DNA of 62,731 nt, the filler included, from Basidiobolus meristosporus CBS 931.73 (Eukaryota; Fungi; Basidiobolomycota): the NCBI GenBank assembly GCA_002104905.1. It is 3 parts of 3 records of this genome, joined end to end, with 100 filler letters (N's around TTAATTAATTAA, not from the genome) between each part and the next. Parts side by side here need not be neighbours in the genome. Positions count along the whole stretch, not along the records: positions 1 to 27,836 come from MCFE01000896.1; positions 27,937 to 49,385 come from MCFE01000990.1; 1 more part is not named here. The stretch is one strand, 5' to 3'. The position numbers and the translations under genes were made by a program. The notes beneath the pieces are model-generated. The model saw nothing but the letters and a program-made list of their open reading frames with translations. It searched no databases and had not been told where the DNA came from. This document shows, piece after piece, positions 1 through 62,731 of this stretch; position 1 is the first letter of the stretch; each line of letters begins with the position of its first letter.

Positions 1-279
1 TTGAAAGCTTCTTCAATCTGGAAGAGCTAAGTTCCCAGTTTTTCATTGACTCTACCATGGTACTGGTTGACCTTCACACTAAAGTTGCTCTTGGCAGGGT
101 TTTGCTGGCTTTGGGCCATGGTAGTCATTCATTGTTGCTGCTGGCTATGGATCTGGAGTAACTGTTGTTGCTGGGCCAGGATTTGTTGCATAGCATTCTT
201 CCATTCTTGATTTTTGGACATCTTAAGGGAGGCTTCCTCTTTCTTCAGGAGGAATGTTTTGGTTTATTGCTGCTACCAA
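1..279 (-). pseudogene. Degenerate Ty3/gypsy-like gag N-terminal fragment
   Basis: Minus strand reads ...KVNQYHGRVNEKLGT*LFQIEEAF after a Q-rich stretch, resembling the start of a retrotransposon capsid domain; in-frame stops are present. Confidence 0.45.
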
Positions 280-861
280 TGTTACAAGTCTTGGTATAAG
301 AGTTGTAGAGGAATAGGGAGTTTAGCTAGTATTGTATTCACTAAAACTTGAACAGATCTTTATTGAGATTCCAGCAGCTCCTTATATATACTTTACCAGA
401 TCAATTGCTGACTAATTGTATTTCCTGATGTAGGCTGTGGCTGATAACTCATTTGATTGCATCATTATCACCCAATAAGATCTTACCTAATATATCTATT
501 TCTGTCTGAAAAGGATCTACTGATTCATTTGCTGACTAATGGTACTAATTTGATAGAAAATACTGATATATTGATAACCTAAACATATAACTAGTTGATT
601 TGACTAAAAACTGATCTAACTTAAAAGACTTGTTCCATTGTGCCATTGATCATAGTGCCAGAGAGTGCTGTATATTTTGTTATTAATGTGATATTTTAGG
701 GTCATATGCATGTCAATTTTGATCCCAAATTGGCACTGTATGGCACCATCTGGCACTCTGTGGCATGATCAGGACCATCTGGCATGCTATGGCACTATTG
801 GGCACTATGATCAGCCGGAATGATTGAATAAGTCTAAATATTCAAGCTGCAGATCATAACA
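280..861. mobile_element. Solo LTR (~370-bp family), interrupted by a 210-bp MITE
   Basis: Starts TGTTA and ends TAACA. Homologous along its length to 33268-33635 once 626-835 is removed. Its flanks (gag fragment on the left, chromovirus LTR on the right) share no TSD. Confidence 0.8.
626..835. mobile_element. 210-bp MITE of the AGACTTGTTC (PIF/Harbinger-superfamily) family
   Basis: Begins AGACTTGTTCCATTG, ends GAATAAGTCT; AAA duplicated at 623-625 and 836-838; many TGGCAC(T) motifs. Confidence 0.8.
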
Positions 862-1417
862 GTATATAGCTGAGTTGGGCTACAAAGGCAACAGAGTTGG
901 TTTCATATGCAAGCTAGGCTTGGTGCTCTTGGGAGTGCCAGCTATGCTAAGCTTGGGCAGAAACTAGAATGGAATTGTCAAATTCTTAATTTTGCTAAGG
1001 CACAATCTCAATTTTTTTGAGTCACACTAAGCCAAAAGGTTCAGTAAATTTATTTATATTTTTCTCATCAAGTTGAATTAGTATGCACCAAGAGACTAGA
1101 CTAATTGAAATTTGTTGTGGCCTTCATAGGTACATAAGATAGATGGGAAACTGCATCATAATTGTCTGATGTCTTGGCAACTACTAAGTGGATGGATGGA
1201 TCTCAGATGTCTAATCACATTAAAGGCTTAGCAGAGCAGTTGAGGATGTAATGACTACATGAAAAATGATCAGGTGTGACAGCTAAAATAGATTCTCAGA
1301 AGTGATAAAATAAATCATAACTAGGATTAGTTATGTTGAGGTCAGGGAAAATCAGTTAGGATCCTAGATTTTCTAATGGAGTAAGATAGGATAAGTTTTA
1401 AATGCTTATGCACAACA
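862..1417 (-). mobile_element. Truncated, older LTR of the chromovirus family
   Basis: Aligns with 13351-14047 and 53357-54055 and ends TGCACAACA at 1417; the other end is missing. Confidence 0.8.
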
Positions 1418-3548
1418 GAATCTACTACCCATCTACAGTATCAGAGCAATAATCTGATGGTAGTCTCACTGGCATCTGGGCCTAAATCACTGTCCAACCT
1501 GGGTAGCTAACTGTATCTATTGCTGGATGAATCTTGTATGCTTTCCAGCAGGACAACAGTAAATGGCTGTCATGTAAAAGATCATATCATTATCTGCATT
1601 GGAAATACCCAGCTATCAGCAAGATAGCAGGTTTCTCCAGGCACAATGGAAGACATTGCTGTTGAATGTGTGAGATCCAGGGGATTTACTCCATAACTCA
1701 CACACATTATTATTACCCAAGGGCCAGCACTAAAAACATGATCTTTTCATAGAGAGAACATACTAAAGTCAGCATGCAATTGCAACAAACTTGGTAAGCT
1801 ATAGCAATTGGCCAGAATATGGATTTGATTGCAAACTAAAGATACTTCAGATTGAGGGTATCTGCTGCAGCAAAAGCTTTCCACTGGGAGTAATACATTT
1901 GCCATTCAACAATAGCCCTATAATGATGACCAAGTTGTACATGGGACATTTTAAGCAACATGAGCCCTTCAAGATACTGGAGATATTTGAAAGAATTGGC
2001 AAGATATTACAGAGCATCTGCTACCCTGAGTAATTTTCACAGGCTCTAATTAATATTCATATGCATATGCAACAATACAAATGCAAAGACTGGATGAACT
2101 GGATATGTATTTATTCAAGTGGTGTTCTATAGCCATTCCAACCAAGAGTGCTTTAGATGCATTGAGAGTCATATGTGGATATTGCAGGAGTATTTATCCA
2201 GAAGCAGATTACCAATGCCAACTTGACACATTTACAGCTGTTGTGCAAGGAGTTTGTGATAGGATTTGGGTGGCTGTACTACCAACGTAAAGCTGAACAT
2301 GTAGATCTCCGCCACTGTTGTATCTATTCTCTACTCTGTCTTGCATGGTGTGTGAAGAATATTGGGCCTTGCTTCACCTTTTGGAAGTTTCCTATGGAGC
2401 AGATGTGTGGGGAGATGGGAAGACAAGTCAAGTGACAGGTATTAGCAAATCCCAATCTCATCAAGAATATTACCTTCAAGTCCATAATGGATATGAGGAG
2501 TTGGCACATGGAGGACAGCCAGGAAGAGTTGGAAGTACTGAGGACAAATGTGCACATGGAGACACCTGTGCCTATGGCATTAAGAAGCTAAGCAGCTCCA
2601 ATGCATGGGTAATCAGTTAAGTGATGCAAAGTTGGGCTGGGTGCAACAAGCAACTTACTTTTATTAGGAAAACTCTACTAAGGTATGCCAGACTTCTCTT
2701 GGTCACAAGCCAACTTCTACACCACTCAATATGGTACTCACATCACAAAAGCCAGTGCGCACCTATAAAGGGGACCATAATCTAGTAGGGAGAAGGGGTA
2801 TATTGGTAAAATACCAAGATGTTCTTTGTGGATATCCAGGAGATATTCATGGCAGAAGTGGTGACAACCAAGCATATGTTTGCATAATGTATTTGTTGCC
2901 AGCAATACATGGTATATTGCAACTTTGCAGGTATCACACTTAAAGGTGTAAAGTTGAGGTGGTAGAAGTATGTCAATTGAGGCAGGTGTGCACATTTGTA
3001 GAGGTTAGTAAGCAGGAGGCCATATTTTTTTTATTCAAGCTATATGTAGAATCCAAAGGTAGTAGTGGGTAAGCAAATAAAGAGGGGTGATTCTAGAGTG
3101 GAATACAAGAATTGCGCAAGGGAAGGTAGAAAAAGGAAATACCATTTGGTAAATTAATATAGTAGCATTATACAGAACCAGCTGTGGGCTGTCATACTGC
3201 CAAGGTAATGCCATCAGAATCTTGCTGTGAGGCTTTCAAATACCATCAGGTTTCTTGCCATATAAGGTAATTGGATGTCCTGGCTGGTTGGATCCACTTA
3301 GAATAGTTGTAGAGCGCTAAAAGACCACAACAATACCATGTAATTTTTGTCACAGCACCAATTGAATCTTGTCAAGTTTTGTCCCTTTATTTGGTAGTAA
3401 AATTAGCAAAACACTGTTGGGAGCCCATCATAAGATTGTTAAGAGGGTCACTAATTCCAAGCTGCTGGTATTATGATGGTCTCTTGATGGGATCCTGAGG
3501 GCTGATCTGGATTGGATCCACCCATGGGACCTAATTATTTTTATAGGG
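1418..3548 (+). mobile_element. CACTA/CMC-type element fragment C1: degenerate transposase C-terminal half plus terminus
   Basis: Broken reading frames with Transposase_21-like motifs (GNTPAISKIAGF, NIGPCFTFWKFPMEQMCGE). Ends TATAGGG at 3548, the reverse complement of the CCCTA terminus at 30592. Confidence 0.8.
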
Positions 3549-3799
3549 GTTATGGCATACTCCAATGCTGACAGGGACAAAGCTTAGGGGAGAGAAAATC
3601 CACTACATGATACACTTTTATTACTGCAACAAATATTTTCAAAGAAATCAAACCAGCAGCCAATCATAGCACCTTCCACCATTGCTGCCTAAAAAATAGT
3701 GGTCTGTAAAGCAACAAAAGGCGCAATGTGGCTAATAATTGTCTTTAAGGATATAGTAACAAAGTCTTGTACTGATGCATATTGTCACATTGACCCTTT

Positions 3800-4370
3800 A
3801 AGAAATAGTTATGATGATCACCTCAAAGGGCAATCACAAAATTCAAGTCTGGTTACTCCAAGGTATAGATCCTGCCAGGAGACCATGCAAAGGCTGTTAA
3901 AAGATATTTGCATTCTATGCTTTAATTTAGATGAACCAATATGTATCTAGAAGGATAATCAAATTTGTATTTCATTAGCTACAAGTCCAACTAATTGTGT
4001 CCATACTAGGCACATAAGTATACAGCAACACTTTGTGAGGGAAGCTGCAGAAAATAACTTAGTAGTGCTGGTTTACTGCTTAGCTGACAAGACGGTGGCA
4101 GATATATCAATAATATCATTTATCCAGACCACAGCTTGAGAATCTTGGAGAGAAATTGGGATTAAGATATTATTTAGTTGAGGGGGAGTGTTGAGATATT
4201 GAGCTATTTGGCATTGTTCAGAAGCTAAAATTTACTTAAAAGTCTGGACAAGTCTTGGTAACTGTAAGACTAATTTACAGCCCAAACTTTGTCACTTTCT
4301 TTTAGATGTATGATCCTATGATTAATCCCCAATAGTTAAAAATATATTAGCACTTTTAACAAACATTATT
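3800..4370 (+). mobile_element. Old Ty1/copia 3-prime remnant (RNase H end, PPT, LTR start) of a different family; boundaries approximate
   Basis: Translates HAKAVKRYL and HTRHISIQQHFVREAAENNLVVLVYC; purine tract GAGGGGGAG at 4180-4188 followed by TGTTGAG at 4189. Confidence 0.65.
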
Positions 4371-4659
4371 TACTAGCCCTGAGACTGTACCAGAGTGCTC
4401 CTGAAGGCTGAGAAACCCTCCTTACTTAGTGTTACAGTTGCATTACCTCCACAAAGGTACAAATACTTAGCTTCTTTATGAAAAAGCAACAGTTCAACTA
4501 TTATCATCATTTCTCAATAAGCTTCTTATATCCAGAGCACTTCTTAAATTGCAACAATATCCAGATGGTACCATGGTATGCCAGCCTTGAGGTGATGCTG
4601 TGCTAGAACTCTAATGGTCTCTTCAACATTAGCCCACACTTCATCATTGCACTCAACAG

Positions 4660-4900
4660 CTTCACAAGTCTTCATTGTCTTTTGACTTTTAGACCTGGGT
4701 ATATACAACACAGTCTCTCGCTCCTATGCTGTGATATAATTTTCTGTAGTCTTTATGTAGAGCCCAAGGAATCTGCATTGTTACCATCAGTGGGCACACT
4801 GACAAAACAGCCTTTGTGGATGTATCCCCATGTATTGCACTGAATGTCAAAGAGGCTGTTATCCAGATTTTCTTCTACACTAGTCAGCAGTGAGGCTTGG
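4660..4900 (-). pseudogene. Diverged fragment of the CACTA accessory ORF 5-prime end, inverted relative to C2
   Basis: Reverse complement matches 6183-6290 and 38045-38160 (TTTGACATTCAGTGCA core). Confidence 0.55.
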
Positions 4901-5194
4901 TAGGAAATCAGATATTTTTGGTTTATATTTTGGTGGAGAATATAAGGAAATGAGCTGTACCAAATGGGTAATAGTGTTTCATACACATGTTAATGTTTTG
5001 ACTCATCTCTGTATATAATACTACTATGGTGGGTCTTTACTGAATATTATATTTTGATAGGTGCATAGCTCAAATACAGGACTACATGAAAATCATATGT
5101 GCATCAACAAAAACATCCTATAATAGGATTACATTGTTGAATGTCAAGTTGTCTGACCTGTGAAAAAGACTTCTTTGAATCTACACTATAAGGG

Positions 5195-6552
5195 AAGGAT
5201 ATGGAACCATCTTGCACTACAATTTGCACTTGGATAATAATATGATGTGAGAGTTACAGAGTAAATACCCTGGATTGCACACGCTTGTCATTAATACCAT
5301 CCATTGTGCCCAGAAAAGCTGACTATTGTGCTGATGGCTGGGGTATCTCCAATGCAGATAATAATATGTACTTTGGCACAACAGCAATTTACTGTTGTCT
5401 TGCTGGAAAGGATACAAAATTCATCCAGCAATGAATAGAGGAAGCAATTCTGGTTGGATGGTGAATTAGGCCCAGATACCAGTGAGATTACCATCAGATT
5501 CCTGCTCAGATACCTTATGATAGGGAGCAGATTCAGGTTAATGAGAATCAGTGGCAAGCAGGATTTGCTGGTAAAGTGCTTGTTCAATGAGAATTCATCA
5601 AGTGCCAAGGCAAAGACATAGTATACATACTCTCAAAGTAGCCCTGACATCTTAGCTTTTTGTAATGCTTGCCATTGAATATATCTTATATGTTAGTGCT
5701 TGATTAATACTGAGTGCAGTACTTTATAGCTTCACAAAACTTGTTGGACTTCATGAGCTTCCTTAGATAGGGTATTATTAAATATATCCAAAGTGTGAGC
5801 AACATCTTCCCCAAATGGTGCCGGATTCCTGATAAGTTGAGCACCTTGCAATAGTGGCATTTTCTGATGTGGACACCATACAACTGTTCACACATGCTGG
5901 TATTAAGATGGTTTCTGGGTCATATGTTGCCAGCTGGAAGATAGTTGTCCATTCATACCATGTACATGGTAAGTTGCATCCCAAGATGATTTTGGCAAGA
6001 AGAAGTTGTAAATCCTTAATGCCCCATTACTTATATTAGTGGAAACATGCCACTTCTCTAGTCACAACATCAAATAACATTTCCCCTTTAATTTTGCTCA
6101 CTTCAATATATATGCCACCAAAAAAAAAGCAAAGTTGTCTGCTTCCCAATCAAACCCCACTGCTGACAGCAGTGAAAGTATAGCTGGACAATAGCTTGCT
6201 TTGACATTCAGTGCAACAAGTAGGGCTACAACACAAAAAGGCCTTGATGAAAGTGTGCCTTAAGAGTAAATAATGTGGAATCCTCAGACTTTCAGTCAAG
6301 TAGGCAATTGAGAGTCCCTGCAGAGCTTAAACTGACCACAATGTGGAGGCAGATGAGAATGTAGTAAAAGCAAAACCTTCTCTTGAAGATCAGCACCTGG
6401 CCATCATAACATCACCACCACCAGTATTAGCAAGTATTTGGTCACCTTGTACCAAAGTATTAATGAGGCAACTGGGTGTAGTAGCCAATGGCCCATAGAT
6501 ATCAGGAAATAGTCCAGAAACAGGATCAGCTGATAATGCATGTAGAGCAATA
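5195..6552 (-). mobile_element. CACTA element fragment C2: transposase N-half (-) and start of accessory ORF (+); left boundary approximate
   Basis: ORF 5291-5608 contains LALDEFSLNK...NLMVISLVSGP...GDTPAIS; 6180-6552 aligns with 38045-38430; cut at 6552 by the CCCTA terminus of C3. Confidence 0.75.
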
Positions 6553-9467
6553 CCCTATAAAAGCAATTTGGTCTCACAGGTGCATCCAATCCCAATCAGC
6601 CATCAAGATCTGTCAGGATACTGCAATAATATCAGCAGGTTGGAATTAATGACTCTCAGCATAATGTTATGATGGGATTATAACAGCATTTGGCTAATTC
6701 TACAGCCAAATAATTTTAAAAAAACATAACAGTGTTTGTACAGTATTTTGCCAGGAGTGGCATGGCAATGTTGCAGTCTTAGTGTGCTCTACAGCTATTT
6801 GAGTACATCTAACCAGCAAGTACATCTAATTGGCTAACATCACTTGAAACTTGATAATGTTTTGACATCCTCATTGTGTGCCTCTACTAGCATTATTATA
6901 GTAGTATGGCAGCCTACAGCAAGTTCTGTATAATGCTACCTTACCAGTTGACCATATGATATATCATTTTTCTACCTCCCCTTGCCCAATAGATGCTTTC
7001 CACTGTAGAATTACCCCTCTTTGTTTGCTTACCCACAACTACCTTGGGTATTCTACATATAGTTCGAATCAAAAGATACTATGGCCTCCTGCTTACTGTT
7101 GTCAAAATTTTATTTCCACCTATATATTCACCTAACTTAGTCACTTAGATCATCTCCTTCAAGTCCTAGAGAATACTGACCACAATTCCTTGTTGGGATT
7201 TACTTAGAATATTTTCACCAAAATACCAGGTACCCAGAACATGAAAATTCTCAAAGTTGTCCAAACAGCCCCAAACTTTGCACACATGTTCTTGGTACCC
7301 TCCCTAACCTATTCTATGTGATTTTTATGCCAAGACCAGGTAAAAGTATAAATACTACTTTTACATTCAATAAATCATTAAGTGAAAACCAAATAGTCTA
7401 CTTGTCCTCCCAATCACTTCCAATATCTCCAAGACTCTTACAACAGGTTATGAGCCGCAAGCTGTCACTCTCTGCAATGTCTACTACTGCTATTACTGGA
7501 ACTTCTCCCTCTGCTGAGAACTTGGATGGATCTAACTACCAAGTGTGGAAAGTGAAGTTGAAGATACTGCTACAAGAAAGAGGCCTTTGGGATATTGTCA
7601 TGGGAGAAGAATGCCCTCCTAAAAAGGTGGGAGAGGAAGCCTTAAAGTACCAGAAGAAAGAATAAAGTGCCTTTAACTGTATTTGCCTTAGTGTTGAGGA
7701 CACATTGCTAATTCAATGCTCAAGAGCAAAAATGGCAAAGAATGCCTGGAAAGCATTGGAAGACACCTACCGGTCATGTTCAGCTGCCAAGAAAATGTAT
7801 CTGAGACAAAAATTCTTTACTACAGAGATGCTGCCAGGAGAAGAAATAAAAAATCTAATTAACAGAATTACCCTGCTGGTAGATGAGATGGAATCTGTGG
7901 GTGTACCAACTACTGATGAGGATATGATATTTACCATCCTGAATAGCCTGACAGACGAGTTTCAGGGCCTTGTATCAGCCCTAGAGTCCAGAACTGAAGA
8001 TTTGACCTTAAATTACGTATATGGAAGGCTCCTGGATGAAGAATTAAGAAAATCAAGCGCCAATATGAAGGAAGAAGAAAATGCTTTAATAAGCTATGAC
8101 AACCAGCAAAGAAGGTACCCAAGACCCTACAAAGGCAACAGCAACCTGCTTGGCAACTACTGCAAAAGGGAAGGACACACAGCAGAACGGTGTCTCAAAA
8201 AGAATGATAATCAGCAAAAGAAGCCTGAATATGGAAATGCTGCAATAACTGAAGATAGACTATTCATATCTGCACTAAATCTGACCACAAACAAGAATTC
8301 TCAGACATGGTATACTGACTCTGGAGCATCTCAACACTTTACACACCAAAAAGAACTTTTTATCCAATATCAAGAAATTACAATTAAAAAGGTTTTCATG
8401 GGTGACAATAGTACACTTGTTGCAGTGCAAGAAGGAACTATCCAAGTAAGCCTTAGAAGCAGTGAAGGAAGCCATACACCAACCTTTAAAGAAGTACTGT
8501 ATGTACCTGAAAGAGCCAAGAACCTACTCTCTGTAATCAAAGCCACAGCAGAGGGACTCAGTTTCAGTTTTGACAATTCTGGATGCAGGATCACCGGTCA
8601 AAATGGTGCCCATATTGCTTTGGGCATCAGAGATCAGAATCTATACAAGTTGACTTATATTCCATCATATCTGTAAGCCAATAAAAGTAACTTATTTGAA
8701 GAAACACCAATGCTTTGGCACAGGAGATTTGGACACATCAATTTTGATTACTTGCGCAAAATGATCAAAGATCAGCTAATTTCTGTAGTAAAAATTGATC
8801 CCCCTGCTAATTTGGAGCACTGTGAAGCCTGCATATATGGGAAACAAGCCAGACAACTGTTCAAGAGCTCTGTGTTAATCAAAACTAAGAAAAAATTATA
8901 TCTAATTCACTCAGATCTGAGTGGAACTATGCAAAATTTATCCTTAGTCAGGATGAAGTATTTAATCACTTTTATTGATGATTATACAAGATATACATGG
9001 GTCTACTTTATGGAGAGAAAGGAAGAAGCTCTGTCTAAGCTCAGGGAGCTTAAAGCCATGGTGGAGAGAGAAACTGGTGAAAAATCAAGAAAATATGATC
9101 TGACAATGGTTGAGAATATACCTCAAAACTCTTCATCCACTTCTGCAAAATTCATGGGATAACGCAAGAGACTACTGTACCATACTCCCCACAGCAAAAT
9201 GGAGTAGCACAACAAGCTAACAGATCAATAACTGATATGGCAAGATCTATGATCCATGATCAAAAATTATCTTATGATTTTTGGGCGGAATCAGTTGCCA
9301 CTGCTGTATAGCATGAAAATAGGAGTTACAACAGAATACTTTATGATTCAACTCCATTTGAAGCATGGTATGGATACAGACCAAGTGCAGAACATCTAGG
9401 AATATTTGGGTGTACAGCATATGCCAAAAAACTGGCCGGAAATCAGTCAAAATTTGAGCCAAAAAAT

Positions 9468-10937
9468 AGACTTATTCCATTGGATAGTGCCACATTGAGC
9501 CATGAGTGCCAAATGATGCCATAGTGTGCCAGAGAGGTCAAGTGAGCCTATACTTGGCCACACAGTGTGAAACATAGTTCTGCATCTTCATGTAAAGCAG
9601 CCCCTGTGTTTCACTCATTGCGCAGGAGAAAATCCATATTTTGACCTTTTTTTGTGGACCAATGTAGCTCAGGATGTGAAAGAGCACAGGAGAACTGAAG
9701 ATATGCATCTGGTACTCAATACCCATGGCACTCTGAATCTAGCTCTTGTAGCTTGTATCATGTCACAAGAATGAATGGCACTATCTTGGTCCACTGGTAC
9801 TATCTGGCACTATAATTCAATATTAGCCCTAAAATAAGATCTATACAAAGCACTTATAGTGCCAGATAGTACCAGTGGACCAAGATAGTGCCATTCATTT
9901 TTGTGACATGATACAAGCTACAGGAGCTAAATTCAGAGTGCCATGGGTATTAGACTTGTTCCGTTGGATAGTGCCACATTGAGCCATGAGTGCCAAATAG
10001 TGCCATAGTGTGCCTGAGAGTCATAGCAGACCTAAGCTTGGCCACAGAGTGTGACATATAGTTCTGCATATTCATGCAAAGCAGCCCCTGTGTTTCACCT
10101 ACTGTGCGGGAGAAAATCAATTTTTTAGCCTTTTTTTTGGGATCAAAATTGTGCATTATGTAAAAGAGCACAGACAGACTGAAGATATGCATCTGGTACA
10201 TAATACCCATGGCACTCTATATCTAGCCCTATAGGCTTGTAGCATGTCACAAAAATGCATGGCACTATCTTGGTCCACTGGTACTATCTGGCACTATAAG
10301 TGCTTTGTATAGGTTCTACTTTAGGGCTAATATTTGAATATGGTGCCAGATAGTACCAGTGGACCAAGATAGTGCCATGCATTTTTGTGACATGCTACAA
10401 GCCTGTGGGGCTAGATTTAGAGTGCCATGGGTATTATGTACCAGATGCATATCTTCAGTCTGTCTGTGCTCTTTTATGTCATGCACAATTTTGATCCCAA
10501 AAAAAAGGTTAAAAAGTTGATTTTCTCCTGCACTGTAGGTGAAACACAGGGGCTGCTTTGCATGAATATGAAGAACTATATGCCACACTTTGTGGTCAAG
10601 TTTAGGTCTGCTATGACTCTCAGGCACACTATGGCACTATTTGGTACTCATGGCTCAATGTGGCACTATCCAACAGAACAAGTCTATTGAGTACCAGATG
10701 CGTATCTTCAATTGGCTTGTGCTCTAACACATCCTGCACAACATTGATCCAAGAAAAAGGTCAAAAAATGGATTTTCTCCAACTCAATGGGTGAAACACA
10801 GGGGCTGCTTTGCATGAAGATGTGGAGCTATGTTTCACACTCTGTGGCCAGGTAGAGGCTCACTTGGCTTCTCTGGCACACTATGGCATCATTTGGCACT
10901 CATGGCTCAATGTGGCACTATCCAACGGAACAAGTCT
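9468..10937. mobile_element. Palindromic MITE (733 bp net) inserted in the copia-1 integrase and carrying a second MITE
   Basis: AGACTTATTCC...GGAACAAGTCT termini; AAT duplicated at 9465-9467 and 10938-10940; removal restores the copia sequence GAGCCAAAAAATGTAAAATGC. Confidence 0.92.
9952..10685. mobile_element. Palindromic MITE (734 bp) nested in the opposite orientation inside the MITE above
   Basis: AGACTTGTTCC...GAACAAGTCT termini; ATT duplicated at 9949-9951 and 10686-10688; spacer inverted relative to the host copy. Confidence 0.92.
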
Positions 10938-13900
10938 AATGTAAAATGCATATTTTTGGGCTACTGCAATTACAGTAAGGCATACAGACTCTACCATACC
11001 AAAGCAAAGAAGCTGATCAAGTCCAGGGATGTGTTGTTTGATGAAAATTCAAAATATTCACAAAAAATGACATCAGATGATGACAAAAATTTGATTTCAA
11101 GTCCACCAATTGTCAGGATTGAATCAGAGCATAACAATAGAGATTTTTTCACTCCAGAGGACTCTACAACTGTGTTTCAACCAGAATCAGTGCCCAGGAA
11201 TATCCCAGAAGTGATCATTCCAGTATCAAATGCCCAGAGATCCAATTGGACAAGAAATAGCCCAAATTACTATATCAATGAGGGTACAAACTTGGCCTAT
11301 GCCTATTCAGTCCATATTGATTAGCCCCAGACTGTAAAAGAGGCCCTAAATAGGCCTCAAACAAAGTTTTGGAGATCTGCAATGACTGAGGAATATCAGG
11401 CCCTGATGGAAAGTCAAACTTGGGACTTAGTCAAATTACCAATCAACCAAAAATCAATTGGATGCAGATGGGTCTTCAAGACAAAATACAAGGCTGATGC
11501 TACAATTAAAAGATACAAAGCAAGACTTTTAGCCAAAGGTTACTCTCAAACAAAAGGACTTGACTATACTAAGACCTTTGCACCAGTAGCCAAGTTTAAT
11601 TCAATCAGATTAATATTGGCTATTGCAGCCAAATATAAGTTTTTTATTCATCAAACAGATGTAAAAACTGCATTATTGAATGGAGAACTTGATGAGGACG
11701 TGTATATGTACCAGCCTGATGGGTTTGTTGACCAAGATAACCCCCATTTGGTCTGCAAGCTTAAAAAGTCATTATATGGTCTCAAACAATCACCAACAGC
11801 CTAGAATTGCAAGATAGATTCTTATTTGGAATCTTTGAGTTTCAAAAGGAGTAATGCTGACTATAGTATATACTATAAGCCAGATAGAACAAATCCAGTT
11901 CTATTAGCTCTATATGTGGATGATCTTATTATAGCCACCAATAACCTAGAAACATTGGAAGAGACTAAATCCAGCCTATTCAAGGAGTTCAAGATGTCTG
12001 ATCTAGGAGAACTTAGTTACTACTTAGATTAAGTTATCCATAGACAGAAGTACCCAGACTATCACCCTAAGCCAATCCAAGTAAATTCAAGATATACTAA
12101 AGAAGTACCAAATGGAAGACTATAAACCGGCAGCTACCCCAATGGAGACAAACCTTAACTTGGTCAAAACTCAACCAAATCAAGAGAGCTTGGTGCCATC
12201 TGAAAGCCCTGACTTTCCTTATCAATGCAAAGTTGGCAGTCTGCTGTATATAATGCTTGGAACATGTCCAGATATCTCATATTCAGTGGGAGTTGTCAGC
12301 CAACATAATCAGAATTATGGATCTGATCATATTGTAGCAGTTATGCGGATTTTTAGATACCTAAAAGGAACTGCTGATATCTGCTTAGGATACACTTAAA
12401 AAGATTCAGAACAGGATCTTGTGGGATACTCTAATGCTGATTGGGGACAAAATTTAGAAGACAGGAGATCCACCACAGGATATACCTTTCTTTACTGTCA
12501 AGGAGTAATTTCATGGAATTCAAGAAAGCAACCAACCATAGCACTTTCCACTAGAGAGGCAGAGTTTATGGCAGCCTGTGAAGCTACAAAAGAAGCAATG
12601 TGGTTAAGAAAACTTCTTACAGATTTAGGCCTATGTCAAAAATGCCTATTACTTTATTTCAAGATAATCAAGGATGTATACAATTGGGTAGAAATCCAAC
12701 TTTTTGTGCTAGAACCAAGCACATAGATATTAGACATCATTTCATACGTGAAGCTATGGAGAATAACTTAGTTAGCTTAGTTTACTGTCCTACAGATGAA
12801 ATGATTGCAGACATATTTACCAAACCATTAGCTAGAGACAAGTTTGAATATCTTAGGTCAAGATTATGACTAGTCAGTATGAACAATTAGCTGAGTGGGA
12901 GTGTTGTAAAAGTTTGTATTTCCACCAAAATATTCACCTCACTTAGTCACTTAGATCATCACCTTCAAATCCTAGAGAATACTGACCAAATTTCTTGTTT
13001 GGATTTATTTAGAATATTTTCACCAAAATACCAGGTACCCAGAACATGAAAATTCTCAGAGTGGTACAAACAGCCCCAAACTCTGCACACATGCTCTTGG
13101 GATCTTCCTTAACCCATTCTACATGTTTTTTATGCCAAGACCAGGTAAAAGTGTAAATACTACTTTTACATTCAACAAATCATTAAGTGAAAACCACAAA
13201 ATCTACTTGTCCTCCCAATCACTTCCAATATCTCCAAGACTTTTACAACACTTACTAACCTCTACAAACATGCACACCTGCTGCAATTGACATACTTCTA
13301 TCACCTCAACTTGACTGCTTTTTAGTGTGATACTTGTATAGTTTCCATATTGTTATACCCAAGAGAAAGTGTAATAAAACTCTTGAAAGGTTCAACTGAA
13401 ACAAAGGGACAATTAAGTGCAGAATCTTAGAATTGTCAGAGAGTGGCGGAAATATTAGCAGAAAGATTCTGATCTAATATTGGTCTTGGATATAGCTGGG
13501 TTAGCTATAAAGACAATGATATTTGTTTGCTAGGCAGGCTGGGCTTGGTGTTCTTTGGAGTGCTAGATATACTAGGCTTGGATAGAAACTAGAACAGAAT
13601 TGTTGGATTCTTATTTTTGCCAAGACAGAATCTTAATTTTGTTGAGACACACACTAAACCAAAAGGTTCAGTAAACTTTATTCATACTTTTCGGATCAAG
13701 TTGAACTAGTAAGCGCCAAGGGACTGGATTGATTGAAATCAAATTGGGTGTTCATAGGTGCATAAGATAAATGAAAATTACATCATCAATGAACTGATGT
13801 CTTGGCAACTGCACAGTGGTTGGATAGATCTCAGATGACTAATCACCTGGGAAGGCTTGGTAGATAGGTTGATAACGTAATGACCATTTGAAAATAGATC

Positions 13901-14047
13901 AGGTGTGATAGCTAAAAATAGATTCTGAGGTGGGATAAAATAAACTGTAACTGGGATTTCTTATGTTTGGGTTAGGGAAAATCAGTTAGGGTACTAGAAT
14001 TTCAAACGGAGTAAAATTGGCTAAGTTTTAAATGTTGATGCACAACA

Positions 14048-16640
14048 TCACTTCCTTCCAGAAGAGGAGTTTTTTGATACCTTCTGGATTCCTCTGTGGC
14101 TCCAATACTGATCAATAATGGCAACATCATCAAAGTTGGTGTAAGATTCCAAGGTGTTGTGTTTGGCATCATAGCCTTTCCACTTGACTAAATAAAGGCA
14201 ATTTGGCTCTTCTCCATCATGGTCCACAACAGCTTCAACTTCATAGGATTCCAAAATTACTGGGTCTTGAGAAATAAGTTTGAGTGAAGAAGGTGGAAAG
14301 TTTTTGGGTAGCAGTGCTCCAGTGTTATCCTGAAGTACATGAGATCCTCCAGTAGTACGTCTGACAACCTTGAATGGTCCTTCATACTTGGGGTCAAGTT
14401 TAGATTGCCGGATTGGATCTAGTGTCATGACATATGACCCATCTGGGAAGCTGCTGTTCCTGTGTCTTGAGGTGTACATTGAAGTCATATTTTGCTGAGA
14501 GGCCTTACTTCTGGCGCTGATAGCAGGGTAGACAATGTTGGTAAGGTACTCAAGCCGGTTTTTTAGCTTATCTGTATTCAAACTTGCTAACTCTGTATTC
14601 TGGCAGTCTCCAAAGTGGTTGTTTTTTCTTCCAAACATCAAGGAAAATGGTGTTGATCCATGTAGAGCGGCAATTTTGGTGCTGATAGCATACTGTACAG
14701 TGGGAATGTACTTGTCCCAATTCTTCTTGATACCTTTGATAGATTTCCTGATGATGTTCACTGAGGTCTGAACATGTCTTTCAGCCAGTCCATCAGCTTT
14801 GGGATGATATGGAGTGATTAGACAGTGATCAATGGCACTATTCTGGCAAAGGGCTTTGATCACGTGATTCACAAATTCTGTTCCATTATCCAATTGAATG
14901 ACCTTAGGGAATCCAAAAAGGCAGAAGAGCTTGAATAGTTCTTGTGCAATAGTGGCAGCATACTTGTCTGGGATAGGTTTGAGGAAGACAAAACGTGTGC
15001 AGACATCCACAATTACAAAGAGGTAGTGATTACCATCATCACTAGTGGTGAAAGGTCTAGCTAGATCAATTGCAATATGATCCATAGGAAGGCTTGCATG
15101 GATGGGGCTCAAAGGGTGAAATCCATGGCGGCTGATATTGTGAAGTTGACATTCTCTGCACAACTTGACAAATTCTAAGCAGTCAACTTTAATATTTGGC
15201 CAGTGATATCCATCAGAGTGTAGCTTCTTTATAAGTGTGTCAGCTCCAAAGTGGCCAAGTAAATGACTCCTCTGTATCAATGTTTTCCTTTGTTCTTCAG
15301 GTGGGATTTTCCAAGTGGCTGAATCCAGTTGAGGAATTGTTTTGGAAGTTGTAGAGAGTTTACTAATTACATCAGTAATCACATGTCCCTCCCAAGGTGA
15401 AGTTGGAAAAAGTGTTGACAGGTGGTCAGGCAGGATGTTGAGAAATCCTGGGCAATGAATAACTGTACATTCATAATCAAGTAGAGTATCAAGCCAGTTG
15501 GTAAGCATTGGAGTCAGAGTCTTCTGAGTGTGGATATAGACAAGGGCTTGGTGGTCAGTGTACAAGGTAAAAGGAATACCCCATAGATACTGATGAAACT
15601 TCTTCAAGGCAAAGACTATGGCAAGTAGCTCCTTCTTGGTAGCAGAGTAGTTTTTCTCAGCAGGTTGTAGGAACCTGGCTTGGAAAGAGATCCAGTGAGG
15701 CGGATTTTGGTCTTCATCTTGATAGAGGACTACCCCTAGCCCAACATTATATGCATCTGTAGCAACAACAAAGGACTTAGTAAAGTCTGGGGAGGATAAG
15801 GTGGGTGCTTGTGGAAGCAGATGGCAGAGTGACTTAAAGGCTTTGTCATGAGTCTTGTTCCAGGCTGAGGTGAGATCAGGGCTATGGCGTAATGCATCTA
15901 AAGGGGCACTCAATGAAGACATGAGTGGTATGTGTTCCCTGAAATAGTGAATACTCCAAGATAATGTTGAAGTTGCTTGGCACTAGTGGGTTTTGGCCAT
16001 TCTGGGATATTGACCATTTTGAAAGGATCTAATTGGTGGCCAGCTGGTGTGACTAAAAATCCAAGTAGATTGATTTTGAGGCAGGCAGAACTGCACTTTT
16101 CAGCATTGAGAGTCAGTCCAGCAGTTGTCAGTCTGTTGATTACATCAGTGACATGGGTTGCATGATCATCACGGTTAGTGGAAAATATGATGACATCATC
16201 AACAAATACCAATGCGTATGGTGCATTTGTGAGTATTATAGTCATGACTCTCTGAAACTTGCTGGTAAGTGTCTTTAGGCCAAAGGGAGCTCCCTGAAAC
16301 ATCCACTGCATATTATTCCAAGTAAAGGCAGTCTTATGTTGATGCTCAGGATGGATCTGGAATTGGTGATATGCATCCTTCTAGTCCAACTTTGAGAATA
16401 CTTTTGCTCCTGATAGTGCGGAAAAGATATCTTGTATTCTTGGAATTGGAAACTTCTCATCTTGGAGAAGCTTGTTCAGAGGTCTGGGGTCCAAACAGGG
16501 TCTCTTCAGGGTTAGATTTCCATCACCATCTTTCTTTGGTGCAAGCGTCAAAGGGCTGTTGAATGTTGTGTTGACAGGGGCTTGAGTGATAATTCCATTG
16601 TCAGCCCATTTTTGGACTATCTCATCAACTAAGTGTTGAC
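14048..16640 (-). pseudogene. Chromovirus pol: RT (broken), RNase H, integrase, chromodomain
   Basis: RT GAPFGLK...VFVDD; RNase H VATDA...ELLAIV; integrase HLLGHFG/CREC, DNGTEF, GLAERH, YEGPF; C-terminal YEVEAVVDH...YLVKWKGY chromodomain. The 624-aa frame 14048-15922 is open; the RT portion has stops and frameshifts. Confidence 0.9.
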
Positions 16641-16652
16641 ATGAATGCGGAA

Positions 16653-18278
16653 TTAGGTATTGCCTCCTCCATGTTGACTCACCAGGTGGGTGTCCAGACC
16701 AATGACTACCTGAGGTCCATCTGGTATGTCAATAACTTCCATCTGATGGATTATGGTTACTGAGCCATAATGTATGTTGATTGGGATGGTAATGGCAATT
16801 CTTGGGGCTGAGAGATCCTTAGCTGCAAGGATTATTTTTCCTGGTTGCTTTTCTATCTCCAAATTGAGTTCTCTGACTACATTGGGTGACACAATAGAGT
16901 TGGATGATCCAGTATCCAATAGTGCTACGTATGATTTGCCATTGAGGGTGAGTGGCACTTCTATGGCTTTGAGCTGTGTGATTGGTTGCTTCTTTTCTTG
17001 AACAGTTGCAATTTTAGCCGGAAACTCAAAGAGGTTGTGATAATCTTGAACTATAAGTTCTTCATATGCTTCTTCATACCCCATTGTATCATTGGCTGAA
17101 TGATCATCAAGGATCTGGGTAATTTTGGCTGATGGTGTGGAGTTCTTCTCAGGACAGGCAGGTGATCTATGTCCCATATTTCCACATTTAAAGCACTTGT
17201 CATCAGCATATGGATTATCAGTTTTGGTGTTTTGCTGCTTTTCTGCGGTGTTTCCTGACTTGTTTGACTGCTTGGTGATGCCTTTGCATTCACTGGTAGA
17301 ATGATAGCATTTTCCATGAAGCTCACAGTGCTTGGTAGTGGTTGACTGCTTCTTGGTCAAATGACTGGTCTCTTTTCTGGCTGTTGTGGGATATTGGGTT
17401 GAGTTGCCTGAAGTCTGGCTAACAGCTGCAGTCAAGGTGATTGCCAGTGTACATATCTCTGAGATCTGGTCATAGGTACATGCAGGGTTGCATGCTTTGA
17501 CAATAGCAATATTGCTCTGTAGCTGGTGTGAAAAGTTTGAAAGAAAATGAGCAGTAAGCAATGGATTATCATCACTAACTCCAGCTAGTCTCATTTGTCT
17601 TTGGAATCTATCACAGAAGTGTTGCACAGATTCACCTTTTTGCATTTTAGTTTTCCATAAGTCACAGTTCAGATGTGCTTTCTTGAGAGGATCTTCAAAA
17701 TGGCTGCAAAAGAGGTTTTGGGCAATTTTCCATGTACTACTTGAAGGAATGTTCACTTCAACCCAGTCAGCATCTTGCATTGTGAGACAGAGAGGCAGAA
17801 GTCTAGCCCAGTTGGTGTCAGGGTCTAGCTGGTGTGCAGCTAAGACATGACTAAGCTTGTAAAGAAACTCAGTTGGATTCTTGATGGCATTGATGCCTTC
17901 AGCATAAACAGGCAAGGATCTTGGGACAACCACCGGGGCAGGTCTAGAAGGAGATGTAGACCTGGAGGATTCAAAGGAATGACTTCTTGGTGGCTGATGC
18001 AGAGCAAGGCTTGGCAGATTCTCAATGCTGTCAATTACTATGGCAATATTCACCAGTGCTTCTTTAATTATTCCAATTTCATCTTGGCAACCAGATATAA
18101 CTTCAAGGAGTTCATCTCTACGGTGATTATCAGATCTTGTTTTGGCAAGCTTTGAGTGCTCAAGCATCACAGTGTTTCTTTCAAGCATGATGTTTTCAAG
18201 CTCTTCAGTAAGCTCTTCCTGATTTCTTCTGGCTTCTTCCAACATGGAAAGGTTTGGATTGCTTGCTGCTGAGGACAT
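16653..18278 (-). CDS. Chromovirus Gag-protease (541 aa)
   Basis: Open frame with N-terminal coiled coil, zinc knuckle CFKCGNMGHRSPAC, a second CxxHxxxxHxxxxC-like motif and aspartic protease LLDTGS. Confidence 0.88.
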   Translation of the reverse strand: MSSAASNPNLSMLEEARRNQEELTEELENIMLERNTVMLEHSKLAKTRSDNHRRDELLEVISGCQDEIGIIKEALVNIAIVIDSIENLPSLALHQPPRSHSFESSRSTSPSRPAPVVVPRSLPVYAEGINAIKNPTEFLYKLSHVLAAHQLDPDTNWARLLPLCLTMQDADWVEVNIPSSSTWKIAQNLFCSHFEDPLKKAHLNCDLWKTKMQKGESVQHFCDRFQRQMRLAGVSDDNPLLTAHFLSNFSHQLQSNIAIVKACNPACTYDQISEICTLAITLTAAVSQTSGNSTQYPTTARKETSHLTKKQSTTTKHCELHGKCYHSTSECKGITKQSNKSGNTAEKQQNTKTDNPYADDKCFKCGNMGHRSPACPEKNSTPSAKITQILDDHSANDTMGYEEAYEELIVQDYHNLFEFPAKIATVQEKKQPITQLKAIEVPLTLNGKSYVALLDTGSSNSIVSPNVVRELNLEIEKQPGKIILAAKDLSAPRIAITIPINIHYGSVTIIHQMEVIDIPDGPQVVIGLDTHLVSQHGGGNT

Positions 18279-18976
18279 CTTCTAATTGGCTGAATGTAAT
18301 GGAATTCAACAAAAAAAATGTTATATCCAAGAGAAAGTGCCATAAACTCTTGAAAGGTTCAACTGAAACAAAGGGACAATTAAGTGAAGAATCTTAGAAT
18401 TGTCAGAGAGTGGCGGAAATATTAGCAGAAAGATTCTGATCTAATATTGGTCTTGGATATGGCTGGGTTGGCTATAAAGGCAATGATATTTGTTTGCTAG
18501 GCAGGCTGGGCTTGGTGTTCTTTGGAGTGCTAGATATACTAGGCTTGGATAGAAACTAGAACAGAATTGTTGGATTCTTATTTTTGCCAAGACAGAATCT
18601 TAATTTTGTTGAGACACACACTAAACCAAAAGGTTCAGTAAACTTTATTTATACTTTTTGGATCAAGTTGAACTAGTAAGCGCCAAGGGACTGGATTGAT
18701 TGAAATCAAATTGGGTGTTCATAGGTGCATAAGATAAATGAAAATTACATCATCAATGAACTGATGTCTTGGCAACTGCACAGTGGTTGGATAGATCTCA
18801 GATGACTAATCACCTGGGAAGGCTTGGTAGATAGGTTGATAACGTAATGACCATTTGAAAATAGATCAGGTGTGATAGCTAAAAATAGATTCTGAGGTGT
18901 GATAAAATGAACTGTAACTGGGATTTCTTATGTTTGGGTTAGGGAAAATCAGTTAGGGTACTAGATTTTCAAACGG

Positions 18977-20048
18977 TGTGGTGGTGTATAGGTCCAAGGG
19001 AGAGATACATCCAACACTTCTCAAGTGTTTTGTGTGTGGGGTGTTCACTGGGTGCGATAACCTCTGGCAAAAGCTTGCTAGGAATACTTGGGTTCTGTCT
19101 CTAATCTAATGTGAAGGGGAATAAAGCCACAAGCTTGTCAAGGGAAAACTATTGAGCTACAATCCCCAACTTAGTTGGCGTCTTAACAAAAGTATGTGCT
19201 GGGTTCAGCGTCCTTTGAGATGACAATGTACTAAAGCTTCCAAAGTCAAAACAACTGTAAACTCCACCAGCAGGGACTTGATAAGAATGCAGCTTTGGTC
19301 AATAGTTACAAAGACAGAAAAGTATCTTTGCCTGTACAAGAACAAACTTGGGAAAGAATCAAATATAATAAAAGATACCTACTCTGAGTATTCCTCACAA
19401 GTAGTGCCTCCAAGGTCAGTTGGCTGTCAGCGCGGTTTCCTGGGAGTGTCCTGTGGTCTAGAGTTGGAAGTTCAGGTAGCAGCAGGTAGCAGTGATCACA
19501 CTAATCAACAAGTCGGTATATTGATAAAAGGGATGATGATTTATTGTTGAGGGATAGCCTCCCTTATATACTTTTCTTCACTGGCTAAGTGATTACTAAT
19601 CATGGTGTTCCAGAAGGTTCCGGAGTTCAATAGAAATCTTAATGACATCAGAATGACCTAAGAATGTTCTAAGTAGGTGCCGGAAGGTTCTAAGAGGCAC
19701 AGCACATCCAACCAATCAGGAATCAGTATTCTGAAACCTGTGTAACATGGGGATACCATATATGGTATGGAAATGGTAGGGATGGTGTCACGGGTTGATC
19801 ATGTGTCACAGGTACTGGCGCGGGTACTTGCCTAATATAGAAGCACTTGTAACTAGTAATCTTACATAAAGTGAGGGGTAACTTATGCAATAAGGTAAGC
19901 AGGTGTGATAGTCAACCGGCTTATGGGATAGTACTGATTGGGTAAGACAAATGGGATAAAACTAAAATGAGTGTAGTAGGGATATAGGGAAGTAGAAAAT
20001 AAGGGAATGAGCACATCTGTCAGTGGGTGTCACTGTCACCTCACTACA
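18977..20048. mobile_element. Solo LTR (1072 bp) inserted in the chromovirus 5-prime LTR
   Basis: TG...CA ends; ACGG duplicated at 18973-18976 and 20049-20052; empty site visible in the sister LTR near 14000; inverted homolog at 34602-35672. Confidence 0.9.
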
Positions 20049-23000
20049 ACGGAGTAAAATTGGCTAAGTTTTAAATGTTGATGCACAACACATATACCTT
20101 GTATTGCTGGTTACATATACATCTTGCCAGTGTAGGCTTGGTTGCCGCCACCTTTGACATGTATACCTCCTGAAAATATTCAAAGAACATCTTGATATTA
20201 AGCCAGTATACTCCTTCTCCCTGCTGGACTCTAGTCCCCCTTATAGGTGCACTCTGGCTCTTGTTTGTGTGAATTCTATATTGAATGGTGCAGAAACTTG
20301 CATGTGACCAAGAGAAATCTGACAAACCTTGGCATAGTTTTCCTAATAAAAGTTAGTTGCTGGTTGCACCCAACCCTAGTTTGCATTACTTAAGTGATTA
20401 CCCACGCATTGGGGCTGCTTAGCTTCTTAATGCCATATGCACAGGTGTTGCCATGTGTACATCTGTTCTCAGTATTTTACAACTATTTTGGGCTGTCCTC
20501 CATTTTCCAACTCATCACATCCATGACAGACATGAAGGTAGTATTCTTGATGAGATTAGGATATTGTGGTACCTGTGACTTGACTTGTCTTCCTATCTCC
20601 CCACACATCTGCTCCATAAGAAACTCCCAAAAGGTGATGCAAGGTCCAATATTCCCAACACACCAAGCAAGATGGAATAGCAAACGGATATAGTAGCAGC
20701 AGAGATGCACATGCTCCGCTTTGTGTTAGTAGTTTAGCCACTCTAATCCTGTCACAGACTCTTTGCACAAAAGCTGTAGATGCATCAACTTGGCCTTGGC
20801 AATCCACATCTGGATAATTATTCCTACAATGTTGATATATGACTCCCAATGCTTCCAATGTACTCCTAATCAAAATGCCTTCAGAAGGCCAATTGAATAA
20901 ATAAATATCCAGTTTATCCAGTACTTGCACTTGTATTGTTGCATATGTATATGAATGTTGGTTGGAGCCAAGAGAAGTACTTAGGGTAGCAGATGCTCTG
21001 TAGTAACCTACCCATTCTTTCAGATTTCTCCTGTATCTTAAAGGGCCCATTTGGCTTGAAATGCCCCATGTACAACTTTGTCATCAGTATGGGGATATTG
21101 TTGACAAGCAAATGCATTGCTCCCAGTGGAAAGCTTTTGCTCCAGCAGAAACCCACTATCTTAAGTATCTCCAGTTTCTGATTAATTCCATATTCTGGCC
21201 AATGGCTTAAAGCTTGACAACTTTACTGCAATTGCATGCTGACTTCTGTATGTTCTCTCTGTGGAAAGATGATGCTGTTAGTGTTCGTGTTTGGGCAATA
21301 TCAAGGTGTGTAAGTTATGGAGTAAGTCCCCTGGATCTTACACATCTGACTGCAATACTATCAATGTGCCAGAAAAAGCCAGCTAACTTGCTGATGGCTG
21401 GGGTATCTCAAATGCAGATAATAATGTGCACTTTTACATGACAGCCATTTACTGTTGTCCCACTTAAAACCATCCAATATTCTTCCAGTAATGGATACAG
21501 GTAGCTATCCAGGTTGGATTGTGATTTAGGCCCAGATACCATTGAGACTACCATCAGACTTCTGCTCTGTTGCTGTAAGATAAGTAGCAGATTTAGGATT
21601 ATGAGAATCAGCAGCCAGTAAGATTTGCTGAAAGAGTACTTGTTTAATGAGAATCCATCAAGTGTCAAGATAAAGGCATATGTTGCACATAACTTCAAAG
21701 TAGCCTTTGCTTCTTAGCTGCTTGTAATGTTTGCCGTTGAATATATCTGATATGTTTGCACTTGATTGATACTGGGTGTGGTACTTTATAGCTTCACAAT
21801 ACTTGTTGGACTGCATGAGCTGCCTGAGAGGGGGTATTACCAAAATATATCCATGTTGTGAACAAAGTTTTCCCCCAACAGTGGTCAATTCCTGACATAT
21901 CAGGCACCTTGTAATGGCAGAAGTTATGATGTGAATTTCATGCAACTGTTTACAAATGCAGGATCAGGACAATCTCTAGGTCATATGTTGCCAGCTGCAT
22001 GACAGTTTTCCATCTATACCAAGTACATGGTAAGTTGCATCCTGGGATGATTTTGGCAAGTAGTAGTAGTAAATCCTCAAAGCCCCCATTACTGATATTA
22101 GTGAAAATGCATCACTTCTCTAACTACCACATCATATCATTTGTGCAATTATGGATTACTGGGCTCACTTGACCCCATAAAGTATCCTTGAAATTTTTTT
22201 CTATTGGTGTTGTATCATTGCATAATGGGATCTTGCCAGGATCACACAGGGTACTGTTGTTAGGGAATATAAGCTCACAATTCATTAGTTAGCCTGCTTC
22301 TTCAGAGCTATGACTCTGCAAGCCATATTCAGAAGGCTGGGGTGAGCCTAAAAGCATCACATACTCATCTGACTCAGTTTGCACAAGGTGACAAGTATAG
22401 ACAGATGCCATTTTGGAAGTATCAAGTGACTGGCAAGATATTGTTGGTACAGCAGTGACTGGTGAAAGGTCAAATATGACTTGTGTGGCAAAATGCTGGC
22501 TGTGATCTTTGTAATACTTCCCATCCTGTCTGTATGCTTTATGGCTCAGAGGCTTGCTACAATAGACTTGTTCCATTGTACCGTGCCAGGGCGCGCGGCG
22601 CAATCTGCGGTTGCAAAGAACAATCAGGCGCAATATTATAGCTACCAGAAGGCAGGATTGTTCTTGGACAATTTTGCACTATGCGGGACAATCTTGCACA
22701 CTATGGCACAATCTGACACGATGAGGTTGGCGCGGATGATTGCACCAACTCGTAATGCTTGCATTACGTGCGCAATCGGATACCGCTATAATGGCAGGTA
22801 AAATCCGGTATTTGGATATGTTTCTTTAATGTAAATGGAAATAAATGTGTATCACACTATAAACTACACTGTTACTTACCATTTTGGTTACCCTCACTCC
22901 AATTGGACAGTATCTCAGTGGTTAATTGGTCCAAAAGTATCCTGAAGCTGGCAGCCCCCAATTGGCTCATTGACTACTGAAAAAGCTACCTGATTCGCCA

Positions 23001-23306
23001 TCAAATATCCCATTTTGCCCATTGAGCAAGTAAATCCCTGATCCTAGTGATTGGGCAAGGTGTCATAGCTAGCACGCAAGCAATCGTGTAGGTGCGAAAC
23101 AGATCCAATAGCTGCACTGGTATTACAGATGACGTATATATATGCAGGGTGTTTATTTATAAGGGTTCTGTCTCAAATGTGAGACAACCTTGATATTACT
23201 TATATCAAAAATTTGATGATCACTGATTTGCGATGGCTCAATTCGGATTGCAAAAAAAAAGGGTTGTCGGGATCATTACAAATGTGAGAGATTCAAAGCG
23301 ATCGCA

Positions 23307-24548
23307 TCATCTTCTCCTGGGTTTTTTTCTCACAGGGATTACTACTGAAGCATTTGGTAGTGACTCGCTTTGCACACCTATACTACTTCCTGGCTGACTA
23401 TCATCTTGGCTACTTGTGTATTCGTAGTCAGTATTTTGCCTCCTAGTTGATGAGTGCGATGCTGCAGCTTGGCCGCGCTGAATTGCTCCAACTGAACCAA
23501 CTGAACCAACTGAACCGGCCTGTAGTGCCACGCGCTGACGCATTCTTTTACTTGCCAAGGGCTCCGGTGGATGAGTCACTTCATGTTGGTCATCATCAGT
23601 CAGTTCACCAGAAGTAACTTGCTGATGGTCAGGCAAAACGGCACGTGCAGGCGCGCCTTGACGCGTTGAGATGGCCCTTGGCTGAGTTCAATATGATGCC
23701 GCATGTTGACGCAACTTGGTCCGCTCCAATGGACTTGTGTCTAAATGAGCAGTTTGGCAAGTTCTGGTAGTTTTGCTCTGAAGCACGCGCGTTGGCTCGA
23801 CGCGGGGCGTTCTGGTAAAGGGTGTTGGCGTGGTCTGGACTGACATGCGCTGGCGCGCTGTGGTTGCAAGAGATGGTAGGGAATCCAGCGAGGCGTGCTG
23901 GCGCAATCTGGACAATGTTGCTTGCGGTCTGTATTCTTCCTCCTGAAGCTCACCATCTGATTCCTCAAGGTATTCACTTACCCTCTGTCTGATACTTTGG
24001 GGCTGTTGCCTGGATGAGTCCTGTGTATATTGCTCTCGGAAGCCACTTAGCTCTACTAATATATCACGTAGTACATTAGTCATTTGAGGCAAAAACTCAT
24101 TCAAAATCTCTTTGGTTCCCAAAGTTGAGGCACAAACGGACGCGTCTGGCCCATACTGTGCAAATTGCGCGCGAAATTGTTCCCGCGTGGCTTCCTCGTC
24201 AAATCCCCTCACTCTCAGCTCATTCTTGATTTCAATACTTGTCTTGTTATATATCTTTTTACATACATCAGCTGGCATCTTGATGTAGAACTCATGCCAC
24301 AGCTTTCTACTCAAATTCTTCCATCTTTGTCGACTCTCTGAGGTATCTAGTTCTGCTAGATTAATCAGTAGTGCCCAAATATCTGTATGAAGGCTCATCA
24401 TAGACACTTGGGCCATACTAAAATCATTTGGCAAGAACTCAAACGGATCCAACATTGACTTTTCCGGTCCGGACCGCGCTTGTGAGCTGGGGGATGGGTT
24501 TTGTCTGGGTTGTACTAAAGATGAGTTGAGGCTTGGTATGGGGACCAT
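23307..24548 (-). pseudogene. Accessory ORF of copy A (414 codons, one internal TGA at 23688-23690); function unknown
   Basis: ORF-track pieces 23688-24548 and 23307-23636 are in the same frame, separated by a single TGA; ends in a basic KKPRRR (NLS-like); homolog in copy B. The start codon is uncertain. Confidence 0.65.
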
Positions 24549-24905
24549 AGCAACGGATTTGGATACTTATACAGCAGTATATTGGCATCAACCTGGTCTT
24601 ATATGAAATATATGAAAACTAAAGTGATTGTTGAATTTTCCATATATTATGCATGATGCATCTTGGATTGCGTTGACACGGATCAGATCACATCAATTGC
24701 AGATTTCCTATTTGATTATAGACCTATGACTAAAGCATCAATAAAAGTACCAGGGCATTGTTTGCGGATGATTTTTGCGACATAATGATGGGATACATGG
24801 CAATTGATGGAGATTTAACCATAATGTGTTAAAAATCAGATAAATAATGCAGATCGCGCCAAATCAATTCAAACCGCCACCATACAATCATCCATCAATT
24901 TTAAT

Positions 24906-25581
24906 ATGACTTACTCATCTGAATGGTCTTTTCTCATCAATCCCATCACTACCACTGGATTTCCTTTTGACACACTGGAGGAGATCTATTCCAAGTACTG
25001 TGGACCATCAACCCCAATCTACTCAAGGAGATCCCTTGTTAAGCTTCTCTGCTATTACAAGAACTATTGCCCTACAAGGTTTCATCCCACCATCCATGGC
25101 AACAAAAGTCCTAGAAGCTTTCATTCCCAGCTGACAGCAATGGAGAACCACCTTGCAGAGGGTATGAATGACTTAGAGCAAGCTTGGAATACTAGGTTCA
25201 GAAGCTCCAATAGACTTCCATATCCCAGAGTGTTCAGCAACAGGTTCCATATCAGGAGTATTTTGGATACCTTCCCAGTGAGGATTAACAGACCTTCTAG
25301 AGGGCAGTGGCACTTTTATTCTGGCAAGTACAAGGCACACTGTGTGAAGTTTCAAGCACTGTCTGACATTGAGGGTAACATCATCTGGTTTAGTGGGTCA
25401 TTTGCTGGAAGTAGGCATGACAAAGCACTCTGGGTAGAGAATCATCCTGAATTCAGTAGAGGGGAGAAATGTATGGCAGACTTGGCCTATATAGGAGAGG
25501 ATTGTCAGAGATTAGGATGTATTACAGCTTATAGGAAGCCAAGGAATGGTGTGCTTAGCAGGAAGCAGAAGCTCTACAATG
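24906..25581 (+). CDS. DDE_Tnp_4 (PIF/Harbinger-type) transposase, 5-prime ~225 codons, interrupted by copia-2
   Basis: Motifs ILDTFP, FYSGKYKAHCVKFQ, GSRHD, MADLAY; the missing C-terminus (RVEHTFG) is present in copy B. Confidence 0.85.
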
Positions 25582-27836
25582 TGTTGTAAAAATTCGTATT
25601 TTCCACCTAAATATTCACCTAACTTAGTCACTTAGATCATCACCTTCAAATCCTAGAGAATACTGACCAAATTCCTTGTCGGGATTTACTTAGAATATTT
25701 TCACCAAAATACCAGGTACCCAGAACATGAAAATTCTCAAAGTTGTCCAAACAGCCCCAAACTTTGCACACATGTTCTTGGGACCTTCCTTAACCTATTC
25801 TACGTGTTTGTAATGCCAAGACCATGTAAAAGTATAAATACTACTTTTACATTCAATAAATCATTAAGTGAAAACCACATAATCTACTTGTTCTCCCAAT
25901 CACTTCCAATATCTCCAAGACTCTTACAACAGGTTATGAGCCCCGAGCTGTCACTCTCTGCAATGTCTACTACTGCTATTACTGGAATTTTTCCCTCTGC
26001 TGAAAAGTTGGATGGATCTAACTACCAAGTGTGGAAGGTGAAGATGAAGATGCTGCTGCAAGAAAGAGGCCTTTGGGATATTGTCATGGGAGAAGAATGC
26101 CCTCCTAAAAACGTGGGAGAGGAAGCCTTAAAGTACCAGAAGAAAGAACAAAGTGCCTTTAACTGCATTTGCCTTAATGTCAAGGACAAATTGCTAATTC
26201 AATGCTCAAGAGCAAAAACGGCAAAGAATGCCTGGAAAGCATTAGAAGACACCTACCAGTCATGTTCAGCTGCCAAGAAAATGTATCTGAGAAGAAAATT
26301 CTTTACTACAAAGATGCTGCCAGGAGAAGACATGAAAAATCTAATTAACAGAATTACCCTGCTGGTAGATGAGATGGAATCTGTGGGCGTACCAACTACT
26401 GATGAGGATGTGATAGTTACCATCCTGAATAGCCTGACAGACAAGTTTCAGGGCCTTGTATCAGCCCTAGAGTCCAGAACTGAAGATTTGACCTTAAATT
26501 ACGTATATGGAAGGCTCCTGGATGAAGAATTAAGAAAATCAAGCGCCAATAAGAAGGAAGAAGAAAATGCTTTAATAAGCAATGATAACCAACAAAGGAG
26601 GTACCCAAGACCCTACAAAGGCAACAGCAACCTATTTTGCAACTACTGCAAAAGGAAAGGACACACATCAGACCGGTGTTTCAAAAAGAGAGATTATCAG
26701 CAAAAGAAGCCTGAATATGGAAATGCTGTAACAACTGAAGATAGACTATTCATATCTGCACTAAATATGACCACAAACAAGGATTCTCAGACGTGGTATA
26801 TTGACTCTGGAGCTTCTCAACACTTTACACACCAAAAAGAACTTTTTACCCAATATCAAGAAATTCCAATTAAGAAGGTTTTCATGGGTGACGATAGAAC
26901 ACTTGATGCAGTGGGAGAAGGAACTATCCAAGTAAACCTTAGAAGCAGTGAAGGAAGCCATACACTGACCTTTAAAGAAGTACTCTATGTACCAGAAATA
27001 GCCAAGAACCTACTCTCTGTAAGCAAGGCCACAGCAGAAGGACTCAGTTTCAGTTTTGACAATTCTGGATGCAGGATCACTGATCAAAATGGTGCCCATA
27101 TTGCTTCGGGCATCAGAGATCAGAACCTATACAAGTTGACTTATATTCCATCATATCTGGAAGCCAATATAAGTAACTTAAATGAAGAAACACCAATGCT
27201 TTGGCACAGGAGATTTGGACACATCAATTTTGATTATTTGCGTAAAATGATCAAAGATCAGCTAATTTCTGGAGTGAAAATTGATCCCCCAGCTATTTTG
27301 GAGCACTGTGAAGCCTGCATATATGGGAAACAAGCCAGACAACCGTTCAAGAGCTCTGGGTTAATCAAAACTAAGAAAAAATTAGATCTAATTCACTCAG
27401 ATCTGTGTGGACCTATGCAAAATTTATCCTTAGGCGGGATGAAGTATTTAATCACTTTTATTGATGATTATACAAGATACACATGGGTCTACTTCATGGA
27501 GAGAAAGGAAGAAGCTCTGTCTAAGTTCAGGGAGTTTAAAGCCATGGTGGAGAGAGAAACTGGTGAAAAAATCAAGAAAATACGCTCTGACAATGGTGGA
27601 GAATATACCTCAAAACTCTTCATCCACTTCTGCAAAATTCATGGGATAAAGCAAGAGACTACTGTACCATACTCCCCACAGCAAAATGGAGTAGCAGAAC
27701 GAGCTAACAGATCAATAATTGATATGGCAAGATCTATGATCCATGATCAAAAATTATCCTATGATTTTTGGGCGGAATCAGTTGCCACTGCTGTATATCT
27801 TAAAAATAGGAGTTATAACAGAATACTTCGTGATTC
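25582..27836 (+). mobile_element. Ty1/copia copia-2, 5-prime half up to the gap; best-preserved copy
   Basis: LTR 25582-25931; PBS GGTTATGAGCCC 25932-25943; uninterrupted Gag-zinc knuckle-protease-integrase frame to the gap (CNYCKRKGHTSDRC, IDSGAS, LWHRRFGH, HSDLCGP, SDNGGEY). Confidence 0.93.
25936..27836 (+). CDS. copia Gag-Pol polyprotein, partial (runs into the gap)
   Basis: No stops from the ATG inside the PBS to the N run; domains as listed for copia-2. Confidence 0.85.
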
Positions 27837-27936
27837 NNNNNNNNNNNNNNNNNNNNNNNNNNNNNNNNNNNNNNNNNNNNTTAATTAATTAANNNNNNNN
27901 NNNNNNNNNNNNNNNNNNNNNNNNNNNNNNNNNNNN
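27837..27936. other. Assembly gap with artificial linker
   Basis: 100 nt of N with TTAATTAATTAA (stop codons in all six frames) at 27881-27892. Confidence 0.95.
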
Positions 27937-28093
27937 AAAGTTGAGGTGATAGAAGTATGTTGATTGCGGTAGGTGTGCACATTTTTAGAGGTTATCAAGC
28001 AAGAGGCCATAGTTTTTTAGATTTGAACTGTATGTGGAATACCCAAGGTAGTAGTGGTTAAGCAAATAAAGAGGGGTGATTCTACAGTGGAAT
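27937..28093 (+). mobile_element. Short CACTA fragment (transposase 3-prime region)
   Basis: Aligns with 2950-3105 and with the reverse complement of 31035-31190. Confidence 0.7.
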
Positions 28094-28826
28094 AGACTTG
28101 TTCCATTGGATAGTGCCACATTGAGCCATGAGTGCCAAATGATGCCATAGTGTGCCATGGAGGCCAAGTGAACCTATACTTGACCACAGAGTGTGAAACA
28201 TAGCCCTGCATCTTTATGCAAAGCTTCCCCTGTCATTCACCCATTGTGTTGGAGAAAATCAATTTTTTGACCTTTTTTTTTAGGTCAATGTTGTGCAGGA
28301 TGTGTAAGAGCACAAAAGGTTTGAAGACATGCATTGGGTACCCAATACTCATAGCACTCTAAAGCTAACTCCTCTGGCTTGTCACATGTCAGAAAAATAC
28401 ATGGCACTATCTTGGTCCACTGGTACCATCTGGCACTATATTTAATTATTAGCCCTAAAGTAAGATCTATACAAAGCACTTATAGTGCCAGATAGTACCA
28501 GTGGACCAAGATAGTGCCATACATTTTTGTGACATGATACAAGCTGCAGGAGCTAGATTCAGAGTGCCATGGGTATTGAGTACCAGATACATGTCTTCAG
28601 TTCTTCTCTGCTCTTACACATCCTGCACAACATTGATCCATAAAAAAGATCAAAAAATTGATTTTCTCTGGCATGGTGGGTGAAACAAAGGGGCTACTTT
28701 GCATGAAGATGAAGAGCTATATCTTACACTCTGTGGCTAAGCATAGACTTATTTGGCTTGCCTGGCACACTATGGCATCATTTGGCACTTATGGCTCAAT
28801 GTGGCACTATCCAACAGAGCAAGTCT
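28094..28826. mobile_element. Palindromic MITE (733 bp) with non-matching flanks
   Basis: Same termini and internal structure as the other copies; left flank is CACTA sequence ending AAT, right flank is mid copia LTR starting AAA. Confidence 0.9.
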
Positions 28827-31800
28827 AAAGTATAATACTACTTTTATATTCAATAAATCATTAAGTGAAAACCTAACAATATACTTGTCCTTCCAATTCA
28901 CCTCCAATATCTCCAAGACTGATAAAACAGGTTATGAGCCCCAGGCTCTTACTCTCTGTAATGACTGCTACTGCTATAACTGGAATTTTTCCCTCTGCTG
29001 AAAAGTTGGATGGATCTAACTACCAAATGTGGAAGGTGAAGATGAAGATGCTGCTACAAGAGAGAGGCCTTTGGGATATTGTCATGGGAGAAGAAGGCCC
29101 TCCTAAGAACATGGGGGAGGAAGCCCTAAAGTACCGGAAAAAAGAACAAAGTGCCTTTTACTGTATTTGCCTTGATGTTAAAGACAAATTGCTAATTCAA
29201 TGCTGAAGAGTAAGAATAGCAAAGAATGCCTGGAATGCATTAGAAGTCACCTACCAGTCATGTTATGCTACTAAAAAAATGTATCTTAGACAAAAATTCT
29301 TTACTACAAAGATGCTGCCAGGAGTAGAAATGAAAAATTTAATTAACAGAATTACCCTGCTGGTGGATAAGATGGACTCTGTGGGTGTACCAACCACTGA
29401 TGAGGATGTGATAGTAACCATCCTGAATTTCCTCACAGATGAGTTTCAGGGCCTTGTATCCCCCCTAGAGTCCAGAACTGAAGGTTTGACCTTGAATTAT
29501 GTACATGGAAGGCTCCTGGATGAAGAATTAAGTAAATCAAGCGCCAATAAGAAGGAAGACAAAAGTGCTTCAATAAGCAATGATAACCAACAAAGGAGGT
29601 ACCTGAGACCTTTCAAAGGCAATAGCAACCTGTTTTGCAACTACTGCAAAAGGAAAGGACACACATCAGACCAGTGTCTCAAAAAGAGATATAATAAGCA
29701 TTAGAAGCCTGAATATGGAAATACTGCAACAACTCAAGATAGACTATTCATATCTGCACTAAACATGACCACAAACAAGGATTCTCAGATGTGGTATATT
29801 GACTCTTGAGCATCTCAACACTTTACATACCAAAAAGAACTTTTTACCCAATACCAAGAGATTCCAATTAAACAGGTTTTCATGGGTGACAATAGAACAC
29901 TTGGTGCAGTGGGAGAAGGAACTATCCAATTAAGCCTTAGAAGTAGTGAAGGAAGCTAGACACTGACCTTTGAAGAGGTACCCTCTGTATCAGAAATAGC
30001 CAAGAACCTACTATCTGTATGCAAGGCCACAGCAGATGGACTCAGTTTCAGCTTTGACAATTCTGTTTTCAGGATCACCAAACAAGATAGTTCCCATCTT
30101 GCTTTGGATATCAGAGATCAGAATCTATACAAGTTGACTTATATTCCATCATATCTAGAGACCAATATTGGTAACTTAAATGAAGAAACACCAATGCTTT
30201 GGCACAGGAGATTTGGGCACATCAATTTTGCTTATTTGCACAAAATGATCAAAGATCAGCTAATTTCTATACTAAAAATTGATCCCCTAGCTAACTTAGA
30301 GCACTGTGAAGCCTGCATAAGTGAGATATAAGCCAGACAACTGTTTAAAAGCTTGGGGCTAATCAAAACAAAGAATGAATTAGATCTAATTCACTCAGAT
30401 CTGTGTGGACCTATGCAAAATTTATCCTTAGGCAGGATCAGGTATTAAGTCACTTTTATTGATGATTATACAACACACATCTGGGACTACTTCATTGAGA
30501 GAAAGGAAGAAGCTCTATTTAAGTTCAGGGAGCTTAAAGCCATGGTGGAGTGAGAAACTGGTGAAAAATCAAGAAAATATGCTCTGACAATCCCTACAAA
30601 AAATAGCTTGGTCCAGCGGTGGATCCAGTCCAGATCAGCTGTCAAGATCCTGTTAAGAGACCAGGATAATAACAGCAGCTGGGAATTAGTGACCCTCCTG
30701 ACAATCTGATGATGGGATCATAACGGTGTTTCACTAATCTACAACTAAATAAAGAGTTAGACTTGACAATATTTTATCGGTGCTAGGACAATATTTGTAT
30801 GGTATTGTTGAGGTCTTTCAGCACTCTATTACAATTTACATGGATCCAGTTGGCCAGGACATCCAATTGCCTTATATGGCAAGAAACTTGATGGTATTTT
30901 GACAGCCTCACAGCAAGACATTAAGGGCATTATAATGACAGTATGCCAGCCTAGCGCTGGTTCCATATAATGCTACTGTACCAACTTACCAAATGGTATT
31001 TCCTTTTTATACCTCCCCTTGAGCAATTCATATATTCCACTGTAGAATCTCCCCTCTTTATTTGCTTACCCACTACTACTTTGTGTATTCCACATACAGC
31101 TCAAATCTGAAAAAACTATGGCCTCCTGCTTAATAACCTCTACAAACGTGCACACCTACCGCAATCAACATACTTCTATCACCTCAACTTTACAGCTTAT
31201 TAGAGTGATACTTGCAAATTTGCCATATACATTGTACTGCTGGTAACAAATACATCTTGCAAACAGATGCTTGGTTGTTGCCACTTCTGCCATGAATACC
31301 TCCTGAATATCTGCAAAGAACTTCTTGGTATTTAGCCAATATATTCCTTCTCCCTGCTGGATTCTAGTCCCCCTTATGGGTGTGCTCTGGCTTTTGTTTG
31401 TGTGAATTACATATCAAATGATATAGATGTTGGCTTGTGACCATGAGTAATCTGCCATATCTTGGTAGAGTTTTCTGATAAAAATTAGTTGCTTGTTGCA
31501 CCCAACCCAACTTTGTATTACTTAATTGATTACTCACACATTGGGGCTGCTTAGCTTCTTAATGCCATAGGCATAGGTGTCTCCATGTGCACATTTGTCC
31601 TCAGTATTTTCCAACTCTTTCTGGCTGTCCTCCATGTGCCAACTCATCACATCCATGAAAGACTTGAAGGTAATATTCTTGATGAGATTGGGATATGGTA
31701 GTGCCTGTAACTTGACTTGTCTTTCTATCTCCCCACACATCTGCTCCATAGGAAGCTCCCAAAAGGTGAAGCAAGGCCCAATATTTTCCACACACCATGC

Positions 31801-33267
31801 AAGATGGAGTAGAGAATGGATACAGTAGCGGCAGATATCTACGTGCTCAGCTTGATGTTTGTAGAATAGCCATTCAAATCCTGTCACAAACTCCTTGCAC
31901 AACAGCTGTAGATGCATCAAGTTGGCATTGGTGATCTGCTTCTGGATAAATATTCCTACAATGTCTACATATGACTCCCAATGCATCTAATGTACTCTTG
32001 GTAGGAATGGCTTTAGAACACCACTTGAATAAATACATATCCAGCTCATCTAGTCTTTGCATCTGTATTGTTGCATATGCGTATGAATATTAATTGGAGC
32101 TCATAAAAGTACTCAGGGTAGTGGATACTCTGTAATATCTTGCCAATTCTTTCAACTATCTCCGGTATCTCAAAGGGCTCATTTAGCTTGAAATGCCCCA
32201 TGTACAACTTGGTCATCAGTATAGGGACATTGTTGAAAAGCAAATGCATTGCTCCCAGTGGAAAGCTTTTGCTCTCACAGATGCGCTCTATCTTAAGTAT
32301 CACCAGTTTCCAATTGATTTATATTCCAGTCATTGGCTTATAGCATATCATCTAACAGCAATACCGTCCATTGTGCCTGGAAAAACCTGCTATCTTGCTG
32401 ATGGCTGGGGTATCTCCAATGCTGATAGTAATATGAGCTTTTACATGACAGCCATTTACCATTATCCTGCTGGAAAGCATACAAAATTCATCCAGCAATG
32501 GATACAGGTAGCTATCCAGGTTGGACAGTGATTTAGGCCCAGATACCAGTGAGACTACCATCAGATTATTGCTCTGATACTGTTAGATGGGCAACAGATT
32601 CAGATTGATGAGAATCAGTGGCCAGCAGGATTTGCTGGTAGGGTACTTGTTTAATGAGAATCCATCAAGTGCTAAGGCAAAGGCTTGGTCATACATGCCT
32701 TCAAAGTAGCCCTTGCTTCTTAGCTGTTTGTAATGTTTGCCATCAAACATATTGGATGTGTTAGCGCTTGATTGATACTAGACTTGTTCTATTGTACCAT
32801 GCCAGGGTGCATGGTGCAATCTGCAGTCTCTAAGAGCAATCAGGCGCAATATTGTAGCTACCAGTTTGCAGGATTGCTCTTGGACAATTTTGCACCATGT
32901 GGCACAATCTTGTACACTGTGGTATAATCTGACACAATGAGGTTGGCACAATTGATTGTGCCCACTTGTAATGTTTGCATCATGTGCACAATTGGATACC
33001 GCTATTATGGTAGGTAAAATGCGGTATTTGGATATGTTTCTTCAATGTAAAAGGAAATAAATGTGTATTACACTATAAACTACACTGATACTTACCATTC
33101 TGGATACCATCACTCCAATTGGATGGTATCTCAGTGGTTAATTGGTCCAAAGTATCCTGAAGGTGTCAGCCCCCAATTGGCTCTTTGACTAACACAGATG
33201 ATGTATACATATGCAGGGTGTTTTTTTATAGGGGTCCTGTCTCAAATGTGAGACAACATTGATATTG

Positions 33268-33635
33268 TGTTACAAGTCTTGGTATAAGAGTTGTAGAGGA
33301 ATATGGAGTTTAGCTAGTATTGTACTCACTAAAACTTGAACTGATTTTTATTGAGGTTCCAGCAGCTCCTTATATACATTTTGCCAGATCAATTGCAGAC
33401 TATTTGTATTTCCTAGTGTAGGTTGTGGCTGATGACTCATTTGATTGCATCATCATCACTCAATAAGATCCTACTTAATATATTTATTTCTGTCTGATAA
33501 GGATCTACTGATTCATTTGCTGACTAATGCCACTGATTTGATACATAATACTGATATACTGATAACCTAAACATATAATAATTGATTTGACTAAAAACTG
33601 ATCTAACTTAAACATTTAAGCGGCACATCACAGCA
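33268..33635. mobile_element. Solo LTR (368 bp) inside copy B
   Basis: TGTTACA...CAGCA; ATTG duplicated at 33264-33267 and 33636-33639; absent from copy A at the equivalent site (~23195); homolog at 280-861. Confidence 0.85.
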
Positions 33636-34601
33636 ATTGCTTATATCAAAAATTTAGTGATCACTGATTTGCAATGGCTTGATGCGGATTGCAAAAAAAA
33701 TGTGTTGTTTGGATCATTACAAACAATATCAATTCAATGCAATTGCATCATCTTCTCCTAGGCTTTTTCCTCACAGGGATTACTACTGAAGCATTTGGTA
33801 GTGATTCACTTTGCACACCTAAACAACTTTCTTGTTGACTATCCTCTTGGCTATTTGTGTATTTGTAGTCAGTATTTTGCCTCCTAGTTGGTGAGGGCAA
33901 TGCTGTAGCTTGGCCATGCTGAATTGCTCCGGATGATGCAACTGAGCCGGCCTGCAGTGCTACACACTGATGCGTTCTTTTACTTGCCAAAGGCTCTGGT
34001 GGTGGAGTCACTTCATGTGGGTCATCATCATTCAGCTTACCAGAAGAAACTTGCTGATAGTCAGGTATAATGGCACACACAGACGCAACTTGATGCACTG
34101 GCATGACCCTTGGCTGAGTTCAATGTGATGCTGCTTGTTGACGCAACTTGCCCCCGCTTCAATGGACTTGTGTCTTTTTGAGCAGTTTGGTGGGTTCTGG
34201 TGGTTTTGCTCTGAAGTGCGCACGTTGACCCAATACAAGTTGAGTCAATGCGGGGCACTCTTGTGAAGGGTGTTGGTGTAGTTTGGACTGATGTGCGCCG
34301 GCGCACTGAAGTTGCAAGGGATGATAAGGAATCCAGCAAGGCATGCTGGCACAATCTAGACAATGTAGCTCACAGTCTGTATACTTCCTCTTGAAGCTTA
34401 CCTTCTGATTCCTCAAGGTATTCACTTACCCTCTGTCTAATACTTTGGAACTGTTGCCTGGATGAGTCCTGTGCATATTGCTCTTAGAAGCCACTTAGCT
34501 CTACTAATATATCACATATACATTAGTCATTTGAGGCAAAAACTCATTCAAAATCTCTTTGGTTCCCAAAGATGAGGCACAAACGGATGCATCCGGCCCA
34601 T

Positions 34602-35672
34602 TGTAGTGGGGTGACAGTGACACCCACTGACAGATGTGCTCATTCCCATATTTTTGACTTCCCTATATCTCTACTTCACTAATTTTAGTATTATCCCATA
34701 TGTCTTACCTGATCAGTACTATCTCATAAGCCAGTTGACTCTCACACCTGCTCACCTTATTGCATAAGTTATCCCTCACTTTATGTAAGATTACTAGCTA
34801 TAAGTGCTTCTATATTAGGCAAATACCCGCGCCAGTACCCTTGACAAATGATCAACCCGTGTAACCATCCCTACCATTTCCATACCATATATGGTATCCC
34901 TATGTTACACAGGTTTCAGAGTACTGATTCCTGACTGGTTGGATGTGATGTGCCTCTTAGAACCTTCCAGCACCTACTTAGAACATTCTTAGGTCATTCT
35001 GATGTCATTAAGATTTCTATTGATATCTGGAACCTTCTGGAACATCATGATTAGTAATCACCTAGCCAGTAAGAAAAGTATATAAGGGAGGCAATCCTTC
35101 AACAACAAATCATCATCCCTTTTATCAATTTACCAACATGTTGATTAGTGTGATCACTGCTGCCTGCTGCTACCTGAACTTCCAACCCTAGACCACAGGA
35201 CACTCCCAGAAAACCATGCTGACAGCCAACTGACCTTGGAGGCACTACTTGTGAGGAATACTCAGAGTAGGTATCTTTTATTGTATTTGATTCTCTCCCA
35301 AGTTTGTTCTTGTGCAGGCAAAGATACTTTTCTGTCTTTGTAACTATTGACCACAGCTGCATTCTTATCAAGTCCCTGCAGGTGGAGTTTACAGTTGTTT
35401 TGACTTTGGAAGCTTTAGTACATTGTCATCTGAAAGGATGCTGGACCCAGTACATACTTTTGTTAAGACACCAACTAAGTTGGGGATTGTAGCTCAATAG
35501 TGTTCCCTTGACAAGCTTGTGGCTTTATTCCCCATCACATTAGATTAGAGACAGAACCCAAATATTCCTAGCAAGCTTTTGCCAGAGGTTATTGCACCCA
35601 GTGAACACCCCACACACAAAATGCTTGAGAAGTGTTGGACATATCTCTCCCTTGGACCTATACTCCACCACA
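34602..35672. mobile_element. Solo LTR (1071 bp) inside the copy B accessory ORF
   Basis: Reverse complement of 18977-20048; TG...CA; absent from copy A at ~24155; flanks CCAT and CTGT. Confidence 0.9.
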
Positions 35673-36081
35673 CTGTACTGAGCAAATTGCATGCAAAATT
35701 ATTACTGCGTGGCTTCCTCATCAAATCCTTTCACTCTCAGCTCATTCTTGATTTCAATACTTGTCTTGTTATATATCTTCTTACATACATGCGCTGACAT
35801 CTTGGTGTAGAAATCATGCCACAGCTTTCTACTCAGGTTCTTCCATCTCTGTCAACTCTCCAAGGTACCTAGTTCTGCTAGACTAATGAGTAGTGCCCAA
35901 ATATCTATATGAAGGCTAATCATAGACACCTGGGCCATACTGAAATCATTTGGCAAGAACTTGAATGGATCCAACATTGCCTTTTCTGGCTTGGACCGCG
36001 CTTGCAAGCTGGGGGATGGGTTTTGTCTGGGTTGAACTAAAGATGAGTTGAGACTTGGTATAGGGACCGTAGTGACAGATT

Positions 36082-36728
36082 TGGAGCACCTTGCAGAGGG
36101 TATGAATGACTTAGAGCAAGCTTGGAGTACTAGGTTTAGAAGCTCCAATGGACTTCCATATCCCAGAGTGTTCACCAACAGGTTCAATACAAGGAGTATT
36201 TTGGATACCTTCCCAGTCTGGATTAACAGACCTTCTAGAGGGCAGAGGCACTTTTATTCTGGCAAGTACAAGGCACACTGTGTGAAGTTTCAAGCACTGT
36301 CTGACATTGAGGGTAACATCATCTGGTTTAGTAGGCCACTTGCTGGAAGTAGGCATGACAAAGCACTCTGGGTAGAGAATCATCCTGAATTCAGTAGAGG
36401 GGAGAAATGTATGGCAGACTTAGCTTATATAGGAGAGGATCGTCAGAGACTAGGATGTATTACAGCTTATAGGAAGCCAAGGGATGGTGTGCTTAGCAGG
36501 AAGCAGAAGCTCTACAATGAGATATTTAATCATTTCAGAGTGAGGGTAGAGCACACGTTTGGATATCCAAAGAGATTCAGCATATTGGAAGGGAAATACA
36601 GAGGAAAGTCATATATACAAGAAAGCAGCAGAATAGGTAAAATAGTTAAGATACTTATCATTGCACAGTATATTTATACAAGAAGACATCCACTGAGAGA
36701 AATATGTCTGGAGCATTATGAAGAGTAA
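36082..36728 (+). pseudogene. DDE_Tnp_4 transposase of copy B, lacking the first ~80 codons
   Basis: ILDTFP, GSRHD, MADLAY and RVEHTFG motifs in one frame; the 5-prime end is fused to the accessory ORF start by a deletion. Confidence 0.85.
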
Positions 36729-38455
36729 ATAAAGCAAGGAAAGCACTACTCTGAGCAACATAAGTAAAATTGAGTAATATTACCAGTAACTATATCCTCC
36801 TACTGGCATTATGGTAGAAATTATAGTACCAGAGAGTGCTAGATCAATCCGGCACTATAAACAGGCTGGCACTATGTGGAATTATCCAACAGAACAAGTC
36901 TACTAAGCGCAGTACTATATAGCTTTGCAATATTTGTTGGACTGCATCAGCTTCCTCAGACAGGGTATGACCCAAATATATCTGGAGTGTGAACATGTTT
37001 TCCCTCAATGTTGGTGGATTCCTGACAATTTGGACATGTTGCAATGGTAGCATTTTTGGATGTGAATGCCATGCAACTGTTAACACATGCTGGAATCAGG
37101 ACAGTCTCTGGATCATATGTTGCCAGCCACATGATGGTTGTCCACTTGTACCATGTACATGGTAAGTTGCATCCTGGTATGATTTTGGCAAGAAGTAGTA
37201 ATAAATCCTCAAAGCCCCCATTACTGATATTAGTAGAAACACGCCACTTCTCTAGCCACAACATTACATCATTTACCAGCAGATGGATTACTGTGCTCTC
37301 TTGGCTCCATAAGTATCCTTGGCATTTGTTTCAACAGGTGATGCCTCATTGCATATAGGGATTTGACCAGGCTCATATGTGGTACTGTTGTTAGGGGAGA
37401 TAGGCTTAAAATTCATCAGTGAACCTTCTTTGACAGAGCTATCACTCTGCGTGCCATGTTCAGAAGGCTGAGGTGAGCCTAAAGGCATCACAAACTTACC
37501 TGACTCAGTATGTGCAAGGTGATAAAGACAGCCAGGTGCCAATATAGAAGTACCAACCAGCCAGCAAGATAATGTTGGTACAGTAGTGACCAATGAATGG
37601 TCAAATATGACTTGGGTGGCAAAACACTGGCCGTGATCATTGTAATACTTCCTATGCTGTCTGCATACTTCATGGCTGAGAGGCTTGCCACAAGAGCCAC
37701 ATGGTCTTTTTTCTTTTCTCTTACAGCATTGAGTCAAAGTAGTCTTGTCCATGGGGCAAACGGTCTGACCTTCAACAACATAATACTATTATATCACTTT
37801 TTGGTCAATACTCATGTGAACTTAAGACAGTCTTGTATTTGAGACATTGCACCTACATGAATGTAAGATTCAATGATGACCTGCCATAGTAAGCATTATA
37901 AATAAAGTTGTGGCATCATATACACATGTATATGTAACACCATTTCTCTGTAGACTTGGCTCACTTCAATACATATGCCTCCACACAATACAGCAAAGTT
38001 GTCTGGTTCCTAACAAAGCCCATGGATGATGGCAGCAGAAGAACAGTTGGACAACAGATTGCTTTGACATTCAGTGCATCAAGCAGGGCTATATCCAAAA
38101 AAGGCTATGTTAACATTGTGCCCACTGAAAGTAATTATGTGGACTCCTCAGGCTCTCAGTGAAATAGGCAATTGAGAACCTCTGCAGAGCCACAAACTGA
38201 CTATTATGCTCAGGCAGATGAGAATGAAGCAAATGCAGTACCCTCAGTTGAAGATCAGCAAGTGGCCATGATAACATCACCACCACCCATATTAGCAAGT
38301 ATGTTGTCAGCTCATACCAAAGCATTAATGAAGCAACTAGGTGCAGTGGCTGATAGGATAGATGCAATGGCCCAGAGAAATCAGGAAATAGTCCCAAAAC
38401 AGGATGAGTGGATAATATGTGTAGATCAATCAATATCCCAGGAAGAGAAAGCAGT

Positions 38456-39189
38456 AGACTTGTTCTGTTGGATAGTGCCACATTGAGCCATGAGTGCCAA
38501 ATGATGCCATAGTGTGCCAGAGAGGTCAAGTGAGCCTACACTTGGCCACAGAGTGTGAAACATAGCTCTGCATCTTCATGTAAAGCAGCCCCTGTGTTTC
38601 ACTCATTGCGCAGGAGAAAATCCTTTTTTTGACCTTTTTTTTTGGATCAATGTAGCTCAGGATGTGTACAAGCACAGGAGAACTGAAGAGATGCATCTGG
38701 TACTCAATACCCATGGCACTCTGAATCTAGCTCCTGTAGCTTGTATCATGTCACAAAAATGAATGGCACTATCTTGGTCCACTGGTACTATCTGGCACTA
38801 TATTTAAATATTAGCCCTAAAGTAAGAACTATACAAAGCACTTATAGTGCCAGATAGTACCAGTGGACCAAGATAGTGCCATTCATTTTTGTGACATGAT
38901 ACAAGCTACAGGAGCTAGATTCAGAGTGCCATGGGTATTGAGTACCAGATGCATATCTTCAATCTGCTTGTGCTCTAACATATCCTGCTCAACATTGATC
39001 CAAAAAAAAAGGTCAAAAAATGGATTTTCTCCAACATGATGGGTTAAACACAGGGGCTGCTTTTCACGAAGATGCGGAGCTATGTTTCACACCCTGTGGC
39101 CAGGTAGAGACTCAATTGGCCTCTCTGGCACACTATGGCATCATTTGGCACTCATGGCTCAATGTGGCACTATCCAATGGAACAAGTCT
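38456..39189. mobile_element. Palindromic MITE (734 bp)
   Basis: Arms ~38456-38802 and ~38843-39189 with a 40-bp spacer; AGT duplicated at 38453-38455 and 39190-39192. Confidence 0.93.
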
Positions 39190-39664
39190 AGTATCTTTTC
39201 TGCAAAGAAGAAACTCAAGTAGCTTAATGACACAGTCAAGAATTGAGCCATTTCCTGATGTAACAGCAGAAGAACACCGTACAGTCTTTGAAGCACAACA
39301 ACAGTGCCTAAAGATAAAGCCCACAAAGAATCCTATCATAGTGTGGGAGGGAGACAAAGTGGTGTTTATACCAAAGCCTAAAAATCAAAAGACATTGAAG
39401 AGCCGTGAAGCCATTGAGTGCCATAATGAAGAGTGGGCCAGCACTCAAGAGGCTGCTAGAGGTCTAGCTTACCTTCATCTAGAGGCCAGCATACCATGGC
39501 ACCATCAGGAACTCAAGGCCAAGCAGAATGTACTTGACTTGTTCCATGAGCATTATCCTGGATTCAAGCAGGCAAACAGATTTTGGGCCAGCATTGGTAT
39601 GCTAAGAAAGTATCTTAAGAATAGCAGAAACTATCAAAGGCAGAAGAACAAGGGAGCCATGGCT

Positions 39665-40081
39665 AAAAACTAGCAGCTTCCTCAAGAGCCCATTACAAGC
39701 AGGGCCAAAAGCTCCAGACAAGCATCAACAAGACTTCAGGTAGCTGGAAGAGTGCCAATCAGAGACAAGCAGGCAGACACAGATACACCAGCACAACATT
39801 TATCAAGGAAAAAGCATAGTACCACTCAAGAAGCACCCAGTCAAAGTAGCAGTGAAGGACCTGGCAGTGATAAATACCAGCTGCTTTTACAGGAGCCCAT
39901 TGCAACTACAGTTGAGAGCTCAAAACAAGCAGAAAAGAAACGTCAGGTTGCCAGAAGAGTGCCAGCAAGGGATAAGCAGGCCAAAACAGATGCATCAGAG
40001 CAGAATTTACCCAGGAGAAAACACAGTTCTTTGCAAGAAGCACTCAGACAAAGTAGGAGTGAAAGACCTGGCAGTGATAAA
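39665..40081 (+). repeat. Two diverged tandem units of ~207 bp (~69 aa) in the accessory ORF
   Basis: QEPITSRAKSS...VPIRDKQADTD...SEGPGSDK followed by QEPIATTVESS...VPARDKQAKTD...SERPGSDK. Confidence 0.75.
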
Positions 40082-43000
40082 GAAAAAGGTAAAGGGAAAA
40101 ATCTCTACCCAAGCCTTAGACAGGGAGGCATGCAAAAGAAACTGCAGTTCTTGCCAATTTACACAGCAAACCAGGAACAGACTGAATCCCATCATAGCCA
40201 AGAGGAATTATCGGCAAAAAAACAGTTCTTTTCACAAGAGTTGGAAGCGCAGCCAGTTGAGCTACACTCCAGTAAGGTAGATGAGTTTGCTGAAAAAGGC
40301 AATTTGTCTACCACAGCCTCCACAGCCTCCATTATTGAAAGAGTGGAGATCCCACTGACAGACAAGGCTACAACATCAAGAACTCAAAAGACTATCACAA
40401 AGCCTTCAGTGGAGTTTTGGAACATTAATAGGCATACTAAGAGGTTGCAGCACTTCTTCAAGAGCAGTGCTCAGAAAATGCACTGGAATATTGCAAGGAT
40501 TTATTGCCAAGACTGGCAGATGAGGAGCTAGACCTTGCAGTGCTGGCTGAAGACCAGGCCATGTGGGACCAGTGAATGAACAGTGACATAAAGCTGTTGG
40601 GTTCCTGCCAAAGTTGTGGAACCAGAGCATTACAGCAGAAATACTTATTGAGTGGTGGTTTTAATGGAGTTACTTGTTGAGTGCAGGGTTGGGCTTAATG
40701 TTAGTGTAGGGTATAGAGACTTGTATAGATCAATAAAATTGGCAATTGAGGCACAACTGAAGTTTCAATGGAAATAAATCAACTTGTATGCATGAAAAGT
40801 AAGAGAAACAGTTTAGTCAGGAAGTAAGGAGTGCAAAAAAGAGGTAATAGCCAATCAATCCACACAAATGTAGCAGGCAATAGACTGTCTGGGATCAGAA
40901 AGTGAGCAAATTGGCAGGGAACCAATCAAACGCCACTTATACATTGTTGTGATGGAAAATTTTGACTAAGTTTTTGTGAGCTCTGGGGTGCAATTATTTC
41001 TAACAGTCTCTCAACAGTGTCCCAAAAAGATCAGTACCTCTTAGTCATGGGACTTTAACTTTTTGATGGCCTTTTGATGGGATCATCTTGATAAACTTTC
41101 ATAGGGAATGGTGGAGAATCTACCTCAAAACTCTTCATCCACTTTTGTAAAATTCATGGGATAAAGCAAGAGACTACTGTACCATACTCCCCACAGCAAA
41201 ACAAAGTAGCAGAACATGCAAACAGATCACTAATTGTTATGGTAAGATCTATGATCCATGATCAAAATTTATCCTATGATTGTTGGGCAGAATCAGTTGC
41301 AATAGCTATATTCCTTAAAATAGGAGGTATAGCAGAATGCTTTGTAAATCTACTCCATTTGAAGCATGGTATGGATACAGACCCAGTGCAGAACATATAC
41401 AAATAGCCGGGTGTACAGCATATACCAAGAAATTGCCATGCAATTGGTCAAAATTTAAGGCAAAAGTATAAAATGCATATTTTTGAGCTACTGCAATGAG
41501 AGTAATGCATACAGACTCTGCAATACCAAAGCAAAGAAGCTGATAAAGTCCAGGGATGTTTTCTTCAATGAAAACTCAATTTTTCACAAAAAATGATATC
41601 AGATGATGACAAAAGTTTGATCTCAAGTCTACCAGTAGTTAGGATTGAGTCAGAGCAAAAAAATGAAAGCTTTTTCACTCCCAGGAACTCTACAACCATA
41701 ATTTAGCTTGAATCAGTGCTCAGAAGTATACCAGAAGTGACCATACAGGTATCAAGTGCCCAGAGATCCAACCAGACAAGAAATAGCCCAAATTACTATA
41801 CTAATGAGTGTACAAACTTAGCCTATGCCTATTCAGTCCATATTGATGAGCCCTAGACTGTAAAAGAGGCCCTAAATACCCCTTAGACAAAGCTTTGGAG
41901 ATCTGCAAAGACTGAGGAATATTGGGCCCTGATGGAAAATCAAACTTGGGACTTTGTCAATTTACCAATTAACCACAAGTCAGTTGGATGCAGATGGGTC
42001 ATTAAGACAGAGTATAAGGCTAATGGTACAATGAAAAATACAAAGCAAGACTTGTGGCTTAAGGATGCTCTCAAACAAGAGGACTTGACTATACTGAGGC
42101 CTCTGCACCAGTAGCCAAGTCTGATTTCATCAGATTGATATTGGCTATTGCAGCCATATATATTCTTTTTATTCATCAAATGGGTGTAAAAACTGCATTT
42201 GGAATGAATAACTTGATGAGGACATGTGTATGGACCAGCCAGATGGGTTTGTTGACCAAAATGGCCCCCATTTGGACTGCAAGCTTAAAAAATCTCTATA
42301 TGGTCTCAAACAATCACCAAGAGCCTGGAATTGCAAGATCAATTCTTATTTGGAACCTTTGAGTTTCTAAAGGAGTAATGCTGATTAAGTATATACAATA
42401 AGCCAGATGGAGCAAATCCAGCTATATTAGCTTATATGTGGATGATGTTATTATAGCCACCAATAACCTATCAACATTGGAAGAGACTAAATCCAGCCTA
42501 TTGAAGGAGTTCAAGATGTCCAATCTAGGAGAACTCAGTTGCTGCTTAGGGATTAGGTTCTCCATAGACAGAGGTACCCAGACTATCACCCTAAGCCAGT
42601 TCAAGTATATTCAAGATATACTAAAGAAGTATCATATGGAAGACAGTAAACTGGCAGCAACCCCAATGGAGACAAACTTTAACTTTGTTAAACCTCAGCT
42701 AAATTAAGAGAGCTTGGTGCCATCTGAAAGCCCTAACTTTCCTTATCAATATATGGTTAGCAGTCTGATGTATATAATACTTGGAACACATCCAGATATC
42801 TCATATTCAGTGGGTGTTGTCAGCCAGCATAATCAGAACTAAGGATCTGATCATGTTGCAGCAGTTAAGCATATTTTTAGATACCTAAAAGGAACTGCTG
42901 ATATCTGCTTAAGATACACTTATAAGGGTTCCAAACAGGATATTTTGGGATACTCTGATGCTGATTGGGGACAAAATTTGGAAGACAGAAGATCCACCAC

Positions 43001-44201
43001 AGGATACACCTTTCTTGACTGTAAAGGAGCAATTTCATGGAATTCAAGAAAGCAACCAACCATAGCACTTACCACCACTGAGGCAGAGTATATGGCAACC
43101 TGTGAAGCTACAAAAGAAGCAATGTGGCTAAGAAAGCTTTTTACATGTTTAGGCCTATGTCAAAAATTGCCTATTGCTTATTTCAAGATAATCAAGGATG
43201 TATACAACTAGAGAGAAATCCAACTTTTCATGCTAGAACTAAGCACATCAATATTAGACATCATTTCATATGTGAAGCTATAGAGAATAACTTAGCTAGC
43301 TTAGCTTACTGTCCTACAGATGAAATGATTGCAGATATATTTACCAAACCATTAGCTAGAGACAAGTTTGAATACCTTAGGTAAAGATTAGGACTAGTCA
43401 GTATGAACATTTAGCTGAGTGGGAGTGTTGTAAGAGCTTGTAATTCCACCTAAATATTCACCTAACTTAGTCACTTAGATCATTACCTTCAAATCCTAGC
43501 AAATACTGACCAAATTCCTTGTCAGGATATACTTAGAATATTTTCACCAAAATACCAGGTGCCCAGAACATGAAAATTCTCAAAGTTGTCCAAGCAACCC
43601 CAAGCTTTGCACACATGTTCTTGGTACCTTTCTTAACCAATTTATGTATTTGTTATGCCAAGACCATGTAAAACATAAATACTACTTTTACATTTGATAA
43701 ATCATTAAGTAACAACCACATAATCTACTTGTTCTCCCAATCAATTCCAAATTCTCCAAGACTCTTACAACAATGTACAGCTGGTTACCAAATTTGGCAT
43801 GAATGCTAGTTGCTCTTGTCTCCTCCTGGAAGATATGTCTGCTTGTTTGTCTAATAGCTGAAGCTGATGACACTGAGAAGTATCAATTTTGAGTATCCTG
43901 GAATTCAGCTAATATCATTATTACATTCTACTGGCCATTTCTCAGTTTCTCTCAGGGGGATGGAGTATGCTGGATCAAAGTTTCAGAAATGGCAGACAAC
44001 CAGTCCAAAGTAAGCATATTGTTGCTGGAATGCAAAATTTTGATCAGACTTTTTGGAAAATTTAAGGTACAGTTTTCTTCCAATGGCTTGTACATAATGT
44101 CTTGGTGTGCATGATATTTTGTGGTCATAGGACTCCAATTTTGTGATAGCCTTTAGATAGATCCATAACAATTGCTTTTCTTGAGGCTATGTAGTAGTGA
44201 G

Positions 44202-44550
44202 TGTTGTAAAAATTTGGAATTCCACCTAAATATTCACCTAACTTAGTCACTTAGATCATCACCTTCAAATCCTAGAGAATACTGACCAAATTCCTTGTTG
44301 GGATTTACTTAGAATATTTTCACCAAAATACCAGGTACCCAGAACATGAAAATTCTCAAAGTTGTCCAAACAGCCCCAAACTTTGCACACATGTTCTTGG
44401 GACCTTCCTTAACCTATCCTGTGTGTTTGTAATGCCAAGACCAGGTAAAAGTATAAATACTACTTTTACATTCAACAAATCATTAAGTGAAAACCACATA
44501 ATCTACTTGTTCTCCAAATCACTTCCAATATCTCCAAGACTCTTACAGCA
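44202..44550 (+). mobile_element. copia solo LTR
   Basis: 349 bp, TG...CA; GTGAG duplicated at 44197-44201 and 44551-44555. Confidence 0.93.
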
Positions 44551-44640
44551 GTGAGTAGATACAGTGGCCACCAAGATATATGTACTCAGGCTTATGGTAA
44601 TGGTACAGCCATTTGTATCTCTTCACAACCACCTTTTATG

Positions 44641-44770
44641 TGATGTGAAAACTTGTAATTCCACCTAAATACTCACCTAACTTAGTCACTTAGATCATTA
44701 CCTATAAATCCTAAAGAATACTGACCAAATTCCTTGTTGGGAGATGCTTGGAATATTTTCACAAAAATAC
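44641..44770 (+). mobile_element. 5-prime part of an older copia LTR, interrupted by copia-4
   Basis: Matches the first ~130 bp of the family LTR and is cut by TGTTGTAAAG at 44771. Confidence 0.75.
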
Positions 44771-47700
44771 TGTTGTAAAGGTTTGTAATTCCACCTAAAT
44801 ATTCACCTAACTTAGTCACTTAGATCATTACCCTCAAATCCTAGAGAATACTGGCCCAATTTCTTGTTGGGATTTACTCAGAATATTTTCACCAAAATAC
44901 CAGGTACCCAGAACATGAAAATTCTCAAAGTAATTCAAACAGCCCCAAACTTTGCACACATGTTCTTGGGACCTTCCTTAACCTATTCTACGTGTTTGCA
45001 ATGCCAAGACCAGGTAAAAGTATAAATACTACTTTTACATTCAATTAATCATTAAGTGAAAACCACATAATCTACTTGTTCTCCCAATCATTTCCAATAT
45101 CTCCAAAACTCTTACAACAGACTATGAGCCCCAAGCTGTCACTCTCTGCAATGTCTATCACTGCTATCAATGGAACTTTTCCCTCTGCTGAAAAGTTGGA
45201 TGGATCTAACTACTAAGTAAAGAGGCCTTTGGATATTGTCATGGGAGAAGAATGTCCTCCTGAAAACGTGGGAGAGGAAGCCTTAAAGTACCAGAAGAAA
45301 GAACAAAGTGCCTTTAACTGCATTTGCCTTAATGTTAAAGACAAATTGCTAATTCAGTGCTCAAGTGCAAAAACGGCAAAGAATGCCTGGAAGGCATTAG
45401 AAGACACCTACCAGTCATGTTCAGCTGCTAAGAAAATGTATCTGAGACAATAATTCTTTACTACAAAGATGCTGCCAGGAGAAGAAATGAAAAATCTAAT
45501 TAACAGAATTACCCTGCTGGTAGATGAAATGGAACCTGTAGGCATACCAACTACTGATGAGGATGTGCTAGTTAGCATCCTGAATAGCCTGACAGACAAG
45601 TTTCAGGGCCTTGTATCAGCCCTAGAGTCCAGAACTGAAGATTTGACCTTGAATTATGTATATGGAAGGCTCCTGGATGAAGAATTAAGAAAATCAAGTG
45701 CAAACAAGAAAGAAGAAGAAAGTGCTTTAATATGCAATGATAACCAACAAAGGAGGTACCCAAGACCCTACAAAGGCAACATCAACCTGTTTTGTAACTA
45801 CTGCAAAAGGAAAGGACACATATCAGACCCATGCTTCAAAAAGAAAGATAATCAGCAAAATAAGCCTGAATATGGAAATGCTGCAACAACTGAAGATAGA
45901 CTATTCATATCTGCACTAAATATGACCACAAACAAGGATTCTCAGACATGGTATACTGACTCAGGAGCATCTCAACACTTTACACACCAAATAGAAGTTT
46001 TTACCCAATATCAAGAAATTCCAATTAAGAATGTTTTCATGGGTGACAATAGAACACTTGATGCTGTGGGAGAAGGAACTATCCAAGTAAGCCTAAGAAG
46101 CAGTGAAGGAAGCCATGCACTGACTTTCAAAGAAGTACTCTATGTACCAGAAATAGCCAAGAACCTACTATCAGTAAGCAACGCCACTGCAGAAGGACTC
46201 AGTTTCAGCTTTGACAATTCTGGATGCAAGATCACTGATCAAAATGGTGCCCATATTGCTTTAGGTATCAGAGATCAGAGTCTATGTAAATTGACTTATA
46301 TTCCATCATATTTGGAAGCCAATATAAGTAACTTAAATGAAGAAGCACCAATGCTTTGGCACAGGAGATTTGGGCACATCAATTTTGAGTATTTGCGCAA
46401 AATGATCAAAGATCAGCTAATTTCTGGAGTAAAAGTTGATCCCCCATCTAATTTGGAGCACTGTGAAGCCTGAATATATGGGAAACAAGCCAGACAACCG
46501 TTCAAGAGCTCTGGGTTGATCAGAACTAAGAAAAAATTAGATCTAATTCACTCAGATCTATGTGGACCTATGCAAGATTTATCCTTAGGTGGGATGAAGT
46601 ATTTAATCACCTTTATTGATGATTATACAAGATACACATAGGTCTACTTCATGGAAAGAAAGGAAGAAGCTCTGTCTAAGCTCAGGGAGTTTAAAGCCAT
46701 GGTGGAGAGAGAAACTGATAAAATAATCAAGAAAATACACTCTGACAATGGTGGAGAATATACCTCAAAACTCTTCATCCACTTCTGCAAAATTCATGGG
46801 ATAAAGCAAGAGACTACTGCACCATACTCCCCACAGCAAAATGGAGTAGCAGAACATGCTAACAGATCAATAACTGATATGGCAAGATCTATGATCCATC
46901 ATCAAAAATTATCCTATGATTGTTGGGCAGAATCAGTTGCAATAGCTATATTCCTTAAAATAGGAGTTTTAGCAGAATACTTTGTGATTCTACTCCATTT
47001 GAAGCATGGTATGAATACAGACCAAGTACAGAACATCTAAGAATATTTGGGTGTACAGCATATGCTAAGATACTGCCTAGAAATCAGTCAAAATTTGAGC
47101 CAAAAAGTGTAAAATGCATATTTTTGGGCTAATGCAATGAGAGTAAAGCATACAGACTCTACAATACCAAAGCAAAGAAGCTAATCAAGTCCAGGGATGT
47201 GTTGTTTGATGAAAATTCAAAATTTTCACAAAAAATGACATCAGATGATGACAAAAATTTGATCTCAAATGCACCAATTGTCATGATTGAATCAGAGCAA
47301 AACAATGAGAATTTCTTCACTCCAGAGGACTCTACAACCATGGTTCAGCCAGAATCAGTGCCCAGGAATATCCCTGAAGTGATCATTCCAGTGTCAAATG
47401 CCCGGAGATCCAATCAGACAAGCAATAGCCCAAATTACTATATCAATGAGTGTACAAACTTAGCCTATGCCTATTCAGTCCATATTGATGAACCCCAGAC
47501 TATAAAAGAGGCCCTAAATAGCGCTCAGACAAAGTTTTGGAGATCTGCAATGACTGAGGAATATCAGGCCCTGATGGAAAATCAAACTTGGGACTTAGTC
47601 AAATTACCAATCAACCAAAAATCAGTTGGATGCAGATGGGTCTTCAAGACAAAATACAAGGCTGATGGTACAATTGAAAGATACAAAGCAAGACTTGTGG

Positions 47701-49385
47701 CCAAAGGATACTCTCAAACAAAAGGACTTGACTACACTGAGACCTTTGCACTGGTAGCCAAGTTTAATTCCATCAGATTAATATTGGCTATTGCAGCCAA
47801 ATATAAGTTTTTTATTCATCAAATGGATGTAAAAACTGCATTTCTGAATGGAGAACTTGATGAGGATGTTTATGGCCCAGCCTGATGGGTTTGTTGACCA
47901 GGATAACCCCCAGTTGGTTTGCAAGCTTAGAAAGTCACTATATGGTTTCAAACAATCACCAAGAGCCTGGAATTGCAAGATAGATTCTTATTTGGTATCT
48001 TTGAGTTTCAAAAGGAGTAATGCTGACTATAGTATATACTATAAGCCAGATAGAGCAAATCCAGTTCTATTAGCTCTACATGTGGATGATCTTATTATAG
48101 CCACCAATAACCAAGAAACATTGGAAGAGACTAAATCCAGCCTATCTAAGGAGTTCAAGATGTCTGATCTAGGAGAACTCAGTTACTACTTAGGGATTAA
48201 GTTCTCCATAGACAGAAGTACCCAGATTATTACCCTAAGCCAATCCAAGTATATTCAAGATATACTAAAGAAGTATAAAATGGAAGACTGTAAACTGGCA
48301 GCTACCCCAATGGAGACAAACCTTAACTTGGTCAAAACTCAACCAAATCAAGGGAGCTTGGTGCCATCTGAAAGCCCTGACTTTCCTTATCAATCTATGG
48401 TTGGCAGTCTGATGTATATCATGCTTAGAACATGTCCAGATATCTCATATTCAGCGGGAGTTGCCAGCCAACATAATCAGAACTATGGATCTGATCATAA
48501 GCAGATATCAGCAGTTCCTTTTAGGTATCTAAAAATCCGCTTAACTGCTGCAATAAGATACACTTATAAGGATTCAGAACGCAATCTTGTGGGATACTCT
48601 GATGCTGATTGGGGACAAAATTTGGATGACAGATGATCTACCACAGGATACACCTTTCTTGACTGTAAAGGAGCAATTTCATGGAATTCAAGAAAGCAAC
48701 CAACCATAGCACTTTCCACCACAGAGGCAGAGTATATGGCAGCCTGTGAAGCTACAAAAGAAGCAATGTGGTTAAGAAAGCTTTTTACAGATTTAGGCCT
48801 ATGTCAAAAAACGCCTACTACTTTATTTCAAGATAATCAAGGATGTATACAACTAGGTAGAAATCCAACTTTTCATGCTAGAACCAAGCACATTGATATT
48901 AGACATCATTTCATATGTGAAGCTATAGAGAATAACTTAGCTAGCTTAGCTTACTGTCCTACAGATGAAATGATTGCAGACATATTTACCAAACCATTAG
49001 CTAGAGACAAGTTTGAATATCTTAGGTAAAGATTAGGACTAGTCAGTATGAACATTTAGCTGAGTGGGAGTGTTGTAAAAATTTGTATTTCCACCAAAAA
49101 ATTCACTTAACTTAGTCACTTAGATCATTACCCTCAAATCCTAGAGAATACTGACCAAATTCCTTGTCAGGATATACTTAGAATATTTTCACCAAAATAC
49201 CAGGTGCCCAGAACATGAAAATTCTCAAAGTTACTCAAACAGCCCCAAACTTTGCACACATGTTCTTGGGACCTTCCTTAACCTATTCTACATGTTTGTA
49301 ATGCCAAGACCAGGTAAAAGTATAAATACTACATTTACATTCAATAAATCATTAGGTGAAAACCACATTATTTACTTGTTCTCCC
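44771..49385 (+). mobile_element. Ty1/copia copia-4, near full length, defective
   Basis: 5-prime LTR 44771-45119; mutated PBS GACTATGAGCCC; all domains present with stops and a short gag deletion; PPT, then 3-prime LTR from 49071 truncated by the gap. Confidence 0.93.
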
Positions 49386-49485
49386 NNNNNNNNNNNNNNN
49401 NNNNNNNNNNNNNNNNNNNNNNNNNNNNNTTAATTAATTAANNNNNNNNNNNNNNNNNNNNNNNNNNNNNNNNNNNNNNNNNNNN
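49386..49485. other. Assembly gap with artificial linker
   Basis: 100 nt of N with TTAATTAATTAA at 49430-49441. Confidence 0.95.
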
Positions 49486-50865
49486 TCTCGATCCCGGCGA
49501 ACATGGTGTTCCACGAAGGCTCGAAGTTGTAGGCGAGGGAGATAGCAACCGCCTCACCACTATCGCTAACACGGAAGATCCCGGCTTCTTTTTGGCTGAA
49601 CTGGAGGACGAACTCGGTTCTCGATTTCAAGTTGAGTGAATAGAGTTGAAGGTCGAGGAAAACATTGGTGGCGGTATCAGCGGGTGGGAGGAAGGTCTAA
49701 AGCATAACGATGAGTAACATGTAGGGTGAATATCGGCAAATTAAAACGGTCACCTCGGCGCTGACTTCGGATGTGACGCCTTCAAAGCCTAGCTTATGAG
49801 CCCACAGGAATCGCCCTTGGCTCGACTTCCAGATAAGATATGCCGGGTTGGCCGCCCCGCCGACCAGGATCAAGTTGTTGATGTGCTTGGCGTTGCATTC
49901 AACCTTATAAGCGGCCACCTGCTCACCAGCATAGCTGAGTCGATAGACGTACAGGTTCTTGTCCTCACGGTCGCCAACATTTCTGCCAACAAGGTGGACA
50001 CCCTGGGAATCATGAGAAATCTTGAAGAGGACGTGGCTATCGCAAGCAAACAGATTAAGGGCGTAAGTAGTTGTTCATCGAGGCGCGGGAATGCAAGAGA
50101 ATACTAACTCGGCCGGGCTCTCCCAGTTCCATACGATGGCACCGGTGGATGCTTGGAGTTTGAACACGGCTTTACCATGAATAGAGGCGGCGATATGACC
50201 ATCTTCAAGGAAGATGGCATCCACCATTTTTTTGCTTTTCAAGGGTTGCTCGGTCTCAGAGGAAAGAATCGTCTCCCACACAACGTGGCCAGACGTGGCA
50301 TCCCAGAGTCTAGCGGCAACAGTGGATTGGCCGGAGAGGGTGAGGATCTCTTTGGGGTAAGAAGGTAAGTGATCGAGTATCTCCACAGGGGGACTATATC
50401 CGGTTGACTCACGTTCGTTGTGGACCTTCATGGTGTGAATGGTATCATCAGGTTGGAATACTTGGCGCCAAACTATATATGACCACATGGGAGAGGTTGG
50501 TGTCCGTTAGAACGACGTCCAAGAAATACCTGCATGCCACTTGGAACTTACCAAGCTCCCCGTTCTCAGACTTGACTGAGCTTAGTACATTTTTGGTGGT
50601 GGCGGTGATAAAGGTGCGAGTGTTGTTGACAGTGTAAAAGCCGGATACCTTCGGAGTACCGATGTTCTGTTTGTGCCTAAATGCAGGAAAGTTCAGATAT
50701 TGCCGGATGAAGGGGAGCATCGTTGAGCCAAAAGCAACCGTACCAATCTACCAGGCCGATGTGATCTTCGTATAGAGCTAGAGTCGTTTTCCAAGCCACC
50801 AGGGACAGCAGCAGTGGGAGGAAGAAGAAACTCGAAGTTTTCCTTAAACCCGAGAGTAACCTCAT
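49486..50865 (-). CDS. EMC1: ER membrane protein complex subunit 1, 5-prime ~347 codons (truncated by the gap)
   Basis: Signal peptide, then ALYEDHIGLVDWHKQNIG (EMC1 N-terminal signature) and PQQ-like LWDATSGHVVWE. Exons 50865-50744, 50676-50552, 50472-50413, 50349-50109, 50036-49754, 49696-gap; GT-AG introns with consistent phases. Confidence 0.85.
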
Positions 50866-51219
50866 ATTGTTGGGAAAAGTACGCGTACGGGTTACAATGG
50901 AGGTTGGGCCGAAGTATATTCGAGATGGGCGGCCTTTTTGCGGGTACCAATCTTTCCTGGGCCAAATTTCGATTTTTTGACCAATCGAGTTCCCTCAAAT
51001 GGTGATGCTTTCACGGGGAATCACTTCGCCTAGATTGGCGCTCGTCTGCTATCATGGCCTTCGTCGATTCATGCGGGCGACGGCGGGTATTTCAAACAAA
51101 TGACTTAACCAGTGCTCAAGCGGTTGATTCACACATTTATTTAACATCGAGACAACATAAAGAGACGGGATTATGGGGTGGCTGGTCACTTCTAAAACAT
51201 ACTCTAGATTGGCTACTCT

Positions 51220-52189
51220 TTAACTGTTGCACTTGCTCCATTGGTTGTTGGCGCCCAGGAACGAGGTGAGCACACTGAGGTAGGGATGGTTGGTTAGTCT
51301 CGCACTGGCTGGCAATCATAGATGAATCTTTCACGTACCCTGCAAGGCCGATAACTCCCTCGTTGAGATTGACGTACTTCAATGCGCTGAGTGGAAGCAA
51401 CAGGTCGACGGAATCGATAACGAACTGGGTGACAAGCTCCTTTCGGGCCCTAGAGGTGAACGGGATTAGATGTGGGGACGACGGGTAGCCGGGGGTCGGG
51501 AATTATACGTACGTGGTCAATGTTCGGAGCTTCTGGGATGTTTCCTCGTCCAGGGTTTGCACCTGCTCCTGCTTGACGGATTGAACCCGTTTGACCGTCT
51601 CGTACTGCAAGTAATGCTGGCGCAACTTGTACAGGTCTGAGATCCAGGCAAGGAGGATTCCGTAGAGCCAGAATCGATTCGCATTGTCGGTTATCTTCTT
51701 GGCGCTTTTGAAGTTGTACATACCGACCATGTTCACCTAACGAGGGGATTAGTCTATCTCTGAGCCGGTCCTCGGCCGTGGTAAAAACCCCTGCTTACCC
51801 AACTGAGCATATCCAAGGTCAGGTAGGCTGCCATGGAGGCTGCCCTACCGATACTGCAAACACGAAGCAGATCGTCTTGGATCGAGGTGGATTTGACCAT
51901 GGTGTTGATCCATTCTATGGGCTTTCCTAGACGCAACACTTGGGGAGAGGAGGAATGGGTGTCAGCATAGGCTCCGAAGAGGACGAAATCAGGTGGACTT
52001 ACATCTGCGGGCAACTGCAAGGTGAGCTTTCAGTTTGTCGTTGGCGAAAATGGCTTCTTTGCTGTATCCCTGGCGCACCAAGTACCAGGAGAAGAAGCGA
52101 GACAGGTACTGCAGCAGACGGTAGAACTTGTCCCTGCCGTTGGTGGTGGCGGAGTACTTGACGAAAGTGTTCACGACGGGGGAAGACAT
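51220..52189 (-). CDS. PEX11: Peroxisomal biogenesis factor 11 (238 aa)
   Basis: GRDKFYRLLQY, LLRLGKPIEW, DLLLPLSAL...GVIGLAGVLTS. Exons 52189-52003, 51938-51799, 51736-51513, 51449-51339, 51274-51220 total 717 nt; four GT-AG introns of 62-64 nt. Confidence 0.92.
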
Positions 52190-53161
52190 GTTGGTGCTAA
52201 AAAAGCTTAGCTTCAGAGAGGATATGGAAAGCTGTTTGGTTGATGCAAAATACCCATTCTAACTAGGTCGCTTTTATTGACAACTTCTATATGGAATCCC
52301 AGATTTGGTGTAACCAATGGCCATGAATCCCTCCCCGGGGTCACGTGCAGTCTAGATCGGGAGCTAGGGAGAAACCGACATTCGATTGTGGTTAGATGAA
52401 GCGGGCGGTGGTGCGAATGTGACAAATGGCTGGGATCTATGTCATTGCTAGAACAGAGGAGGCTCGTGAGGCGCTGCCGACGATGATTGCAAAGGTGCAA
52501 ACGGACGACTTCAGCGATGTGGGACAAACCCGGCCAGAGCTGGGTGCATATGAAAGGGTGATTTACTAATCGCACATGTGTCGTGTAACCCAACCAATCC
52601 CACGGCATGAAACCTCATTTGTTGCTCATCCTATCTAGAATGTTGACCGCTAATGCAGGTGGATAATTGCCGGCCATGATGGTGCGTCAATAGCACAATA
52701 GTCGAGGTTGAACCCACGGTGGTCCACCTAATTTCTAAAGCCACATTATTGCTTCACCCGTCATTGGACCATGATGCTACGTCATTCATACACCATCATA
52801 AATTGGTGATAGTCACAGTGATGTATCCGCTATTTTACTTCGCTCAAGGTTAGAAAATCGAGATGGTGAGCTGGTACTTCCGGACAAATCCACTCATTCG
52901 TGTGTTGGTGTATGTTTTCAAATCCGTCATGTTCTACACGGAGCAGATGAAGAGAGGATATTCGTTGCTGAATCACGTGGAGTAGATGTCTTGGAAGTGA
53001 TATGGTGAGTATTGAGTTAAAGTGAAGCGTGGGTTCTTTTTGTAGAATTTCGCAGCATTAGATATTGATGTGCATTATGGAAGACCATGGAAAGATGTGC
53101 ACAAACTTTAGTGTCTAACTACTCCTTAGCTGACCCAAGAAAATCAACTCCTGGCTTGGAG

Positions 53162-54150
53162 TGTTGGATACAACAATATTTGTCATCCTTTATTGAAATT
53201 GAAAGTGATTGGGAGAACATGTGGATTATGCGGTTTTCACTTATATGATTTATTGAATGCAAAGTGGCATTTAGACTTTTACAAGCTTGTGTCAAAACGC
53301 ACACATCTATTGTACATAAAAAGGTCCCAAGAACATGTGTACAAAGGCTTTGGAACTGTTTTATCCAAGAGATAGTTGTAATAAAACTCTTGAATGGTTT
53401 AACTAAACCCAAGTGACAACTAGGTGCTGAATCTTAGAATTGTCAGAGAGTGGGAGAAATATTAGCAGAGAAATTCTAGTCTAATATTGGTCTTGTATAT
53501 AGCTGGGTTTGGCTATAAAGGCAACAGAGTTGGTTTTCTATGTAGGCTAGGCTTGGTGTTCTTGGGTGTGCTAGGAATGCTAGGCTTGGGTAGAAACTAG
53601 AACACAATTATTGAATTCTTAATTTTGCTAAGACACAATCTTAATTTTGTTGAGACACACACTAAGCCAAAAGGTTCAGTAAACTTTATTTATACTTTTT
53701 TGATCAGGTTGAATTAGTAAGCACCAAGAGACTGGACTAATTGAAATCTGTTGGGGTGTTGATAGGTGCATAAGATATATGAAAATTGCATCATTAATCA
53801 GCTAATGTCATGGCAACTGTTAAGTTGTTGGATAGATCTCAGATGACTAATCACCTGGGAAGGCTTGGCAGATAAATTGATAAGGTCATGGTCATTTGAG
53901 TATTGATCAGGTGTGACAGCTAATGATAGATTCTGAGATGAGATAAAATAAACCATAACTGGGATTAGTTATGTTTGGGTTAGGGAAAATCAGTTAGGGT
54001 ACTAAATTCTCTAACAGAGTAAAATTGGATAAATCTTAAATGTTGATGCACAACAGGAACAACATTCTGGATTACACTGTTCTGGGTACCTGAAAAAATT
54101 GGTGAAAATATTTCAAGCTCCAACAAAGTGTAAGGGTCATAAGCTAGATC
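53162..54150 (-). mobile_element. Old diverged copia-family LTR, interrupted by a chromovirus solo LTR; boundaries approximate
   Basis: GTGATTGGGAGAACA, AAGGTCCCAAGAACATGTGT and TTCTGGGTACCTG...GGTGAAAATATT match the reverse complement of the copia LTR on either side of the insertion. Confidence 0.65.
53357..54055 (-). mobile_element. Chromovirus solo LTR (699 bp)
   Basis: Aligns with 13351-14047; GGAAC duplicated at 53352-53356 and 54056-54060. Confidence 0.92.
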
Positions 54151-55733
54151 TAAGTGGCTGAGCTGTTGTAAAGCATCAGGTATACATACTTGGCTTGTAC
54201 TCTCTTTGAAAACCCTATTATCTCCACAGTTACAAAGAGTTGTCAGATAAACTGACATGTTCACAACTTCATCTAGTTGAGAGCACTACAACAGTTAAGT
54301 GCATGAATAATCAGCTATATTTCTGCAACAGTCTCACCCTACTATTTATGCATATTATGTTGCAAGCTTTGGTAATCACACCTAAATTCTCCATTAACAT
54401 GGTCACTTGGATCAAAACTTATGAATGTTGGCATTTCTTGCCAGTAAAGTTTCAAAATATGATATAGGCAACCAAGTTCATGTTAATATTCAAGTGTAAA
54501 TATACAATTTGCAACATAGTTCCCAATCCTTGTTACCAAGAGTTAGGGATTCTTTGTCTATTCAACCTTCCCCAATTGAGAGAAACCGCTTGAAGCATAT
54601 GATCCAAGTGGGATGTTTGTTTGTGTTCGAAGTGAAGTTGAACTATGCTAGGGATTTGCCAATTTGTGAGGCATGGCTTCAGCTTCTGGCTGGTGAACTA
54701 GTTACGTTGCACAGATAAATTGGTGGATGAGCAATTCTTTGCAATGATTAATGGAGCCAATTATGGGCCATTGGAAGGGATAAAAATGGAAGCATTGGTG
54801 ATTTACCGCACTGCATTTCCTAAAAATTCATGGTTGCCATACTCAGTGCTGAGGGGAGTGGACTGAATATCTTGACTCTGGACCTTCAATTGAGATAAGG
54901 TGGCTCTGACCGCACATTGGGATGTAGGGCATATTGACCGTTGTACTACTCTGTACACCAATTCTTGTTGTGATGGCTGTCGAGTATTGTAGGTAGCCGT
55001 ATATACCACATTGGTTTCTATGCATACATGAGTTACTCCGCAAAATCTGCACAAACCAAGCCAAACATTGTCATCCAAAGTGAAAGGGTGGTGGAAATCC
55101 AACTATGCACTGGGCAAGGATCAATGCATTGATTCGATTGGAAATAAGCCCATTCTTCATTCGTACATCACATAAAGATAAGGTCCGATCCGAACAAATA
55201 TGAGGATGCAACCTTTGGCGTGGCACAGGCTTTGCTGAATATCATAACCGTCGGCGTGGTACAGACCATCAAAGACGTGAAGGGTAGCATTAGCATGGAA
55301 TCAAGATTGCCTGAATGAGTCATTGGCTCGAGATTGAGATTGGGAGCGGTATCGATTGGTTGCTTCACGCAGGGTACACAGTCTCGAGTATATATGGCTT
55401 AATATGCTCGATATGCCACATTTGTAGATGAATGCAACCCTGTCATAATCATTCATGAATCCCTTTCTTACGTATCTACCGCCTGGAATTACAAATCATC
55501 GCTTGCGTGATATCCGATAGATGCCCAACCCTCTTATCGGGTCATGTGGCCATGGCAAAGGCGGTACAGTAACTGATGCTTTATTCAGCCGGGAAAGGGA
55601 CAACGACAAGGATAGGGTTGGAAAGGGGAAAGTAATCGATGGGAATTATACAGCATGCTTCGCCAGAAGCCAATTAGCCAATAGTTGGGAGGGGGGAGGG
55701 TTCGAATATTTACGCTTTGGCAACGGGGGACGA

Positions 55734-57415
55734 TCATTTCTGGCGGGAGTGTCCATCATCGACCCAAATGTACTCCTGTCTGTCTCTCTCGAAACCGTGG
55801 CTTTCTATGAATTGTTGCGCCTCGGTTGGACCACGTGATCCGTAGGTGTACTTCAATGGCTCGATGTGCTCTCTTTCGATTTGGTGGAGAATAGGAGTAA
55901 AGATTCTCCAGGCCTCATCCAACTCATCATCACGAACGAAGTTCGAGTGATCCCCTTGTAACGCGTCCAAGATCAACGCCTCGTAGGCCTCGGGGATTCT
56001 GACGTCGGAGAATCGGCGTCTGTAGCTAAGATCGAGCTCGGAGATCACCGTGTCCATAGAGAGACCGGGCTTCTTGTTGGTGATCTTCATGTAGACCGCC
56101 TCGTTGGGTTGCACTCGGATGACCAGCTCGTTGCGGGAATGGTTGGGGAAGATGCAGTTCTCGACGTCTCGGAATTGGATTCGAATCTCCGCCTTCTGCT
56201 CGTTGAGCGCTTTGCCACACTTCAAGATGAATGGGATGCCCTTCCATCTCTCGTTGTTGACGAACATCGAGGCAACGGCGTAAGTGGGGGTGTTGGATCC
56301 CTTGGGCACGGTCTCGTCATCCAAGTAGCCGGGTTTGGAGCCATCCTCACTACCGACGTACTGTCCGATCAAGATGTTGTCCTTGGTGATGGGTTCAATG
56401 TACTTCAACACATCCACTTTGGCGGTACGAATGTCTTCGGCATCCAGAGAGGCTGGGCTCTCCATGGCAACAAGAGAGAGGATCTGTAGAAGATCTGGAG
56501 CATCAAGCAGCGTTAGGCCAGGTCTATGGAGTTGGAGGGAACTTGGGAAATGACTTACGATTTTGCATGACATCACGAATGATTCCGAACTCGTCGAAAT
56601 ATCCACCGCGTCCCTCGGTACCAAATGGTTCCTTGAACGTGATCTGGACATTGTCGATATACTGACGATTCCAGATCGCACCCAAGAAGACGTTGGCAAA
56701 GCGAAGAGACATGATGTTCTTGACCATCTCCTTGCCCAGGTAGTGATCGATACGGTAGATCTAGGGAAGACCGGAGCTATATTAGAAGGATGTCCATGAC
56801 AACGCTTATCTATCGGATCAGGAACCTACCTCCTCCTCCTTGAAGCAAGCGCCCAACGCGTTCAACAGAACCTTGGAAGAGTCGAAGTCCTTGCCGAAGG
56901 GTTTCTCTACGATAAGGCGGTTGGAACCCTGGGTGGTATATACATTTTTCTTGACCTGTTGGGCCACAGGAATGAATACGGAGGGGGGAAGAGCCATGTA
57001 GAAGACCCGGTTGGTGTTCTTCCTCTCGCCGGCAAGCTCCTCGAGGTATTGGTTCAGCTTCTGGAACGAGGCGTCCTCGTCATACTGACCGCTGATGTAA
57101 TGGAGATGCTCCAAAAAGCCGTCGACCAGGTTGCGCTCACTGGGGATGAACTTCAGGTAGGAGGCGATACGCTTCTTGAACTCGTCAAGCTCAAGATGGG
57201 AGCGAGCGTAGCCGACGATGTGGGTGTCTCTGGAGAGGAACCGGTTTCTGTAAAGGCCGAACAGGGCAGGGTAGGTCTTCTTTTTGGCCAAGTCTCCGGA
57301 GGCTCCGAATACTACAAGGACAAAGGAAAGTCAATAGGCTGTCCCCACCAGGGAAGAAGTATCGATAAGGCTACCCACCCACAATCACTGTGCTCTCTTG
57401 CGTAAGGTTGGTCAT
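55734..57415 (-). CDS. ZWF1: Glucose-6-phosphate 1-dehydrogenase (493 aa)
   Basis: [62 protein letters not shown]. Exons 57415-57379, 57311-56830, 56760-56559, 56494-55734 total 1482 nt; three GT-AG introns of 64-69 nt. Confidence 0.97.
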
Positions 57416-59781
57416 CCTAAGTGGGGGTGGAGGAAGGATAAACGGTCGAGGGGAATGAATGAGTAGAGCGCTGGAGGAAATTAGGAATTTATGGAATCCG
57501 TTACGAAACCGATATAAAAGCCTGGTGCATAATGGGGGCCCAAATCTGACCTTCTCTCCACCCTCACCCTCACCCTCGTCCTGGTCCTCATCTCGCCAAA
57601 TATGGGAATCTCGGATTGTCCGTGGTTTGCTGATGGCAATCACCCGCTTGAGCGCATTGAAAAAAATCCATTCGTCATTGCCAATCGGTCTGGGTGACGT
57701 CACCTGACTCTTCACCATGGGTCGCACCGCTGGTGACAAGGATAAGCAGCATTTGACATGTCTGTCACACGCGAGGCATATCTACGGGTTAGAGTTTGTG
57801 TGGGCAGATAGATTGGCCAACAAATGACCATTACTAATCAATTGGAGATGTGGTTCGATTCGGGTTGGCTGGATTTCTTTGGAAGTCCAGCGAACCGGGA
57901 ATTCATGCGAGATTTGGGAATGGCTTGGAGTTGGTAAGCGATGGGCCGGCCGATAAGCACTGCGGTTTGCCCGGACAATTTTCCATTACTCATCACCAAC
58001 CTTATCACGGCAATAGTGGTGCAAAGGCCAATTTGGCTTCCGTCGCCGTATCGGTCCCCCGGGATACTGAGGTGGCGTGATCAGAAATTCCATGCCCCGG
58101 GTAATCTGCTCTGATCGGTGCGGTCGTGAGAGCCTGCCTTGGGTGCTTGCTTGACTGATGTGTGTGTGTTTGTAAGGGACGGTTGTTTATCTCGCGTGCA
58201 GCGCGTGACCCAATCATGTGCAATCCAGTCCTCTCTTGTCTAGCACCTAATGGTCCGCAAGCAGTCGTGCGTATCGATGACCTCTGGATTTCAACTGCCA
58301 CGGGGATTTTCTTGAGATCCACATGGCGCACAAGTCTGGATGGACCACCGCCTCTTTCTGCCTTCATGGCCAAAGGCGCTACTCAGAAGCTCCGGTATAG
58401 ATTGAGGACATGACTGGACTGACTTTTGCGGAGGCTTCATTTCCGGTTTTTTCATTTGGATATGACGAGATGATCGACGAGCAATCTCCGGTCGGGCAAT
58501 ACGTTCCGTCGTGTGAATGGGACAGGGGAAGTGGAAGTGGAAGTGGATGTGGAGAGCGACTGTGCAGCGATTCCCATACCGGCTGTCATCGACTGCGCTT
58601 GCCGTCCACCTTGGTGCCTTCTCTCCAAAATCGATCCCAGGGTGCAGTCACCGAACCCCTCCAATACATGACGGCGAAATCGACAAGATCTCATTTCCCC
58701 GAAATGGTTGGAAATGGTAAATAAATGCTCGGTTCCTCAACCAACCACGTTTGAGGCCCAAATGGGCTTGTTCACCCGTCGCATATTCTCCACCGATTTA
58801 TCGGTAGATTGGCTGACATATCTTGGGCCGTAGCAGATAGCTAGAGTGGACCACCTGCCGACTTCCACGAGACGATCGTGTGGAAGGCCCTAGAACATTG
58901 GGGGCTGGTTTCCGCAGCGGTTGGCGGAGCTTGGAATCGTATCTGACGAGGTGCGACTGCCAAAATAAGCATGAAACCAAGGTACACGGTTCGGCAAAGT
59001 CTGCATTCATCACCCTTCGCCCAGCCGATTTTGCTGTACGCGTTATCTGGTGCGAAGAACTGGACTCCCATCCCAGCGGATGTAGTCCCGGCTCTCTTCA
59101 GAAATGGTTGGTCCTGGCCCGTTTGAATTTCATCCGGTTCCCACTCACTCACGACGGAAAGTGGCACCATGGGTGGTTTGTTGGGTTTACTGACAACCAT
59201 ACGCCGGCTAAACCTTCTCCCGGAATCATCTATCCTGGGTTAGCTTTTAGAAGTGGGTTTCAATGTCTTGAAAGTGAAAAATTTCCGGCATCAGTCAAGA
59301 GGCCTGATTCGTCAGTTATGCGGGTGTGACTCCAGGTACTGGGAAGACGCTGTTACTTTATTGTATAGAGGTACTTTTGGTCAAGCTCTTGAATCGCGGC
59401 TAATGTCCGAAGTCCCTGGGGATGATCTCTGTCCCAATGTATCCACATTTCAGCTAAAAATTAAAAAAAAAAGATTCCGTCATAGTTTGGACAATGCTCA
59501 TGTTGGTGCTAATAAATACCCCTCTGTCACAATACCGCCATCAGCGCTAGCTATGGGGATTCAAAGGTATGGGGTATTTTGATTACCAAGCTTGGTCCCA
59601 AGGCTACTCATAGATTTCAAAATTCTTCTCTACTGATTCTCAAATCGCTGGTTTCTTAACCCATGTTGAGCTTATAATCTATGGGCTAGCTCTCGAAGCT
59701 AGAAAAGTTTCTGGTGCTGTTATGATAGTTGTGGGGATACTTATAATCACTGGGAGAACAAGTTGATCATATGGTTATTAC

Positions 59782-62731
59782 TGTTGTAAGAGTCTTGGAT
59801 ATATTGGAAGTGATTGGGAGAACAAGTAGATTATGTGGTTTTCACTTAATGATTTATTGAATGTAAAAGTGGTATTTATACTTTTACCCGGTCTTGGCAT
59901 AAAAAACACGTAGAATAGGTTACGAAAGGTCCCAAGAACATGTGTGCAAAGTTTGGGGCTGTTTGGACAACTTTGAGAATTTTGATGTTCTGGTTTCCTG
60001 GTATTTTGGTGAAAATATTCTAAGTAAATCCCAACAAGGAATTTGGTCAGTATTCTCTAGGATTTGAAGGTAATGATCTAAGTGACTAAGTTAGGTGAAT
60101 ATTTAGGTGGAATTACAAATTTTTACTACACTCCCACTCAGCTAAATGTTCATACTGACTAGTCCTAATTTTGACCTAAGATATTCAAACTTGTCTCTAG
60201 CTAATGGTTTGGTAAATATGTCTGCAATCATTTCATCTGTAGGACAGTAAACTAAGCTAACTAAGTTATTCTCTATAGCTTCACATATGAAATGATGTCT
60301 AATATCTATGTGCTTGGTTCTAGCATGAAAAGTTGGATTTCTACCTAATTGTATACATCCTTGATTATCTTGAAATAAAGTAATAGGTGTTTTTTGACAT
60401 AGGCCTAAATCTGTAAAAAGCTTTCTTAGCCACATTACTTCTTTTGTAGCTTCACAGGCTGCCATATACTCTGCCTCTGTAGTGTAAAGTGCTATGGTTG
60501 GTTGCTTTCTTGAGTTCCATGAAATGGCTCCTTTACAGTAAAGAAAGGTGTATCCTGTGGTGGATCTTCTGTCTTCTAAACTTTGTCCCCAATCAGCATC
60601 AGAGTATCCCACAAGATCCTGTTCTGAATCCTTATAAGTGTATCTTAGGCTGATATCAGCAGTTCCTTTTAGGTATCTAAAAATCCGCTTAACTGCTGCA
60701 ATATGATCAGATCCACTGTTCTGATTATGTTGGCTGACAACTCCCACCAAATATGAGATATCTGGACATGTTCCAAGCATGATATACAGCAAACTGCTGA
60801 CCATAGATTGCTAAGGAAAGTCAGGGCTTTCAGATGGCACCAAGCTCTCTTGATTTGGTTGTGTTTTGATCAAGTTAAGGTTTGTCTCCATTGGGGTAGC
60901 TGCTGGTTTACAGTCTTCCATTTTCTACTTCTTTAGTATATCTTGAATATACTTGGATTGGCTTAGGGTGATAGTCTGGGTACTTCTGTCTATGGATAAC
61001 TTAATCCCTAAGTAGTAACTGAGTTCTCCTAGATTGAACATCTTGAACTCCTTAGATAGGCTGGATTTAGTCTCTTCCAATGCTTCTAGGTTATTGGCAG
61101 CTATAATAAGATCTTCCACATATAGAGCTAATAGAACTGGATTTGCTATCTTCTGGCTTATAGTATATACTATAGTCAGCATTACTCCTTTGGAAACTCA
61201 AAGATTCCAAATAAGAGTCTTTCTTGCAATTCCAGGCTCTAGGTGATTGTCTGAGACCATATAGTGACTTTTTAAGCTTGCAGACCAAATGGGGGTTATC
61301 TTGGTCACAAACCCGTCAGGCTGGTCCATATACATGTCCTCATCAAGTTCTCCATTCAAATATGCAGTTTTTATATCCATTTGATGAAGAGAAAACTTAT
61401 ATTTGGCTGCAATAACCAATATTAATATGATGGAATTAAACTTGGCTACAGGTGCAAAGGTCTCAGTATAGTCAGGTCCTTTTGTTTGAGAGTATCCTTT
61501 GGCTACAAGTCTTGCTTTGTATCTTTCAATTGTACCATCAGCCTTGTATGTTGTCTTGAAGACCCATCTGCATCCAATTGATTTTTGGTTGATTGGTAAT
61601 TTGACTAAGTCCCAAGTTTGATTTTCCATCAGGGCCATATATTCCTCAGTCATTGCAGATCTCCAAAACTTTGTCTGAGGGCTATTTAGGGCCTCTTTTA
61701 CAGTCTGGGGCTTATCAATATGGACTGAATAGGCATAGGCTAAGTTTGTACCCTCATCAGTATAGTAATTTGGGCTATTTCTTGTCCAATTGGATCTCCT
61801 GGCATTTGATACTGGAATGATCTCTTCTGGGATATTCCTGGGCACTGATTCTGGCTGAACCATGGTTGCAGAGTCCTCTGGAGTGAAAAATTTTCATTGT
61901 TTTGCTCCAATTCAATCCTGACAATTGGTGGACTTGAGATCAAATTTTTGTCATCATCTGATGTCATTTTTTGTGAATATTTTGAATTTTCATCAAACAA
62001 CACATCCCTGGACTTGAACAGCTTCTTTGCTTTGGTATTGTAGAGTCTGTATGCCTTACTCTCATTGCAGTGGCCCAAAAATATGCATTTTACACTTTTT
62101 GGCTCAAATTTTGATTGATTTCTGGGCAGTTTCTTGGCATATGCTGTACACCCAAATATTTTAGATGTTCTGCACTTGGCCTGTATCCATGCCATGCTTC
62201 AAATGGAGTAGAGTCATGAAGTATTCTGTTATAACTCCTGTTTTTCAGATATACAGCAGTGGCAACTGATTCCGCCCAAAAATCATAGGATAATTTTTGA
62301 TCATGGATTATAGATCTTGCCATATCAATTATTGATCTGTTAGCATGTTCTGCTACTCCATTTTGCTGTGGGGAGTATGGTACAGTAGTCTCTTGCTTTA
62401 TCCCATGAATTTTGCAAAAGTGGATGAAGAGTTTTGAGGTATATTCTACACCATTGTTAGAGTGTATTTTCTTGATTTTTAACCAGTTTCTCTCTCCACC
62501 ATGACTTTAAACTCCCTGAGCTTAGACAGAGCTTCTTCCTTTCTCTTCATGAAGTAGAACTATGTGTATCTTGTATAATTATCAACAAAAGTGATTAAAT
62601 ACTTCATCCCACCTAAGGATAAATTTTGCATGGGTCCACACACATCTGAGTGAATAACTACTTCTGGTACATAGAGTACTTCTTTAAAGGTCAGTGTATG
62701 ACTTCCTTCACTGCATCTAAGGTTTACTTGG
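59782..62731 (-). mobile_element. Ty1/copia copia-5, 3-prime part, defective; continues beyond the window
   Basis: 3-prime LTR 59782-60130; PPT at 60131-60140; RNase H, RT and integrase with frameshifts; internal deletion near 62655 joins the protease region to HSD of integrase. Confidence 0.92.

What the first reader, a model, noticed from the sequence alone, without database searches (positions are those of the whole stretch)
22564..36901. Reconstructable two-gene Harbinger-superfamily transposon with A-N-T target duplications (Pangu-like) and its own MITE families
Seen: two defective copies complement each other. A has the divergent promoter region and the transposase N-terminus; B has both termini and the transposase C-terminus. 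Together they give a ~3.3-kb element with a ~295-aa DDE_Tnp_4 transposase head-to-head with a ~414-codon ORF of unrecognised function. The AGACTTGTTC terminus occurs on seven insertions in this window. Paired TSDs are AAT, ATT, ACT, AGT and AAA. Knowledge: classical PIF/Harbinger duplicates TAA/TTA; ANT duplication is, as I recall, the hallmark of the Pangu group of PHIS transposons. Inference: this is an autonomous-plus-MITE system, possibly an undescribed family.
Basis: partly seen in the sequence, partly recalled or inferred. Interest (0 to 1): 0.8.

Follow-up and report, generated by a model that had tools for sequence, protein, structure and literature searches.

The report
Two-gene A-N-T transposon, bacterial-like transposase
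Two broken copies and five short non-coding derivatives outline a real, roughly 3.4-kb two-gene DNA transposon that duplicates mostly A-N-T on insertion like Pangu elements, but its compact transposase lacks the Pangu sequence signature and likely belongs to a separate eukaryotic lineage whose ends and catalytic core resemble bacterial IS5-family insertion sequences.

Summary
Seven insertions share the AGACTTRTTC end. Five have paired 3-bp duplications (AAT, ATT, ACT, AGT, AAA), checked against empty sites for four. Copies A and B together give a 3.4-kb element: a 294-aa DDE_Tnp_4 transposase divergent from a 413-aa second ORF. That ORF's internal stop is likely CpG decay, and its N-terminal part shows purifying selection. 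By structure the element meets Han et al.'s Pangu criteria. By sequence the transposase does not match the published Pangu alignment (D-T-F vs D-G-T; spacer 17 vs 22-30; E-H vs mostly E-W). It sits in a well-supported clade of compact, unnamed, probably eukaryotic transposases. Its bacterial IS5-family relatives also have AGAC ends and A-W-T duplications, so A-N-T is not diagnostic of Pangu. A recent transfer from those bacteria is rejected (AU p=0.0005). Grouping with the one Pangu-signature sequence available is not rejected (p=0.06). No intact copy, activity, Myb fold or protein-protein binding was shown. Repbase and Dfam could not be searched, and the named ISL2PR group may already cover the lineage. 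Verdict: a new variant of the PHIS superfamily, of moderate interest.

The parts
22564..25581 (+). Copy A: left end, ORF2, intergenic region, 5' 225 codons of the transposase; left flank AAT (22561-22563); cut at 25581 by a copia element
   Evidence: contigs of other genomic copies continue past 25581 with B-type sequence (loose ends)
22564..22578 (+). Left terminal inverted repeat, about 15 bp (AGACTTGTTC-YR-TTG; YR likely a decayed CG)
22598..22776 (+). Left subterminal GYRCAAT-type repeats (6 in A, 7 in B); candidate protein-binding sites (inferred)
   Evidence: 0 of 300 shuffles reach the count; motif chosen after inspection
23307..24548 (-). ORF2, 413 aa plus stop, interrupted in A and B by TGA at 23688-23690; helical N-terminal part, low-complexity C-terminal part ending VRKKPRRR (NLS-like, inferred)
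   Evidence: no Pfam, homolog, Atlas or fold match
24549..24905 (.). 357-bp region between the two divergent start codons (presumed bidirectional promoter); deleted in B
24906..25581 (+). Transposase, N-terminal 225 codons (copy A), with the first two catalytic Asp
32780..36901 (+). Copy B: both ends, ACT target duplication (32777-32779 and 36902-36904), central deletion, two foreign inserts
   Evidence: empty site near 5.7 kb carries one ACT
36087..36728 (+). Transposase C-terminal 213 codons (copy B); D 36204-36206, D 36417-36419, E 36549-36551
   Evidence: Pfam DDE_Tnp_4 E=4e-21; positions read
36727..36901 (-). Right end of B with TIR and 4 AGTGCY subterminal repeats shared with both MITE families
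9468..10937 (.). 733-bp MITE (TSD AAT) interrupted by a second copy
9952..10685 (.). 734-bp MITE nested in the former (TSD ATT); arms of about 348 bp, 94.5% complementary
28094..28826 (.). 733-bp MITE with mismatched flanks (AAT/AAA), likely a chimera of two insertions
   Evidence: flanks match two different host repeats; lowest arm identity (0.825)
38456..39189 (.). 734-bp MITE (TSD AGT)
626..835 (.). 210-bp second MITE family (TSD AAA), shares the terminus and AGTGCY repeats

Best explanation
This is a decayed family of two-gene DNA transposons with 15-bp AG-starting ends and 3-bp, mostly A-N-T, target duplications, whose 294-aa DDE transposase likely belongs to a eukaryotic PHIS lineage separate from core Pangu and closer in core architecture to bacterial IS5-family elements. 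Shown: ends, duplications, two divergent ORFs, DDE triad, selection on the N-terminal part of ORF2, and MITEs that share the ends and the right-end subterminal motif. Inferred, by analogy with PIF/Harbinger: the transposase cuts at the TIRs and integrates with a 3-nt stagger at A-N-T. ORF2 would act as the accessory factor that binds the subterminal repeats (GYRCAAT left, AGTGCY right) and brings the transposase into the nucleus through its basic C-terminus. The 733-bp and 210-bp MITEs would have been mobilised in trans. Copies then decayed by CpG deamination, deletion and nested insertion.
For: TSDs and empty sites. DDE_Tnp_4 and an intact 294-aa homolog P0001 at 61%. In a 50-row careful tree the 19-row clade holding the window protein has 95/87* support, apart from 25 IS5-like rows at 99/95*. 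Spacer before the second catalytic Asp is 17 in 25 of 34 clade rows (range 16-22) and 21 of 22 IS5-like rows, against 22-30 in 14 of 14 Pangu rows of Han Fig. S3. The clade has D-[TS]-F in 26 of 33 scored rows vs D-G-[TS] in 12 of 14 Pangu rows, and E-H in 32 of 34 vs E-W in 10 of 14. The clade profile aligns over 138 columns to IS5-like L009 (score 144) but scores 69 with Pangu-signature L018. Bacterial relatives have AGAC ends in 6 of 12 loci examined, with ATT, AAT, ATT, ATT and TTT duplications and one mismatch. The four best Atlas feature clusters for clade member P0015 are 83-100% eukaryotic among the few members with a record. ORF2 selection: 13 of 15 listed differences to the relative in run X5 fall on third codon positions (p=3e-5), and 30 of 59 non-CpG A/B differences over codons 1-286 (p=0.004). 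Two-protein mechanism of Harbinger3_DR (passages of PMC9710019).
Against: No validated Pangu, Harbinger or ISL2EU sequence was in the tree. With the single Pangu-signature row L018 the AU test did not reject a shared clade (p=0.06). Han's Pangu set is itself mixed: 3 of 14 rows lack the xPxG motif and one has E-H. The bootstrap had not fully settled and only 141 columns were used. Pairwise core identity to L018 (25%) is no lower than to the bacterial rows (23-27%). 23 of the 30 Atlas feature hits were bacterial IS5-type clusters. The last 126 codons of ORF2 show no third-position excess (14 of 36, p=0.29; 4 of 18 in X5). Many clade members have C-terminal fusions, and no second gene could be checked in them. 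Two of eight targets are AAA.
Confidence: 0.55

Rival explanations
1. It is simply a divergent Pangu (Repbase Harbinger2) family.
For: Meets Han's structural criteria: ANT TSD, 11-40-bp TIR starting AG, two ORFs, DDE-only transposase, second ORF without known motif, 3.4 kb vs mean 3,487 bp. Han defines groups by TSD. AU test does not reject grouping with L018 (p=0.06).
Against: Signature mismatch with all 14 Pangu rows for spacer length, and with most for D-G-T, xPxG and E-W. ANT and AG ends are shared with bacterial relatives, and Han notes the ANT match to IS5.
Confidence: 0.22
2. The element transposes like a one-gene IS5-type element, and ORF2 is a passenger or anti-silencing gene, not a transposition cofactor.
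For: The compact transposase keeps IS-like length and core. Many clade members carry C-terminal chromodomain (P0014, Pfam E=9e-11) or Tudor/Agenet-like (weak, P0047 E=0.046) extensions instead. ORF2 diverges faster than the transposase between A and B.
Against: ORF2 is kept head-to-head with the transposase in the two coding copies and is under selection in a second organism's relative. The ends carry repeated subterminal motifs of the kind a Harbinger accessory protein binds.
Confidence: 0.2
3. It is a recent horizontal import of a bacterial IS5/ISL2-type element that later gained a second gene.
For: Shared AGAC ends, A-W-T duplication and core spacing; best NCBIfam model transpos_IS5_4.
Against: Only 23-27% core identity to the bacterial rows; scores 22-55 bits against a 140-bit cut-off; HTH_Tnp_4 not detected in 19 of 19 clade rows scanned but present in 3 of 3 full-length bacterial rows. 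Grouping the window protein with the 11-row bacterial core is rejected (AU p=0.0005). The GTDB scan (one pattern only) returned 17 loci, 16 of them at 25-39% and one 35-residue stretch at 49%.
Confidence: 0.03

Closest known systems
Pangu group of PHIS = Repbase Harbinger2 (Han et al. 2015, PMC4482050; equivalence from PMC12730594)
   Same: ANT TSD, short TIR starting AG, two ORFs, DDE-only transposase, unannotated second ORF, about 3.4 kb
   Different: Transposase signature (D-T-F, S-D-x-x-G, spacer 17, E-H vs D-G-T, T-P-D-G, spacer 22-30, mostly E-W); genes divergent, whereas Ectocarpus autonomous Harbingers, ANT group included, are tail-to-tail (passage, PMC12477816)
Bacterial IS5-family elements of the transpos_IS5_4 / HTH_Tnp_4 type, e.g. 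ISMae4, ISCysp19 (the label 'ISL2 group' is recalled, not from a call)
   Same: AGAC...GTCT ends, 3-bp A-W-T duplication, transposase of about 290 aa, spacer 17, gap-poor core alignment
   Different: 0.9-1.2 kb single-gene elements where both ends were found; HTH_Tnp_4 detected there, not here; 23-27% identity; separate supported branch
ISL2PR and the rotifer IS5-like element (Gladyshev & Arkhipova 2009)
   Same: Eukaryotic elements described as close to bacterial ISL2/IS5 (one sentence in PMC10045372; passage in PMC3673617); may be the same lineage
   Different: Unknown: the primary paper is not held and no sequences were available. The rotifer element is described as single-copy and silent; this family is multi-copy with a second gene and MITEs
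Canonical PIF/Harbinger
   Same: Two genes, often head-to-head (passage, bioRxiv 10.64898/2026.05.26.728016), 3-bp TSD, MITE derivatives, subterminal repeats
   Different: TWA target (0 of 8 here), 400-500-aa transposase, recognisable Myb/SANT partner
ISL2EU
   Same: DDE_Tnp_4 core, two ORFs
   Different: 2-bp AT TSD, GG termini, THAP and HTH domains, YqaJ second gene; none seen here

Membership tests
PHIS superfamily | DDE_Tnp_4-type transposase with intact DDE triad, TIRs, short AT-rich TSD | tested here: met
Pangu (Harbinger2) | 5'-ANT-3' TSD confirmed by empty sites | tested here: met
   4 of 5 paired TSDs and 6 of 8 targets, window only
Pangu (Harbinger2) | TIR 11-40 bp beginning AG or GG | tested here: met
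   about 15 bp, AG
Pangu (Harbinger2) | Two ORFs, DDE-only transposase, length about 3.5 kb | tested here: met
Pangu (Harbinger2) | Core signature of Han Fig. S3 (spacer 22-30; mostly D-G-T, xPxG, E-W) | tested here: not met
   one search compared by eye
Pangu (Harbinger2) | Transposase falls in the Pangu clade | tested here: inconclusive
   only one unlabelled Pangu-signature row (L018): outside in the tree, AU p=0.06
PIF/Harbinger sensu stricto | TWA TSD | tested here: not met
   0 of 8 targets
PIF/Harbinger sensu stricto | Second ORF with Myb/SANT/MADF domain | tested here: inconclusive
   single-sequence models at pLDDT 56 and 54; a W-x20-W helix pair resembles the motif from recall only
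ISL2EU | 2-bp AT TSD and GG termini | tested here: not met
   3-bp duplication by empty sites; AG termini
ISL2EU | THAP+HTH transposase and YqaJ second gene | tested here: not met
   Pfam scans; 294 aa with no N-terminal extension
Bacterial IS5 (transpos_IS5_4 type) | AGAC ends, 3-bp A-W-T duplication, spacer 17 | tested here: met
Bacterial IS5 (transpos_IS5_4 type) | Passes the family cut-off and nests among bacterial members | tested here: not met
   22-55 bits vs 140; AU p=0.0005
ISL2PR / rotifer IS5-like | Transposase groups with these named eukaryotic ISL2-like elements | not testable with these tools
   paper not held; term found in one paper only
Any Repbase/Dfam family | Near-identical consensus in a repeat database | not testable with these tools
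   no such library offered

The most novel reading that the evidence does not exclude
An undescribed seventh PHIS lineage: compact IS5/ISL2-like transposases that entered eukaryotes independently of Pangu, Harbinger and ISL2EU. They kept the ancestral AGAC ends and A-N-T target and adapted to chromatin in more than one way: by fusing chromatin-reader-like domains in many members, and by recruiting an unrelated second gene here. The two-gene design and the A-N-T target of 'Pangu' would then be partly ancestral and partly convergent.
Probability: 0.35. Interest if true: 0.65.

Novelty: new variant of a known kind. Interest (0 to 1): 0.42.

Why it matters
PHIS groups are named largely by their target duplication. 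This element would be filed as Pangu by TSD and layout, yet its transposase appears to come from a different branch, and its bacterial relatives share the same ends and target. If a full tree confirms this, A-N-T is an ancestral IS5-type trait and not a Pangu marker, and the accessory gene of PHIS elements was gained once more, with a protein of unknown family. A 294-aa transposase with a loose 3-bp target is also a small candidate for a transposition assay. If the lineage is already in Repbase or is ISL2PR, this is one more family in a repeat-rich genome.

Tried and rejected
Whole-genome TSD census: no genome is held; contig loose ends did not list flanks at the left end, and the TIR pattern was too short for a collection scan. 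Expression: no RNA holder listed. ORF2 identity: no Pfam family, no homolog among 124 candidates, no usable Atlas hit. Foldseek gave no match at E<=0.001. VIA-align best Z was 7.7 and 7.5 to unrelated helical proteins, with no Myb/SANT chain among the 50 rows listed; the models are too poor to exclude one. Complex prediction of transposase 1-225 with ORF2 30-200: no answer, score 0.00, no evidence either way. Reference sequences for Pangu or Harbinger: a homolog search with L018 limited to longer proteins found none of 190 candidates (a poor choice of length setting), and viral-collection scans gave nothing. The Newick tree in PMC12730594's supplement was cut in the held text. The supplements of PMC4122938 gave no ISL2EU alignment, and one file was not searched. 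No solved structure matched by sequence at a meaningful E-value. Cluster look-ups for 20 clade proteins gave no informative names. Earlier scan findings: nothing relevant. Rejected readings: ORF2 ending at the shared TGA (one search shows the two-way CpG-decay pattern); a 2-bp AT duplication (empty sites give 3 bp); recent bacterial transfer. L037 and L038 were left out of the careful tree as long branches. That tree used 50 of the 128 rows of the quick tree.
Full report
Context. No whole genome is held for this window. The window is eukaryotic and repeat-rich. It has copia, chromodomain gypsy and CACTA-type fragments, CpG-poor repeats (CpG o/e 0.28 overall) and split G6PD and EMC1 genes. A fungal host is my impression from the G6PD sequence and was not tested.

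Observation. The terminus AGACTTGTTC occurs 10 times exactly, and with near-matches it delimits seven insertions. Five of six two-ended insertions have identical 3-bp flanks: AAA (626), AAT (9468), ATT (9952), ACT (B), AGT (38456); chance p is about 1e-8. Empty paralogous sites confirm 3 bp for B, 9468 and 626 and for 9952; none was found for 38456. The sixth, 28094, has flanks from two different host repeats and the lowest arm identity, so it is likely a chimera. Counting A's left flank and both flanks of 28094, 6 of 8 targets are A-N-T (p about 1e-5), 2 are AAA and none is TWA. This is the window only; no genome-wide count was possible.

Anatomy. A (22564-25581) has the left end, ORF2 on the minus strand (ATG 24548), a 357-bp spacer and transposase codons 1-225 (ATG 24906), and is then cut by a copia element. 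B (32780-36901) has both ends, a deletion of about 570 bp across the spacer and transposase N-terminus, a 369-bp insert and a 1,071-bp TG..CA insert. The arithmetic sum is 3,400 bp and 294 aa, the same length as the intact homolog P0001 (61% identity). The TIR is about 15 bp. The left end carries 6-7 GYRCAAT repeats. The right end and both MITE families carry 4-6 AGTGCY repeats. No shuffle of 300 reached these counts, but the motifs were picked after inspection. The 733-bp MITE shares about 35 bp with B's right end, and its four copies are 82-95% identical. Contigs of runs X1 and X2 lay across the whole of A in many divergent pieces, and they continue past A's break with B-type sequence. These runs are one sample and may be the window's source, and depth is no copy number. 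Run X5, coded as another organism, holds pieces at about 80-90% identity.

ORF2. A and B share a TGA at codon 287. In run X1, 54% of depth has G at 23690 and 48% has T at 23689. This is the two-way pattern expected from decay of a CGA codon, and one contig of X3 has CAA there. X5's one covering contig has the TGA form. The 413-aa reading is therefore likely ancestral. The N-terminal part is under selection. 13 of the 15 differences to X5 that one search listed within 24069-24531 are third-position (p=3e-5; 12 of 13 after removing two sites private to A); the listing showed 40 of 930 sites. Also, 30 of 59 non-CpG A/B differences over codons 1-286 are third-position (p=0.004). The last 126 codons show no such excess (14 of 36, p=0.29). 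Single-sequence models are helical and of low confidence (pLDDT 56 and 54), so its family stays open. A W-x20-W helix pair resembles Myb/MADF from recall only.

Transposase. It scores on Pfam DDE_Tnp_4 and weakly on NCBIfam transpos_IS5_4. A profile search of 1.84 billion representatives gave 32 proteins at E<=1e-30 and 2,370 at E<=0.001; the best 150 were examined. The top ones share a D-[TS]-F-P / Y-N-G-K-Y / G-P-H-x-G / E-H signature. The 20 looked up come from short contigs and have no informative names. Many have C-terminal extensions, one a clear chromodomain. For P0015 (38% identical in the core) the four best Atlas feature clusters are 83-100% eukaryotic, mostly diatoms among the few members with a record. 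However, 23 of the 30 feature hits are bacterial IS5-type clusters. In a careful tree of 50 of 128 core rows, the clade with the window protein has 95/87* support and the IS5-like rows 99/95*; the bootstrap was not fully settled. Forcing the window protein into the bacterial core is rejected (p=0.0005). Forcing the clade together with L018, the only Pangu-signature sequence I could obtain, is not rejected (p=0.06).

Comparison with Pangu. Han et al. 2015 (PMC4482050; I read parts 1-3 of 4 of the text, the Pangu rows of Table S3 and supplement 2) define Pangu by ANT TSD, 11-40-bp TIRs starting AG or GG, two ORFs, a DDE-only transposase and mean length 3,487 bp, and note that ANT matches bacterial IS5. 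The element meets all of these. Their Fig. S3 gives 14 Pangu cores with spacer 22-30 in all, D-G-[TS] in 12, xPxG in 11 and E-W in 10. Here the spacer is 17 in 25 of 34 clade rows (range 16-22), as in 21 of 22 IS5-like rows. Among 12 bacterial loci examined, 6 have AGAC-type inverted ends, with duplications ATT, AAT, ATT, ATT, TTT and one ATT/AAT mismatch. Several metagenome loci look alike, some with unmatched A-W-T flanks. The ends and target are thus shared with bacterial relatives and do not by themselves indicate Pangu. That those bacterial elements belong to the 'ISL2 group' is my recall.

What is in print. Other papers were seen as passages only: PMC12730594 (also part 19 of its supplement), PMC10045372, PMC3673617, PMC4122938 (also a supplement search), PMC5718144, PMC12477816, PMC9710019 and bioRxiv 10.64898/2026.05.26.728016. 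PMC1676026, PMC9963178, PMC2572040, PMC4055405 and the other listed papers were seen as search listings only. Ten searches showed no description of this signature. But eukaryotic ISL2-like elements are already named (ISL2PR, the rotifer IS5-like element, Harbinger-4_TV in the IS5 clade), their primary source was not held, the relevant Newick tree was cut, and Repbase and Dfam were not searchable. The lineage may therefore be known under another name.

Mechanism. Cut-and-paste with a 3-nt staggered cut at A-N-T follows from the DDE core, TIRs and TSDs. A cofactor role for ORF2 (binding the subterminal repeats, importing the transposase) is inferred from Harbinger3_DR, the retained layout, selection and the repeats. 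It was not shown. Mobilisation of the MITEs in trans is inferred from shared ends, motif and target. No intact or active copy was seen.

Verdict. It works like a Pangu/Harbinger two-gene element, but membership in the Pangu lineage is doubtful (about 0.2). It is a new variant of the PHIS superfamily; interest 0.42. There is about a one-in-three chance that it marks an undescribed PHIS lineage.

Noticed in passing
window 34602-35672 and 18977-20048 (inverted): A 1.07-kb TG..CA solo-LTR-like repeat (94% identical copies). The second copy has a 4-bp CCGT duplication; the first has CCAT/CTGT, consistent with a decayed CCGT, which suggests a target preference.
   Followed up: partly
window 13351-18979 (-): Near-complete chromodomain gypsy retrotransposon with 662-bp LTRs 97.9% identical; a related solo LTR at 53357-54055 and fragments at 862-1418.
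   Followed up: partly
window 7097-13250, 25582-30591, 41107-49385, 59773-62731: Several copies and solo LTRs (about 350 bp) of one copia family, 85-96% identical, nested with the MITEs.
   Followed up: no
window 1419-3551, 5226-6085, 20091-22565, 30589-32779, 36901-37696: Decayed CACTA/EnSpm-type repeat (Transposase_21, weak DUF4218) that hosts both A and B.
   Followed up: partly
window 33268-33636 and 280-about 860: A 369-bp unclassified repeat inserted in B; its other copy carries the 210-bp MITE.
   Followed up: no
window 55734-57330 (-) and 50075-50506 (-): Host genes in CpG-rich islands: glucose-6-phosphate dehydrogenase and an EMC1 N-terminal propeller fragment.
   Followed up: partly
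window 24906-25581 vs 23307-24548: In copy A the transposase has no CpG at all (o/e 0.0) while ORF2 keeps o/e 0.7; unexplained.
   Followed up: no
window 38999-40531 (+): Two consecutive ORF stretches (224 and 285 aa) with a 210-bp internal duplication and no Pfam match; part resembles 4560-4756.
   Followed up: no
proteins P0006-P0052, P0014, P0035, P0046: Clade members carry C-terminal Tudor/Agenet-like (by eye; weak Pfam), chromodomain (P0014) or very long extensions (918 and 1,277 aa; the latter ends in a Ulp1-like stretch by recall).
   Followed up: partly
window 27837-27937: Assembly gap (runs of N around a TTAATTAATTAA linker) inside the copia that cuts A; A's right part may be lost here.
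   Followed up: no
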